A DNA stretch of 59,543 nt, filler included, from 4 parts of 4 records of this genome joined end to end with filler, not necessarily neighbours in it, one strand, 5' to 3'; shown: positions 1 to 59,543, numbered from the whole stretch's first letter. Notes: generated by a model from the letters alone, not told the origin. Numbers and translations are program-made.

Positions 1-31
1 AAAGTAAAAAAACTAAATAGATAGTTTTTTA

Positions 32-922
32 ATGACACAAACGCGCGCTAATATATTAATGCTCATTGCTACTTTGATATGGGGGACAGCATTTGTTTCC
101 CAAACAACAGGCATGGGTTCAATTGGTCCTTTTACATTTAGTTTCTCAAGATTTTTTTTTGCTACAATAACAGTATTGCCCTTAGCTCTTTATTTTGAAA
201 GAAATAATTTTGGTAAAATTTTTTCCAACTCAAAATTATTATTGCTCACAATTGCTACAGGTATTTTTCTTTTTCTAGGAATGGGGCTGCAACAATATGC
301 CCTTCAAATTTCTCAAATTTCTAGCGTCGCATTTATTACAACACTGTATGTTCCTATTGTGGGAATTATTTCACGCTTTATTTTTAAGTCTCAACTACAT
401 TGGATAATTTGGATTGCCATACTGTTATGTGTTTTGGGTTCCTATTTATTATCATCAAACCAAAGTATCGAGATACAGCAATCAGACTCATTAATATTTA
501 TTGCCGCTTTTTGTTTCGCTATTCATATAATCCTCATTGATGTTTTTATGAAACAATTCAACTCACCCTTAACTTATGGAACTATTCAATATTTTATTGT
601 CTTTCTTCTTTCTCTTTTTGTTGCTGGAATTTATGAGAGTCCTACTTTAAAAAATATTTCGATTGAGTGGTTTGAAATATTGTACACAGGAGTACTATCT
701 GCTGGTTTAGGATATACATTACAAATAATTGCACAACGAAAAGCAAGTCCTGCTCCTGCAGCTATTATTTTATCTATGGAAGGAGTCTTTGCTACAATCG
801 CAGGATGGCTACTTATTAATCAAACTTTAGATTTAAATAAATTTCTTGGATGTCTTGCAATTTTTATAGGCGTGATTATAGTACAAATACTACCAATTTT
901 TAAAAAAACAAATGACAGATAA
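32..922 (+). CDS. DMT/EamA family transporter
   Basis: 296 aa, about 10 hydrophobic segments, 'IWGTAFV' N-terminal motif, two EamA-like halves. Confidence 0.9.
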   Translation: MTQTRANILMLIATLIWGTAFVSQTTGMGSIGPFTFSFSRFFFATITVLPLALYFERNNFGKIFSNSKLLLLTIATGIFLFLGMGLQQYALQISQISSVAFITTLYVPIVGIISRFIFKSQLHWIIWIAILLCVLGSYLLSSNQSIEIQQSDSLIFIAAFCFAIHIILIDVFMKQFNSPLTYGTIQYFIVFLLSLFVAGIYESPTLKNISIEWFEILYTGVLSAGLGYTLQIIAQRKASPAPAAIILSMEGVFATIAGWLLINQTLDLNKFLGCLAIFIGVIIVQILPIFKKTNDR

Positions 923-1886
923 ATTAGATATTGTTGGCATTGGAAACGCAATGGTAGATGCTATCATCCCATCAAACAAAGATGAGGTTGAGAAAAATAA
1001 TTTAAATCGTGACTCCATGAATTTAATCGATGAAGAATTAAAAAATTCTCTTCATAACAACTATTCTATTAAAGAAATGGCTGGAGGAGGATCTCTTGGA
1101 AATTCGATGTTTGGTATCACTTCTTTTGGCGGAAATGGAAGCTTTATTGGTAAAATCAAAAATGATGAAGTTGGAATATTTCTTCAGAAAGATATGGTGA
1201 GAGAAGGGTTGCAATTTCCCCTTGGTTTTACTTCACCTGATATTTCAACTGGTTGTTGCACTATTTTTGTTGAAGATGATGGAACAAGAACCATGTGTAC
1301 TTTTCTAGGAGCAGGAACCTTGATTGGACCTGATGATATTCAACCAGCTCATATAACTAATCATAAAATTGCTTATCTAGAAGGATATTTGTGGGATAAT
1401 CAAGATGCCAAAATGGCAATGAAAAAAATGGTTGATATATGTAAGTCAGATAATCAAAAAATTGCCTTTACTTTATCAGACTTGTTTTGTGTAGATAGGC
1501 ATAGAGAGTCCTTCAAAGAACTTATAGAAAATGATGTAGATATTTTATTTGCTAATGAAGATGAAATTAAAGCGCAGTGTGAAACTGATAGTTTTGAGAA
1601 AGCTGTAGAATATGCAAAATCATTAAATATGATTGTTGCTATTACGAGATCTGCTGATGGCTCTGTTATTGTAAACAATGATGAGGTCATCCAAATTAAT
1701 CCAGTGCAAGTTGACAGAGTCGTAGATACTACAGGTGCAGGGGATTTGTATGCGGGTGGTTTTTTATTTGGTATGGCAAAGGGAAAAGATCTTGCTACAT
1801 GCGGTAACTATGCATCTATTGCCGCAGCTGAGATAATCTCTCACTATGGGGCAAGACCATTAATAAAGTTATCTAATTTAATTTAG
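912..1886 (+). CDS. PfkB-family sugar/adenosine kinase
   Basis: GIGNAMVD, GGS..N and DTTGAGDLYAGG PfkB signatures. Confidence 0.9.
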   Translation: MTDKLDIVGIGNAMVDAIIPSNKDEVEKNNLNRDSMNLIDEELKNSLHNNYSIKEMAGGGSLGNSMFGITSFGGNGSFIGKIKNDEVGIFLQKDMVREGLQFPLGFTSPDISTGCCTIFVEDDGTRTMCTFLGAGTLIGPDDIQPAHITNHKIAYLEGYLWDNQDAKMAMKKMVDICKSDNQKIAFTLSDLFCVDRHRESFKELIENDVDILFANEDEIKAQCETDSFEKAVEYAKSLNMIVAITRSADGSVIVNNDEVIQINPVQVDRVVDTTGAGDLYAGGFLFGMAKGKDLATCGNYASIAAAEIISHYGARPLIKLSNLI

Positions 1887-2853
1887 TTAAAATTTTATTT
1901 TTTTTATCCTTCTCTAAAAAAGAAGATTCGATAGCATTGCGTGTCATAGATAAAAGTTCATTATCAGTAAAACCAATACCGGCCATTGCTTCGTACTCGC
2001 CTTGAATTGTTGCATTAAAAAAAGGGGGATCATCAGAGTTCACAGTCACCCTTACACCTAAATCATGCAATTTTTTTACAGGATGCATTTCATAATTTTC
2101 ATAAATTTTTGTAGCAATATTACTTGTAGGACACGTTTCTAAAACAATATCTTTATCAATAATTTCTTTTACTAAATCTAAATCTTCAATAGAGCGAACA
2201 CCATGACCTAATCGAGTCGGATGTAAAAGATGAATGGCATTACGTATATTTTCTGGCCCATCCCATTCACCAGCATGAACTGTTATAGGATAGGATTCTT
2301 GCTTTAACATATCAAAAGTTTTGGTAAATAAATGTGGTGGAAAATGTAATTCATCACCTGCTAAACCAAAACCTACAAGAGCAGGGTGGGGATTGCTAAG
2401 AACTTCTTCGGCTGTTCCTTGAACAGACTCAGCGCCTAAATGCCGTATTCCATTCATTAAATATCTTGAAACAATGCCAAAATCTCTTTCAGCGTCAAGC
2501 GAGGCTTGATGAACACTATCTAAAAAAGAATGGTAAGTCATACCCTTTGCTTTTGCATGTGTTGATGAAACCATTGCTTCCACATAAAGAACGTTATGAG
2601 AAGCGCATTCTTTTAGATATTCATATGTGAGCTCATAATAATCTTCTGGTGTATGAATAACTGAGGTTACAATGTCATACCTTTTAATGAAATCATAAAA
2701 ATCCTCCCACTGATAGGCATACTCAGAGCCAAAAATATCGGCAGATAACTTAACTTTATTTCGTTCAGCAAATTTTCTACATAAAGATGGCGTAATAGTT
2801 GCCTCAAGATGGACATGAATTTCAGCTTTAGGTATATGGAGGGTTGAGTTCAT
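1873..2853 (-). CDS. add: Adenosine/adenine deaminase
   Basis: PKAEIHVHLE, HAGE, RLGHG, CPTSN, NSDDP motifs. Confidence 0.92.
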   Translation of the reverse strand: MNSTLHIPKAEIHVHLEATITPSLCRKFAERNKVKLSADIFGSEYAYQWEDFYDFIKRYDIVTSVIHTPEDYYELTYEYLKECASHNVLYVEAMVSSTHAKAKGMTYHSFLDSVHQASLDAERDFGIVSRYLMNGIRHLGAESVQGTAEEVLSNPHPALVGFGLAGDELHFPPHLFTKTFDMLKQESYPITVHAGEWDGPENIRNAIHLLHPTRLGHGVRSIEDLDLVKEIIDKDIVLETCPTSNIATKIYENYEMHPVKKLHDLGVRVTVNSDDPPFFNATIQGEYEAMAGIGFTDNELLSMTRNAIESSFLEKDKKNKILTKLN

Positions 2854-2879
2854 CGTATTTTTTTTATATTTAGAAATTA

Positions 2880-3701
2880 ATGTCAGTTTTTAATAACATA
2901 TCAAGGAGAAAGTTTATTTATGGATGCTCCTGTGTTTGTGCTTCATCCTTAATTTTACCTTCTTGTACAGAAGTTGCTTTATCAGACAGACAACAATTAA
3001 ATATTCTCTCAGATGATTTTTTATATTCAAGAACTTTTCCTGCGTACGATAATTTTAAATCACAATCAAAACTAATTACTGGTACTTCAGAGTATAATCA
3101 AATTGTTGATATTGGATTTAAAATTCGAGATGCAATTAATATTTATTATGAAACTAACTCTCAAGAAGATCCTACATCGAACTTTCAATGGGAATTTGTT
3201 CTTGTTGATGATGATCAAACAAAAAACGCTTGGTGTATGCCTGGTGGTAAGATTGCTTTTTATTCAGGAATCTTACCCATTCTTAAAAACGAAGACGGAG
3301 TAGCGTCTGTTATGGGTCATGAAATAGCTCACGCAGTAGCAAGGCATTCTGCAGAAAGAGCAAGCACTGCTATGGTGACTGATCTTGGTATCATGGCGTT
3401 AGAGCAGTTTGTGTTAGGACAAAGGTTGCCACAAGCAGCAGGGTATGTTCGTCAGTTTGGCCTTGATCTGCCCTTTAACAGAAAGCAAGAATCTGAAGCA
3501 GATTATCTAGGTTTAATTTTTTCTAGTTTAGCAGGTTATGATATTAATGAGTCGTATAAAGTATGGGAGCGTATGAAAGAAGATATGGGTGGCTCCGGGC
3601 CATCAGAATTTTTTAGCACGCATCCTTCCCCTGATAATAGAATCAAGAATTTAAAGGAATGGATACCAATTGTTTCAAAACAATATCCTGTTATAGGATA
3701 A
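2880..3701 (+). CDS. M48 family zinc metallopeptidase (Oma1/LoiP-like)
   Basis: NAWCMPGGKI, HEIAH (HExxH), QESEAD, FFSTHPS motifs; twin-arginine-like SRRKF N-terminus. Confidence 0.92.
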   Translation: MSVFNNISRRKFIYGCSCVCASSLILPSCTEVALSDRQQLNILSDDFLYSRTFPAYDNFKSQSKLITGTSEYNQIVDIGFKIRDAINIYYETNSQEDPTSNFQWEFVLVDDDQTKNAWCMPGGKIAFYSGILPILKNEDGVASVMGHEIAHAVARHSAERASTAMVTDLGIMALEQFVLGQRLPQAAGYVRQFGLDLPFNRKQESEADYLGLIFSSLAGYDINESYKVWERMKEDMGGSGPSEFFSTHPSPDNRIKNLKEWIPIVSKQYPVIG

Positions 3702-3704
3702 CTC

Positions 3705-4754
3705 ATGTTATCAGTTAATATAAAAGACTTAAGTTACTCAATTAAAGATAAAAAAGTTTTAAATAAAATTAATTTAGAATTAGAGAAAGATAAAATTGCA
3801 TGCATTCTTGGTCCTTCAGGTTGTGGTAAAACAACTTTATTAAAACTTATTGCAGGTTTATCGCATGTCCAAGATGGAGAAATTTTTTTAAATGATAATC
3901 TAGTAAGCTCTAATAATGTTCATTTAAAAACAGAAAAAAGAAAAATAGGTTTTTTATTTCAAGACTACGCTTTGTTTCCTCACCAAACAGTTAAGGGAAA
4001 CTTACAATTTGCTATCAAAAATAAATCTACCTCACACACAATTAAGGAAATACTAGACGTAATTAAATTATCTGATTCTTTAGACAAATATCCACACGAA
4101 TTAAGCGGTGGTGAGCAACAAAGAGTAGCTTTGGCACGTTCAATTATTGCAAAACCAGATATTTTGTTACTTGATGAACCTTTTTCAAGTTTAGATTTAA
4201 ATTTAAGAGAAGAAGTTAGAGATGATACTTTACATCTACTTCAAAAGTCTAACATTTCAGTTTTAGTTGTGACCCATGATCCGTTTGAAGCTATGTTTAT
4301 TTCTAATAAAATATATATTATGAATAAAGAAGGCAGAATAGTACAATCGGGATCTCCAAAAGAATTATATAATCTCCCAAACTCATCATATGTTGCAAAT
4401 TTTTTTGGAGAAACAAATAAATTTAGTGGAATGGTAAAAAACAAAACGATTGAAACGCCTGTTGGAGAATTTACAGTCGATGACAGCTTAGAGTCTAAAA
4501 ATGTAGATGTATACATAAGACCTGAGGCAGTTAAATTAAATCAAGAACAAACCCCTGTTAATGGAATAAAAGGAACGGTGATGGCGTCAAAGTTGATGGG
4601 TGGTTATAGTTTTGTTCATTTATCAGTATTAAATAATGATAATGAAATTGTTCATGTTCATAGTCACATGCCGCCAAACTTTTTACCCAATCAATCCAGT
4701 GCAGTAGGTATTGAAATTGATACAAAGCAAACTTTTATTTTTCCAGCTAATTAG
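3705..4754 (+). CDS. fbpC: Fe3+ ABC transporter ATP-binding subunit
   Basis: Walker A GPSGCGKT, FQDYALFPH, LSGGEQQR, LLLDEPF; converges on the iron permease and binding-protein genes. Confidence 0.85.
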   Translation: MLSVNIKDLSYSIKDKKVLNKINLELEKDKIACILGPSGCGKTTLLKLIAGLSHVQDGEIFLNDNLVSSNNVHLKTEKRKIGFLFQDYALFPHQTVKGNLQFAIKNKSTSHTIKEILDVIKLSDSLDKYPHELSGGEQQRVALARSIIAKPDILLLDEPFSSLDLNLREEVRDDTLHLLQKSNISVLVVTHDPFEAMFISNKIYIMNKEGRIVQSGSPKELYNLPNSSYVANFFGETNKFSGMVKNKTIETPVGEFTVDDSLESKNVDVYIRPEAVKLNQEQTPVNGIKGTVMASKLMGGYSFVHLSVLNNDNEIVHVHSHMPPNFLPNQSSAVGIEIDTKQTFIFPAN

Positions 4755-6376
4755 TTTGTTTTAGTAGAATATTTTTTTATTGTTCTGCTTAAAAAAATAA
4801 CAGGACCCAAACCCGCTAAGATAATTATTAGAGCTGCAAATGATGATTCTTCCAACATTTCATCTGAAGCATACTGATAGACATATGTTGCGAGGGTTTC
4901 AAAATTAAAAGGTCTTAATAAAAGGGTAATTGGAAGTTCTTTCAAAATATCTACAAAAACTAAAATTCCCCCGACCAATATATTTGTGTATGTAAGAGGT
5001 AATATAACTTTTTTCATTGTTGTTAAAAAACTTCTGCCCATTGTCCTTGAAGCATCAATAAGATTTGGATTAATTCTTGTAACACCTGATCTAATAGATC
5101 CATTGCCTATAGCTAAAAACCTTAATGTATAAGCAAAAATTAATACCACAAAACCCCCAATAAAATAACTCATGCGAAAATAGAAAATATCATTTAACCA
5201 TCCTACAAACACAACAACTCCAACAGCTAAAATTGTCCCGGGAAATGCATATCCACAAGAGGCTAAAAAAATAAGTGATTTCTGAAAAGTGTTAGACTTG
5301 TAAGTTGCAACAACTACCATAACAAAAGATAAAAGCATGATTGTTGTCGAAGCAACAAATGAAATAGAGATGCTTGTAATAGCTGTATCAACAACTTCAC
5401 CTATATTAACAACAGCATAGCCCTTTAAAACAAAGTTTAATAATACAGATACTGGAATAATAAAACCAAGTATCAATGGGATTAAGCAAGTTATAAAAAA
5501 TAATATTTTTTGAAAATTTGAAATCTCTTCTAAGTCTTGTGATTCTTGCCTGCTATGTTTTTCATAAAATCTCTGATTGCGCCTTGCAATTAATTCTAAC
5601 GTAAGAAGTATTACTACTATAAAAAATAATATTGAGGATATTTGAGCAGCACCAGATAAGCTGTTCATTCCAAGCCAAACATTGAACACACCTAGTGTTA
5701 ACGTTTCTATTGCAAAATAATCTACAGTGCCAAAATCAGAAATTGTTTCCATCAACACTAAAGCCAAACCAGCAATTATTGCTGGTCTTGCCAAAGGAAG
5801 AGCAACTGCAAAAAAAGGTTTTCGCCCATAAATTGCACTTGTTTGAAAATATGAAATAGGAAGAGTTATGAATGATGCCCGAGTTAATAAATAAATATAT
5901 GGATACAGCACTGATGACATAACTAGAACAGCACCTTCCAATGATCTTATATTAGGAAACCAATAATCTTGTGAGTTTTGCCAATTAAAAACTTCTCTCA
6001 AATATCCTTGCACAGGACCAGCATATTCTAAGAGGTCGGTATAAGTATAAGCAATGATATAAGCTGGAACTGCAGCAGGTAATAAAAGAGCCCATTCAAA
6101 AATAGACCTTCCTGGAAATTCATATCTCGTCACCAACCACGCAGTAGATATACCGAAGACCAAACTTAAACTTCCAACACCTAACATTAATAATAAGGTA
6201 TTAAGGAGATATCTTGGTAAGACTGTTGAAAAAAGATGTGGCCATAAAGTTGTGTCTCCTAAAAGGGCTGAATAAAAAATAGCCAGTACCGGAGAAATTA
6301 TAATTAAAGATATAATTCCAACCGGTACTGACCAAATATTCCAACTAGACACAATAGAGCCCTTATAGGCTACCAA
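4751..6376 (-). CDS. fbpB: Fe3+ ABC transporter permease
   Basis: 541 aa duplicated permease, PAYIIAY, LPLARPAI, KELPITLLLRPFNFETLA. Confidence 0.92.
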   Translation of the reverse strand: MVAYKGSIVSSWNIWSVPVGIISLIIISPVLAIFYSALLGDTTLWPHLFSTVLPRYLLNTLLLMLGVGSLSLVFGISTAWLVTRYEFPGRSIFEWALLLPAAVPAYIIAYTYTDLLEYAGPVQGYLREVFNWQNSQDYWFPNIRSLEGAVLVMSSVLYPYIYLLTRASFITLPISYFQTSAIYGRKPFFAVALPLARPAIIAGLALVLMETISDFGTVDYFAIETLTLGVFNVWLGMNSLSGAAQISSILFFIVVILLTLELIARRNQRFYEKHSRQESQDLEEISNFQKILFFITCLIPLILGFIIPVSVLLNFVLKGYAVVNIGEVVDTAITSISISFVASTTIMLLSFVMVVVATYKSNTFQKSLIFLASCGYAFPGTILAVGVVVFVGWLNDIFYFRMSYFIGGFVVLIFAYTLRFLAIGNGSIRSGVTRINPNLIDASRTMGRSFLTTMKKVILPLTYTNILVGGILVFVDILKELPITLLLRPFNFETLATYVYQYASDEMLEESSFAALIIILAGLGPVIFLSRTIKKYSTKTN

Positions 6377-7392
6377 CCAACTCTATCAATAATTTTTTGA
6401 GCAGTAGGTGCAAGTTCTGCAAGTCGCTCAACAGGCAATTGATCCTCTATAAAAACTCCCCAAGAGCTTAGCTCTTCAGATGGTTCAACATTTGGATTAA
6501 CTGGATATTCATAATTCATTTTTGAGTATAATACTTGTGCCTCTGGCTGAGTTAAAAATTCAAGTAGAGCTATAGCATTATCCTTATTCTTTGAATATTT
6601 TACAACACCACCGCCTGCAACATTTATATGATTTCCTCTGTTATCTTGATTGGTAAATATTAAGTTAATAGATTTTGCCCATTCTTTTTGTTCTGGATTC
6701 TTTTCATTAAATTTCATCTTACCAAAATAATAAGTATTCATCACAGCAACATCGCAAACACCTTCATGAACTGCCTTAGCTTGTGCTCTGTCATTTCCTT
6801 CGGGTTTTCTTGCTAAGTTTAAAACTAAATTCGATGCCCACTCTTCTGCTTTTTCTTCTCCATTGGCAGCAATGATTGAAGCTAGTAAAGATCTGTTATA
6901 GTCATGACTCCCAGGTCTTGTACATATTTTTCCTCTCCATTTAGGATCAGCGAGGTCTTCTATATTCTTAATAGAATTATTAGATACTCTGTCTTTAGAT
7001 ACTGCTAATATTCTTGCTCTCTTTGAAAGTGCAAACCATTTATTATTACTGTCTCTAAGATGTGAGGGAATATTTTTATTTAGAATATCGGAGCTTACTT
7101 CCATTAATAAATCATTTTGAACAAATTGACTCAATCTAGCAATATCTACTGTCAAAACTAGATCTGCGGGCGTATTAGCTCCCTCTGAAATTACTCTTTC
7201 TAACAGACCTTTTTTAGCATGTAGAACATTTACTTTTATTCCGGTGGTTTTTGTAAACTCATCAAAAAAAGGATCTATAAGTATTGGTTGTCTGTAAGAA
7301 TATACGTTTACTTCACTTTTTGCATAAACAGTCTCGATAAAACAAAAAATAAAACAAAAAATTGCTAAGAGTTTGAGAAAATAGTTTTTCAT
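6370..7392 (-). CDS. fbpA: Fe3+ ABC transporter substrate-binding protein (FbpA/FutA/SfuC type)
   Basis: Signal peptide, VNVYSYRQ, GNDRAQ, NTYY (tandem Tyr iron ligands), NYEYP. Confidence 0.93.
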   Translation of the reverse strand: MKNYFLKLLAIFCFIFCFIETVYAKSEVNVYSYRQPILIDPFFDEFTKTTGIKVNVLHAKKGLLERVISEGANTPADLVLTVDIARLSQFVQNDLLMEVSSDILNKNIPSHLRDSNNKWFALSKRARILAVSKDRVSNNSIKNIEDLADPKWRGKICTRPGSHDYNRSLLASIIAANGEEKAEEWASNLVLNLARKPEGNDRAQAKAVHEGVCDVAVMNTYYFGKMKFNEKNPEQKEWAKSINLIFTNQDNRGNHINVAGGGVVKYSKNKDNAIALLEFLTQPEAQVLYSKMNYEYPVNPNVEPSEELSSWGVFIEDQLPVERLAELAPTAQKIIDRVGW

Positions 7393-7419
7393 AATTAAAC
7401 TTTCAATTATATGTTGTTG

Positions 7420-7452
7420 GAGGGTTAATGATACCTAACATCACTAACCCTC
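7420..7452 (-). promoter_or_regulatory. 13-bp hairpin in the fbpA leader containing TGA-N9-TCA
   Basis: Minus strand GAGGGTTAGTGAT-GTTAGGT-ATCATTAACCCTC (one G.U pair), 27 nt upstream of the fbpA ATG; TGA-TACCTAACA-TCA at 7429-7443. Confidence 0.55.
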
Positions 7453-7551
7453 TTGTTCTCTTATTGAGAATCTAATGAAGAAATATTCTTAAAAAATATA
7501 AATTAAATAATTAATTTAGAAAGTCATAGTAACAGCTAATAAATATGCTTT

Positions 7552-7568
7552 TTTAGAATTATTCTAAT
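7552..7568. promoter_or_regulatory. ICE-like box (Irr binding site) upstream of fbpA
   Basis: TTTAGAA-TTA-TTCTAAT, one mismatch to the ICE consensus TTTAGAA-N3-TTCTAAA. Confidence 0.6.
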
Positions 7569-7574
7569 TAAATA

Positions 7575-7937
7575 TTAATTAGAAAAATATTTTTTCTGAT
7601 CTAAGTACCACTGAGTTAACATGAGAGAGTACTCTTCCGACAAACAATAAGACCTTACTCTTCTGTCTTTTTTTGAATATTGTTTAATAAAAAAACCTTT
7701 GCTTACAGCATTATTCAGCGTTGAATATATTGTTGATCTACAACCTAATTTAGAGGGTATCCTTTTACATAACATTTCATAGGACAGGCATTTATCAGCA
7801 TACGTGGATGAAGCAATTTCTAAGCTTATCGCATGCGTTAAAGCTGAAGAATAAAAAAAATCATGACATTTATCTTTTATATTTTTGTTATAAAAATCAT
7901 CCTTAACGAGATCTACAACATTTTGAAGAGCTAACAT
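7575..7937 (-). CDS. Cys-rich winged-helix (MarR-like) hypothetical protein
   Basis: RSTIYSTLNNAVSKGFF..SKKDRRVRSY resembles the wHTH recognition helix and DxR wing; ATG at 7937 preferred over the ORF-track TTG at 7991. Confidence 0.65.
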   Translation of the reverse strand: MLALQNVVDLVKDDFYNKNIKDKCHDFFYSSALTHAISLEIASSTYADKCLSYEMLCKRIPSKLGCRSTIYSTLNNAVSKGFFIKQYSKKDRRVRSYCLSEEYSLMLTQWYLDQKKYFSN

Positions 7938-8094
7938 AATGACACTAAAGTGGGTTGAAAAATTGCGCTGGTACCTGCAACAATTTTTCAACCACGAGTA
8001 GAAACATACAAATTATTAAGTATGAATTTTTCGAAAAAGAGTAAAGGTATGTTTTTTTAATTAAGGTGAGTAATAAAAACTCAATGTTATTGAA

Positions 8095-8111
8095 TTTAGA
8101 ATAATTCTAAA
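8095..8111. promoter_or_regulatory. Perfect ICE box (Irr binding site)
   Basis: TTTAGAA-TAA-TTCTAAA exact consensus match upstream of the wHTH gene. Confidence 0.65.
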
Positions 8112-8113
8112 AC

Positions 8114-8131
8114 AGGGGGCTCTCGCCCCCT
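8114..8131 (-). terminator. Intrinsic terminator of hsp20
   Basis: AGGGGGC-TCTC-GCCCCCT stem just after the hsp20 stop, followed by GTTTT on the minus strand. Confidence 0.75.
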
Positions 8132-8142
8132 ATCTCGTAAAT

Positions 8143-8580
8143 TTAACTAATGGGAATTAGTCTTGCTTTCTTTTCTTCTGGAATAATTCTTTCCAGATCA
8201 ATATTTAATAAACCATTTAGTAACTCGGCATTCTTGATTTTTATATCTTCAGAAATAGTAAATGATCGTTCAAATTGTCTGGTAGAAATTCCTTTATGAA
8301 TAACTCCATTTCCTTCTTCATTCACAACTTTTTCTTTTTGTTTGTTGCGAACAGTCAGATTATTTTCTTTGAGTTCTAATTCAATATCATCTTTAGAGTA
8401 CCCAGCTAAAGCTACTTCTATTTTATAATTATTCTCATTTATTCTGTGAATATTATAGGGTGGATAATTTGAATTGTGTCGCTCGGTAGACTCTAACATT
8501 CTATCAAATTCTTCGAAAATTGAGTCAAATCCAACTGAAAATGGTCTAAGCGAATTCCATACGGATAGGTTTCTTGTCAT
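8143..8580 (-). CDS. ibpA: Small heat shock protein (Hsp20/IbpA)
   Basis: GFD, YPPYNI, HKGISTRQFERSF, NGLLNIDL, terminal IPI motif. Confidence 0.95.
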   Translation of the reverse strand: MTRNLSVWNSLRPFSVGFDSIFEEFDRMLESTERHNSNYPPYNIHRINENNYKIEVALAGYSKDDIELELKENNLTVRNKQKEKVVNEEGNGVIHKGISTRQFERSFTISEDIKIKNAELLNGLLNIDLERIIPEEKKARLIPIS

Positions 8581-8632
8581 AAAAACTCCTTATTAAGCAA
8601 GTTAAAATCGGCACCCACAATGGCATACCAAC
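8578..8632 (-). promoter_or_regulatory. ROSE-like RNA thermometer in the hsp20 5' UTR
   Basis: Minus strand AACTTGCTTAATAAGGAGTT pairs UUGCU with the AGGAG Shine-Dalgarno; upstream hairpin GGTATGCCA-TTG-TGGGTGCC. Confidence 0.75.
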
Positions 8633-8639
8633 AATTAAA

Positions 8640-8667
8640 ATATGGGAATTGTTACAATTATTTCAAG
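8640..8667 (-). promoter_or_regulatory. RpoH (sigma32) promoter
   Basis: CTTGAA-N15-CCCATAT upstream of hsp20. Confidence 0.8.
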
Positions 8668-8675
8668 TAAGAAAA

Positions 8676-9332
8676 TTATTTTTTTCGTATAAACAAAAGG
8701 CCGTCAGATAGAGGGAGTAAAGAAAATTCCACTCTGTCGTCTTTATTAATTTGTAAACTTAAATCACGAATAGTTTTTGTTTGTGAATCATTTTTAGATG
8801 TATCAGCCACATCGCCGTGCCATAGCATGTTATCAATAATGATTACTCCATTTGATGGAACCAAGCTTAGTGATAGTTCATAATAATTAGGATAGTTGTT
8901 TTTATCTGCATCAATAAAAATCACATCAAAGGTGTGTTGACGATCAATTAAGCTTTGCATCACATCCACTCCTGCTCCAATAATAGATTCTATTTTTGAA
9001 GTGAGTCCATCCTTATCCCAATATTTTTGTGCTAATGGTAAAAACTCTTCTGAATTATCAACAGTAACAATTTTACCATCGGATGGAAGTCCTCGGGCCA
9101 AATATAATGTGCTTAACCCTGTAAATCGTCCGATCTCTAAACATGATTTGGCTTTTGATATATTGACAATAATTTCTAAAAATTGTCCTTGCTCTTTAGC
9201 TATTTGCATTTGAGCAACTTTACCAAGTGCTTTGGTTTCCTTCTCTAATTCATCGACAAGGGTGTCTTTTCGGTACCCTATCTTTTGAAGATATTGAATT
9301 AGATCTTCATTAATTTTTAATTGTGTACTCAT
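8676..9332 (-). CDS. Class I SAM-dependent O-methyltransferase (CCoAOMT-like)
   Basis: LEIGRFTGLS, FDVIFIDADK, IDNMLWHG. Confidence 0.92.
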   Translation of the reverse strand: MSTQLKINEDLIQYLQKIGYRKDTLVDELEKETKALGKVAQMQIAKEQGQFLEIIVNISKAKSCLEIGRFTGLSTLYLARGLPSDGKIVTVDNSEEFLPLAQKYWDKDGLTSKIESIIGAGVDVMQSLIDRQHTFDVIFIDADKNNYPNYYELSLSLVPSNGVIIIDNMLWHGDVADTSKNDSQTKTIRDLSLQINKDDRVEFSLLPLSDGLLFIRKK

Positions 9333-10648
9333 TAGTTAATTACTTCATACGTATATGGAAGTTCGCTTACCTCTGAATCAACGATTATAAAACAATCCTC
9401 GATTTTTTTTCTAACATTTTCATAATCATCTTCTGAATTTATATAAACTGTTAAAAGAGGTGTGCTTGTATCGACTTTATCACCAACTCTTAACACCTGA
9501 TCATAACCAACATTAAAATTAATTTTATCCGTTACTTGCTTTCTTCCTCCGCCTAACTCGATAAGAATTAATCCTAAATCTCTTGTTTTAATTTCTTTTA
9601 CCCATCCAGATTGGGTTGAAAGAATATCTTTTTTAATAGCTTTTATTTTTAAATGATTATCTTGTGACGACATAATATCAGACGGGCCTCCCAAAGCATG
9701 GACCATTTTTTCAAATTTTTCTGCTGCTTGCCCATTTGATATTACAGTATTAATTTTTTTCAGAGCATCTTGTTTTGAGAGGTTTTGGGACATCATTAAA
9801 ACTGAGGCTACTAACTCATATGTAATTAATTCCAGTCTTGATTCTTTTTCTTGGTTTTTTAAAAAATTAATACACTCAGACATTTCCAAAATATGCCCTG
9901 CACTTTTTCCTAAAACTTGATTCATATCTGTTATGATTGCTTCACATTGTAGCCCAGCACCTTGTGCTACTTTAACAAGTGAGTGGGATAATTCTCTTGC
10001 TATATCTATAGTGCTATTAAAAGATCCATTCCCTACCTTAACATCTAAAACTAATGTCTTTAAACCTGATGCAATTTTTTTAGATAGTATGGACGATGTA
10101 ATTAACGGTAAAGATTCTACTGTTCCCACTATATCTCTAATTGAATATAGTTTTTTATCTGCAGGAGCTAAGTTTGAAGTTTGACCTATAATTGCACAGC
10201 CAACTTCTTTTACAACTTTCTTAAAAGTATCTAAATCTGGTTGTGTATTGTACCCTGGTATCGAATCAAATTTATCTAACGTTCCACCCGTATGCCCAAG
10301 ACCTCTTCCAGAAATCATTGGAACAAATAATCCACAAGCTGCTAAAATAGGAGCAAGAATAAGACTTGTTTTATCTCCCACACCACCTGTGGAATGCTTA
10401 TCGCAAACTAAATCAGTATCAACAACACCAGCCCAATTAATCGTATCCCCTGAAGTAGTCATTGCTTCAGTTAAATTAACTGTTTCTTCAGGGATCATAC
10501 CATTTAAAAAAATTGCCATACTCATCGCCGCAACTTGTGAGTTGGAAAAAGATCCATCAGTTAGACCTTTTACAAATAAAGAAATTTCTTCTTTTAAAAG
10601 AACTTTCTTATCTCTTTTTTTTCTAATTATTTCCTGTGGAATCATCAA
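9332..10648 (-). CDS. deoA: Thymidine phosphorylase
   Basis: PQEIIRKKRD, DKHSTGGVGDK, SGRGLGHTGGTLDK, SILSKK. Confidence 0.95.
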   Translation of the reverse strand: MMIPQEIIRKKRDKKVLLKEEISLFVKGLTDGSFSNSQVAAMSMAIFLNGMIPEETVNLTEAMTTSGDTINWAGVVDTDLVCDKHSTGGVGDKTSLILAPILAACGLFVPMISGRGLGHTGGTLDKFDSIPGYNTQPDLDTFKKVVKEVGCAIIGQTSNLAPADKKLYSIRDIVGTVESLPLITSSILSKKIASGLKTLVLDVKVGNGSFNSTIDIARELSHSLVKVAQGAGLQCEAIITDMNQVLGKSAGHILEMSECINFLKNQEKESRLELITYELVASVLMMSQNLSKQDALKKINTVISNGQAAEKFEKMVHALGGPSDIMSSQDNHLKIKAIKKDILSTQSGWVKEIKTRDLGLILIELGGGRKQVTDKINFNVGYDQVLRVGDKVDTSTPLLTVYINSEDDYENVRKKIEDCFIIVDSEVSELPYTYEVIN

Positions 10649-11450
10649 ATGTCACTTCTGTAATAAAGTTTTTAATTAATTGAAGAATATTATTTTCAGC
10701 CAGATTAGCATTTTCTAGTGTTTCTTTGTGACTAAGTTTTGTTTTGTTCATCCCTGCTGCTAAATTTGTAATTACACTGATAGCAATTACCGAAAGATCA
10801 CAATGATTAGCAACTAGCACCTCTGGTACTGTTGACATTCCTACTGCATTTCCCCCAATAACTTTTAGTGCATTTATTTCAGCTGGTGTTTCAAAATTTG
10901 GACCAGAATACATACAATAAATTCCTTCAAAAATTTGTTGGTTAGTTTTGTTGGCAGTTTCAATCAACTGATCGCGGTAAAATTTATGGTAACCATCACT
11001 CATGTCATGAAACCTGGGTCCATACTCATCTTGGTTTTTTCCAATCAAAGGGTTGTAACCGCTCCAATTAATATGATCAGATATAGCCATTAAACTCCCC
11101 GCTGGCATTTTCTCATCTAGGCTTCCTGCTGCGTTGGTAACAATTAAAAGTTTACACCCAATATCTTTTAATACACGAATTGGTTTTGCGAGACTGTTTG
11201 GTTCATGACCCTCATAAATATGAGAACGGCCATACATACACACTACTTTTTTATCAGCTATGTTTCCTAAAACTAATTTTCCTGCATGACCTTTTACTGT
11301 AGGTTGAGGAAAATCTGGAAGGTCAGTATACGGTATTTCTTTAATAATATTTTGTGGTTCAAAAAAATTTGTTAACCCTGATCCCAGAATAACTGCAATC
11401 TCTGGTTGAGTATTTGTTGTTTCTAAAAAAACTTTTGAAGAAGAATGCAT
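10623..11450 (-). CDS. Purine nucleoside phosphorylase (trimeric PunA/XapA type)
   Basis: ILGSGL, GH.G.L, GRSHIYEG, GPNFETPAE, VGMSTVPE. Confidence 0.93.
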   Translation of the reverse strand: MHSSSKVFLETTNTQPEIAVILGSGLTNFFEPQNIIKEIPYTDLPDFPQPTVKGHAGKLVLGNIADKKVVCMYGRSHIYEGHEPNSLAKPIRVLKDIGCKLLIVTNAAGSLDEKMPAGSLMAISDHINWSGYNPLIGKNQDEYGPRFHDMSDGYHKFYRDQLIETANKTNQQIFEGIYCMYSGPNFETPAEINALKVIGGNAVGMSTVPEVLVANHCDLSVIAISVITNLAAGMNKTKLSHKETLENANLAENNILQLIKNFITEVTFDDSTGNN

Positions 11451-11866
11451 TATAAATTTTCTGGACCAAAGGAGTCAGGAAGTAAATCTTCTAATGTTGA
11501 TGTTTTAATATGTCCATTAACATTACACATATGAATATTTACATCAAGTGCTGCAAACTCTCTTAATCTTTGTCGACAACCTCCACAAGGTGAACAAAGT
11601 AAATCTCCAGAACCTATCACAACTACTTCTTTAATTTTTGTAAAACCCTTTGCTACAAGATTTCCTATTGCGCTTGCTTCTGCACATTGAGATTGTGGGT
11701 ATGCTGCATTCTCAACATTGCACCCCGCAATAATTGAATTGTCCTCTGTAAGAAATGCGGCGCCTACTTTAAATTTTGAATAAGGAACATGGGCATTATC
11801 TCTAACATCTTTTGCAGCTTGAAAAAGCTTTTCAAAATTTTCTGAAATCATATGTTCGTTTATCAT
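11450..11866 (-). CDS. cdd: Cytidine deaminase
   Basis: PYSKFKVGAA, NVENAAY, CAEASA, PCGGCRQ. Confidence 0.95.
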   Translation of the reverse strand: MINEHMISENFEKLFQAAKDVRDNAHVPYSKFKVGAAFLTEDNSIIAGCNVENAAYPQSQCAEASAIGNLVAKGFTKIKEVVVIGSGDLLCSPCGGCRQRLREFAALDVNIHMCNVNGHIKTSTLEDLLPDSFGPENL

Positions 11867-11892
11867 GAAAAAACAAAAAAAATTATTTATTT

Positions 11893-13044
11893 CTAAATCT
11901 TAAATAAATCTTGAGTTAAATCTGGAAGATCATCACCCCAAAAAACTTCTCTTTTTAAAAACTCAGGATCCTTATTAAAACAAATAGACATTGCGGAATT
12001 ATAAACCGCTCTAGCATCTATTGTTGAGTTTAAATCTCTTCCTTCAAATAAATTTTTCTTTTTTAAGCCTGGCCAATCGGTATAAACTTGAGATTTTTTA
12101 AGCAAACCTCCTGCCATAAGTATAGCACTTCCATACCCATGCTCGGTACCAAAACCTCCATTTTGTTTAATTGTTCTGCCAAATTCTGTTAAAGTTAAAA
12201 TTAAGGTATTATCAAACGATGAACCTAAATTTTTATAGAGAATTTTTACAATATTATTTACCTCTTCAAGCTCATCCGCATGAGCTCCATTATTCCCTCC
12301 TTGAGCAGTATGTGTGTCAAACCCATCTAATTCAAACACAGCCACTCTTGGGCCATTTGGGTCTTTAAGTTGTTTGGCAGCTTCTCTAGCTAAATTATTT
12401 CTATCTTGTGAATTTGTTGCAATTTGCATTGATAAAGGTCTTTTTTTAATTGTACTTAAAGTAGATTTAATTAATTCATTATGATCGCCAATAAATTCAT
12501 TATGAATTGCATCTATTAATTTAGTTTGAACATAGTCTGGTGAAGGAAAAAAGTTATTATTTTGAGGAACACCTCTCAATAAAAGAGGCATTGGAAGAGA
12601 TATTGCTAATCCTTTTCCAATAATCTCTGAAGCTAACAATCCTCTTCCTAACCAACCTGTTTTTTCTTGATAAGGAGTATGGGCGCCTGTTTCCATCAAA
12701 TTTTGCCCATCAAAATGTGATCTTCCTGTATAAGGAATATTGGTAGCATGAACAAAAGCTGCTTTGTCTTGTTGCCATAGCTTATGAAAAATTTCTAATT
12801 TAGGATGTAGGGCAAAATCACTATTTAATTTCAGAGTATTTTCTAAAATTAGTTGTTTTCTTAATTTTTTTAATCTTTTATCTCCAATAACTGGAACTGC
12901 TGTTAAACCATCCATACCGCCACGAAGAGATATTATGATGAGATTTTTTTTCTCTATATTTGCAAAACTTATTTTAGGATAGAACCCAGAAAAAAATAAT
13001 GTTGAAGAAGCGCCAATCAAAAAATTTCTTCTTGTGCAATTCAT
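11893..13044 (-). CDS. DUF1501 domain protein (Tat-exported)
   Basis: TRRNFL Tat signal, LRGGMDGL, RSHFDGQ, GFDTH, TEFGRT, GTEHG. Confidence 0.9.
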   Translation of the reverse strand: MNCTRRNFLIGASSTLFFSGFYPKISFANIEKKNLIIISLRGGMDGLTAVPVIGDKRLKKLRKQLILENTLKLNSDFALHPKLEIFHKLWQQDKAAFVHATNIPYTGRSHFDGQNLMETGAHTPYQEKTGWLGRGLLASEIIGKGLAISLPMPLLLRGVPQNNNFFPSPDYVQTKLIDAIHNEFIGDHNELIKSTLSTIKKRPLSMQIATNSQDRNNLAREAAKQLKDPNGPRVAVFELDGFDTHTAQGGNNGAHADELEEVNNIVKILYKNLGSSFDNTLILTLTEFGRTIKQNGGFGTEHGYGSAILMAGGLLKKSQVYTDWPGLKKKNLFEGRDLNSTIDARAVYNSAMSICFNKDPEFLKREVFWGDDLPDLTQDLFKI

Positions 13045-14504
13045 GCTTTAAGTACTCCTGGTAAATTACAAATTATACCATATTTACTAATCATGTCAGA
13101 CTCTTCTTTTAATTTGGTATCGGAATTAAAATTTTTTATAAGTAAAGACATCCTTTCGTAATCATCAAAATTTTTTTTCAAACATTCCAAAGTAAAATCG
13201 TGATTATAGTTTTTTGATTTAATCATTTTTGGTAAAATATTAGATGAAAACCAAAGTCGTCTTAATAAAAGTTCTGGTGATACCCAGTCTACCTCAAAAT
13301 CACTCCAACCATTTGGTTGTTTAGGGCGGTAAGGTGAATGCCCAATTTCACGAAGCCACCAAGATAATCGTCTTTGACTATGGGAGGGTTTATTTTTAAA
13401 ATCATAGTTCATTCGAGATGGTATCAAAGGTATGTTCAAATCAAAAATTTTAGAAAGTTGCATTAACCAAACTTCTGGAACCTGAAACTTATATGTTAAA
13501 TCTCTGTATTTGTAAGCTTGTCTAACAACCTCTTTTTGTATCTCAATTAAATTTCCATCATATTTATTCCAAACATCAATCACTGGCCTAACCATTTCTT
13601 CAGTAGGATCATCAGTAATAAAATGTCGGCATAATTTCGTTGAAACAAACTTTATACAAACTGGATGTGTTGCTAAATCATGAATAACTCTAGGCAATTC
13701 CCTTTTTGCATCATTTTTATACTTTACTCCTAGAACTTTTTTTTCTCCAGTTTGATGTCTATCTTGATCAAACCAAACGTCTCCTGTTTCAAGCCCTTTC
13801 TTACTGTATTTTTGACTCCATCCAGTCATAATATAAGCAAGTTGAATAACGTCCTCCTGCGTATATCCGGCACTTGGTGACACGGTATGAAGTTCTAATA
13901 ACTCTCTTGCATGATTTTCATTAATAGTATCTCTGGGATTCCATTGTTTACTTTTAGAGTTGGGGCCCACAGATTGGGAATTATCAAGATGATGAATCAT
14001 ACACCAAGAAGTTGTTACCGACTGGACCATATCCTCAAACGTTTTAACCATATTTGGTCTAATAATTTCTCGTTGGTACGGACCTGTACTAAACTCAGCT
14101 AAGAAGTCTTTTTCACTAATTGCAAAATGATTTCCCCAAAAAAGCCAAAAGCGTTCAAAAACTGGTTGCTGACTATTTTTAGTTTGATAGTGTCTAATAG
14201 CGTGTTCATTTAGTTCAAAAAACCTTTCACCGGTTTTAGTTCTTAACTCTTCCTTGGCTTTCTCGTATGCATTTATATCATTTTTATATTTTTTTCTAAT
14301 AACCTCTCTATCCCCATAAACCCATTCTCCATATTTTTTTCTCATTTCTTTTTCTGATGGAATAGAACCAGGCCACAAGAGGTCTGGTACTGAATTTAAT
14401 TGGTCAAGAGCCCAATCAAGCGGTTCACTAGGACTGGTTTCATTAGGACTGGTTTCATTAGGAGATAAACCAAAAGCAACTCTTCTATAAAAATTTAATG
14501 CCAT
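13041..14504 (-). CDS. DUF1800 domain protein
   Basis: FERFWLFWGNHF, LDN, NENHARELLELHT, GYTQEDV, PNGW; 4-nt overlap with the DUF1501 gene. Confidence 0.9.
   Translation of the reverse strand: MALNFYRRVAFGLSPNETSPNETSPSEPLDWALDQLNSVPDLLWPGSIPSEKEMRKKYGEWVYGDREVIRKKYKNDINAYEKAKEELRTKTGERFFELNEHAIRHYQTKNSQQPVFERFWLFWGNHFAISEKDFLAEFSTGPYQREIIRPNMVKTFEDMVQSVTTSWCMIHHLDNSQSVGPNSKSKQWNPRDTINENHARELLELHTVSPSAGYTQEDVIQLAYIMTGWSQKYSKKGLETGDVWFDQDRHQTGEKKVLGVKYKNDAKRELPRVIHDLATHPVCIKFVSTKLCRHFITDDPTEEMVRPVIDVWNKYDGNLIEIQKEVVRQAYKYRDLTYKFQVPEVWLMQLSKIFDLNIPLIPSRMNYDFKNKPSHSQRRLSWWLREIGHSPYRPKQPNGWSDFEVDWVSPELLLRRLWFSSNILPKMIKSKNYNHDFTLECLKKNFDDYERMSLLIKNFNSDTKLKEESDMISKYGIICNLPGVLKA
14429..14463. repeat. 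15-bp in-frame tandem duplication (SPNET x2)
   Basis: TAGGACTGGTTTCAT x2 plus TAGGA, identical copies. Confidence 0.9.
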
Positions 14505-14545
14505 GAATATAAAACTAGTTTACAATAATTCATAAAAATTGACAT

Positions 14546-15202
14546 ATGTTAATGAAAAAAACTTCTTTAAAAATCTGTGGTATTACCAACACTCAATCGA
14601 TTAATACTGCTTATAAAAACAAAATAAAATCTCTTGGCTTTGCTAGTAATAATTTAAAAGGCCCAAACACAGCCACAGACAAAAAAATACAATTACTAAT
14701 TAAAGAATGCAAAAATTTTAAAATAGAGTCTGTGCTTTTAACACGATATGTATCTTTAAATAAATTAATTGAGCAAATAGATTATACCAAACCTAAAACA
14801 ATTTCGTGCTCATATCACTACAATAAAAATGAATTGAAAATAATAAGAAAAACCTTCAGAAGATTAAAAATTGGTATAGCTGTAAATCCAGAAAATTATA
14901 ATTTAAGTTATTTAAAAAAAATTAAAAATATTGTGAATATAATTTACTATGACCTTAATGTTTATAAAACTAAATCGATAAAAACATATTCTTTAAAAAA
15001 ATGCTTGGATCAAATTAAATCGATAAAAAACTTATCGATTCCAATTTACATAGGTGGTGGTATTGATGAACATAAAGCTAAAGAGGTTATTAGATTATTG
15101 CATCCTGATGGAATAGATGTGTCTCGTGGTCTTAAAAACTCCAAAAATATAATTTCAACTAGAAAACTAAAAAAATTTTTACAACAAGTTGCGGTAGCTT
15201 AA
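14546..15202 (+). CDS. Divergent TrpF (phosphoribosylanthranilate isomerase)-like TIM barrel
   Basis: LKICGIT N-terminus, IYIGGGI, GIDVSRGL; middle region poorly conserved. Confidence 0.7.
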   Translation: MLMKKTSLKICGITNTQSINTAYKNKIKSLGFASNNLKGPNTATDKKIQLLIKECKNFKIESVLLTRYVSLNKLIEQIDYTKPKTISCSYHYNKNELKIIRKTFRRLKIGIAVNPENYNLSYLKKIKNIVNIIYYDLNVYKTKSIKTYSLKKCLDQIKSIKNLSIPIYIGGGIDEHKAKEVIRLLHPDGIDVSRGLKNSKNIISTRKLKKFLQQVAVA

Positions 15203-15679
15203 CCTGTCAATAATATAATGGTTTTTAAGTCTTAAAATTAGCTCTTTAATAGTAAGTTTACTAACTGGATCCCTAAAATTTTGCACAATATCTTGCATTG
15301 GCAACAAAACAAAATCTCTTTCTGATGCTCTTGGATGAGGAATAGAAAGCTCTTGAATCTTAATTATTTTATGATCCCAAAATATAATGTCTAAATCTAT
15401 TCTTCTAGGACCATTAATTAATCTTTTGTTTTTTTTAAGTTTTCTTTCAATCAGTTGAATTTTATTAATTAACTCAATTGGCAATATTTCTGATTTTAAA
15501 TGAACCATCGTGTTATAAAAAAAATTTTGTTTTAAGTAGCCATATGGTTTTGATTTATAAATATTAGCCATTTTAACAACTTGACCGATTTTTTTTAACT
15601 CAAAAATAGCGTTTGAAAAATTATTTATATAATTGCCAACGTTAGTTCCTAGCGCAATATAATAATTAGTTGGATACAC
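15179..15679 (-). CDS. folK: HPPK (dihydro-hydroxymethylpterin pyrophosphokinase)
   Basis: YIALGTNVG, GPRRIDLDI, IPHPR..ERDFVL.P. Confidence 0.93.
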   Translation of the reverse strand: MYPTNYYIALGTNVGNYINNFSNAIFELKKIGQVVKMANIYKSKPYGYLKQNFFYNTMVHLKSEILPIELINKIQLIERKLKKNKRLINGPRRIDLDIIFWDHKIIKIQELSIPHPRASERDFVLLPMQDIVQNFRDPVSKLTIKELILRLKNHYIIDRLSYRNLL

Positions 15680-16010
15680 TTACAGTTTCTGATCCATAAC
15701 GTTTAGCAACGACTGTTTTATTAATTTTAATTTTTACATTTTTGATTTTAAATTTTTTTTCTATCATGTCAGATGAAGATATAATAAGATTTTCAAGAGT
15801 GTTATACTTTGACTCATTTATGAATTTTTTTAGAGATTTTGTGATATCCGAGTAACTTTTAAGATTAGATATTTTTTCTAAGTTTTTATTTTTTTTAACA
15901 CTGTAGCTAAAATTTAGAGTAACTTTAAGTAACTGCTTTCTTTTTCTTTCTTCTGCAGTAATTCCAATATTTGCAAACACTTTCAGATTTTTAATTTCTA
16001 CATTAAACAT
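15666..16010 (-). CDS. folB: Dihydroneopterin aldolase
   Basis: IGI..EER..Q, Y, TLE motifs; lies between folP and folK. Confidence 0.85.
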   Translation of the reverse strand: MFNVEIKNLKVFANIGITAEERKRKQLLKVTLNFSYSVKKNKNLEKISNLKSYSDITKSLKKFINESKYNTLENLIISSSDMIEKKFKIKNVKIKINKTVVAKRYGSETVSVSN

Positions 16011-16816
16011 ATTGTTTTATACACCTTTAGAGCTTGATAAGTTTCTTTAACATCATGCACTCTAAACATATTCACTCCTTTTTTATAGCAATAAAGGGCG
16101 GAAGCTATGGAGCCACCAAGGCGATTATTAACATCACTCTTATCAATACCGCTGATCCAACTCTTCCGAGATGCACCCAATAAAACACCACATTTCTTAA
16201 TTTTAAATTGTTGAATATTTTGCATAATTTCTATGTTTTGTGAAAGATTTTTACCAAAACCAATTCCAGGATCAAACCAAATTTTAGAGTGGGGTATTTT
16301 ATATTTATCGATTTTTTTGAGAGTTGTTTGAAAAATTTTTTTAATATCACTCACAACATTTTTATAAGAATTTACTTTAGATTGCATAATTTTTGGTGGG
16401 GCTGGGGTATGCATTAAGACTAAACCATTTTTAAATTTTTTAGTTAACTGAAACAAATCGTTTGAACCTCCAAAAACATCATTGATGATATGTGCCCCGT
16501 TCTCTAAGGCAAATTCCTGTGTTTCAATTTTAGAAGAGTCAATAGATATTAAAAATTGATCTTTAGGTAATTTTTTTAAAATTGGAGATAGTTTTCTAAT
16601 TTCTTCTCTATAACTTATTGGGTCGCTTCCCGGTTTAGTGCTCTCCGCTCCTATATCAATAATTTGAGCGCCTTCACCAATCATATTCTTTATAGATTTT
16701 AAAGCATCAGGCGTTTTGTAATTCTTTCCCCCATCACTGAAAGAATCTTTGGTAACGTTACAAATCCCCATAATTGCTGGCGATACAATAGAAAATTTGT
16801 TGTTATTAAATATCAT
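15998..16816 (-). CDS. folP: Dihydropteroate synthase
   Basis: MGICNVTKDSFSDGG, DIGAEST, DPGIGFGK, SRKS, RVHDV. Confidence 0.95.
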   Translation of the reverse strand: MIFNNNKFSIVSPAIMGICNVTKDSFSDGGKNYKTPDALKSIKNMIGEGAQIIDIGAESTKPGSDPISYREEIRKLSPILKKLPKDQFLISIDSSKIETQEFALENGAHIINDVFGGSNDLFQLTKKFKNGLVLMHTPAPPKIMQSKVNSYKNVVSDIKKIFQTTLKKIDKYKIPHSKIWFDPGIGFGKNLSQNIEIMQNIQQFKIKKCGVLLGASRKSWISGIDKSDVNNRLGGSIASALYCYKKGVNMFRVHDVKETYQALKVYKTICLM

Positions 16817-17571
16817 AATTTTAATTGAGCTTCGTATATTGAAGACAGTCTCTTAAACATTTTTGATGAAGAGCTAAACCATTTAATTTGAGGAATAGAT
16901 GAAACTTTGATCACACCTTTGCCAGAACCAACCAAAATTATTTCATCGGCTGAAAACAAGTCTGAGGAGTTTATAGATTTAAATATATATCTATTCGTAA
17001 ATTTATTTAATAAATAATTTATTGTTATACCCTTATAATAATTACCTTTGGGTATAATCATCTGATTATTTTTAATCATAATTAAGTTTGTTGTGGAACC
17101 TTCGAGGATAATCTTTTTGTTATGAAATAAGATCTCTTCTTTTTGCATATCAATATCTTTTTGTAGAGATAGTATTTTTTTATAGTGTAGGTTTTTTACT
17201 CTTGCATTCACTCGTTGATAATTAACAAGCTGGCATTGAAAATTATTACTTGGTGTTAGTCGAGGTCGAAGGGATATAGATATATTGTTTTGTTTAACAG
17301 CAATTCTAAGAAGATGATTAAATTTTTTTATCTTTAATTGATTTGGAATTAACTCTAATAATTTTTTTTCGGTTAGAGCAAATTTAATATTTTGTTTTTT
17401 TAAACTTTTATTTAACTGAGATAAGTGCTCTTTTAAAAAAATATATCTGGGACTTCTTCCTACAACTCTGACTGTTGTAAAAACGCCTTTTGACCCCCAC
17501 AAATGATCGTACTTAACACTATTAAAGCTGTTATAATTGTAGGACTTTTTGAATGAGAAATTTACCATCAA
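16813..17571 (-). CDS. pabC: Aminodeoxychorismate lyase-like (class IV aminotransferase)
   Basis: GVFTT.R, KNLHY, EGSTTN, GIT, ADEI motifs; operon context. Confidence 0.8.
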   Translation of the reverse strand: MMVNFSFKKSYNYNSFNSVKYDHLWGSKGVFTTVRVVGRSPRYIFLKEHLSQLNKSLKKQNIKFALTEKKLLELIPNQLKIKKFNHLLRIAVKQNNISISLRPRLTPSNNFQCQLVNYQRVNARVKNLHYKKILSLQKDIDMQKEEILFHNKKIILEGSTTNLIMIKNNQMIIPKGNYYKGITINYLLNKFTNRYIFKSINSSDLFSADEIILVGSGKGVIKVSSIPQIKWFSSSSKMFKRLSSIYEAQLKL

Positions 17572-18088
17572 CAGTTAAAAAAGAGTCTGGGTGAAATTGA
17601 AAACCATATACATTATTAATAGTATCTTCTATGGCCATAGCAACATTAGATTCTACACATCTCATCGTTATTTTTAATGACAAAGAATTGAAAGGCTCTT
17701 TCAGCTTTAGAGAGTGATAGCGCCCTGCTAAAAAAACCTTATTAGGCTTAAATAAAGCACTTTCTTTTAAAGTTTTAATTTTAGACTGATAACCATGATA
17801 TATTTTTTTTTGAGGAACTATATCAGCATTTTCCGCATATAATATTTGCTGAAAACCAAGACAAATGCCTATAATTTTTTTATCCCCTTTGTACTTCTTA
17901 TATACTTTTTGTGTTTCAGGATAGTGTGAGGGGTTACCAGGGCCTGGTGAAAAAATAATAATTTTAGATTTTTCTAATTGGTGCCAATTAATATCATAAT
18001 AATTAGAAACATAAGTTGGAGCAAAACCCTCTAAGAGATGAACAAGATTATAAGTGAAGGAATCCTCATGATCGATTACGTAAATCAT
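17531..18088 (-). CDS. pabA: ADC synthase glutamine amidotransferase subunit
   Basis: DSFTYNL, SPGPG, GICLG, RYHSL, QFHPDS. Confidence 0.88.
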   Translation of the reverse strand: MIYVIDHEDSFTYNLVHLLEGFAPTYVSNYYDINWHQLEKSKIIIFSPGPGNPSHYPETQKVYKKYKGDKKIIGICLGFQQILYAENADIVPQKKIYHGYQSKIKTLKESALFKPNKVFLAGRYHSLKLKEPFNSLSLKITMRCVESNVAMAIEDTINNVYGFQFHPDSFLTVDGKFLIQKVLQL

Positions 18089-19296
18089 GTTTTAAATAAA
18101 TCTAAAAGTGATTTTGCTTTAATATAATTTTCTTTATATTCTCTTTTAGGTTTGCTATCGATAACAACACCACTTGCAGCTGAAATTTCAGCTCGGTTTT
18201 TATAATTTAAGATTGAGCGAATAATAATATTAAAACGCATGTCCCCATTGGAATTTATATAACCAAAACTTCCAGTATAAATATTCCTATTTAATTTTTC
18301 ACGGCCATTAAGAAGTTTTATCGTATTTATTTTTGGACAACCAATGACGGATCCGCCAGGCATCATTGCAGAAATAATGTCATAATTAGTAATGCGTTTC
18401 TTAAGCCTACCTTTTATCTCGGTGACATAGTGATAGAGGTCCCTATATTGTTCGACAGTTTTTAATTTATTAATTTTTACCGTACCCGTTTTACATATGC
18501 GTGATAAATCATTGCGCTCCATATCAACAATCATGTTATGCTCTTTGCTCTCTTTTTCATTTTTCTTAAAAAAGTTATTAGCGAATTTTTTGGTCATTTT
18601 TTTTGTACGATTTAGAGTGCCAGCTATTGGCTTTGTAATAATAACGTCTTTCTTTTTTTCAATAAGAGTTTCTGGGGAACAGCTGATAATACTATAATCC
18701 TTATCTCTTATTAAAAAACTTTCTGGAGATTCATTTATGCTCATTAATTTCCAAAAAAAATTAACAGCATCAATATTGGATTTATTTGAATAGGTTTGAC
18801 AAATTTTAATTTGATATGTTTCTCCTAATTGAATTTTTTTAGAAAAATGTTTAAATAAATTAGAATATTTTGATTCATCTAAATTCAAATTAAATTTTTT
18901 TTGGTAAAAATATTTATTTTTAGGTTTTGAAGTTTGTAATTGTCTAAAATTTTTTAATAAACTTTTAATTACAATATTTTTTCTAATTTTAATTATAGTC
19001 TGGGGTTTGTAAACAAGTCCTGGATAAAAATTTAAACTTTGTTGTTTAGGAATTTTAATTTTAATATTTTCACATAATAGCTGAAAGCCAAAAAAACCAA
19101 TATAACAATTTAATTCCTTGATAGGAGATTTTGATTGTAACGTTTTCTTGTTAAGAAAATTTTTAAAATTCTTAGAATTTAAAGTGATCTTCTCTTTGAA
19201 ATCAGTATAAACGTCGTATCCACCAATAGTTTTATATATTATTAGTGGTTTATTTGATTGAAAAATCTTATTAAGGTATTCTTTATTGTTCAGCAC
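18085..19296 (-). CDS. pabB: ADC synthase component I (chorismate-binding)
   Basis: GETYQ, SPET, PIAGT, EHNMIVDMERNDL, PGGSV.G.PK, YTGSFG, NIIIR. Confidence 0.88.
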   Translation of the reverse strand: MLNNKEYLNKIFQSNKPLIIYKTIGGYDVYTDFKEKITLNSKNFKNFLNKKTLQSKSPIKELNCYIGFFGFQLLCENIKIKIPKQQSLNFYPGLVYKPQTIIKIRKNIVIKSLLKNFRQLQTSKPKNKYFYQKKFNLNLDESKYSNLFKHFSKKIQLGETYQIKICQTYSNKSNIDAVNFFWKLMSINESPESFLIRDKDYSIISCSPETLIEKKKDVIITKPIAGTLNRTKKMTKKFANNFFKKNEKESKEHNMIVDMERNDLSRICKTGTVKINKLKTVEQYRDLYHYVTEIKGRLKKRITNYDIISAMMPGGSVIGCPKINTIKLLNGREKLNRNIYTGSFGYINSNGDMRFNIIIRSILNYKNRAEISAASGVVIDSKPKREYKENYIKAKSLLDLFKT

Positions 19297-19324
19297 GTAA
19301 ATCTATTATAATTAGGTAAAATAT

Positions 19325-19747
19325 ATGAAACATACCTTTATTCAAAAAATTGTTTTTTTGCTTGTATTATTTTTCTCTAGCGTAGTTTTATCGCATGGGA
19401 CACTAATAATTCCAAATGTAGAGCATGAAAAAGGATATATTCATGTAGCTATATATGACTCACAAGATGCTTTTCTCAATGAAGATCAGGCAATTGAAGT
19501 AATTAGAAAAAAAGCAAGTAAAGGGAAAGTCACCGTGCCATTTTCAAAAATACACGAAGGTCAAATTGCCTTTGTAATATACCATGATGAAGATAATGAT
19601 GGTGAATTGAAGACAGGTCTTTTTTGGCGACCAAAAGAGGGCTTTGCTTTTAGCAACAATTATAATCCCAAAGGACCTCCAAAATTTAAAAAAGCAGCAA
19701 TAATGTTAGAACATGGAGTGCCGGTTGAGATAGAGTTGAATTATTAA
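19325..19747 (+). CDS. DUF2141 exported protein
   Basis: Signal peptide, YHDEDNDG.L, PKEGFAFSNN, GPPKF. Confidence 0.85.
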   Translation: MKHTFIQKIVFLLVLFFSSVVLSHGTLIIPNVEHEKGYIHVAIYDSQDAFLNEDQAIEVIRKKASKGKVTVPFSKIHEGQIAFVIYHDEDNDGELKTGLFWRPKEGFAFSNNYNPKGPPKFKKAAIMLEHGVPVEIELNY

Positions 19748-19760
19748 ATACTCTTAAGTT

Positions 19761-19897
19761 ATGGTCTTAAAAATTCACAACACATTAACAGGAACTAAAG
19801 AAGTATTTAAGCCTGTAGATGAAAGCCATGTCAGAGTCTATGCATGTGGACCAACAGTTTATAACTTTGCTCATATTGGTAATGCAAGAATGGCAGT
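19761..19897 (+). CDS. cysS: Cysteinyl-tRNA synthetase, 5' fragment (contig end)
   Basis: [17 protein letters not shown]. Confidence 0.95.
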
Positions 19898-19997
19898 NNN
19901 NNNNNNNNNNNNNNNNNNNNNNNNNNNNNNNNNNNNNNNNNTTAATTAATTAANNNNNNNNNNNNNNNNNNNNNNNNNNNNNNNNNNNNNNNNNNNN
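19898..19997. other. Artificial contig spacer
   Basis: N-run with central TTAATTAATTAA (stops in all six frames). Confidence 0.98.
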
Positions 19998-21778
19998 GGT
20001 GTACCGAAATTTGTACCACCATTAGCAGGATCTGTACCAGAATAAATTCTATAAGTTGAACCAGATCCAACAAAGTCACCATTGATCTGATCAACAACTA
20101 GAGATCCTGTTGCAGGATCCCAAGAAACAATTTCAGCAGTGATTCCAGCATTGTTTTCCTGACTAACTGTCTGACCAGGAATAAATGTACCACTAACAGA
20201 TGATAGATTCAGAGTACCATGTGAGATTGATTTTGGTGGCAGAATGTGTGTGATTCTACCTGAATTATCTTTGTTGAATGCTGTTGCTTTGAATCCAACA
20301 GATCTTAACGATGTATTACCAAAGTTGGAGTTAGAGTTGGTGATAGACATGTCACCACCATTCTCTGCTTCAAAGTGTCTTTCATAACCCACAGCAAACA
20401 CAGACACTGCCTGAATGAATGCATCGTTACTACACTTAACGTGAACATGACCCCAACCCTTACGATACTTAGCATCACCATCTAGGTGTGCACCATCACC
20501 ATAACTTGCATTAACATAGGTAGAACCATTCCACCTTACGAATGCACGGTCATCTTTTTGTAGTGAGATTCCAGTATACTGAGCCACAACCATTGATTTG
20601 AACCCAGTTGCACGAGAACCATCGGCAAGCATTGCGTTCATACCCCAAGTAGATCTCAGGGACAGGTTGAACATATATGGAGATGCCGAGTCTACAGTAT
20701 CAATCTCAACTCGGACTTCAATGTTTGTACCCGATGCATTCGCAGCAGGAGCATTTGCCATCTGATATGTGAACTGGTTGCCAGATGCAGAAGTAACAAT
20801 GAACGAACCATTATAAAGGTTACCATTAGCATCAACGTCTGCACCAGAGATATTAACCGACACACCCACAGAGAAACCATGGTTGGTAGGTTGACCAGCA
20901 GAATCAACAGTTGATGCAATAGCAGTCGTACCGTTACGAACAATAGAACCAATTGCGAACACGTCGGAGATAGGACCAACGATACGATTTTCTTCAACAC
21001 GAGTCTGAATCTGGTCATTAGAAATAACACCAGAGGTGTCAGGAATCTGAATAAATGCCTTTGAGATCTTCTGATAGTAAAGATCTAGATCAGTCTTAGA
21101 TGCATATTCAAAACCAGTCAATTTGTGATGTGAGAAATTAGGTGCAGTCAATTGAGAGAAGTCATCTTCTCTGTAGTAAACACCATTAGTATCACCATCA
21201 CGAAGAGTGAACTGCCAGAAGTAACAACCACCAGTGATACGCAATATTGCAGACAATCCTGGTTCGTTATTATAAGAAACACCTAACTGTGCTGCTAAGG
21301 TATCAGTGTTAGCAAAAGCACCAGATGCTTCGTTATATGAAGGGTATGGAACATACTTAGGAATAATCCTGGTACGACGGAGATCCATACCAACCAAAGA
21401 GCAACCTCTAGGAACGATTGCACCACCATCAACAGAGTTAAACTTATAAAATTCGTTGTTGACTGATGTAATATCAAAGTTGGAAGATTCAGTCAGTGCT
21501 GTGATAGTATTATAATCAGAAAGACCAGGACGATTATCAATAATGTAATCACCAGGATATAACAAAATCGTGAATGAGTCAAACGAATCGTTGTTTAGAC
21601 CAGCACGATACGAGAATCTAGATACCTCAAGGAGTGCCCTCTGAATTGTTTTGAAGGGTCGAAGTGTTGAGTTACCCCTATTATCAATAGAGTCTGATGC
21701 ATCAAAGTCATCGGATGATACATAAATGATACGTCCAGTTTTGGACGTAATAATATTCTTGAGTCTTGATAGTGCCAT
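19998..21778 (-). CDS. Large cyanophage virion structural/tail-fibre protein, 3' truncated
   Basis: MALSRL..GRIIYV..DFDASDSIDNRGNS..RPFKTIQRAL, GFKSMVVAQYTGISLQKDDRAF typical of T4-like cyanophage structural proteins; runs into the spacer. Confidence 0.85.
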
Positions 21779-21802
21779 TTCCTAGATGCTTCCTACTTGT
21801 AT

Positions 21803-23560
21803 TTAGACTGTCTCTGTAAAACCGAAAAGTGAGAATGCAACTGCACCTGTAGGTGCTTGAACTGCAAGGTTCTGGTCAGGACCAAGAACAAGACCACCAA
21901 TCTTTTCATAAGTTGCTGCACTTAGTGCCTTATCCTTCACCAACCAGTCAGAATCATCAATATCTGCCACACTGTTAACAGTTACATTTACAGGGGTAGA
22001 AGCAAAATCTTTTACAACATCAGTTCCAGCAAAAGCAACTGCAGTATCATACAATGAAACATACAATTTACTATTTGCATTCTCCCATTCAATAACTTTA
22101 CCCTGAGCATCAATTGTAACAGAGTCTAGAGTATAAGTTACGTTAGTAACACCATCTGTTGCAAGCAACTGAACTGACATGGTGTTCAACCATGTACCAG
22201 ACACATTAAATAGTGTAACTGTTGTAGTTGCAGTTGTGTTAGCACTTAGAGTAATCTGACCGTAGTCATCATCACTATCGGCACTGAAAAACTCAGTTTG
22301 AGCATTAACATAGAAGAACAAAGGAGATACCTCAGTATTCCCTGGTGTTAGTTCAATCTGCCTTGTGGTATATGCATTGAATGTGGAGACGTTTTCATAA
22401 TCTACTTGAGTTACAGTTCCACCATCGGCAGTATAAACAACACCAGCAGTAATAGTATTTCCAGTACCTGAGTTTGTACCGTTCTGAGTATCATGAAACT
22501 GAGTATTGTAATTATCATTTGATGCATCATCCAAATTGATGATGATTGTATTACTTCTCTGTGCACTCAGATTAGGATGAATTGCATAAGCAGTACCAGA
22601 GGGATCTGCTGCATATGCAGTTGAACCTGATGCAGTTGACAGATAAGGTCTAGCACGGTCACCAGTGTTTGAAGCAACATCTGCATAGAAACCAGCAACG
22701 TCTTTCGTAACACTATCCCAAATTTTCTCACTAGAGTCAAAGTCGGAAGTTGCACCAGAGTCTTTAATAATCTCAAGGTAATCACCACCAACTTTGACTA
22801 CAAGACCTTCAGCAGTAGGTGTGGTTGAAGAAACGGTAGAAACTGTAATTACTAGATCATCAGTAGAAGATGTGCCACCCAGTGTAGCACCGTCAACAGT
22901 AAAGGTCTCAGCAGCAGTGTAATCCTCACCACCAGCTGAAATCACCACCGTAGTAACGTTACCTGAACCATCAGTAGTAACGTCAAATACTGCATTACTA
23001 CCTGCAGTGCCACTATAGGTATAACTGACTGAAGTGAAGGTTTGTGATGCAGTCAATGCACCGTTTGATGTAGCACCTCCAGATTCAGCAGTTGTTGCAA
23101 CAACACCAACTTGGAAATCACCATAAACACTATCACCAACAGCAATACTACCAATATTTTGAATATTTGATAGACCTATTCTCTGTGTATTGAAGACTTT
23201 CTGATAATAGGTTGTTGTCGTCGTACCTGTTGATGCTTGTGAGAGCATTGTGCCAGATGCAACACCAGTCGTGTTGGAGAGTGTTGAACCAGTATTACCA
23301 AATGTCAGTGCTCCGAAATCAACCACACCATCAATAACAACTTGATAAAGTGAGATATTGTCTCCAGGGGAGAAAGTGTAGGAGTTTGCGTCGAGGGTTA
23401 ATACTTGAGAGTAATTTCTCAAACCCACACTCATCGTTGCAGCACTACCAGCAGTTTCAGCAGCATTCAGTGTGACTGATGCAACCTGAGAGCCAGTTGT
23501 CTGATACAAGTTTGTCAGGGTATTCCCTGGTGCTGAAGATGCTAGTCTGCCTTGTGCCAT
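21803..23560 (-). CDS. Phage virion structural protein (Thr/Ser/Gly-rich beta protein)
   Basis: 585 aa, composition and position in a late structural module. Confidence 0.75.
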   Translation of the reverse strand: MAQGRLASSAPGNTLTNLYQTTGSQVASVTLNAAETAGSAATMSVGLRNYSQVLTLDANSYTFSPGDNISLYQVVIDGVVDFGALTFGNTGSTLSNTTGVASGTMLSQASTGTTTTTYYQKVFNTQRIGLSNIQNIGSIAVGDSVYGDFQVGVVATTAESGGATSNGALTASQTFTSVSYTYSGTAGSNAVFDVTTDGSGNVTTVVISAGGEDYTAAETFTVDGATLGGTSSTDDLVITVSTVSSTTPTAEGLVVKVGGDYLEIIKDSGATSDFDSSEKIWDSVTKDVAGFYADVASNTGDRARPYLSTASGSTAYAADPSGTAYAIHPNLSAQRSNTIIINLDDASNDNYNTQFHDTQNGTNSGTGNTITAGVVYTADGGTVTQVDYENVSTFNAYTTRQIELTPGNTEVSPLFFYVNAQTEFFSADSDDDYGQITLSANTTATTTVTLFNVSGTWLNTMSVQLLATDGVTNVTYTLDSVTIDAQGKVIEWENANSKLYVSLYDTAVAFAGTDVVKDFASTPVNVTVNSVADIDDSDWLVKDKALSAATYEKIGGLVLGPDQNLAVQAPTGAVAFSLFGFTETV

Positions 23561-23569
23561 GATTTTTTC

Positions 23570-25153
23570 TTACGAGAATGCTAGAAAATAAAGTTTTTGT
23601 CTAAGTCTACCTGCAAACTGATCACCAGAGACTTTGCGAGATGCAATCAAGTCAGTAACAGCAGCACCATTAGTGTCTTCTGTAACTAGAGTGCCACCAC
23701 GGTCAGGTAGTTGAACCGTGCGATTAGCAGAAATTGTATCTGCTTTGACTGTTGTAGTGAAACTATTTAGAACTCTAACAAAAGTCCAATCAACATTGTC
23801 ATCAGTTACAGTTCCTGTTACATGAACAGGTGCTGTTGTTCCAGTGGTTGCACTAGTTTGTGCTTGATATACACGTGATACTGAAGTTCCTGCGTCAAAA
23901 TATGAACGAATATCACCTATGTTCACTGACTCGTTTGACACCCACTCGATATAACCAGTTTTAAACTGGGGATTGATGTTTGTCTTGTTATAAACAGTTT
24001 GCGTTGCACCCTCAACCAGAATAATATTTTCATCAACAAGATTAACTTGAGGTTGTTGATCTGGAAATTGGAAAGTTCTAGTAACAGAACCAGAAATGTT
24101 TGCAAGATCTAATGCAACTCTTTGTGTAGTAACGGAAAGACTTGAACCTTTATATGCAAAGATTGGATCTGCATATACTTTGTTAGTAACTGTTGCTGTG
24201 TTCTCTTCACCAAGAATGGTTAAGTTAGCATCAGCAAAAGTATAAGTTCTTGAGTTTGAAAGATTGTTAGCAGAAAATCCCACCTTAAAGGCAAGATTGG
24301 TGCCACTGATTGTGGGTGTAACTAAGTTCTTATCTCTAAGATCTTGTGCAGTTAGAGTATCAACAATCTCTGTGTTTTGTGTGGTATCACTTGCCTGAGG
24401 CAATCTATATGTAATTGTGCCAGTATAAGTCCAGTGACCAACAACGAATTGTGCAGTTCTATTACTCTGAGAGTTTACGACTCGTAAACCAGCAGAGATT
24501 GATGATGGAGTGGATGCAGCATCAGAATCACCTACAAATAAACCAGTTTTGTTTGTAAATGTTTGTGCAGAATTCTCTGTTACTAGAGTATCAGATGATG
24601 TAACACCACCAGGAAAGTTGAATACCTTAGTAGCATCACCACTAGAGTTCAGAGTATCACAGTTAAATCTTGCTTTCCTACCGTTAGAAGCAGAGAACTG
24701 AGTGATATTATCAGTAAAGACAGCACCTTGACCACCAACTGTGAAGAAACCACTACCACGTGGTATAATCTCAATATTTACACTATTAGATGAGTTACTA
24801 TCTTGTGCCGATAGTTGCATAGTAATGTTATTATTACTATTATCAACTCTACCAATCTCTAGTGATGATGCAAAATTACTAATAATAGAACCACCAGCAC
24901 CAGTTGATTGGGAACCAATTACAAAACCTAACTTTTGCGATGCACTTGAATATACACCTACACCTCGGTCTGCATCAAAAGCAACCCCAGGTTGCTGAAT
25001 AGTTCCCTTAGGAGTTGCTTGAAAAAAGGAACTAACCTTAATTTTTCTGTTTGGTTTCAGAGCATCATTTGTGTTTACACCAGGAAGAATAACGTCCCCA
25101 CTAATGTCGGCACTCAATAGTTCTGGTAATTGTGTAATTCTTACTGAAGGCAC
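23570..25153 (-). CDS. Phage fibre-like protein with internal repeats and a CBM-like module
   Basis: MPSVRITQLPEL N-terminus, repeated T.TFP...QT.TNK motifs, W..N....GD...VY.A...TTGTTAP.H..G...W.FV module; GTG start. Confidence 0.75.
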   Translation of the reverse strand: MPSVRITQLPELLSADISGDVILPGVNTNDALKPNRKIKVSSFFQATPKGTIQQPGVAFDADRGVGVYSSASQKLGFVIGSQSTGAGGSIISNFASSLEIGRVDNSNNNITMQLSAQDSNSSNSVNIEIIPRGSGFFTVGGQGAVFTDNITQFSASNGRKARFNCDTLNSSGDATKVFNFPGGVTSSDTLVTENSAQTFTNKTGLFVGDSDAASTPSSISAGLRVVNSQSNRTAQFVVGHWTYTGTITYRLPQASDTTQNTEIVDTLTAQDLRDKNLVTPTISGTNLAFKVGFSANNLSNSRTYTFADANLTILGEENTATVTNKVYADPIFAYKGSSLSVTTQRVALDLANISGSVTRTFQFPDQQPQVNLVDENIILVEGATQTVYNKTNINPQFKTGYIEWVSNESVNIGDIRSYFDAGTSVSRVYQAQTSATTGTTAPVHVTGTVTDDNVDWTFVRVLNSFTTTVKADTISANRTVQLPDRGGTLVTEDTNGAAVTDLIASRKVSGDQFAGRLRQKLYFLAFS

Positions 25154-25183
25154 TACTAGACTCCGATGTGCTGCATACGATGT

Positions 25184-25191
25184 TATTTATA
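25184..25191 (-). promoter_or_regulatory. T4-type late promoter TATAAATA
   Basis: Exact TATAAATA 30 nt upstream of the 527-aa structural gene. Confidence 0.8.
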
Positions 25192-25360
25192 CGTTTTCGG
25201 AATCGAGGAACTTTTCAATGGCATCATGTACAAACTGTCCAACTTCTTCCTCTGACAATCCATTCATCCAGGACCATTTAGGATCGTTAGGATCCCAATC
25301 TATAGAAAACGAACCGTCTGCACGTTCTTCAATAACGAGAGAATCAGCAGTCGTTTCCAC
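25187..25360 (-). CDS. Small cyanophage hypothetical protein
   Basis: DGSFSIDWDPNDPKWSWMNGL; probable GTG start at 25360 after GAGGAG (the longer ORF-track call overlaps the neighbour). Confidence 0.65.
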   Translation of the reverse strand: METTADSLVIEERADGSFSIDWDPNDPKWSWMNGLSEEEVGQFVHDAIEKFLDSENV

Positions 25361-25535
25361 AATCTCCTCGGTTGAATTGTTTTCTGGTTTTTTTGAGTTC
25401 TTTAAGTTCATCTTTAATAAGTTTGTATGCGTCTTCAGGTGATATTTTACGTGCCAATTCCATAGCAGTGATGATCTCAACTCTTGTTCCGAAATGCTTG
25501 AGTGCTTCTTCAAAACAATTTAGTTCTTCATACAT
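25344..25535 (-). CDS. Small cyanophage hypothetical protein
   Basis: 63 aa with RBS (GGAAGGA) and a late promoter upstream. Confidence 0.75.
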   Translation of the reverse strand: MYEELNCFEEALKHFGTRVEIITAMELARKISPEDAYKLIKDELKELKKTRKQFNRGDCGNDC

Positions 25536-25559
25536 GATATATCCTTCCCTAACGAAGGA

Positions 25560-25567
25560 TATTTATA
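25560..25567 (-). promoter_or_regulatory. T4-type late promoter TATAAATA
   Basis: Exact match overlapping the upstream stop codon. Confidence 0.7.
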
Positions 25568-25856
25568 ATTTTCCACTCACAATTCCTGAATTTACAACTC
25601 TTGTATAATTTCCAAGAGTTCCTTCTTGTAAACATTTTAGATGCCATCTAGTCGTTGTGATGATTCCTTCCTCAGTAGCACCAGTGAGAAAATTAGCACC
25701 AAGAATAGGTGTTTTTAATACACTAGTATACAGACCGAATCTTGTTTTCTTAACATAAAAGGCATCATCAATCCAAACTACATCCTCAGGAATATTTTTC
25801 TCGATAGTTGGATTACTACCGAGAGACTCGTGAATTGTTGGTTGTGGGTTGTTCAA
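25563..25856 (-). CDS. Cyanophage hypothetical protein
   Basis: 97 aa, 4-nt overlap with the upstream gene. Confidence 0.7.
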   Translation of the reverse strand: MNNPQPTIHESLGSNPTIEKNIPEDVVWIDDAFYVKKTRFGLYTSVLKTPILGANFLTGATEEGIITTTRWHLKCLQEGTLGNYTRVVNSGIVSGKL

Positions 25857-26059
25857 TCTTCTTCCTGTTGTTTTTTGTTAAAACCGAATGGTCCGACACC
25901 ACTCTTTACTTTATTCTTCCATGCTAAGGTAGCAAGAGATTCCATGACTTTCAAAATATCTTCTGACTTGGCACCTTCACCAAGTTCTTTAGCAACATAC
26001 CAATACTTTGGCCAGTATTCTTCTCCTGCAATGAGATATTCTTCTAAGGTAAGTTTCAT
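25853..26059 (-). CDS. Cyanophage hypothetical protein
   Basis: MKLTLEEY..WPKYWYVAKELG; ATG at 26059 directly follows the upstream stop. Confidence 0.7.
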   Translation of the reverse strand: MKLTLEEYLIAGEEYWPKYWYVAKELGEGAKSEDILKVMESLATLAWKNKVKSGVGPFGFNKKQQEED

Positions 26060-26060
26060 A

Positions 26061-26750
26061 CTAAATTTTAAGATCAGGGTTTTCTTCAAAGTTCTGATAA
26101 AAGGATACTAGGTTGTACCTGTAACCTTTACCAAAAGTGGGATAAGGACTGTGGAAAAAATCTCCATTGTAAAAGAGCACACTGTTAAACTTTGTTTTGG
26201 CAACATGATATAGTTCCCACTCATCATTGCCTTCAAAAGTTTTCCAAGGATTTATTCCTTGTGGGATCTCCTCATCTCTTAACAGTATTCTAGCATGATT
26301 GTCAAGCATCTTGAATGCAGGACAACCATGAAAATTATAGAATCCTGTTCCACCTTTTGTATCTGTCAACCATATCATACCTACCACATCAAAATCATTA
26401 TGTGGTCTCCAGTCATGATCTTTAGTTGGCATGTCTTTCCACATGATGTTACTTGAGGTGATCCAACTCCTAGGATTCAACTTCAAACCAATTTGTTCTC
26501 CCATATCACAATATGCAAGAATCAAATCTCGCATCTCAATAGAAGTAAACTGTTGTCTAGCACCATAAGTGAGACCAGACAGAGCAGGAAACTTCTGCAA
26601 CATTTGGATCAATTTATGAGGTCGTTTAAGAACATTATCTACGGTAAAATACCGCATATGATCTGTGATTTGATGCTCAACGATATCTAGACCAGTGTTG
26701 ACTTCAGATGCCTCATAGAGTTCATCACGATCAATCACAGTGAACTTCAT
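26061..26750 (-). CDS. 2OG-Fe(II) oxygenase-like protein (DUF6445-like)
   Basis: VDN..K.P, PHND (HxD), GGTGFY, FN....Y.G..FHS, terminal R; GAAGG RBS. Confidence 0.75.
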   Translation of the reverse strand: MKFTVIDRDELYEASEVNTGLDIVEHQITDHMRYFTVDNVLKRPHKLIQMLQKFPALSGLTYGARQQFTSIEMRDLILAYCDMGEQIGLKLNPRSWITSSNIMWKDMPTKDHDWRPHNDFDVVGMIWLTDTKGGTGFYNFHGCPAFKMLDNHARILLRDEEIPQGINPWKTFEGNDEWELYHVAKTKFNSVLFYNGDFFHSPYPTFGKGYRYNLVSFYQNFEENPDLKI

Positions 26751-26771
26751 AATGTACTTCCTTCACACGGA

Positions 26772-26844
26772 CTCCTCCACCTGGACTCGAACCAGGGACA
26801 GGGTGATTAACAGTCACCTGCTCTACCAACTGAGCTATAGAGGA
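26772..26844 (-). tRNA. tRNA-Asn(GTT), no encoded CCA
   Basis: TCCTCTA acceptor, GGTGA-CTGTTAA-TCACC anticodon arm, GGTTCGAGTCC T-arm. Confidence 0.95.
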
Positions 26845-26849
26845 TTGAG

Positions 26850-26923
26850 AGCCTGATACCCGACTTGAACGGGTGACCTGATCTTTACAAAAGACCTGCT
26901 CTATCCAACTGAGCTAATCAGGC
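26850..26923 (-). tRNA. tRNA-Thr(TGT), no encoded CCA
   Basis: GCCTGAT/ATCAGGC acceptor, GGTCT-TTTGTAA-AGATC anticodon arm, CGTTCAAGTCG T-arm. Confidence 0.93.
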
Positions 26924-27177
26924 AATAATTCTGGATTCTTAAAATTTAAGGCATACATCATTGGGTGACATTCTTCCATAATGAGATAATTACTCCACTT
27001 CCAAAGGTCTTCCATTTCATATTCTGGGTTGATAGATGCCTCGTATGTGATAGCAGGATCTCTCTGCATTATAGGTTCCAACTCATCGAATGTGAATGGA
27101 ATGTTTTCAACGAAGTACATCTTAACATAACCAATCTCTTCGATGAGACAGTATCTAGCACTTAACTTATAATCCAA
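26914..27177 (-). CDS. Cyanophage hypothetical protein (3' end overlaps tRNA-Thr)
   Basis: 87 aa, VKMYF..IPFTFDEL; TTG start; TAG stop lies inside the tRNA. Confidence 0.7.
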   Translation of the reverse strand: MDYKLSARYCLIEEIGYVKMYFVENIPFTFDELEPIMQRDPAITYEASINPEYEMEDLWKWSNYLIMEECHPMMYALNFKNPELLPD

Positions 27178-27201
27178 CGTATCATAAACTCAACACGCCA
27201 A

Positions 27202-27429
27202 TTATATAGTACCAATTTGACCAAGATCTGCCATTTGTTCGTCTAGCATTGATGAAAGTTCTTGCTCAACAGCAATCTGAGGTTTGATTTTAGGAATTTC
27301 AGCATAAGGAGCAAGAACACAGTTACCTTTATCACTCTTAATTAAGAATGATTGTCCACGTTCAACAAGTGTAAAAATAATGTCAAAGTTTGCTTCCAGT
27401 TCTTCAACGGTCAGATAGGGCATCTTCAT
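27202..27429 (-). CDS. Phd/YefM antitoxin-like protein
   Basis: LTVEELEANFDIIFTLVERGQSFLIKSDKGNCVLAPY fits the Phd/YefM beta-alpha-alpha-beta-beta pattern; start 27429 or 27423. Confidence 0.6.
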   Translation of the reverse strand: MKMPYLTVEELEANFDIIFTLVERGQSFLIKSDKGNCVLAPYAEIPKIKPQIAVEQELSSMLDEQMADLGQIGTI

Positions 27430-27616
27430 AATTGGTGTAGGTAACGTCATCTTCTGATACTTGTGCACGAATTTCCATCAAGACTCTTAAAAACTCATTG
27501 ATTCCTGTTCTACCCATAGCACATTCAATTTCACGAATCTCACCATCACTGGAAAGAATCTGAAACTTGCGATTCTGGACATCGATCCAACAATGTTCTA
27601 GAACGGGACTAGACAT
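27404..27616 (-). CDS. Early hypothetical protein (70 aa)
   Basis: AGGAG RBS at 27623-27627 and ATG at 27616 downstream of a sigma70-type promoter. Confidence 0.75.
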   Translation of the reverse strand: MSSPVLEHCWIDVQNRKFQILSSDGEIREIECAMGRTGINEFLRVLMEIRAQVSEDDVTYTNYEDALSDR

Positions 27617-27639
27617 GAGTGTCTCCTGATTACCCTCAT

Positions 27640-27668
27640 AGTATAACACCTCTCTATCTGGGTGTCAA
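27640..27668 (-). promoter_or_regulatory. Sigma70-type early phage promoter
   Basis: TTGACA-N17-TATACT with extended -10 TG. Confidence 0.85.
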
Positions 27669-27672
27669 GGGG

Positions 27673-30144
27673 TCAGTTTAACATAATTGGAGCTCCAATG
27701 CAAGTCAGGGGTCCAGTTGCAGTGATAGTGACTAGTCCAACACCAGTAATAAACATCTTACCTGCTGTAGATAGACTGAAGACACCAGCAGTTGACATTG
27801 AGATAGCACCAGTAGTGTTGACTGTAAAGGCACAACCAGCAAGACCAGTGAAGTTCATAGCACCACCAGCACCCTGAATCACATTATATACAGAAGCAGT
27901 CAACTGCTTGTGAGTCACAACTGATGCGGGTGCTAGATGCAGGGTTGTATCAGTAGTGAGTGTAGGAGACAAGAATGTTGTAATTCTCTTACCTAAGAAA
28001 AAATTGAATTGTCCAACAGTAGGATCTAGTGAACCACCACCGAGTGCACTAGATGCCAAACCTTCAATACTTGCACCAACAATATTATATTCCGACTTTG
28101 ATGAGAAGTTAGTTGTAACACTAGATGACCAACCAATTGCAGGAGCACTTCCAACAATACTAGCACCCTGCAGATTAATTCTACCTTTTTGTGCCTTTAG
28201 ATCAATACCTTCAGCAGCATGAATAGATGCTTTGTTTGCACCAATGTGCCAACTACCCTTATATTCACGTGAGAAGTCAGATGCATCAATATGAGTTGAT
28301 TCTCTTGCTCTACCTGAATCTTTTACATTTCCATTCTTATCAACTTCAGGACCAGATGAAGTGAACTGTTGTGTTGTACCGTCAGTGGAGACTTTTTGAT
28401 CTCCATGAACTTTAAAAATTAAATCACCATCAACTTCGATGATATAGTTACCTTTAACATGTTCACACTTATCACCTTCAATGATTTTGGTTTCAGTCTT
28501 TGCCTTATGCTCATGAGTATTACCTTTTTCATCAGTAACATGTGAGTTTCCAGCATGATCAACCTTTCTCTTAAATCTCTTGCCAGGTTCTGCAGAAGAC
28601 TGCTCATATGAACCATCAGCAAAGTTTTCAATGAAAGTTGTTGCTGAATTTAATAAAGTTTCATTCCACGGTGAGTTAGACCTCTTATATGGATTATTAT
28701 CCGAACGTTCGTACCCACGTAATGTTTCAGTAGTACATTCCGAACTACCATATAATGGCATCCAGTTTTTCACCCTATCATCAGACTTTTTCCTTCGGCA
28801 CGGATCTGGGAATAATAGATCTAATAGTATATTAACAACAAAATTAACAATGTTTGTAATTAGACCTTTTCCTGCTTGTGTAGACCAGAATTCGGCAGTC
28901 TCTGAAACTGCCTGTGCTGCTTCAGACGCATTCTTTGCAGTTTGTAGAGCATCTGCGATAGAACCTGCAATCTGGATTGCTTGACCAAGAGAATTTTGAA
29001 TATTGCTGGTGATATTTTCAACAGTCAACAAAGCGCCAGAAATAGAGTCTGTTATCGCCGAGGCTACCTGATCTATTATACCATCCGCAAATCCTTGTAC
29101 AAAATTTGCTGCATTTGATATTGCTTCAGCAAAATTGTTGCCAATCTCAAAGTCACACATGAATCTGTTGACAACACGAATAGCAGTGTCAATCAGAAGT
29201 TGATATACAAACGGTAATGATGCAAAACTAGACATTAGATCAGTAACAGCATCACCAATTAAATTAGCAATTCCTGCTTTCAACTCAGCAAATATTCCAT
29301 TGAAAGCATATGAAATAAATCTCTTGATTTTGACAATGATTGCATCAATATTAATAAGAGAACCTGTAAATGCAGAGAAAAACTCACCATTATATCCCTT
29401 GGCAACAGATCCGATAGTGACACCAAGATCACAAAGCATATATCTCAATGTATCAACATATTCCGAAAAATCACCTGCTTTACCATTGCTAAGGGGTCTA
29501 GGACATGTACTAGGAACACCAGAGGGATTTGCTGCTGAAGCAGGTGCTTTTGTTGAACCTGCACCTGCTGGACCAGTATTTTGTGGTCCAGACCCATCAT
29601 CATTACGTCCAGGATTGGTGTTTAGTGATGCATTAGATGCAGCATCATTACTATTTCGTCTAGATCCCTTTCTATTAGATGCTTGTCTTGTTAATTCTTG
29701 CCCAAGAGGACGGTTATGATTGATATCTGCAGTCGCAACATTTATAAAACCACCACCATTACCCTTAATATCAGCAATCCATTCACCTGCCTTTAATTTT
29801 TCTTTATCATCAGTTCCTGTATTCAAGAAAGAACGCAAAATACCCATAATACAAGGTTGTTGTGCTTCTTCACCATCTAGGAAGAATCCCATCACAATAG
29901 CACCCACACCAAGCCTATTATTTGACTTACCAATGTTTTTGATGCCTACCTCAGTAGTAGGTTGCATCACATGGGACCATGGCAACATATCTGTAGGAAT
30001 ATTCTCTTTGTAATCCTCTCCAGTATACCAACCAGCAATACGAACTTTGACCCTACCTAAACCTGCAGGATCCCCATCATTTTTTTCGACTTGTCCTACC
30101 CACCAAGTAAAACCGTCCTTACCAATAAATGACTGGGTTGTCAT
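27673..30144 (-). CDS. gp5: Baseplate central spike/hub protein, T4 gp5-like
   Basis: FIGKDGFTWWVGQVE..DP..LGRVKVRI, V.GFFLDG...QQP OB-fold; C-terminal 8-residue beta-helix repeats ending GAPIMLN. Confidence 0.9.
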   Translation of the reverse strand: MTTQSFIGKDGFTWWVGQVEKNDGDPAGLGRVKVRIAGWYTGEDYKENIPTDMLPWSHVMQPTTEVGIKNIGKSNNRLGVGAIVMGFFLDGEEAQQPCIMGILRSFLNTGTDDKEKLKAGEWIADIKGNGGGFINVATADINHNRPLGQELTRQASNRKGSRRNSNDAASNASLNTNPGRNDDGSGPQNTGPAGAGSTKAPASAANPSGVPSTCPRPLSNGKAGDFSEYVDTLRYMLCDLGVTIGSVAKGYNGEFFSAFTGSLINIDAIIVKIKRFISYAFNGIFAELKAGIANLIGDAVTDLMSSFASLPFVYQLLIDTAIRVVNRFMCDFEIGNNFAEAISNAANFVQGFADGIIDQVASAITDSISGALLTVENITSNIQNSLGQAIQIAGSIADALQTAKNASEAAQAVSETAEFWSTQAGKGLITNIVNFVVNILLDLLFPDPCRRKKSDDRVKNWMPLYGSSECTTETLRGYERSDNNPYKRSNSPWNETLLNSATTFIENFADGSYEQSSAEPGKRFKRKVDHAGNSHVTDEKGNTHEHKAKTETKIIEGDKCEHVKGNYIIEVDGDLIFKVHGDQKVSTDGTTQQFTSSGPEVDKNGNVKDSGRARESTHIDASDFSREYKGSWHIGANKASIHAAEGIDLKAQKGRINLQGASIVGSAPAIGWSSSVTTNFSSKSEYNIVGASIEGLASSALGGGSLDPTVGQFNFFLGKRITTFLSPTLTTDTTLHLAPASVVTHKQLTASVYNVIQGAGGAMNFTGLAGCAFTVNTTGAISMSTAGVFSLSTAGKMFITGVGLVTITATGPLTCIGAPIMLN

Positions 30145-30168
30145 ATTTCATAGATTATCGTTACTCTG

Positions 30169-30176
30169 TATTTATA
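30169..30176 (-). promoter_or_regulatory. T4-type late promoter TATAAATA for gp5
   Basis: Exact match 24 nt upstream of the gp5 ATG. Confidence 0.85.
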
Positions 30177-30204
30177 GCTTTTATCTGAACTCTCTACAAG
30201 GGTT

Positions 30205-30233
30205 ATTGTACTGATTTTCCGAACTTTTGTCAA
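30205..30233 (-). promoter_or_regulatory. Sigma70-type promoter
   Basis: TTGACA-N17-TACAAT. Confidence 0.75.
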
Positions 30234-30254
30234 GTCTTTGAAAACTTTACAGAT

Positions 30255-30286
30255 AAAAAAATCCCCCGAGGTTTTTTCGGGGGATT
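30255..30286 (-). terminator. Intrinsic terminator after the CP12-like gene
   Basis: AATCCCCCGA/TCGGGGGATT 10-bp stem followed by a U-tract on the minus strand. Confidence 0.88.
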
Positions 30287-30311
30287 CTACAAATTAATAG
30301 TTGATTTTGGT

Positions 30312-30542
30312 TCAGTCGTCAAATACTTTACACATAGGTGAACCAGGATGATTATCACAGAACTTATCTAACACCTTATCTTGGTGACGATTTTCTGGAT
30401 TAGCAATCCTACCTTCTGTTTTAGGATCCCACTCATCATCTGAGTGTGTTTCATTACAATGTAGATCTACCTTATACTCATTGTACTTATCGTTAGGATC
30501 ATAAAGTGGATCGGATGCATCTTTTTGACGTGGTTGGGACAT
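30312..30542 (-). CDS. cp12: CP12-like protein (Calvin-cycle regulator, putative auxiliary metabolic gene)
   Basis: C-terminus LDKFCDNHPGSPMCKVFDD = Cys-X8-Cys with central Pro and acidic end; strong RBS AAGGAGGGAGG before ATG 30542 (76 aa); frame is also open back to 30710. Confidence 0.7.
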   Translation of the reverse strand: MSQPRQKDASDPLYDPNDKYNEYKVDLHCNETHSDDEWDPKTEGRIANPENRHQDKVLDKFCDNHPGSPMCKVFDD

Positions 30543-30712
30543 TAAATCCTCCCTCCTTAATATAAGACTAATTATGGACTTTGATGTGTCATACACTGAT
30601 TTTGTGTTAAAATCAGAGATTGACTTATTGATCTGATCTCTCAGGAAAAAGAGTTTTTCATCAATTTCTTTTACTTTCTTTAATACCTTGCTACTCATCA
30701 TAGTCCCCATTT

Positions 30713-32035
30713 CTATTGATAAGAATCCCTCGCAATATATATGTCTGTCTCCATGGATCCCTTAATACCGTATCGATGTGTGACACCACTGACCAAATAC
30801 TTGCCAGAGTTTTTCTTATCAATAACGGTATTTCTCCCATCCCATCGGGGCACATTGATAGTGATGACATCACCAGCAACAACACCAAAGTTTCCAGGAA
30901 CTGTAATTCTACCACTAATATGATCTAGTGACAAGAAACGGGATAGGGTATAAGGTTTGGCATCTGCAGATGTTTCATAGGAACCACCACTAATATTTTG
31001 TGCAGTCCTAATGGTACTGCCCGTAGAACCACCAATGGGTCCACTATTATTAGTCGTGCTTGCCTCTCTTGTAATAGTATCCCCAAAGAGATGAGGTGCT
31101 ACACAGGAATAGAAAACTCTCGATACTCCACCAATTTGATCTTCAACTTGTTGAAACTCTGAGAAGGGATTCGTGCTTCCCAGATGACTCATTCTACTGT
31201 AGTTACCATCGATTGACCACCGTTTCGCTATGTTATTTTCCGATTTCAAATTCACGAAATCAACACCGTAGAAGATACCACCGTAGGCACCTTTCCGTAG
31301 GTTGTCTTGTACATTCAGACCACTATCAATAACAAAGTTTCTGATTGCTAGTTGATCATCAGGACCAGTGCTTTGAGAAACGTTCTTAGGTCTCAATGTG
31401 AACTCAAACTTTGATCTACCTTCACACATTTTGTCCATGGACTTGAAGTGGAAACCATCTAGTGCTTCATAGAATAGATAACCTGCTTGTCCACTTTTGC
31501 CACTACGGATTGCCTTTGCTGATAGTTGTGAAATAAAATCAAAGGGTCTGTAGTTTGGGCAGATAAAAGATCCCCTGTGTTCTGTACTCTCAATCTCAAC
31601 TTTCTTCTGTGTACCCAATCTTCTCTTCAGAATATCTCCAACGATTGAAGATATTTTAGTATTCTTATATGCAAATAATAATCTCTGATTGTCATTCAAG
31701 TAACTCTCTCTGGAGTTGAACACAATATTATACTTCTTGACTTTCTCACCATCAATTAAGTCACGTACTTCATTCAGATATGTTTGCCAAGTCATACGAC
31801 CACCGAATGAATCCATATCAAGATCTAAAATCTCTTGACCTACAAGTTGTGTATAGAGACCTACATTATCCTGAATCGATAAGATGACTCTAACACTGGG
31901 ACAATCAATACTCTGTAGAATAGTGATACCTTGCACATATGCTGTAATGTCAGGTAACGTAGTTCCATCTGCCTTTCTTAGTGTGATACCGTTGACTACG
32001 GCATCTCCAACGTTATAAACTCCAGTTCTTGCCAT
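30713..32035 (-). CDS. Baseplate hub protein (gp27/VgrG-like)
   Basis: GYLFYEALDGFHFKS, ITVPGN..V.AGD.I, SGKYLV..V.H; lies upstream of gp5. Confidence 0.75.
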   Translation of the reverse strand: MARTGVYNVGDAVVNGITLRKADGTTLPDITAYVQGITILQSIDCPSVRVILSIQDNVGLYTQLVGQEILDLDMDSFGGRMTWQTYLNEVRDLIDGEKVKKYNIVFNSRESYLNDNQRLLFAYKNTKISSIVGDILKRRLGTQKKVEIESTEHRGSFICPNYRPFDFISQLSAKAIRSGKSGQAGYLFYEALDGFHFKSMDKMCEGRSKFEFTLRPKNVSQSTGPDDQLAIRNFVIDSGLNVQDNLRKGAYGGIFYGVDFVNLKSENNIAKRWSIDGNYSRMSHLGSTNPFSEFQQVEDQIGGVSRVFYSCVAPHLFGDTITREASTTNNSGPIGGSTGSTIRTAQNISGGSYETSADAKPYTLSRFLSLDHISGRITVPGNFGVVAGDVITINVPRWDGRNTVIDKKNSGKYLVSGVTHRYGIKGSMETDIYIARDSYQ

Positions 32036-35000
32036 TACTTAATACCTCCACCAAAAATCTTACCAGCAATAGAACCAAGAGTACCAGCAATATTAGATGT
32101 AAGATTTTCACCTGAAGACGACTTCTCAAATCCTGGATTTGGAGCTCCTCCACCCTGCTGGGCACTTTTCTGAGATGCACTAATAATTGCTTGCTGAATC
32201 ATAGGTAGTATCTGCTGCATAGCCTGATCATTTACAGCAGGTGGTAGTTCTGCCATCTTACCTTTATCTACAAGGACACCAGCAATAACATCACTAGTAA
32301 CCTTAACTAATTTATCTGTCAACATAGTGGTTGCACCTTCCAAGTTCTGAATCTTGGCAGAGTTTTGTGCTACCTGTTGAGTCTTCATCAATGTAGAAAA
32401 TGCCTTTGCTGCATTAACGTTTAAGACTGTTGATCCACCAGGAACAAAAGCTTGCTTTGAGTCAGGTCCACCACTGGTGCCAGCAAGTTGACCAACAGCA
32501 AAGTCAAGAGCACCCATGCCAGCCTGCTTCAGGAAACTTGATGCACCTAAACCTTTACCACCGATATTCAATGCGTCTAGTGTACCACCAAACATCGATG
32601 TAAATCCAGGGCCAAAGATCATCTCACCACCTTGAGCAAGAATATTTCCCATTCCACCCATTCCACCCAAGATATCTCCACTCATCAGTCCACCAAGTGC
32701 ACCATCTAACAGACCACTTGCTGATGACATGAACCCACCAACAGATCCTCCGATCATATTACCAAGACCACCGAATCCCCCGATTCCACCAAGTGCACCA
32801 GATATGGCACCACCGATACCTCCACCACCCATCAGTCCACTGATACCACCAATAGCAGCAGATGCAATAGGTCCAATGCCAGGGATGAATGATGCAGCAA
32901 TAGGTGCTACTTTTGCGATAGTCTTACCAATACTACCGACTGCATTACCAATACTCTTAGCAATACCACCAAGGAACATGCGTTGAGGTTTGATTTGACC
33001 GAGAGCCTCTTTTATTTTTTCAGGAGTCATGCTACTGGATTGTCCAGGATAGTGAAACTTTCCTTGAGCATTTGGGAACGAAGCAAATTCTTGGGATAGA
33101 CCCTGCATAAAGGTGTTTGTGTCTATCTCACCTGCTAACCATTGAGCACCCTTACGGCTACCTTCGATGTTTGATTTTATAATAAGTTTATCTTGATTTG
33201 CTTCATTGTACAAATCTTTATCTGGATCAAGTCCAATTCTTCTTGCTCGACCAACCAAGTTTTGTGGGAGTTGTTGATACTTACCAACAGCTCCTGTTGC
33301 TTTCTTAGCAACTTCGGAGATGGTCATTTTGGTTGCACCAGGCAATGTTTTATTGGGGTTCATTGCCTCATAGTTGCCACCTGACTCCTTACCAGCAATT
33401 AGATCTAAGAGTGGACCCCATGTACCTGTACTTCCAGCAGGAGGTGTTGCTGTTTTTTCACCATTAGGACCAAAGGCAGGACCTGCGTATTCCTGGGGTG
33501 ATTTGGGTGGAGTTGCACCAGGTGGAGATGGTGTAGGAGTTGGTGCACTTCCACCAGGTAGGATACTCTTAAACCAATTCTTGATAGCATCAGTCATTGC
33601 ATCGGCAAAGTCCTTTCCTGCCTGAGTGTTGGATGTGGACTGACCCATTGCCTTATCTAAGAGACTAGAGTCTACACCGAAAATTTGTAGAATAGGACCC
33701 ATCAATGTCTTAGCAATCGGTCCAAGCATGTTACCGATTCCAAAAGGTATTTTGCCTAGCATAGCACCCAGACCAACTAGAATTCCAGCACCTGCCATCT
33801 TAAGTGGCATAGGAATGAGAGTTGCCATTCCCTTTGCCATCTTCTTACTGTTACCAATGATAGCAGCAAGAGGATCATTACCTGCGTCAGTGTATCTGTT
33901 TTTGATAGGAACAACTGCCTCGGTTCCATGTGCTTCGATTGCTCCACCACCAACTCTTGCACGATATCCTTGATTTCTACCAGTAATGATACGAGCAGCA
34001 CCAGACTGAGCATGGGGTAGTCTACCACCTGTTCTGAATGGTAAAATGCCACCAGTTTCAGCTGATCCCAGAATATCACCACCAGGGGTGCCACTTGTTC
34101 CACCAGATCTTGTTGTTGAACCAGAAGGTTTTGTTGCTGAAACAGATGGTGATTTTTCTCCATCTGCCACTGACATGCCGATGAGCGTAGTAATTCCTCC
34201 AGCAGCAGCTCCTAGAGCAAGACCCTTCAGTCCACGACCTTTCATTTTCATGACACCAGTCTTGGTTGCCATGACGAGTGCTTTACCTGCCTTAGCAGCA
34301 AGACCTAATGCTTTCGGGATTATTCTGAATACCTTAAAGATTCTCTTGACATCTTTAATAATTTTGAAAGGATTCCTTAGGTATCTGTTGGCTAAGAACA
34401 GAGAGAATATTCCTACAGCAAACTGTAAGAATCCTTTTAATCTGCCTAGTAGTGAACTATCACTACCAAACATGTTACTGAAACCTTCTAGTGCACTGAT
34501 GACACCAAACTCTACAAATTTGTAGATTGCTTTACCAACTTTGACTAGGACTCTTAAAAAATCCACAGTCATCTTTGCATTTTTAGGGTCAGACAACCAC
34601 TTCAATGCACCAAATAAAACTAGTGTCTTTAATAACTTAAGTAGTGATGCAAAGAATCCACCACCATCATCAGGTGATGTATCAGATGAACCATCAGCAA
34701 CTGATCCTGCACGTTTTGCTTCTAGACCACCCTCTTTACCACCTAATCTTGCTCGTGATGCTGCAATTCTTCTCTCCCTTGCTGTCTGTCTTTGTTGTTT
34801 AGCAGCATTAACTTTTCTCTTACGGTCTTCAGATGCTAGACCTTTAATAGAATCATTAATTAGTTTATTATTTTTGATTAATCCCTTAGTTGAATTATCA
34901 ATACTAAGTTTGATGCCCTGCAGAATCTTAGTTTGTTCATTCAACTGACCACCAATCCTATTCATTGCAAGAACTTGCAATCTAGGAGTACCATCTGGTT

Positions 35001-35094
35001 TACTCTGATATTTCTTGCCAGCAATCGTTGCTGTCCCTCCAGTGGAACGAACTCCACGAGGGTTTACAAATTTATAAAATGATGCAGCTGCCAT
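32035..35094 (-). CDS. Tape-measure/baseplate-hub-like protein with a lysozyme-like domain
   Basis: 1019 aa, Gly/Ala-rich helices; LLDLIAGKESGGNY..AVGKYQ..QD..LSQEFASFP lysozyme-like core. Confidence 0.75.
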   Translation of the reverse strand: MAAASFYKFVNPRGVRSTGGTATIAGKKYQSKPDGTPRLQVLAMNRIGGQLNEQTKILQGIKLSIDNSTKGLIKNNKLINDSIKGLASEDRKRKVNAAKQQRQTARERRIAASRARLGGKEGGLEAKRAGSVADGSSDTSPDDGGGFFASLLKLLKTLVLFGALKWLSDPKNAKMTVDFLRVLVKVGKAIYKFVEFGVISALEGFSNMFGSDSSLLGRLKGFLQFAVGIFSLFLANRYLRNPFKIIKDVKRIFKVFRIIPKALGLAAKAGKALVMATKTGVMKMKGRGLKGLALGAAAGGITTLIGMSVADGEKSPSVSATKPSGSTTRSGGTSGTPGGDILGSAETGGILPFRTGGRLPHAQSGAARIITGRNQGYRARVGGGAIEAHGTEAVVPIKNRYTDAGNDPLAAIIGNSKKMAKGMATLIPMPLKMAGAGILVGLGAMLGKIPFGIGNMLGPIAKTLMGPILQIFGVDSSLLDKAMGQSTSNTQAGKDFADAMTDAIKNWFKSILPGGSAPTPTPSPPGATPPKSPQEYAGPAFGPNGEKTATPPAGSTGTWGPLLDLIAGKESGGNYEAMNPNKTLPGATKMTISEVAKKATGAVGKYQQLPQNLVGRARRIGLDPDKDLYNEANQDKLIIKSNIEGSRKGAQWLAGEIDTNTFMQGLSQEFASFPNAQGKFHYPGQSSSMTPEKIKEALGQIKPQRMFLGGIAKSIGNAVGSIGKTIAKVAPIAASFIPGIGPIASAAIGGISGLMGGGGIGGAISGALGGIGGFGGLGNMIGGSVGGFMSSASGLLDGALGGLMSGDILGGMGGMGNILAQGGEMIFGPGFTSMFGGTLDALNIGGKGLGASSFLKQAGMGALDFAVGQLAGTSGGPDSKQAFVPGGSTVLNVNAAKAFSTLMKTQQVAQNSAKIQNLEGATTMLTDKLVKVTSDVIAGVLVDKGKMAELPPAVNDQAMQQILPMIQQAIISASQKSAQQGGGAPNPGFEKSSSGENLTSNIAGTLGSIAGKIFGGGIK

Positions 35095-35099
35095 TTATA

Positions 35100-36440
35100 T
35101 TATCGACCGAAAGTTGATAGTGGTGATGGTGGTTTAGAACTACCTCCTCCTCCACCTGGTGAGGACATTGGTGTGGGGATTGGCATAAACACTCTCTGAA
35201 TTGCACCAATCTCAACAGGAGCTTTAGTAATACCAGGATGCATGATACTCTCTCTATTTATCCCTGTTGATTGACCCATCACTCTTGCACCACGACTCTC
35301 AGCTATCTTGACAAGACCACCAAGGTTCTTGCGATCATAATCTTCAGGTTTATACTTCTTTTTCTGATCTTTTGCAGATTTCACTCTTGCAGCAATAATA
35401 TCCTCAGATGGAGTATCACCTGCAACACCACCAGTAGTAAATCGACCAAAGTTTACAATACCACCATAATTCATTCTCTGTCTAATCTGATCACGGATCT
35501 TCTCTGGACCCGATCCCATTTTGTCACCTTGCTTCAGTTTTGAAAGATCCCACTTACCACCCTGATCAGGCAGTTCTCCATGAGTAGGCACATTTTCTTT
35601 AGTGATGTCTGCTGCAGTCCACCCCCAAGTCTTTGCAAGATTTGCAATTCCCTGAGCAAGACTTGTTATCTGAATGTCTTTGATAGGATATTTGCCAAAA
35701 TTGCTTGGTGTTGCACCTAGCATTGCTGACACTGAGAAAGAAGCATTGCCACTATTGTTCCTGTACGTGTGATATGGTGGACTCTGACCAAATGATGCAT
35801 GTCCTGGGTGCTGATTAGCAACAACTGCACCATTACCTTTCACATAACGATGATAACCTGCCCAACCAAAATCTGCCTTGATAGATCTATCATCATCATA
35901 TGAACCTCCAGTCCAGTGCATGATAATTTTTCTATTCTTCTTACTAGTCTTATCCTCACCTACACCTGCAACTGGTGGTGTTGCAGTTTCTCCTTTTGCT
36001 TTCAAGAATGCCTGAACCATTGATTCATTAGCAGCAGTTCCATCTTTATTTGTGGTATTTCTTAAACGACCACCGACTCCACCAATACCACCTTCAAAGA
36101 ACTGTAGTCCACTACCAGTATTAACTGCATGGAAGTTCTCATTCTTTTCATTTTTAAAGAAGAACTTCTCACCCTCTTCAATACCATAATTCCTGCTTGA
36201 ATCAAGAGTAGGTGCACCAGTTGATCTTTTCACAGACTCTGCATCACCTAGACCTACAAGGTTTGTGAGTCCAGGTGCTACCTGCCTTGGGATGGTTTTC
36301 AACCAACCTTGTAGCAAACCACCCAAAAGAGTTTTTATTGGTGCTACAGTCGCACCAAAGAATTTTGAGAGATGCTCCTTGATTTGATTCTTTGCTGAGA
36401 CGACTGGTGCCACCATAGGTGTTTCACTTAAAGAAACAAC
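35100..36440 (-). CDS. Virion protein with N-acetylmuramoyl-L-alanine amidase domain, 5' truncated
   Basis: IIMHWTGG, YH, HTY..N, V.THGE, WDL Amidase_2-like motifs; frame open to the contig edge. Confidence 0.75.
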   Translation of the reverse strand, partial: VVSLSETPMVAPVVSAKNQIKEHLSKFFGATVAPIKTLLGGLLQGWLKTIPRQVAPGLTNLVGLGDAESVKRSTGAPTLDSSRNYGIEEGEKFFFKNEKNENFHAVNTGSGLQFFEGGIGGVGGRLRNTTNKDGTAANESMVQAFLKAKGETATPPVAGVGEDKTSKKNRKIIMHWTGGSYDDDRSIKADFGWAGYHRYVKGNGAVVANQHPGHASFGQSPPYHTYRNNSGNASFSVSAMLGATPSNFGKYPIKDIQITSLAQGIANLAKTWGWTAADITKENVPTHGELPDQGGKWDLSKLKQGDKMGSGPEKIRDQIRQRMNYGGIVNFGRFTTGGVAGDTPSEDIIAARVKSAKDQKKKYKPEDYDRKNLGGLVKIAESRGARVMGQSTGINRESIMHPGITKAPVEIGAIQRVFMPIPTPMSSPGGGGGSSKPPSPLSTFGR

Positions 36441-36540
36441 NNNNNNNNNNNNNNNNNNNNNNNNNNNNNNNNNNNNNNNNNNNNTTAATTAATTAANNNN
36501 NNNNNNNNNNNNNNNNNNNNNNNNNNNNNNNNNNNNNNNN
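36441..36540. other. Artificial contig spacer
   Basis: N-run with TTAATTAATTAA. Confidence 0.98.
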
Positions 36541-36821
36541 CAGAAAGACATTTAGTTCCAGCGATTTCTGAAAAAGTGAAAGATACTGAGTTCGATGTCT
36601 TATTTATTACAGGTGTTGGAGAAGTGTTTCCATACATTCGATCTCATAACGTCCTCAACAATCTTCAAAGTGCAGTTAAAGATCAACCGATGGTTATGTT
36701 TTTTCCTGGTAGTTACCAACACGAATTGGCGACTGGCGCCTCGTTGGATTTATTCAGCAGATTGCATGATGACAAATACTATAGAGCATACAACATTTTA
36801 ACTATGAAGGCAGCATCATGA
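36541..36821 (+). CDS. brxB: BREX protein BrxB (DUF1788), 5' truncated
   Basis: LFITGVGEVFPYIRSHNVLNNL..VMFFPGSY..L.LF..DDKYYRA; ATGA overlap with brxC. Confidence 0.9.
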
Positions 36822-39800
36822 GCACTACACTCCGTACGCTTTTTTCAAAACCGGTAGATCGTCCGATTGACGGAGTCATAAAGGCAGATGACGAAGAAAG
36901 TCTCCTGAATGAACTAGAAGAATATGTCGTTACAAATGAAATCGAAAAAAATATCAGTAGTTTTTTATCCAACTATAACAATTACACTAATAAAAACGGA
37001 ATATGGATTTCAGGATTTTTTGGATCTGGAAAATCACACCTTTTAAAAATGTTATCTTTAGTGTTGGAAGATAAACATGTAGAAGAAAAAAGTGCGGCAC
37101 AAATTTTTCTGAACAAGATTTCTCACGATGCATTTTTAAAGAGCGAATTAGAAAAAGCAGTCAAGGTCCCTTCCAAGAGCGTACTTTTTAATATCGACCA
37201 AAAGGCGACAATTATAAGCAAGGAAGAAGTTGATGCACTGCTTACAGTGTTTCAGTCAGTATTCGACCAAATTTGTGGATACTACTCAGAGGGGTACATA
37301 GCAAGTCTCGAAAGAGAACTTGATGAACGTAATCTTTTCGCTGCATTCAAGGATGAATTCCGAAAGCACTCCTATGACGAAATTTCTTGGGAGGAGGGGC
37401 GAGAGCAAGCGGCGTTTGAGTCAGACGCGATCTCTAAGACATTCGCAATAGTAACTGGGCAAAGTGAAGTTGCCGGTGAAAACATTTTAGAAAATTATTC
37501 AAGAAATTATGCTGTCTCAATAGAGGGGTTTGCCAAACAGGTTAAAAAATACATTGATAAACAAGAACCGGGTTTTCGTCTAAATTTCTTTGTGGATGAG
37601 GTTGGTCAATACATTGCTGATAACGTAAAATTAATGACAAACCTGCAAACGGTCGCAGAAAGTTTGAATACTATCTGTAAGGGGCAAGCATGGATAATTG
37701 TTACTGCTCAAGAGGCACTCGACAAAGTTGTTGGCGATATTACTGCCCAACAGGCAAATGACTTTTCAAAGATTATGGCAAGATTTGATATTCGAATGCC
37801 CCTCACAAGTAAGAATGTGGCAGAGGTAATCCAAAAGAGACTTTTGAGTAAATCGATGCCTGCAGAAACAGAACTCCAGGATGTCTACAAATCTGAGGCG
37901 AGTAATTTTGGAACACTTTTCAAGTTTTCAGATGGTTCAGTAGATTTAAGAAACTTTGTCGACGAAGATAACTTTATACAAAGTTATCCATTTGTACCCT
38001 ATCAGTACGATCTGTTTCGTGAGTCAATTAAAGGATTGTCTGAACACAATGCTTTTGAAGGTAAACACAGTTCTGTTGGTGAACGTTCTATGTTGGGTGT
38101 GTTTAGAGAAGTTGTGATTGAAATTGCCGACTTGAAACTTGGGCAATTAGCAACTTTCGATTTAATGTTCTCTGGGATCAGAACCGCTTTAAAAAGTTCT
38201 GTGCAAACCTCCATTCAAATAGCAGAAGGTAATCTAGGGAACGACTTTGCAGTTCGTATTTTAAAAGTCCTATTTCTTGTTAAATATTACAGACAATTTA
38301 AACCAACACTGCATAATATTTGCGTTTTGATGCTCGATCGTTTCGATCAAGATATTTCTCAATTAAGGAAGTCTGTTGAAGAGGCGCTTAATTTACTTGA
38401 GTTACAAACTTACATCCAACGAAATGGTGAAGTTTACGAATTTCTCACCGACGAGGAAAAAGACGTTGAGGACGAGATCAAAAATACTGAAGTAGATACT
38501 TCTGAGGTTTCGGATGAATTAAAGGGACTTGTTTTTCGTGACATAATTTCCACCCCCAAAATCCGTCATTCCTCAGGAGACGATTACAAATATGCCCAGA
38601 AAATTGATTATGAGTTAAAGGGACAGGACTCAGAACTTTCAATTAATATAATTACCCCTTTTCATGAGGATGCAGAAAATGAGTCCGCCCTCAAAATGAG
38701 TTCAATGGGCACAGATGAGTTATTAGTTATCCTTCCCACAAACTCCCGATTTATATCCGATTTAATGCTTTACAAACGTACTGAGAAGTATGTTCGGCAA
38801 AATCAACGCACTGGATTAGACGAGGTAAAATCCAGGATTTTAAATGAGAAGGGATCACAGAATTCAGAACGCTTCCGAAATTTAAAAACTCGTCTTCAGG
38901 CAATGATGTCTAATGCAACTTTCATCGTAAGAGGTGAGATCATTGAAATGAGAGAAGGGGATGCAAAGTCTCGAGTAGAGAGGGCATTCCAAATACTAAT
39001 TGAAAAGGTTTACAGTAACCTATCCATACTGAGAGGCGTTAAGTACGCCGAAACTGATATTGCGAAATATTATACCGATGCCAAGGAAGGAATGTTTGCT
39101 GATGGAACCGCACCTCTAACCGAGGCAGAACAGCAAATCTTTAACCATATTCAAGCACAAGCAAAATTAAGCATCAGGGTTTCGCTCAAGTCAGTTCAAG
39201 AGAAGTTTGAACGAAAAAATTATGGATGGTCATCTTACGCAATCCTTGCAAACATAGCGCGTCTATGTGGAAGTCATAAATTGGAAGTGACTGCTGACAG
39301 CAACCAACTTTTAGATGATGACTTGATACGGGCATTCAAAAGCAATCGCGACCACTCAAATATTATATTGCAAACTGTTTCAGTCATCCCTCAGTCACAG
39401 ATACGTTTTCTAAAAAAGTTCTTTGAAGATTTCTTTGACCATCCACCGTTATCCACCGACGCTCGTGGACTAACAGTCGAAATATCAAATGGATTTAGAG
39501 AACTTTCAATCAAACTTGACCAATACTTAGTACAGTCTTCACATATTCCGTTCTTGGCAAAATTGTCTGATGTGAAAGGTACTCTAGACATTGCTTCAGA
39601 CAAGGATTTCAACTGGTTTCTCAATGACCTTTCTAAAATGGAAGACGATTTATTAGACCAGAAAGAAAACATTTTAGATCCTATCATCAAATTCATGGAG
39701 GGTACGCAAAAAACAATTTATGAAAATGCGCGCCAATTCTTGGTTAATAACAGGGATAACTTCATATCTATTGAAACCAATAATGCTGAGGAAGTGCAAA

Positions 39801-40276
39801 GAATTCTGCGCGACGAAAATTGTTTCAAAGGAAACAAGGTTCAACAATTGAATAACCTCGTCTCAGACTTGGAAAACGAAATAATTACGGTACGAGAACA
39901 AAATTTAAAGTCATCGATTGAGAAGGTAGAAAGTCTCTATAATCAGGTTCAAACGATACCCGATTACCAATCAGCAAGTGAGCAAGTTCGAACAGAAATA
40001 AAGAGACGTTTTGATGAAATAAAAATTACTTTGTCAGACACTCAAGCGATCGATGTAATTTCCGTTACCCTAGGTAGATTTGAGAAAAACACGTTTCCGG
40101 CACTTCTTGGATTGCTCGGAGGTTCGGAGGTTGCAGAGGTAGTTTCATCCGAGTCGATACAATATCAAAAACCAAAATCAATTTTGGAAAATGAAGCAGA
40201 TTTAGACGAGCATATTAATGAGTATCGCCGCGCTATGTTGGACGAAATCATTAAGGGGAAGAGGATCACGATCTGA
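36818..40276 (+). CDS. brxC: BREX P-loop ATPase BrxC
   Basis: RPIDGVIKAD, WISGFFGSGKSH Walker A, FFVDEVGQ Walker B, YPFVPYQ. Confidence 0.95.
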   Translation: MSTTLRTLFSKPVDRPIDGVIKADDEESLLNELEEYVVTNEIEKNISSFLSNYNNYTNKNGIWISGFFGSGKSHLLKMLSLVLEDKHVEEKSAAQIFLNKISHDAFLKSELEKAVKVPSKSVLFNIDQKATIISKEEVDALLTVFQSVFDQICGYYSEGYIASLERELDERNLFAAFKDEFRKHSYDEISWEEGREQAAFESDAISKTFAIVTGQSEVAGENILENYSRNYAVSIEGFAKQVKKYIDKQEPGFRLNFFVDEVGQYIADNVKLMTNLQTVAESLNTICKGQAWIIVTAQEALDKVVGDITAQQANDFSKIMARFDIRMPLTSKNVAEVIQKRLLSKSMPAETELQDVYKSEASNFGTLFKFSDGSVDLRNFVDEDNFIQSYPFVPYQYDLFRESIKGLSEHNAFEGKHSSVGERSMLGVFREVVIEIADLKLGQLATFDLMFSGIRTALKSSVQTSIQIAEGNLGNDFAVRILKVLFLVKYYRQFKPTLHNICVLMLDRFDQDISQLRKSVEEALNLLELQTYIQRNGEVYEFLTDEEKDVEDEIKNTEVDTSEVSDELKGLVFRDIISTPKIRHSSGDDYKYAQKIDYELKGQDSELSINIITPFHEDAENESALKMSSMGTDELLVILPTNSRFISDLMLYKRTEKYVRQNQRTGLDEVKSRILNEKGSQNSERFRNLKTRLQAMMSNATFIVRGEIIEMREGDAKSRVERAFQILIEKVYSNLSILRGVKYAETDIAKYYTDAKEGMFADGTAPLTEAEQQIFNHIQAQAKLSIRVSLKSVQEKFERKNYGWSSYAILANIARLCGSHKLEVTADSNQLLDDDLIRAFKSNRDHSNIILQTVSVIPQSQIRFLKKFFEDFFDHPPLSTDARGLTVEISNGFRELSIKLDQYLVQSSHIPFLAKLSDVKGTLDIASDKDFNWFLNDLSKMEDDLLDQKENILDPIIKFMEGTQKTIYENARQFLVNNRDNFISIETNNAEEVQRILRDENCFKGNKVQQLNNLVSDLENEIITVREQNLKSSIEKVESLYNQVQTIPDYQSASEQVRTEIKRRFDEIKITLSDTQAIDVISVTLGRFEKNTFPALLGLLGGSEVAEVVSSESIQYQKPKSILENEADLDEHINEYRRAMLDEIIKGKRITI

Positions 40277-43200
40277 TGGACACGACTGTACTGAAGCGAT
40301 TTGCGCAAGAGGCGCGGATTGTCCTTAAGAACAAGGTGAATTCAAAAATTGATGTTGTGCTCGATGAGGAAAGTGCCGCACGTCGCGAAAACGCAAAAGC
40401 AGTCAGAGACCTAGAAAATAAAATTCGCACAACAAACAAAGACAAGGTCGTCGAACAAGTTGCGTATACTTGGTTCAATCGGTTCACTGCTTTGCAGTAC
40501 ATGGATGTTAATGGATATAACCGTGTTCGAGTGATTGCCCCTGCTGATGGTCAGACACGTCCAGAGATCATGTCAGACGCAAGTGCAGGTGTGTTTGATG
40601 ATAATCTCGTATCAGAGAATACCAAAAATATTGTTACATCTCTTCTGGATGGTCGTTCCGCCAGTATTGATCCTGATAACGAGGCATATCGATATTTGAT
40701 TGTGTCTGCCTGTAACTATTGGCATTCCGCGATGCCATTTCTGTTTGAAAAGATCGCAGACTACACCGAACTTCTGATGCCGGATGATCTTCTATCCGGT
40801 AATTCAATCTTGGTGAAACTCCGTGACGCAATGACACCAGAGAATTGCGAAGATGTAGAAGTCATAGGTTGGTTGTATCAGTTCTATATTTCCGAAAAGA
40901 AAGATGAAGTCTTTGCTGGGTTGAAGAAAAACCAAAAAGTCACACCAGAGAATATTCCTGCTGCAACACAACTATTCACACCAAATTGGATTGTGAAGTA
41001 TCTGGTTGAAAACTCTCTAGGACGTCTTTGGGTGTTGAACCGTCCAAACTCGTCACTGATCCATCAGATGGAGTATTACATTGCACCAGGGGAACCAGAA
41101 ACAGACTTTCTAAAGATAGCATCTCCGGAGGAGATTAAGATCTGTGATCCTGCATGTGGATCCGGACACATGCTGACGTACTCGTTTGACCTTCTTTACT
41201 CTATTTATGAAGAGGAGGGATATGATGCGGCAAGCATTCCCACTCTAATCCTACAAAACAATCTCTATGGTATTGAATTAGATCAACGTGCAGGAGAACT
41301 ATCTGCATTTGCACTGACAATGAAGGCGCGTGGGAAGCATAGGCGTTTTTTGAGCAATCCTGTGCAACCCAATATTTGTGTTTTGGAAAACATCAAATTC
41401 CAATCTCAGGAACTCGATGAATATATGACTGCGGTGGGAAAGGATCTATTTACACTTCCACTGCGAACCACTCTCACACAATTTGAAGAGGCGGATAACT
41501 TTGGATCTCTTATTCAACCCGCACTTCAAGATGTAGAAGGCACTCTGGAGATTCTGCAGTCCAAGGATCTCTCGGGCAACCTCTTTCTCAAAGCAACCCA
41601 AGACCTGGTTTTAAAAGTACTCAAACAGGCAGATTATCTCAAACATAAATATCACGTTGTCGTTGCCAACCCACCCTACATGGGCAGTAAGGGAATGAAT
41701 GGGAAACTAAGCGATTATGCAAAAAAGGAATACCCAGACAGTAAATCCGATCTCTTTGCGATGTTTATGGAACGCACTCTGCGATTGACGGTTAAACGTG
41801 GTGTGATGGCAATGATCAACATGCAGTCGTGGATGTTCTTATCATCTTATGAAAAACTGCGGGGCAAACTTCTCTCAAATGCCACGTTGCTCAACATGGC
41901 GCATATTGGACCAAGAGGTTTTGACTCGATCGGCGGCGAGGTCGTTTCGACAACGGCATTCACATTCCAGAACAATCATAACCCAATCCATAAAGGGGAC
42001 TTCCTACGTTTATTAGACGGAATGTCAGAAGCAGAAAAATCTTACATGACAAAAGAAGCAATCACCAACCCAGACTGCGGTTGGTTACACAGAGTTTCGA
42101 TAGGTGATTTAGATAAAATACCGGGAAGTCCAATTGCATATTGGGTATCCAGTGAATTTCGGTCAGCATTCAAAAACCTAAATTTACTTAAAGATGTAGC
42201 GCGCCCCTGCGCCGGTCTTGCTACTGGCGATAATAATAAATTCCAGAGATATTGGTTCGAAGTCCAGTTCATCAATATTGCATTTGATTGTAAATCAAAT
42301 GCCGAAAGTTCAAACCGATTTGAGGTTTGGTATCCTTGCAATAGTGGGGGGGACTACAGGAAATGGTTCGGAAATAATGAAGTAGTGGTAAATTGGAAAT
42401 ATGATGGGCAAGAAATAAGGAATTTCAGAGACCATAACGGCAACCTAAGGTCTAGACCACAAAATACCCATTATTTCTTTAAACCGGGAGTAACATGGAC
42501 CAAACTTAGTTCAAATAATTTTGCCGCTAGATTACGCGAAACTGGTTTTGTTTTTGATGATACAGGGCGCTCTGCTTTTCCAAATGCGGCGGAACATAAA
42601 GAAGAAATTCTTGCTAATATGTGCTCAAGTGCGGGGAGCATTGCACTGAAAACCTTAAACCCATCATTGAGTTTCACCAGTGGTGATGTCGGGAATTTAC
42701 CAATCATACCGATAGACTCGGTTTCTAGGAAACGTGTTAAAGAAATTATAACATTATCTCAATCAGACTGGGATTCTTACGAAACTTCCTGGAAGTTTAC
42801 AAAACTTCCGCTTATGCCTTCTGATTTCTGCTCTACAACACTTCAAAATACCTATAATTCCCTTCGCACTCATTGGCAGGAAATGACAGATGAAATGCTG
42901 CGCCTGGAAGAAGAAAACAATCGGATTTTCATCGATGCATATGGACTGCAAGACGAACTCACACCTGATGTTCCAATCCATGAAATAACACTGACATGTA
43001 ATCCTGCATATCGGTATGTACAAAAGGTTTCCAAAGAGGTTCAGGAAGAGCGACTGCGTGAAGACACCATGAAGGAATTCATCTCTTATGCAGTTGGTTG
43101 CATGTTTGGTAGGTATGCACTGGAAGAACCTGGACTAGTCCTAGCAAACCAAGGAGAGACGCTGGAGGACTATTTGCGGAAAGTCCCCAATCCATCTTTC

Positions 43201-43782
43201 TCTGCAGACGATGACAACGTTATACCTGTCTTGGACGGTGATTGGTTCGATGATGATGTCACAGAACGTTTCCGTAAGTTCTTACGCATCACTTTTGGAG
43301 AAGAAAACTTCACAGAAAACTTACGATTTGTAGAAATTGCAATCGGAAAAGACATTCGTAAATACTTTTTAAAAGATTTCTACAAAGATCATGTTCAGAG
43401 ATATAAGAAACGTCCCATCTACTGGCAGTTTTCAAGTCCTAGAGGGTCATTCAACGCGTTAATCTACATGCATCGTTACAATCGAGACACGGTGTCTGTG
43501 ATGCTCGACCGGTATTTGCGTGAATTCAAAGTAAAACTAACCTCGCAGAAATCTTCCTTGGAACGCATTGAAATCAGTGCAGATGCAACTCAGGGGGAAA
43601 AGTCCAAGGCAATGAATGAGATTCAAAAGATCAATTCAACTTTGGAAGAACTTGACACATGGGAAAGAGATGTTGTGTTTCCACTGGCAACTCAAAGAAT
43701 TGAAATTGATCTCGATGATGGGGTGAAGACAAACTATCCTAAATTTGGCAAAGCACTTTCAAAAGTCATTGGGTTGAGTTGA
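40276..43782 (+). CDS. pglX: BREX-1 adenine methyltransferase PglX
   Basis: VAYTWFNR, PAATQLFTP, DPACGSGH, NPPY, KRPIYW, DLDDGVKTNY. Confidence 0.95.
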   Translation: MDTTVLKRFAQEARIVLKNKVNSKIDVVLDEESAARRENAKAVRDLENKIRTTNKDKVVEQVAYTWFNRFTALQYMDVNGYNRVRVIAPADGQTRPEIMSDASAGVFDDNLVSENTKNIVTSLLDGRSASIDPDNEAYRYLIVSACNYWHSAMPFLFEKIADYTELLMPDDLLSGNSILVKLRDAMTPENCEDVEVIGWLYQFYISEKKDEVFAGLKKNQKVTPENIPAATQLFTPNWIVKYLVENSLGRLWVLNRPNSSLIHQMEYYIAPGEPETDFLKIASPEEIKICDPACGSGHMLTYSFDLLYSIYEEEGYDAASIPTLILQNNLYGIELDQRAGELSAFALTMKARGKHRRFLSNPVQPNICVLENIKFQSQELDEYMTAVGKDLFTLPLRTTLTQFEEADNFGSLIQPALQDVEGTLEILQSKDLSGNLFLKATQDLVLKVLKQADYLKHKYHVVVANPPYMGSKGMNGKLSDYAKKEYPDSKSDLFAMFMERTLRLTVKRGVMAMINMQSWMFLSSYEKLRGKLLSNATLLNMAHIGPRGFDSIGGEVVSTTAFTFQNNHNPIHKGDFLRLLDGMSEAEKSYMTKEAITNPDCGWLHRVSIGDLDKIPGSPIAYWVSSEFRSAFKNLNLLKDVARPCAGLATGDNNKFQRYWFEVQFINIAFDCKSNAESSNRFEVWYPCNSGGDYRKWFGNNEVVVNWKYDGQEIRNFRDHNGNLRSRPQNTHYFFKPGVTWTKLSSNNFAARLRETGFVFDDTGRSAFPNAAEHKEEILANMCSSAGSIALKTLNPSLSFTSGDVGNLPIIPIDSVSRKRVKEIITLSQSDWDSYETSWKFTKLPLMPSDFCSTTLQNTYNSLRTHWQEMTDEMLRLEEENNRIFIDAYGLQDELTPDVPIHEITLTCNPAYRYVQKVSKEVQEERLREDTMKEFISYAVGCMFGRYALEEPGLVLANQGETLEDYLRKVPNPSFSADDDNVIPVLDGDWFDDDVTERFRKFLRITFGEENFTENLRFVEIAIGKDIRKYFLKDFYKDHVQRYKKRPIYWQFSSPRGSFNALIYMHRYNRDTVSVMLDRYLREFKVKLTSQKSSLERIEISADATQGEKSKAMNEIQKINSTLEELDTWERDVVFPLATQRIEIDLDDGVKTNYPKFGKALSKVIGLS

Positions 43783-46286
43783 TGGATGAGAGGATAGTCC
43801 AAGGACTCAAATCACATTTCGAAAAACACCGGATTGTTTTTTGGTACGATTCCAAAAAAGAAATGCGCGAACAGTTCGACAATATTGAAATGGATGACGT
43901 TGAAAAAATTGAAATCGAAAACAACGAGTTTTCAATAAAACATCGAATTCTAAGAGAGCATCCAAAACAAAAATTTTTAATTTATAAATTTGGATCTGAA
44001 CCTGAAAAACTAACTGATAATTGGTTGCTTGATGTGCAGTTGTCCCAAGGGCAATTCCGCACCGATCAAATTCAAATGTGGTTAAATGAGTTGGGTTTGG
44101 AACTAGGTTTCGCAGGCACTATCGAGCATCATCAATACTTCTTTCGATCTAAAAAACGCATCGAAGATCTGAAATCGACCTTAACAAATAAAGATGACAC
44201 CATAGCACTTAAGGGCAAAATGCTTTTGGTCGCAACTGGATCTAATCAAGACATAGAAGGCATCGTTGCATCTCTGTTTGAGGAATTCGCAAAATCTGAA
44301 GATAGGATTTTTAAACTACTCAAGAAATGTAATCTAGAGGAATTCTTATGGGAACAGTTAGAACGGCGATATGAGTATGCAGTTGATAACCCAACCATCG
44401 CAGACTTTGTATTAGAACTTTTCAAATCTTGCTACCAAAGGTCACAAAACCAAGAGTCTATGTTGAATGCGGAAGCACTTATTTTGCTTCAACGGTGGAA
44501 AAACGATAGAAATAACAAGGAAATATTTGAACAACTATCAGGGGAATTCCAAGAAGCGCTTTTGATTTGTGAGAATACTCGAGAAAAAGATTTCCGCGCT
44601 TTAATCGATATAGACTATTTTGAAGAAATAGATCGGCACATTATTCGGTCGTTAATACAAGAATTATCTGCGCAAACTCTGTCTCGGGATGAGGTTAAAG
44701 TTTTCATAAGAACTCGCCGGAGAACTCATTGGTTTCCAAATTATGAACATGTTTATGAATCCATTCTACACGCGTCTGAATTTCTTCATGAAATGTCAGC
44801 AACGTCACTAGGTATGGACGGATTTGAAGATGCCCTTAATATCTACACAGAAACTTGGTTTAAAATTGATCAATTTTATCGTAAATTTATCTTTCACCTG
44901 AAAAAATCATCTCAAGTCACGTTGCTTGGCGATATTGGTGATTTAATTGAAAACAAATACGGAAATGACTATTTGCTGCGTTTAAATGATGCTTGGCAAA
45001 AGCAAGTTGACCAAGTTTCTGAATGGGAAAGTGTGAATGTTCCTTCGCAGAGAGATTTTTACAAAAATTATGTCCAACAACTAAGATCTAAGGGCAAGAA
45101 GTGCGTTGTGATTGTGTCAGACGCCTTGCGGTATGAGATTGGTGAAGAGTTACGCCAGAGGATCCGCGAAAGGGATAAGTTCGACTGTAAAATCGAACCA
45201 ATACTGTCATCGTTGCCCAGTTATACCCAATTAGGAATGGCATCCCTTTTACCAGAGGGAGATCTGGCAATCCTAGACCCCTCGAAACCCACAGTTATGC
45301 ATGCTGGCGCCTCTACCGCAGGAATTGAGAACCGTAGAAAAGTTTTGGGCGCAAACATCGGTGAGGATAGGTCTTGCGCCTATCATACAGATGACTTTTT
45401 AGACTTTAAAAATCACGAAACGAAAGACATCATTCGTGATCACGATGTGATTTACATTTATCATAATCGTATTGACGCAACCGGAGACTCCACAAAAACA
45501 GAAGAAAAGGTTTTTGAAGCGGTAGAGAATACGATTGAAGAATTGGTTTCGTTAGTTCGGAAATTAACTTCAGCAAATGCAGGGAATATCTTCATCACAT
45601 CGGACCATGGTTTTATTTACCAAAACCGCGATTTGGAATCCAGCGAATACTTAGGGTCTAAACCTGAGGGTAAGGAAGTCCTTTACCATGACAGGCGGTT
45701 TGTGCTTGGCAAGGAACTGTTAGAAACAAGTAGTTTTAAAAAGTTCACATCTGGTCAACTCAGGATATCTGGTGACTTTGATATATTATTTCCTAAGTCG
45801 ATAAATCGTTTAAGACGGTCAGGTTCCGGTGCAAAGTTTGTACATGGTGGGGTGTCTCTACAGGAGGTAGTGATACCCGTCTTAAGCATCAAGAAGGGAC
45901 GTGAAAGTGATGCGTCTCAAGTAGATATCACTATTCTTACAGGAACTTCAAAAACGATTTCTACCAGTCAAATTTCTATCAAACTATATCAAGAAGCGCC
46001 AGTGACTGCAAAAGTTCATGCGCGAACGGTACGTGTAGGTTTATATGGGGGTGACGGAGAGTTGTTATCCGATCAACAAGAAATTACCTTTGATATCGAG
46101 TCTGAAGACCCCCGCGATCGTGAACAAAAAATGCAGATATTACTAAGTAAATCCGCGGATAATTATAATCATCAGGAGGTAATCTTGAGATTAGATGAAC
46201 GTCATCCAGGGACTTCTCATTACAAAGAATATCGTTTCGTTAAGTATATGATCAAACGTACATTCACTAACGATTTTGATTTTTAA
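43782..46286 (+). CDS. pglZ: BREX phosphatase/nuclease PglZ
   Basis: RIVFWYD, VSDALRYE, LPSYTQLGMASLLP, TSDHGF, FVHGG.SLQE; TGATG overlap with pglX. Confidence 0.95.
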   Translation: MDERIVQGLKSHFEKHRIVFWYDSKKEMREQFDNIEMDDVEKIEIENNEFSIKHRILREHPKQKFLIYKFGSEPEKLTDNWLLDVQLSQGQFRTDQIQMWLNELGLELGFAGTIEHHQYFFRSKKRIEDLKSTLTNKDDTIALKGKMLLVATGSNQDIEGIVASLFEEFAKSEDRIFKLLKKCNLEEFLWEQLERRYEYAVDNPTIADFVLELFKSCYQRSQNQESMLNAEALILLQRWKNDRNNKEIFEQLSGEFQEALLICENTREKDFRALIDIDYFEEIDRHIIRSLIQELSAQTLSRDEVKVFIRTRRRTHWFPNYEHVYESILHASEFLHEMSATSLGMDGFEDALNIYTETWFKIDQFYRKFIFHLKKSSQVTLLGDIGDLIENKYGNDYLLRLNDAWQKQVDQVSEWESVNVPSQRDFYKNYVQQLRSKGKKCVVIVSDALRYEIGEELRQRIRERDKFDCKIEPILSSLPSYTQLGMASLLPEGDLAILDPSKPTVMHAGASTAGIENRRKVLGANIGEDRSCAYHTDDFLDFKNHETKDIIRDHDVIYIYHNRIDATGDSTKTEEKVFEAVENTIEELVSLVRKLTSANAGNIFITSDHGFIYQNRDLESSEYLGSKPEGKEVLYHDRRFVLGKELLETSSFKKFTSGQLRISGDFDILFPKSINRLRRSGSGAKFVHGGVSLQEVVIPVLSIKKGRESDASQVDITILTGTSKTISTSQISIKLYQEAPVTAKVHARTVRVGLYGGDGELLSDQQEITFDIESEDPRDREQKMQILLSKSADNYNHQEVILRLDERHPGTSHYKEYRFVKYMIKRTFTNDFDF

Positions 46287-46298
46287 GAGGGTGTGATT

Positions 46299-48359
46299 AT
46301 GACTGCACTAGATGATAAAATTAACCAACATTTTCCTGGACTTGTTGTCCGAAAGGACTTGGTTAAAACAGTCAAAGGAAACGCGATAGTTCCCTCTTAT
46401 GTTTTAGAATACTTGTTGGGGCAATATTGCGCAACTAATGACGAGACTTCAATTGAGAGCGGCATTGAAACAGTAAAAGATATTTTGGCAAAACACTATG
46501 TTCACCGAAATGAGGCAAACCTTACAAGGTCAAATATAAGAGAACGTGGTCGCTACAAGGTTATCGATAAAGTTAGTGTCTCACTTAATGACAGAAACGA
46601 CACCTACGAAGCAAGTTTTGCAAATCTTGGACTCAAAAAGGTTCTAGTTGATACTGATACAATCAAAAACCATCCCAAACTTTTGGTAACGGGTGTTTGG
46701 TGTATATCGGATATCGAATACGAGCATACTGAGGACTCTCGTGTCGAACCTTGGATATTGTCGTCAATAAAACCTATTCAACTTTCGCAATTTGATTTCG
46801 AGGGATATTTACAAGCACGAAAAGAATTCACTACCGAAGAGTGGATAGACCTTTTGATGCAAAGTATGGGTTTTAATCCAGAATTGTTCGGTAAACGTAA
46901 CAAGATGATGCAGTTACTTCGTTTGGTTCCATTTGTTGAAAGGAATTTTAATCTCATTGAATTAGGACCAAAGGGAACGGGCAAGTCTCATATTTTTTCA
47001 GAATTTAGTCCTCATGGAATGTTAATTTCTGGCGGTGAAGTAACCGTTCCAAAGTTGTTTGTTAATAACAGTTCGGGGAAGTTAGGATTAGTAGGTTATT
47101 GGGATGTCGTCGCCTTCGACGAGTTTGCTGGAAAACAAAAAAAAGTCGATAAAGCACTAGTTGATATTCTAAAAAACTACCTTGCTAACAAAACCTTTTC
47201 GAGGGGCGTAGAAACATTAGGTGCAGAAGCGTCTATGGCATTTATTGGTAACACAAAGCACAATGTGCCTTATATGCTGAAATATTCAGATCTTTTTGAG
47301 GAGTTGCCTGATAAGTACTATGATCCAGCATTTATTGACCGTCTGCATGCTTTTCTGCCCGGTTGGGAAGTAGATATCATCCGCGGGGAAATGTTCTCTG
47401 AGGGTTACGGATTTGTTGTTGATTATATTGCAGAGATATTAAGACATCTTAGAAACCAAGATTTCTCCGACAGGTACCAAGAGCATTTTACCATCTCTTC
47501 TGATATCGCCACGCGCGACCGAGATGCAGTACACAAAACATTTTCTGGTTTGATGAAGGTTTTATTTCCAAATGGAGAGCAAACGACTGAAGAAACCGAG
47601 GAAATATTGCATTTTGCAATGGAGAGTAGAAAGCGTGTCAAAGATCAATTGATGCGTCTTGATAGCACCTTTGAAAAGGTAGACTTTTCGTATGTGACAC
47701 CTTCAGGAAGCAAGAAGTCAGTTAAGACTCTGGAAGAAATAGAATATCCTAATCATTATTACAAAAGAGCAGCATCTGATGATCTGGACGAGCAAGACAC
47801 TTCCTTGGAGTCAGACGAGGAAAATTCTGGAAGAGACAAAACAGAGTTGCCTCAGGAAAATAGAAGTAAAACCCCAACCACTGGACATATTACTGTTTCA
47901 GAGAACCAGCGCGGAATAACTTTTGATCAATTATTTTCTAATTATTTGAATGGCGCTAAAAAAATCACTCTGACAGATCCATACATACGTGTTTTTCATC
48001 AAATGAGAAATCTGATGGAATTTGTTGAAACACTGGTAAAAGTTAAGGAACAAGAAGATGATATTGATCTACATCTAGTGACCCAACCAGATGATATGCG
48101 TGGCGAACAACAAGAAAATTATTTGATGCAGGTACAACAAAGTGCTGATGCTCACGGTATAAATTTTACTTGGGAATTTGATAATGAGGGCACTACTCAC
48201 GCGAGACATATCCTGACTGATACTGGATGGAAAATATCGTTGGATAGAGGACTGGATATTTTTCAACGATATGAAATGAATGATGCATTTAATCTGAATA
48301 ATAGATTGCAAGAAACTAGAGCATGCAAGGCATTTGAAATCACTTACTTGAACATTTAA
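46299..48359 (+). CDS. brxL: BREX BrxL AAA+ protein with a C-terminal PLD/MIT_C-like domain
   Basis: VVRKDL, YVLEYLLGQY, ELGPKGTGKS, VAFDEF; C-terminus TDPYIR..HQ..HARHILTD.GW.I.LDRGLD instead of a Lon protease domain. Confidence 0.9.
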   Translation: MTALDDKINQHFPGLVVRKDLVKTVKGNAIVPSYVLEYLLGQYCATNDETSIESGIETVKDILAKHYVHRNEANLTRSNIRERGRYKVIDKVSVSLNDRNDTYEASFANLGLKKVLVDTDTIKNHPKLLVTGVWCISDIEYEHTEDSRVEPWILSSIKPIQLSQFDFEGYLQARKEFTTEEWIDLLMQSMGFNPELFGKRNKMMQLLRLVPFVERNFNLIELGPKGTGKSHIFSEFSPHGMLISGGEVTVPKLFVNNSSGKLGLVGYWDVVAFDEFAGKQKKVDKALVDILKNYLANKTFSRGVETLGAEASMAFIGNTKHNVPYMLKYSDLFEELPDKYYDPAFIDRLHAFLPGWEVDIIRGEMFSEGYGFVVDYIAEILRHLRNQDFSDRYQEHFTISSDIATRDRDAVHKTFSGLMKVLFPNGEQTTEETEEILHFAMESRKRVKDQLMRLDSTFEKVDFSYVTPSGSKKSVKTLEEIEYPNHYYKRAASDDLDEQDTSLESDEENSGRDKTELPQENRSKTPTTGHITVSENQRGITFDQLFSNYLNGAKKITLTDPYIRVFHQMRNLMEFVETLVKVKEQEDDIDLHLVTQPDDMRGEQQENYLMQVQQSADAHGINFTWEFDNEGTTHARHILTDTGWKISLDRGLDIFQRYEMNDAFNLNNRLQETRACKAFEITYLNI

Positions 48360-48454
48360 GGTATATTCAAATCTACACTTAGCAAGATCCTGATTGTTTT
48401 TAAAATGCTGCTTAGAAGTTCTCGAGAAGTTTATCGATTAGGCAAAGGTTGCGA

Positions 48455-48587
48455 CTAATTAACTTCAGTTTTATGCCTATAAACAGATGCGATCCCAATC
48501 CCTAGTTCTGCTGCAATCTGTTTCGGTTTCAAACCTTCCTGCAGCAGTTTCTGAATGTCTCCAGATTTTCTCTTTGCAGTCGGCACA
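48455..48587 (-). CDS. Serine resolvase/invertase C-terminal HTH, 5' truncated
   Basis: Manual translation VPTAKRKSGDIQKLLQEGLKPKQIAAELGIGIASVYRHKTEVN*; absent from the ORF track. Confidence 0.8.
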
Positions 48588-48687
48588 NNNNNNNNNNNNN
48601 NNNNNNNNNNNNNNNNNNNNNNNNNNNNNNNTTAATTAATTAANNNNNNNNNNNNNNNNNNNNNNNNNNNNNNNNNNNNNNNNNNNN
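48588..48687. other. Artificial contig spacer
   Basis: N-run with TTAATTAATTAA. Confidence 0.98.
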
Positions 48688-48805
48688 TGTTATTTTTGAT
48701 TATTCTAAAATATTGATTACTTAGCATCCAAAATTGAGCAAAAACTTGAGTGTGTGATTGCACCGACCGCAATTCCCTGCTTTTTTTTGGGAAAATATCC
48801 ATTTT

Positions 48806-50368
48806 ATGAAACTCATGAACACTCACGCTGCCCTCTTCTCAACCTTATCGGCTCTGGCGCTTACCCCCATGGGAATTGCTCAAACTGTAGACTTCGTAAA
48901 AGACGTGAAACCTCTCCTTGAAGGTGCCTGCTTGCAGTGTCACAGCACTGAACACGCTAAAAAAGAAGGCGGGGATTACATCATGGAGACCAAAGAGGCT
49001 GCTTTCAAAGGTGGTGACTCCTATGAAGACGAGGTGATCATTTCAGGGAATGCGAAGGATAGTCCAGCTCACTGGATGCTGACTCTCGAAATGGACGATG
49101 ATGATCTGATGCCTCCCAAAAAGCCGCTCAACAAAGCGCAGCAGGCAATTATCGGAAAATGGATCGATGATGGAGCCAAATGGCCTGATGGCGTCGTTTT
49201 GGAAGATAAACCTCGGGTAAATTTCAAAAACATTAAAGCTCTCCTCGTCAAAGGAGGTAAAGGGGTCCCATTTACTCCTGCGGAAATCGATCGGCTTCGA
49301 CTTTGGGCTGAACAAGGGGCTGATTGGCCCGAAGGACAAGTCATCTCCGGCGGCGGGGGTGAACTTGGTGATAATATCGCGCTTGTTAAGCAGATCCGGA
49401 AAACGATCCTCGAGAATTCTCCTGAAAAATCTGAAGGCGAAATGAAAGCCTACACCGGCGCGATCGCAAAAACCGGTGAAAAATATGAAATGGTTCCAAT
49501 TCAGGGGGGAGAATTCACGATGGGAAGCCCTGACGCTGAAGAAGGCCGCTTTGATGACGAGGGCCCTCAGCACAAAGTGAAGATTGAGCCCTTCTGGATG
49601 GGTAAATACGAAGTGCAGTGGACCGAGTACGAACCTTTCATGGTGACCTCTGTCGCACGAAACAAAGATGGCTCTCCTGAAAAAATCACGGATGACATGG
49701 CACCGGTCGACATCGTTTCGAGTCCGACAACTCCGTATGTTGAGATGTCATTTGGTCTTGGAAACGAGTCCGGATTTCCTGCGATTTGCATGACCCAGCA
49801 CGGAGCAAATAAATACTGCCAGTGGCTCTCAGCACAAACCGGCCACTTTTATCGCCTTCCAACAGAAGCTGAGTGGGAATACGCCTGCCGCGCGGGAACA
49901 ACGGGTGCGTTTCACTGTGACGAGGCAGATCTCGCTGACTACGCCGTTTTTGATCCCGACCAGACCAGAAATGGATACGACAAAGTCGGCACGAAGAAGC
50001 CAAATCCATGGGGACTTTACGACATGCATGGAAACGTCATGGAGTGGGTCATCGACCAGTATAACGAAAAACTCTACTCCAATTGGAAAGACACCATTGC
50101 AAATGGCCCCATCGAATGGCCTAGGCAACTCTATCCTCGCGTTGCGCGTGGGGGTTCCTGGTATGATCCACCAGAAGAACTTCGCTCAGCACGCCGCATT
50201 TTCTCAGACGAATCCTGGAAAGTACAGGATCCCCAGTTGCCAAAATCAATTTGGTATCACACCGATGCTCAATGGCTCGGCTTCCGCATCGTCCGCCCTC
50301 TCACCATTCCTTCTGCTGAAGAGATGGAGAAGTTTTGGAACGTGGGTGCTCTCGATATCGTCGAGTAG
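48806..50368 (+). CDS. Planctomycete-type cytochrome c + FGE-sulfatase (SUMF1-like) domain protein
   Basis: Signal peptide, VDFVKDVKPLL..CLQCH, MPP; F.MGS, RLPTEAEWEYACRAG, NPWGLYDMHGNV.EW, RGGSW, GFR. Confidence 0.9.
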   Translation: MKLMNTHAALFSTLSALALTPMGIAQTVDFVKDVKPLLEGACLQCHSTEHAKKEGGDYIMETKEAAFKGGDSYEDEVIISGNAKDSPAHWMLTLEMDDDDLMPPKKPLNKAQQAIIGKWIDDGAKWPDGVVLEDKPRVNFKNIKALLVKGGKGVPFTPAEIDRLRLWAEQGADWPEGQVISGGGGELGDNIALVKQIRKTILENSPEKSEGEMKAYTGAIAKTGEKYEMVPIQGGEFTMGSPDAEEGRFDDEGPQHKVKIEPFWMGKYEVQWTEYEPFMVTSVARNKDGSPEKITDDMAPVDIVSSPTTPYVEMSFGLGNESGFPAICMTQHGANKYCQWLSAQTGHFYRLPTEAEWEYACRAGTTGAFHCDEADLADYAVFDPDQTRNGYDKVGTKKPNPWGLYDMHGNVMEWVIDQYNEKLYSNWKDTIANGPIEWPRQLYPRVARGGSWYDPPEELRSARRIFSDESWKVQDPQLPKSIWYHTDAQWLGFRIVRPLTIPSAEEMEKFWNVGALDIVE

Positions 50369-50393
50369 TCCGTTCCCAGCGATGACCTTTTCG

Positions 50394-50425
50394 AAAAAGC
50401 GGATCACCGAGTGATCCGCTTTTTT
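50394..50425. terminator. Bidirectional intrinsic terminator
   Basis: AAAAAGCGGATCAC-CGA-GTGATCCGCTTTTTT. Confidence 0.9.
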
Positions 50426-50478
50426 GTGTCCTGATTCTTCTTGATAGAAACCGGTGCCAGCAGCAAAACTTCGATATT

Positions 50479-51624
50479 ATGGCGTCGGACGCAGAAGTCT
50501 TTAGCGATAAACTCGAGCGGATGTTCGCACATCTTGTCGAAGCCGAGCAATGGGAGCGCATTCTCGAGTTCGGGCCGCAGCTGTTGTCGAACGATCCCGA
50601 AAACTAGTTTGTTCATGCCATGATGGGTCAGGCAGCCCTGGAAGTAGATGATAAACTGAAGCGGGCCCGCTTGCATGGAAAGGCTGCCCTTCGGATCGAA
50701 CCCGAAGAATCGTTTTCGCATTTGCTGATGGCGAGAATTCATCACAAGGCGAATCGATTACTCGATGCAAAACGCTCTCTTCTCGAAGCTCTGAAATTTG
50801 AGCCCGAAGACGCTGACTTATGGCAGGAATTCGGTTGGAATTACTATCAACGGGGAGATTTCATCACCGCTCGCGAAGCCGTCAAACAAGCCAGCTCGTT
50901 CAAACCCAATGATTCCTCGATCGAAAATCTCGCCACGGCCGTCGCCGGCCTCGCCGATGACGAATCGCGACTCGACGTCTACGATCAAATCGAAGGTTAC
51001 GAACGCGCTCTTCGTCATGACCCGGAAGATGCCACCGTGATGCACAATATTGGGCAAGTGTATCTGCAAGATCTCGACGATGGAAAGAATGCCGAAGAAT
51101 GGTTTCGAAAAGCCGCGCAAATTGACCCGAACCAACCTCAGTTTCGAGAAGGCCTCATCGCCGCAATCCGAAGACGGGATCCCATTTTACGAGTCCTGAA
51201 TTTCCCGTGGAATTGGTCAAAGCGGGCCTTTCGGGTCGGCGAACGCTGGCAGGCAAAGAAACGATGGCTCATCATTCTTCTTATCCCCTTGTCTCCGATC
51301 ATTGGCGCGCTCCTAATCTCGGGCCTCGCCATCTGGGCGGTATTCCTTTTCGGGCCGGCCAAACTTTACGAGTGGCTCACCTTTACAGAAGCGATGAAAA
51401 AAGTGGGTGCCGTTTCCAGCTACAATCGCGGAATCCATCGCCTGCCATTTCTGCTGCGGCTTTTAATTTTCCTTTCGATCGTTCCTTTTTTTATCGGAGA
51501 ATTCGGGTGGTTCTTCACCGCACCTGCGGCAAAAGCCTATCATGACATCATCATCGGAGGCGGCAGCATCGTTGCGATGGCATTCGGCATTTGGTGGAGC
51601 GCTAAAAGGCAGAATCCTTCGTGA
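50479..51624 (+). pseudogene. TPR membrane protein interrupted by an in-frame TAG at 50605-50607
   Basis: MASDAEV..QLLSNDPEN*FVHAMMGQAAL continues a TPR repeat across the stop; downstream TPRs and C-terminal TM helices intact. Confidence 0.7.
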
Positions 51625-52369
51625 TTCCAACACACCCAAACGCCGCTTCCGGCTCCGCAATTTCAATCCCGAAAAGCTCAGACAAATCTCCCCCTTTTAA
51701 AACCTCCGCCGATTCGTCAGCCGTCGTCAAATCCCCTGCCCCCGCAGCCGCTTTTCCAGCAGCGATGATGAGCTCGCGGTGATCCACTTTCCGTAGCTTA
51801 AAAAACAGCTCAGGATTCTGATCCAACTTCACACCGACCGCATACAAAACCGCCGCTGCATGTTTGCAAAGCGTCGCGTAATCCGGGCAATTGCAATCGA
51901 ACCGGATTTTCTTGGGCTCAGGAAAAAGGCCTTCATCCTGGTCAGTGATCGCTGACAACACCCCCGGCCCCAGCTTTCCGCTCAACAAATCGACTAAATT
52001 CGTCACCTTCCCCGCGACCTTTTCTTTCAACGCTTCCCATCGCTGTTTCGGAAGCGAGTTGATCAAAATCACGACTTCATAAATCGATGAACCGGTGACG
52101 TAAGCAAAAATCTCGCCCTCGTTAATTTCCAAATCGTAAACGTTCCCTGCCCGCAGATAGGCACGCCCACGCGGCAGACGCGTTTCGAAATCCATGTAGG
52201 ACTCCACATTCTCATTCCACGCCTTGCCCCAAAACGTTGTCGACGGGTTTCCGCGCTTCACCTCCGTATTGATATTTTCAAAAGGCTCACCTTTAGCGCG
52301 CCGCTTCTCGATTTCCTTCGAGACCCGTGCCTGAATATCGGCTTTGCTTTCGTATTCGTACCAACTCAT
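51602..52369 (-). CDS. SWIM zinc-finger protein
   Basis: FWGKAW, RLPRGRAY, GLFP, CNCPD..CKHAAAVLY. Confidence 0.9.
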   Translation of the reverse strand: MSWYEYESKADIQARVSKEIEKRRAKGEPFENINTEVKRGNPSTTFWGKAWNENVESYMDFETRLPRGRAYLRAGNVYDLEINEGEIFAYVTGSSIYEVVILINSLPKQRWEALKEKVAGKVTNLVDLLSGKLGPGVLSAITDQDEGLFPEPKKIRFDCNCPDYATLCKHAAAVLYAVGVKLDQNPELFFKLRKVDHRELIIAAGKAAAGAGDLTTADESAEVLKGGDLSELFGIEIAEPEAAFGCVGITKDSAF

Positions 52370-52437
52370 CTACACGAAAGCGTAGCACGAATTAGCCACT
52401 TTACGATTCAGTGAAACCCCAATTACGCTTCCGACTT

Positions 52438-53145
52438 ATGATTCGAAAAATTATTTCTCTCACTGCAATTGCCATCGCCGGGATTGCAGTCACCGCTCTC
52501 GTCGCTCAAGACAAATCAACCTCTGAGCATAATACCCTTACCAAATCCGAAAAAGCCGATGGTTGGAAACTACTTTTCAACGGCAAAGACATGAGCCAGC
52601 TGAAAGGCTACAAAAAAGACGCCGTCGGCGAAAAATGGCAGATTCAGAAAGGTGCAATCGTCTTCACTGCAAAAGGCGCTGGCGATATCATCACCAAAGA
52701 TCAATACGAAGCTTTCGAATTTACCGTTGATTACAATATTTCAAAAGGCGGCAACAGCGGCCTGATGTTTCACGTTACCGAAACCGAAAAAACACCGTGG
52801 ATGACCGGCCCTGAGATTCAAATTCAGGACAACGTCAACGGCCACGACCCGCAAAAAGCAGGCTGGCTTTATCAACTCTACCCTGCAGAAATCGATGCCA
52901 CCAATCCTGCTGGCGAGTGGAACACTCTGAAAGTTCGGGTTTCACCAAAAGGCAGCAAGATTTGGATGAACGGAAAAGAATACACCTCGTTCGTAAAAGG
53001 CTCCGATGAGTGGAATGCTAAAGTGGCCGCCAGCAAATTCTCGAAATTCGAGAACTTCGGCAAGCCAACCAAAGGTCACCTCTGCCTTCAGGATCACGGA
53101 AACGTTGTGAAATTCCGTAACATCAAGGTTCGTGAGCTGAAGTAA
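52438..53145 (+). CDS. DUF1080 (3-keto-disaccharide hydrolase family) protein
   Basis: Signal peptide, GWKLLFNGKD, GNSG, E.QIQD, GEWN, LQDHG..V.FRNIK. Confidence 0.9.
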   Translation: MIRKIISLTAIAIAGIAVTALVAQDKSTSEHNTLTKSEKADGWKLLFNGKDMSQLKGYKKDAVGEKWQIQKGAIVFTAKGAGDIITKDQYEAFEFTVDYNISKGGNSGLMFHVTETEKTPWMTGPEIQIQDNVNGHDPQKAGWLYQLYPAEIDATNPAGEWNTLKVRVSPKGSKIWMNGKEYTSFVKGSDEWNAKVAASKFSKFENFGKPTKGHLCLQDHGNVVKFRNIKVRELK

Positions 53146-53160
53146 TTCCGCCCGCCGAAA

Positions 53161-54396
53161 TTACATGATTTTATCGTAAACGGTCAGTGCGGTCTTCACC
53201 GCGAGACCGCAGGCCACGATAAATCCGATGATCGCAATCACAAGAATCCAGCGCGGAACCTTGCGGTCACCGGTCAAATCCTTGCGCGTTCCCAAATAAA
53301 TCAGAGCCGCAGCAAGAGCGGGAATTCCCAGCACCGTGCAGGCCTGAGCAAAGGTAATCAGGTTCACGGTGCTTTCTTTATTTCGCATCGCAAAGATCGA
53401 AATCACCATTCCACAAAGTAGCGCAACAGTAGTAAGATGAAGCGGCCACTTTTCGGTCAAACGGCTACCTTTGCCTAAGCTGTCCGCCATCACCGTTCCG
53501 CCAATCATTGCGTTCACTAGGAATGAACTCGCAGCTCCCGCAAGAATTCCGATCGCAAAAATCACCTTCGAGCTCGATCCAAAAAGCGGCTCCAACTGTC
53601 GAGCAACATCGCCGACACTCCCAAGCGTGACGCCGGGGTTTCCATAAAAAATTCGCGTCGCTGTCAGCAAAATCACGATAGTAACAAGACCCAGCAACGA
53701 TATCGAAACGACCGAATCAACCACCCCCTTTTTAGCATCGGCAATTCCCCAGCCTTTCTCTTTTACCAAATACGCTTGGTAAAATGCGCCACCGACAGAA
53801 AAAGTCGTCCCGATCATTCCCAGCAACGGAATCCAGTCCCGCGGCCCCGCAGGCACAACCGGCTCATAACTACGTGGCTGGAGATGCGCCACGACAAAGT
53901 TGAACAGGAATGAAATGACAATCAGTCCAATCAAAATTTTCATCAGCTTTTCGACCGATGAATAAAGATTTCGCATCAGATACAAACTGGCAATCACCAA
54001 GGCGTTCATCACCACGACCGTGATAATTTTTGCTGTCGTGGAGATCCCCGCTCCGGGCGTCTTCTCAAGAAGTGGCTCTAGGCCAGCTGCGACCGCTATG
54101 TTGTTACTGTTCTGAAAAATCGCGACCAGCAGAAACAAAATTAAACCTACGGCAACTGCCACCGGACGACCCAGCCGAGCCGCCAATTCGTCACACGGAC
54201 TTTTTTCGAAAATAACGCCAATGCGGGCAGACAACGCCACCATTGCAATCATCAGAAATGCAGCCGCGCAAATCACGGGAACACCGATATAACCAAAGCT
54301 GGCCCCCACTTTCGAACTTGTCAGGATACTGCCGGGGCCGAGAACGACGGCGGCAACGATGATGGCTGGGCCAATGGAGCGGAAAAGGTTTTTCAC
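53161..54396 (-). CDS. Nramp-related membrane transporter
   Basis: IGPAIIVAAVVLGPGS, about 11 TM helices, IGTT; lacks the DPGN motif. Confidence 0.8.
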   Translation of the reverse strand: MKNLFRSIGPAIIVAAVVLGPGSILTSSKVGASFGYIGVPVICAAAFLMIAMVALSARIGVIFEKSPCDELAARLGRPVAVAVGLILFLLVAIFQNSNNIAVAAGLEPLLEKTPGAGISTTAKIITVVVMNALVIASLYLMRNLYSSVEKLMKILIGLIVISFLFNFVVAHLQPRSYEPVVPAGPRDWIPLLGMIGTTFSVGGAFYQAYLVKEKGWGIADAKKGVVDSVVSISLLGLVTIVILLTATRIFYGNPGVTLGSVGDVARQLEPLFGSSSKVIFAIGILAGAASSFLVNAMIGGTVMADSLGKGSRLTEKWPLHLTTVALLCGMVISIFAMRNKESTVNLITFAQACTVLGIPALAAALIYLGTRKDLTGDRKVPRWILVIAIIGFIVACGLAVKTALTVYDKIM

Positions 54397-54425
54397 GAGT
54401 CAATAGGGTTGGTTCAAAAAACGGC

Positions 54426-55340
54426 TTACAAGCCGATCGATTTTCGAGGATTGTGGCAGACGAGCTGTTCGATTTCGAGATCAGAAAGTCCGAGTTCGCG
54501 TGATAGGTTTTCGCGAATTTTTGGCATGGTCACGGTGGAACCGGCAAGATTTGGCGAACCCGGGCGGCGCGCGACACCTGATTCATCGATTTCGACGGGA
54601 GCTCCTGACAACTCGTAAATCCCAGGTCCGAGTTTCGCCGCCGAGATTGCATCCGACGTCATTAGCGATCGCTCGATTCCGCTGATTTTAAGATAATTTT
54701 TCAGCGCAAAAAAATCGACGTGTGCGCCATCCGGAATGTAACAAATCCACAGTCGATCAGACAACGAAAGAGCCCGCTGAATAATGTTGTCGTGCCGCGG
54801 AAGAACCACGGGGCAACCGTTTCCGAGATGCGTCATCATCGACAATCCGGCATCGATTGATCCAGCAAGCTGATCAAACGGCGGATCGCAATGGCCCGCA
54901 GAAACAGTGATGTTTTGATCTGCGAGAAATCGAGTCGTCGCGAAATCGGGATCATTTTCCGGAGCAAGCGTCACGATTTTCGTCAATCCTCCAGTCGCTT
55001 CAAGGAGCCGTTTCATGTCGTCGACATTCGCCGGTTTCACGCATTCCGGCGGGTGCGCGCCGATGTATCCCACTCCGGAATTTAGAAACGGGCCTTCAAT
55101 ATGAAACCCGGCAACCATTTCCCGCACCAGCTCATCCGATTCACGAAACGTCACCATTTTTTCCAACTTCGCGCACAACGAATCGACGTGATCGGTAATC
55201 ACCGTTGCCAGAAATTGCCCCACGCCATCGGCTTTCAATTCCGCACACGCAATGTGCATTTGCTCGGCAGTTAGATTTGCGGAGCAAAAATCTGCGCCGG
55301 CATAGCCGTTTACCTGAATGTCAAAAGGGTGTGTATTCAT
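54426..55340 (-). CDS. nagA: N-acetylglucosamine-6-phosphate deacetylase
   Basis: DIQVNG, HIEGPF, GAHP, TLAPE, GH, THLGNG, DGAH, LAGS. Confidence 0.88.
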   Translation of the reverse strand: MNTHPFDIQVNGYAGADFCSANLTAEQMHIACAELKADGVGQFLATVITDHVDSLCAKLEKMVTFRESDELVREMVAGFHIEGPFLNSGVGYIGAHPPECVKPANVDDMKRLLEATGGLTKIVTLAPENDPDFATTRFLADQNITVSAGHCDPPFDQLAGSIDAGLSMMTHLGNGCPVVLPRHDNIIQRALSLSDRLWICYIPDGAHVDFFALKNYLKISGIERSLMTSDAISAAKLGPGIYELSGAPVEIDESGVARRPGSPNLAGSTVTMPKIRENLSRELGLSDLEIEQLVCHNPRKSIGL

Positions 55341-55446
55341 CGTTGAATTGAGAAAGTAATGCTCGGAAGCGCCAAATGGTGGGCGGGGCTTAAAATATCA
55401 GCAAGCAGATAATTGCATAGCCCAATTCCCGATTCGTCGAACAGAC

Positions 55447-56559
55447 ATGAAAACTCGTTTCCGAATCTCGTTGGTCGTTGCCGCTGCGGCTTGTGCAGTT
55501 GGCTTTTCTGAAAAAGCCCAAGCCCAATGCGACTTCGGTCACGGCGGCGGCTATGGATATGGCAGCAGCCGAGGCTATTATTCAGAGTATCAAGGTGGCT
55601 ACGATCGGCACTACCAAACTCCGAGCCGTCACTATTATCGGGATGACTACGAATGCGATTATCGCGAACGGAGATACAGTCGAGTGGACGAATATGATCG
55701 TCGCGAGATTTACGATGATCGGACGCTTTATTCGGAGCGCCGTATCATCCGGGTGATCCCGGATCGAAGTGCAGTTACTCGTGCGGTCCCTGAAACTAGC
55801 GTCACCTCTCGTGAAGTTGTGCGTGAGCGCGCACCGCAAGTTGCACCAGCGGCTCGTGAAACTCCTGCCACAACGCCAACGGCACCTCGCCAGTCCACGC
55901 GAGATTCAGGAAAGTCGCCCGTTTCGGAAAATCCGGTCTCACCTTATCTGAACGATGACAGTCAGTCGCGGAAGCCGAAAACGGAACCTACGGGACCGAT
56001 TGAAACCTTTAAATTGGACCTGCCAAAACCGGCGCCAAGAGATCAACGCAGCGAGGAGCGGATTCCTGCTCCCCCAATTACGAAAGCTCCCAAAACTCCA
56101 GCAGCCGGGAATGCCCAGCGCTCAGTGGCCACATCGCAGAAATTCCCCATCGACATGGTCATTGCCAATTCTGACGATGAATTCACGACGATTCGTGAAG
56201 TGATCGGCAAAAACCAGGCAGTGTTAATCGACTTCTGGGCTTCCTGGTGCGGGCCGTGCATCCAATCGATGCCGGTACTGAAGCAGCGGGCCGAAGGTTT
56301 GAAAGACATCGGCGTAGTGGTCGCAGGAATGAATGTGGAATCGGATGTCGCAGTCGCGAAGCAGATCCAAACCAAACACGGAATGGATAATGTCGATTGG
56401 TTGGTCGAACCAAAATCGATGCCATTTTCGGAGACATTCAACATCAAATCAATCCCCCAGGTTCTGCTCGTAGACAGCAAAGGAACGGTGCTTTTCCAAG
56501 GATATCCCAGTGATGAGAAACTTGAAACGGCGCTGGATCAATTAGCAGCGAACAACTGA
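55447..56559 (+). CDS. Exported TlpA-like redoxin with a long low-complexity N-terminus
   Basis: Signal peptide, Tyr/Arg-rich and Pro-rich segments, IDFWASWCGPC, SIP. Confidence 0.85.
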   Translation: MKTRFRISLVVAAAACAVGFSEKAQAQCDFGHGGGYGYGSSRGYYSEYQGGYDRHYQTPSRHYYRDDYECDYRERRYSRVDEYDRREIYDDRTLYSERRIIRVIPDRSAVTRAVPETSVTSREVVRERAPQVAPAARETPATTPTAPRQSTRDSGKSPVSENPVSPYLNDDSQSRKPKTEPTGPIETFKLDLPKPAPRDQRSEERIPAPPITKAPKTPAAGNAQRSVATSQKFPIDMVIANSDDEFTTIREVIGKNQAVLIDFWASWCGPCIQSMPVLKQRAEGLKDIGVVVAGMNVESDVAVAKQIQTKHGMDNVDWLVEPKSMPFSETFNIKSIPQVLLVDSKGTVLFQGYPSDEKLETALDQLAANN

Positions 56560-56612
56560 TTTCAAAGTTTCACCCTTTGGTCCTACCCAATCGCCGGTAT
56601 GGCCGAAAAACA

Positions 56613-56655
56613 GAGAACCTCTGCGGCATCTTGGGAGCTGTCGCGGAGGTTTCTC
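56613..56655. terminator. Hairpin between convergent genes
   Basis: GAGAACCTCTGCGGCA...TGTCGCGGAGGTTTCTC imperfect stem. Confidence 0.65.
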
Positions 56656-56659
56656 GCTT

Positions 56660-57595
56660 TTACTTTGTCGCTTTATCCACCGGGATGATTTTCAGCACAA
56701 GAGGCCGATGATCGCTGGCGGTGTCCCACTCTTCCCAGTGAAAAATATAGGATTCCTCGCGGCTAACCTCAGGTGAAATTCCTTTGCTCAACATCGCGAA
56801 ATCGATTCGCGCATAAATGTCAGCCCAACTCCAGTAATGGGTCCATTTGAAACCGTATTGATCCTTTAGTCCGATCGCAGTCAAATAATCAGGTCGACCA
56901 AAGCGGCCCCGAATTTCACGAATTGGATTTGCATCCTGAGTATCGTTAAGGTCACCAAACACAAGTAAATTGGCACCAGGCTCGGCTGCCAAAATTTTGT
57001 CGATGTGTTCACGCGCCAACTTTGCTTCGTTCAATCGCATGAGGCCCTGATCAACTCCATCGACTTCACGTTTTGATTTCAAGTGAAGCCCCACGAGCCG
57101 CAATCGGTAATTCGGATTCGGCATGACGGTGCAATCGATAATTCCCCGCTGAAACGGCAGCAATTGATCACCAATCGTGTATTTCAAATCATCGCGTGAA
57201 TGGTTCTCCACGATTGGAAACTTGGAGAGAATCGCCAGATTCCGCTCCCACCCGCTCTGGGCATGCAGAAGAAAGACGTGTGGTAAATCAAGCCCACCAG
57301 CCTTCAACCGAGCCTGCATATCGACCAAGTGCGGATCGTCTCCGATTTCGCTGACGCCCAAAATATCGGGCTGCATTTCCAGCAGACCCTCGATGAGCGG
57401 TTTGATTTCGCGCTCAGGCTTCCCTGCATCTTTCTTAACTTCGCCATCGACCTTGCGATCCATTCCGAGATAATTTTTAAGATTGTAAGCAACAAAGGTA
57501 ATCTGATCGGTGGTTTCAACCGACTTTTCCTGAGACAGCCCAACGGGGGAGACTAACGGACAGCAAAAAGCTGCCAAATAAATCGGCAGCTTCAT
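56660..57595 (-). CDS. Exported endonuclease/exonuclease/phosphatase (EEP) family protein
   Basis: YNLKNY, PDILGVSE, HLKSK, GDLND, ID, SDH.P; ATG 57595 gives a signal peptide. Confidence 0.9.
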   Translation of the reverse strand: MKLPIYLAAFCCPLVSPVGLSQEKSVETTDQITFVAYNLKNYLGMDRKVDGEVKKDAGKPEREIKPLIEGLLEMQPDILGVSEIGDDPHLVDMQARLKAGGLDLPHVFLLHAQSGWERNLAILSKFPIVENHSRDDLKYTIGDQLLPFQRGIIDCTVMPNPNYRLRLVGLHLKSKREVDGVDQGLMRLNEAKLAREHIDKILAAEPGANLLVFGDLNDTQDANPIREIRGRFGRPDYLTAIGLKDQYGFKWTHYWSWADIYARIDFAMLSKGISPEVSREESYIFHWEEWDTASDHRPLVLKIIPVDKATK

Positions 57596-57661
57596 TGAAA
57601 AATTCAGGAGGGATAGAGAAGAGAAGTTTTTCACAATAAAAGGATCTCAATCGAAAGGTGA

Positions 57662-57934
57662 TCAATCCTGCTTTGCAGCAGGACGTGTTTCTTCTTCGTC
57701 GTCCGTGGTTTTCTTATCCCACTCTTTTTTCCCAACTTCTTCGCCAGCTTTGATTTCGGCCTCGAAGTCTTCTTTCGCCTTTTTGAACTCGCCCATTCCT
57801 TTGCCAACGCCACGCGCCAGTTCAGGAATTTTCTTCGCGCCAAAAAGGAGAAGGATGACCAGAAAAATAACGATCAACTCAGGCCCACCAATGGGGCCGA
57901 GAAAAGCTAGAAAGGGGTCTGCTGTAGTGTTCAC
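57662..57934 (-). CDS. tatA: Twin-arginine translocase TatA/E
   Basis: [35 protein letters not shown]. Confidence 0.92.
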
Positions 57935-57979
57935 GGTAAAAGGATAAGTTGGTGCTAGGTTGGATGCAAAGGGAAAGTT

Positions 57980-58162
57980 TTACGCCTTCGCCTCATCGCG
58001 AGCGGTCTGGATTTCATCTTCCATCTCTCGTTTTCCCTGTTTGAATTCATTTAGACCTTGCCCAAGGCTACGGGCAAATGCCGGGATCTTTTTCGCGCCA
58101 AAGAGGAGCAAAATGACGAAAGCGATAATAAGGAGTTCCTGTGTTCCGATGGGGCCGAGCAT
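57980..58162 (-). CDS. tatA: Twin-arginine translocase TatA/E (second paralog)
   Basis: [33 protein letters not shown]. Confidence 0.92.
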   Translation of the reverse strand: MLGPIGTQELLIIAFVILLLFGAKKIPAFARSLGQGLNEFKQGKREMEDEIQTARDEAKA

Positions 58163-58395
58163 AATAAGTGGGGGTTAATTTTTGCGACCCCATATCCTGC
58201 GTTCGATGACGGTTTTCACAATGCGCGCATGCCTGTGGCGCAAATCAGGGACCGCAGATGTGTGATCACGATTTTTCAATTTCGGAATTTCTAACGAGAA
58301 TTGTGACTAAAAGCGATCTCAGGAGCGTCTCAAGGCCTGAACTTTGTTTAAGCATCCAAGTATAGCAGAAATCCCCCTCTGTGTTTTGTGGTAAG

Positions 58396-58438
58396 AAGCC
58401 GAATCATGAAAATGATTCGGCTTTTGCCTTTTAGGCAA
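58396..58438 (+). other. Tandem hairpins in the tatA/L,D-transpeptidase intergenic region
   Basis: AAGCCGAATCAT-GAAA-ATGATTCGGCTT (12 bp, GNRA loop) then TTGCCT-TTT-AGGCAA. Confidence 0.7.
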
Positions 58439-58489
58439 TTCAATCGTAACTTCTATGAGCTGCTCGGGCCGCTTTACTCCTTTTTGAAA

Positions 58490-59543
58490 ATGTCAGGATT
58501 TCCTCCAAAATCACTCACCCTTCTCGCTTTAGTCGCATCGATTCTATCAGTTGTCGCGATTAAACCGGCGGCTGCTCAGGGTGATCTCAAAGCGGCGATA
58601 AAGACCAGATTATCCAGCGAGGGAGGACCTCTTGCCGATTGGTATAAAAAGCGCAATTACGAGCCTGTCTGGGACGGCAATCAGATTCAGGCGCTGGCCG
58701 AATTTCTCCGTAAATTGGACGCCCATGGACTTCGTCCCGAGCTTTTCCGCCTCGCCGAATGGGAAACCACTTGGCTGAATCCTCCCCGAGATTCAGCAGG
58801 AAGAGCAGATGTTGAGATTGGGAGTTCGCACCTTGCGCTCTTCGCAATCCAAAGCCTCGCTTACGGATTTGTTGATCCCACGACCGTGCACCCAAAATGG
58901 AAAGCGATCCCTCGAGGCGTTTCAGCCTATCGTTTTCTCGAAGAAGCCTTGAAACAGTCGCCGAGGCGTTTCGCTCCCTATCTTGAAGACTTGGCCGCAC
59001 CGACCGATACTCGTTATGACAATCTAGTTCAAACATTGGATCGTTATCGAAAAATCGGAAGTTACGGAGGCTGGAAGCCACTTCCTTCCACAGCACGACC
59101 GGTCAGTCCGGGAGAGCCGTATCCGAGCCTGGCTCTTCTGCGCGCCCGTCTAAAGGCGGAGGGCGACTTGAACGTCAACGCTGAAAAGACCCGCTCAAAG
59201 GTCCTCGATGGAGAAACCGCCACTGCCTTGAAATCGTTTCAATTCCGCCATGGAATCGAGCCTGACGCAGTCATCGGGCCCTCGACGCTAACCGAATTGA
59301 ACGCGCCGACTCAGGCACGAATTGACTCACTCATCATCAATATCGACCGCCTTCGTTGGATGCCACGCGACTACGAGCAATCCGAACGCCTTGAGGCAAA
59401 TATTGGCGAAGGAGTTCTGCGCCTGCTCTCAAATCGTCGTTCCGTCACCTCAATGCCAATCATTGTGGGGAAAAAAAGCACCACTCAAACTCCCGTTTTT
59501 CACGGCGATGTTAAATACCTCATCTTTCGGCCTTACTGGAACA
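58490..59543 (+). CDS. L,D-transpeptidase (YcbB/LdtD-like), 3' truncated
   Basis: Manual translation: signal peptide, WYKKRNYEPVW, HGL.P, FQFRHGIEPDAVIG..TL..LN, INIDRLRW, IVGK...TP..PYWN; missed by the ORF track because it runs off the window. Confidence 0.88.
   Translation, partial: MSGFPPKSLTLLALVASILSVVAIKPAAAQGDLKAAIKTRLSSEGGPLADWYKKRNYEPVWDGNQIQALAEFLRKLDAHGLRPELFRLAEWETTWLNPPRDSAGRADVEIGSSHLALFAIQSLAYGFVDPTTVHPKWKAIPRGVSAYRFLEEALKQSPRRFAPYLEDLAAPTDTRYDNLVQTLDRYRKIGSYGGWKPLPSTARPVSPGEPYPSLALLRARLKAEGDLNVNAEKTRSKVLDGETATALKSFQFRHGIEPDAVIGPSTLTELNAPTQARIDSLIINIDRLRWMPRDYEQSERLEANIGEGVLRLLSNRRSVTSMPIIVGKKSTTQTPVFHGDVKYLIFRPYWN

Follow-up and report, generated by a model that had tools for sequence, protein, structure and literature searches.

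The enzymes R.CviJI and M.CviJI of chlorovirus IL-3A, a virus of a eukaryotic alga, act at RG^CY, a degenerate word equivalent to three bases that offers about four times the sites of a plain four-base word. To our knowledge, this chloroviral, virus-encoded nuclease is the only natural one with RGCY specificity, and we know of no cognate enzyme in prokaryotes. Frequent cutters such as an RGCY nuclease were described in 2013 as extremely rare in nature (PMC3681635, partial text). In seawater, the motif most often found modified among marine viral MAGs is RGCY, as m4C (nine V-MAGs); it occurs in 'Myoviridae-like' marine viral MAGs, genomes that carry many methyltransferases (PMC8919816, partial text). 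Rusinov et al. (2018) surveyed the avoidance of short palindromes in prokaryotic viruses and reported complete or near-complete elimination in about one in ten viral genomes (PMC6286503, partial text). Among BREX defence systems, Rakesh and Krishnan (2026) described 1030 instances of BrxL-HKD, in which Arg stands for Lys (H-x-R) (PMC12839542, partial text). Here we describe a marine BREX operon from which RGCY is entirely missing.

The analysed window, 59,543 nucleotides in all, consists of four contigs joined by spacers (N/TTAATTAATTAA), and contigs 1, 2 and 4 come from organisms unrelated to contig 3. Contig 3 (12,047 bp, GC 39.5%) is nearly all coding, with only about 100 nt of intergenic DNA, and displays the type 1 BREX gene order brxB (partial)–brxC–pglX–pglZ–brxL (Table 1); brxA lies beyond its end and is found upstream in a close relative, locus L081. 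Its four long reading frames are unbroken and match Pfam profiles over their full length. In BrxL, an HKD/PLD-type domain takes the place of the Lon protease domain: the MIT_C (PLD-like) match spans residues 541–686, where the translation shows H-x-R-x4-D. Contig 3 is an ordinary type 1 BREX operon of the BrxL-HKD variant, and its PglX is a predicted adenine-type methyltransferase by Pfam domain family (Eco57I/N6_Mtase). The PglX enzymes of such systems methylate adenine N6 within a 6-bp motif that is not palindromic. A Pfam search of open reading frames of at least 100 amino acids returned neither an RGCY nuclease nor a cytosine methyltransferase gene on contig 3, PglX being the sole methyltransferase. 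The initial annotation had proposed an undescribed conflict system here; we found no evidence for one, and the contig is better read as an ordinary BREX locus that appears to bear the footprint of an outside nuclease. The 'resolvase' in the same annotation is a 43-residue C-terminal helix-turn-helix piece with Pfam matches below curated cut-offs. The element at this right end occurs in many seawater contexts, with a depth of about 60 where the BREX genes have about 9; its alternative left flanks start at about 48473, and a 37-nt stretch of the repeat has no match in viral_contigs.

Table 1 Features of the RGCY-free BREX contig and of the phage contig in the same window
Feature	Coordinates	Strand	Basis
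Uncultured marine T4-like myovirus fragment, separate replicon (contig 2)	19998..36440	.	RGCY 25, O/E 0.15; CCGG and CGCG absent
RGCY-free stretch, whole of contig 3	36541..48587	.	Counts and expectations; reproduced in three studies
brxB, 3' part, cut by contig end	36541..36821	+	Pfam BrxB PF08747, E 1.6e-30, profile 46-124 of 124; open frame
brxC, 1152 aa, BREX P-loop ATPase	36818..40276	+	Pfam BREX_BrxC_4th, _helical, _wHTH
TGG TCA, Trp-Ser, BrxC residues 804-805	39227..39232	+	Trp-Pro in L081 and most 53-60% homologs
pglX, 1168 aa, predicted N6-adenine methyltransferase of BREX	40276..43782	+	Pfam Eco57I, MmeI_Mtase, N6_Mtase
pglZ, 835 aa	43779..46286	+	Pfam PglZ, E 4e-56
brxL, C-terminal PLD/HKD-like domain replacing Lon protease domain	46293..48359	+	Pfam BrxL_N, BrxL_ATPase, MIT_C (PLD-like)
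C-terminal helix-turn-helix fragment, convergent gene, possibly serine recombinase/resolvase	48455..48587	-	Translation; HTH_23, HTH_7 below curated cut-offs

AGCT, AGCC, GGCT and GGCC each occur 0 times in contig 3; RGCY is its own reverse complement, and the count is zero on either strand. Base composition predicts 116.0 sites, a second-order Markov estimate 38.1, and permutation of synonymous codons within the four genes 60.8 ± 6.3 (minimum 45 in 300 shuffles), giving probabilities of zero sites between 4e-51 and 3e-17. Among the 256 tetramers, these four words show the strongest depletion, whereas other words are plentiful (RGCR 159, YGCY 102, YGCR 165, GCGC 29, CCGG 17, GATC 57). For an empirical null we took 98 homologous BREX loci (1.54 Mb), in which no stretch free of RGCY exceeds 1,195 nt. 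The total absence claimed by the initial annotation thus withstands computation and far exceeds codon and dinucleotide bias. Contigs 1 and 4 are indeed rich in the word, as it had said (139 sites, O/E 1.15, and 181 sites, O/E 1.05), but it overlooked the depletion of contig 2, and the absence that it noted in intergenic DNA, while true, is trivial at this length.

Codon spelling around the missing word reveals how it is avoided. Alanine GCY codons follow R-ending codons in 0/70 cases and Y-ending codons in 52/132 (Fisher P 3e-12); GGC behaves alike (0/73 versus 27/116, P 6e-7), as does AGC (0/22 versus 16/43, P 5e-4), and CT or CC comes next after none of 361 NRG codons compared with 61 of 662 NRA codons (P 2e-12). 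As in restriction-site avoidance, RGCY is under-represented after correction for composition and codon usage, and its removal operates by DNA-level, context-dependent synonymous choice. The loss of RGCY from contig 3 is selection on the DNA word itself, acting mostly through such codons and at some positions by changing the amino acid.

A count of exactly zero raises the question of artefact: assembly or base-calling might have erred where the motif is modified, or plain codon bias might suffice. Eight studies supply 19 marine runs that contain contig 3 in whole or in part. Runs X1, X2 and X6 belong to three separate studies (dated 2017, 2024 and 2025), and their contigs differ from it at 0–8 positions per listed piece, with one divergent pglX allele as the exception; in run X11, 5/30 bins are covered, by short and mostly poor matches. 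None of the 40 population variants listed, out of these and 189 more, creates an RGCY, a result that carries no weight with about 1.5 expected. The agreement of three separate studies, the intact frames with full-length domain matches, codon shuffles that average 61 and never fall below 45, and replacements relative to L081 that run in five different directions leave artefact or chance a negligible probability.

That relative also gives the purge a history. BrxC relatives were recovered at 99, 83, 75 and 60% identity. Only one close relative has a name, in a Paracoccaceae MAG, and the annotation of that single MAG is the source of the taxon label. L081 (metagenome_contigs) is the sole close DNA relative among the collections searched, with 85.4% nucleotide identity to contig 3 over 2,774 nt. 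It has seven RGCY sites where contig 3 differs, three by synonymous and four by amino-acid-changing substitutions, including Trp-Pro to Trp-Ser. Private sites thus number 0 in contig 3 and 7 in L081 (P 0.008), which points to continuing removal or exclusion of the word. Asn is the common state at BrxC residue 379 among homologs, so the AGC TTT of L081 there is derived. Trp-Pro (TGG CCN) is the only dipeptide that forces an RGCY. In the BrxC tree L081 is nested (100/99) in a seven-member clade; Trp-Ser is found in six of the seven members, all but L081, and Trp-Pro in 17/18 rows outside the clade. These patterns suggest that the purge is old in the clade and relaxed in L081, a clade-wide reading drawn from one forced dipeptide, Trp-Pro, lost across a clade that reaches down to 75% BrxC identity. 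Homologs of PglX, PglZ and BrxL contain no well-conserved Trp-Pro (best 13/89).

We compared contig 3 with other BREX loci and with cellular genomes. RGCY O/E is at least 0.75 in 97/98 homologous BREX loci (median 1.07), and only L081 falls below 0.5; the purge is therefore not a property of BREX. The initial annotation's view that BREX itself is not the explanation holds. It is likewise extremely unlikely that the operon avoids a target of its own BrxL-HKD, PglZ or PglX. The system does contain a predicted HKD endonuclease domain, but BrxL homologs aligned over residues 3–686 of 688 come from 80 loci where RGCY has its normal frequency (minimum O/E 0.80), and PglX is an adenine-type enzyme by Pfam while GGCC has no adenine. 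Among 100 sampled alphaproteobacterial genomes the minimum O/E is 0.47 and an RGCY-class purge appears in none, so such genomes are at least rare; two samples at 0.47–0.49 avoid single palindromes, not the RGCY class. The best BrxC match among 401 alphaproteobacterial genomes reaches 52%, the best tblastn match in plasmids 48.5%, and BrxL reaches 70% in genome_contigs. One cellular genome sample, L148, does show 4-bp palindromes purged almost completely (CCGG 0/51, GCGC 0/51).

Marine T4-like phages share the depletion. RGCY O/E is 0.07 in S-RIM2, 0.07 in S-SZBM1 and 0.38 in HTVC008M, whereas the podoviruses that infect Synechococcus, Prochlorococcus and SAR11 show no depletion (1.04–1.45). 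Phage RGCY depletion tracks the T4-like lineage, not the host, and the undepleted podoviruses argue against a common host-encoded RGCY enzyme in these hosts. Cultured cyanomyoviruses contain RGCY-free runs of 14.4 and 15.7 kb, in accessory regions. Together with L148, these runs indicate that complete local purges are normal under such pressure, and the 'near-absolute selection' invoked initially is not required. A methyltransferase beside a hypothetical gene in S-RIM2 was considered as a phage RGCY restriction–modification pair and rejected, as the enzyme is of the adenine Dam type. Among the papers listed, our literature search found none reporting RGCY depletion in cyanophages.

Could contig 3 then be part of a BREX-carrying virus or provirus, purged like other marine phage DNA? 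The accessory-region runs would give a precedent, its GC content is near that of contig 2 and the cyanomyoviruses, and BREX genes are present on six contigs predicted to be viral and in some records labelled 'phage'. Those six loci are nevertheless undepleted (O/E 0.89–1.10). In contig 2, as in T4-like marine myovirus DNA, CCGG is absent, CpG is depleted, the tetranucleotide profile resembles that of the cyanomyoviruses and phage genes are present, but contig 3 carries no phage gene; viral_contigs yielded no BrxC relative and no BrxL above 62%, megablast against plasmids and phages gave no match, and the best phage PglX reaches about 38% over the full length, or 44% over a partial match. Composition also sets it apart: contig 3 has O/E values of 0.97 for CpG, 0.94 for CCGG, 1.49 for CGCG and 1.60 for GCGC, against 0.29–0.79 for CpG and 0–0.69 for CCGG in seven marine phage stretches, four of which lack CCGG. 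Its tetranucleotide correlation with contig 2 and the cyanomyoviruses is 0.28–0.52, and 0.43–0.52 with the cyanomyoviruses, compared with 0.76–0.95 among those three. The composition of contig 3 is cellular-type, with RGCY the only word removed, and a viral origin appears quite improbable. Mutational decay through long-term cytosine methylation of RGCY and subsequent deamination, a candidate of the initial annotation, would explain a mild excess of RGTY (O/E 1.17) and RACY (1.13), and 4/7 replacements relative to L081 are C-to-T-compatible transitions of the deamination type. The other three are not (C to G, C to A, A to C), amino-acid changes are included, the combined excess of about 54 falls short of the roughly 116 missing sites, an equilibrium of exactly 0/116 would need an extreme rate, and the private-site asymmetry indicates ongoing removal or exclusion. 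Furthermore, m4C does not deaminate to thymine. It is m4C that marks marine RGCY in print (PMC8919816, partial text), and decay without selection is very unlikely.

A further reading confines the purge to the mobile defence island. Such an island might lose RGCY through repeated arrivals in new hosts without methylation, or through a need to remain whole while a virus-encoded RGCY nuclease shreds the host chromosome, which would keep it expressed or let it leave the lysed cell intact and spread. Several observations fit: the phage depletion follows the T4-like lineage, as might be expected of a nuclease associated with such phages; among marine myovirus-like genomes, methyltransferases are numerous and RGCY is modified (PMC8919816, partial text); contig 3 ends in the multi-context element with its recombinase-like helix-turn-helix; the purge appears to travel with the BREX clade, L081 having lost it as expected on a change of background; and none of the 100 alphaproteobacterial samples is purged genome-wide. 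However, CCGG is normal in contig 3 though depleted in 7/7 phage stretches, unlike DNA that often enters restricting cells; the residual RGCY of T4-like phages (36 and 43 per 50 kb) is awkward if they themselves carry the nuclease; and BREX proteins would pre-exist infection, making the benefit of an intact gene doubtful. We consider an island-only purge doubtful. Its boldest form is less probable still: marine T4-like or other viruses would shred host and rival DNA with an undiscovered RGCY endonuclease while protecting themselves by purging or m4C, and the respelled BREX island alone would survive, staying expressible or leaving the lysed cell as a transferable fragment of 12 kb or more.

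We favour, with a probability of roughly 0.6 for the whole account, a BREX operon from an uncultured marine bacterium, purged by word-level selection that is old, probably imposed by a nuclease and probably replicon-wide. Natural selection on the word has removed every RGCY of contig 3; the purge would be ancient in the BrxC clade, still maintained in the contig 3 lineage and relaxed in the sister lineage L081, with BREX its passenger rather than its cause. The most likely agent would be an endonuclease of CviJI-like RGCY specificity circulating in marine plankton, and the same pressure may have depleted the marine T4-like myoviruses, with other marine myoviruses responding by m4C modification of RGCY. 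The purge would cover the whole replicon or gene pool of the BREX clade, a reading that we prefer to an island-only purge. Conserved RGCY sites in rRNA cannot be purged by a cell; a resident nuclease would thus require a methylase all the same, and a total purge becomes less necessary. A phage-encoded RGCY nuclease, one candidate of the initial annotation, may be the agent; it gains indirect support because the phage purge goes with the T4-like lineage rather than with the host.

To clear RGCY out of 12 kb of coding sequence, selection has to be sustained, which would imply an RGCY-specific nuclease among marine microbes. Three lines from the ocean now concern this word: modification in myovirus-like genomes, already in print; depletion in T4-like phages, measured here; and the complete purge of cellular-type defence DNA described here. 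Were the enzyme found, a compositional rule among abundant ocean phages would be explained, and a new frequent cutter might be gained. An island-confined purge would also mean that defence islands adjust the spelling of their own DNA to withstand nucleases; and if such an island is indeed nuclease-proof, site-free islands would be a new counter-measure, and RGCY would mark a strategy in prokaryotes that parallels the CviJI strategy of chloroviruses.

Among listed titles and abstract openings, our literature search found no report of site avoidance within a BREX locus, and the available portion of PMC12839542 contains none. In gene order, domains and the H-x-R motif, contig 3 matches the type 1 BREX with BrxL-HKD described there. 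Its missing word is identical to that of CviJI, as the initial annotation recognized and PMC3681635 (partial text) confirms, but the CviJI enzyme belongs to a eukaryotic algal virus, and contig 3 encodes nothing like a type II nuclease or cytosine methylase. With marine T4-like myoviruses it shares the word, the habitat and locally complete purges, which in the phages extend over 14–16 kb; the phages, however, lack CCGG as well (0 in 50 kb) and are poor in CpG, and contig 3 has lost RGCY alone. The resemblance to restriction-site avoidance is that a short self-complementary type II word has been removed, in contig 3 completely; the difference is that the survey in PMC6286503 (partial text) covers viruses with known hosts and enzymes, whereas contig 3 is a cellular-type defence operon.

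All four words that make up RGCY, the specificity of CviJI, are missing from contig 3, the BREX contig: AGCT, AGCC, GGCT and GGCC each occur 0 times, and these are the most depleted 4 of its 256 tetramers. Other words are frequent (RGCR 159, YGCY 102, YGCR 165, GCGC 29, CCGG 17 and GATC 57). Base composition predicts 116 RGCY sites and a second-order Markov estimate 38. Permuting synonymous codons within each of the four genes gave 60.8 ± 6.3 sites with a minimum of 45 in 300 shuffles, a null that is conservative because the already distorted codon usage is retained. Codon and dinucleotide bias therefore leaves dozens of sites expected against an observed zero. The initial annotation had noted this absence from the sequence alone, along with many RGCY sites in contigs 1 and 4, and counting bears out both statements, with normal frequencies in contig 1 (139 sites) and contig 4 (181 sites). 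It overlooked contig 2, in which RGCY is depleted about six-fold (25 sites; observed/expected (O/E) 0.15).

The avoidance extends to the choice between neighbouring codons. Alanine is encoded by GCC or GCT at 0 of 70 positions after purine-ending codons versus 52 of 132 after pyrimidine-ending ones (P = 3 × 10−12), and GGC is used at 0 of 73 positions before pyrimidine-starting codons versus 27 of 116 otherwise (P = 6 × 10−7). The same context comparison for AGC gives 0/22 versus 16/43 (P = 5 × 10−4), and CT or CC comes next after AG- or GG-ending codons in 0 of 361 instances versus 61 of 662 after AA- or GA-ending codons (P = 2 × 10−12). This neighbour-dependent codon choice is exactly the pattern predicted by an RGCY filter. 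The missing sites were not taken up by one neighbour word, with RGTY at 1.17 and RACY at 1.13 times expectation.

Contig 3 carries an ordinary BREX operon of type 1. Its brxA lies outside the contig, and the gene is found in a metagenomic BREX relative, L081. BrxL carries a C-terminal domain with the motif H-x-R-x4-D, is not of the Lon-protease type, and corresponds to the BrxL-HKD variant catalogued in sections of PMC12839542. Shielding of the operon from this HKD nuclease was considered; BrxL homologs from loci with normal RGCY align over nearly the whole protein, and the system's own nuclease is therefore not the reason for the purge. The gene convergent with brxL, initially annotated as a resolvase, does encode a helix-turn-helix, and resolvase is a plausible label, the HTH_23 and HTH_7 matches being under curated cut-offs. 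Word depth at the right end of the contig is ~60-fold versus ~9 for the BREX genes in three seawater runs, and the right-end sequence has several alternative left flanks. Contig 3 therefore broke at a multi-context element, a widespread and probably mobile one whose first gene ends in the helix-turn-helix.

Features of the four contigs, which are joined by N/TTAATTAATTAA spacers (window positions)
Feature	Position	Strand	Description
Contig 1	1-19897		Housekeeping and transport genes, 31% GC; unrelated to the finding
Contig 2	19998-36440		Fragment of an uncultured marine T4-like myovirus
gp5 hub	27673-30144	minus	~28% identical to cyanomyovirus hubs
Block rich in remaining RGCY	32143-35301		14 of 25 sites, within a 1019-aa ORF and an amidase-like ORF; GC higher there
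Contig 3	36541-48587		12,047 bp, GC 39.5%
brxB 3′ end	left end of contig 3		Pfam BrxB
brxC, pglX, pglZ, brxL	after brxB, in that order		Genes overlap or abut
5′ third of pglX	40497-41441		Diverged allele commoner in run X6
brxL	46293-48359		PLD/HKD-like domain (Pfam MIT_C, residues 541-686)
Convergent gene	~95 nt after brxL	convergent	Last 43 codons, helix-turn-helix
High-depth right end	48199-48587		Alternative left flanks from ~48473
Contig 4	48688-59543		Planctomycete-like, 50% GC; PSCyt1 with FGE-sulfatase, 3-keto-disaccharide hydrolase; unrelated to the finding

The four long frames of contig 3 are intact with full-length Pfam matches, and 19 runs, marine or seawater, across eight studies contain the stretch whole or in part, with 0.82–0.88 of the sampled words in runs X1 and X2. 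Contigs from three runs, each of a different study (2017, 2024 and 2025) and one of them perhaps the source sample, carry 0–8 differences in each piece listed, the exception being a divergent pglX allele of run X6 with 20 differences within one 311-nt piece; a fourth run that was compared yielded nothing further. In X6, the commoner allele of the 5′ third of pglX (depth 22–37 versus 2–5) differs at ~6% of positions, indicating that the commoner BREX in that sample is a related one whose PglX has diverged. L081, whose BrxC is 90% identical (nucleotide identity 85.4% over 2,774 nt), contains 13 RGCY sites in 3,790 nt (O/E 0.38), seven of them in the aligned part. The window replaces these seven by A>C, G>A (twice), C>G, C>T (twice) and C>A, three synonymous changes and four that alter the amino acid. 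Errors of base calling at a modified motif should all run one way, and were rejected as the cause given this mixture. One replacement turns Trp-Pro (TGG CCC) into Trp-Ser; Trp-Pro is the sole dipeptide that forces an RGCY. The removal of RGCY from this operon is real, selection-driven, complete and specific.

The constraint is not general to BREX loci. Across 98 homolog-bearing loci totalling 1.54 Mb (80 genome contigs, 8 metagenomes, 6 viral contigs and 4 sampled genomes), the median RGCY O/E is 1.07, in agreement with the initial view that BREX itself is no explanation. Of these loci, L081 alone falls below 0.5, one more locus lies at 0.75, the 13 other loci with a GC fraction of 0.34–0.45 range from 0.84 to 1.38, and the longest stretch without RGCY is 1,195 nt. 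As a cellular baseline, 1.75 Mb was sampled from 100 of 401 evenly drawn alphaproteobacterial genomes in 100 stretches no longer than 20 kb; RGCY O/E there has a median of 1.00 and falls no lower than 0.47, the lowest values reflecting AGCT or GGCC avoided singly. One of these stretches (L148, G109:C1:1-20000; GC 47%) has GGCC at 1/51, CCGG at 0/51, GCGC at 0/51 and AGCC at 0.19; DNA classed with cellular genomes can thus show near-total purges of four-base palindromes, here in a 37-kb contig that may be chromosomal or a prophage.

The closest BrxC relatives of the window are P0001 (99% identity), P0002-4 (83%) and P0005 (75%), followed by proteins at ~60%. A maximum-likelihood tree built from the N-terminal parts of 25 BrxC proteins unites the window, P0001, L081, P0005 and P0002-4 in one clade (support 100/100), with L081 sister to the window plus P0001 (100/99). 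Residues 804-805 are Trp-Ser in all six clade members besides L081, and Trp-Pro in L081 and in all but one of the 18 rows that fall outside the clade; the simplest reading would be that a forced GGCC was lost once at the clade base and regained in L081. At residue 379, where Asn is the common state, the Ser of L081 (AGC TTT, an AGCT) is derived. The L081 branch is about twice the length of the window's, and private RGCY sites number 0 in the window versus 7 in L081 (one-sided P = 0.008). On the tree, residues and branch length, the ancestor of the clade was probably already RGCY-free, the data for P0001-P0005 being protein only, and L081 would since have been freed from the constraint. The purge would then be of long standing in this BREX clade, with relaxation in L081. 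The sole named relative, P0004 ('Paracoccaceae bacterium', MDB3929304.1, on an 18.5-kb MAG contig), offers one bin label as a hint of a Paracoccaceae carrier. Contig 3 has a cellular-type composition, with O/E values of 0.97 for CpG, 0.94 for CCGG, 1.49 for CGCG and 1.60 for GCGC; CpG lies at ~0.5–1.1 in low-GC cellular BREX loci, and seven marine phage stretches plus contig 2 show CpG at 0.29–0.79 and CCGG at 0–0.69.

Marine T4-like phages contest the same word. RGCY O/E is 0.07 in both S-RIM2 and S-SZBM1 (T4-like, Synechococcus; 50 kb each) and 0.38 in HTVC008M (T4-like, SAR11; 25 kb), and contig 2 is their uncultured T4-like counterpart at 0.15. Values are 1.30 in Syn5 (podovirus, Synechococcus), 1.45 in P-SSP7 (podovirus, Prochlorococcus), 1.04 in HTVC010P (podovirus, SAR11) and 1.28 in roseophage SIO1. 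Among these eight sequences, a small sample, depletion tracks phage lineage, not host. The podoviruses of Synechococcus, Prochlorococcus and SAR11 show a slight RGCY excess (1.04–1.45). Other words are also avoided: CCGG is absent from the first 50 kb of S-RIM2 and of S-SZBM1, SIO1 has CCWGG at 1/38 and CCGG at 0/71, HTVC010P has CCGG at 0/15 and GCGC at O/E 0.06, and contig 2 has CCGG at 0/26, no CGCG and GCGC at O/E 0.04. The contig 2 block in which most of its RGCY sites remain may be more recently acquired or more constrained. Passages of a SMRT metaepigenomic study of Pacific seawater (PMC8919816) describe RGCY as the motif most often modified in viral MAGs (9 V-MAGs), an m4C motif common to 'Myoviridae-like' genomes with a mean of 2.2 methyltransferase genes, and viral motifs as seldom common to prokaryotic MAGs. 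Text from PMC3681635 confirms the CviJI specificity given in the initial annotation and calls such frequent cutters 'extremely rare' in nature as of 2013.

The RGCY sites that remain in S-RIM2 and S-SZBM1 are concentrated in tRNA genes and conserved baseplate or structural blocks, and their accessory and early regions run for 14,367 and 15,706 nt without a single RGCY. Purges that are complete over a local stretch are therefore a normal outcome of this pressure, and near-lethal selection is not required to account for the exact zero of contig 3. The near-absolute selection first proposed is thus unnecessary, and weak per-site selection would be enough in very large populations.

We infer that the agent of the purge is an RGCY-specific endonuclease, and we assign a probability of about 60% to a nuclease-driven purge of a whole cellular replicon or gene pool in which the BREX operon is a passenger. 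A purge confined to the island is less likely. Contig 3 does not avoid CCGG, whereas DNA that frequently passes into new cells in this habitat does. Minor alternatives together share what these two readings leave. A resident restriction system normally shields its own DNA by methylation, and total purging would therefore not be needed. A virus-borne RGCY nuclease is thinkable given that phage depletion is bound to lineage, although the phages' own residual RGCY sites fit it awkwardly.

Our literature search, with most subscription journals outside its coverage, found no report that RGCY is depleted in cyanophages or in any BREX locus. Site avoidance as such is familiar, and three aspects of this case are new. 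The word is degenerate and equivalent to three bases, and we know of no enzyme for it besides one from a chlorovirus; it has been purged from a bacterial defence operon, not from a phage; and the removal is complete.
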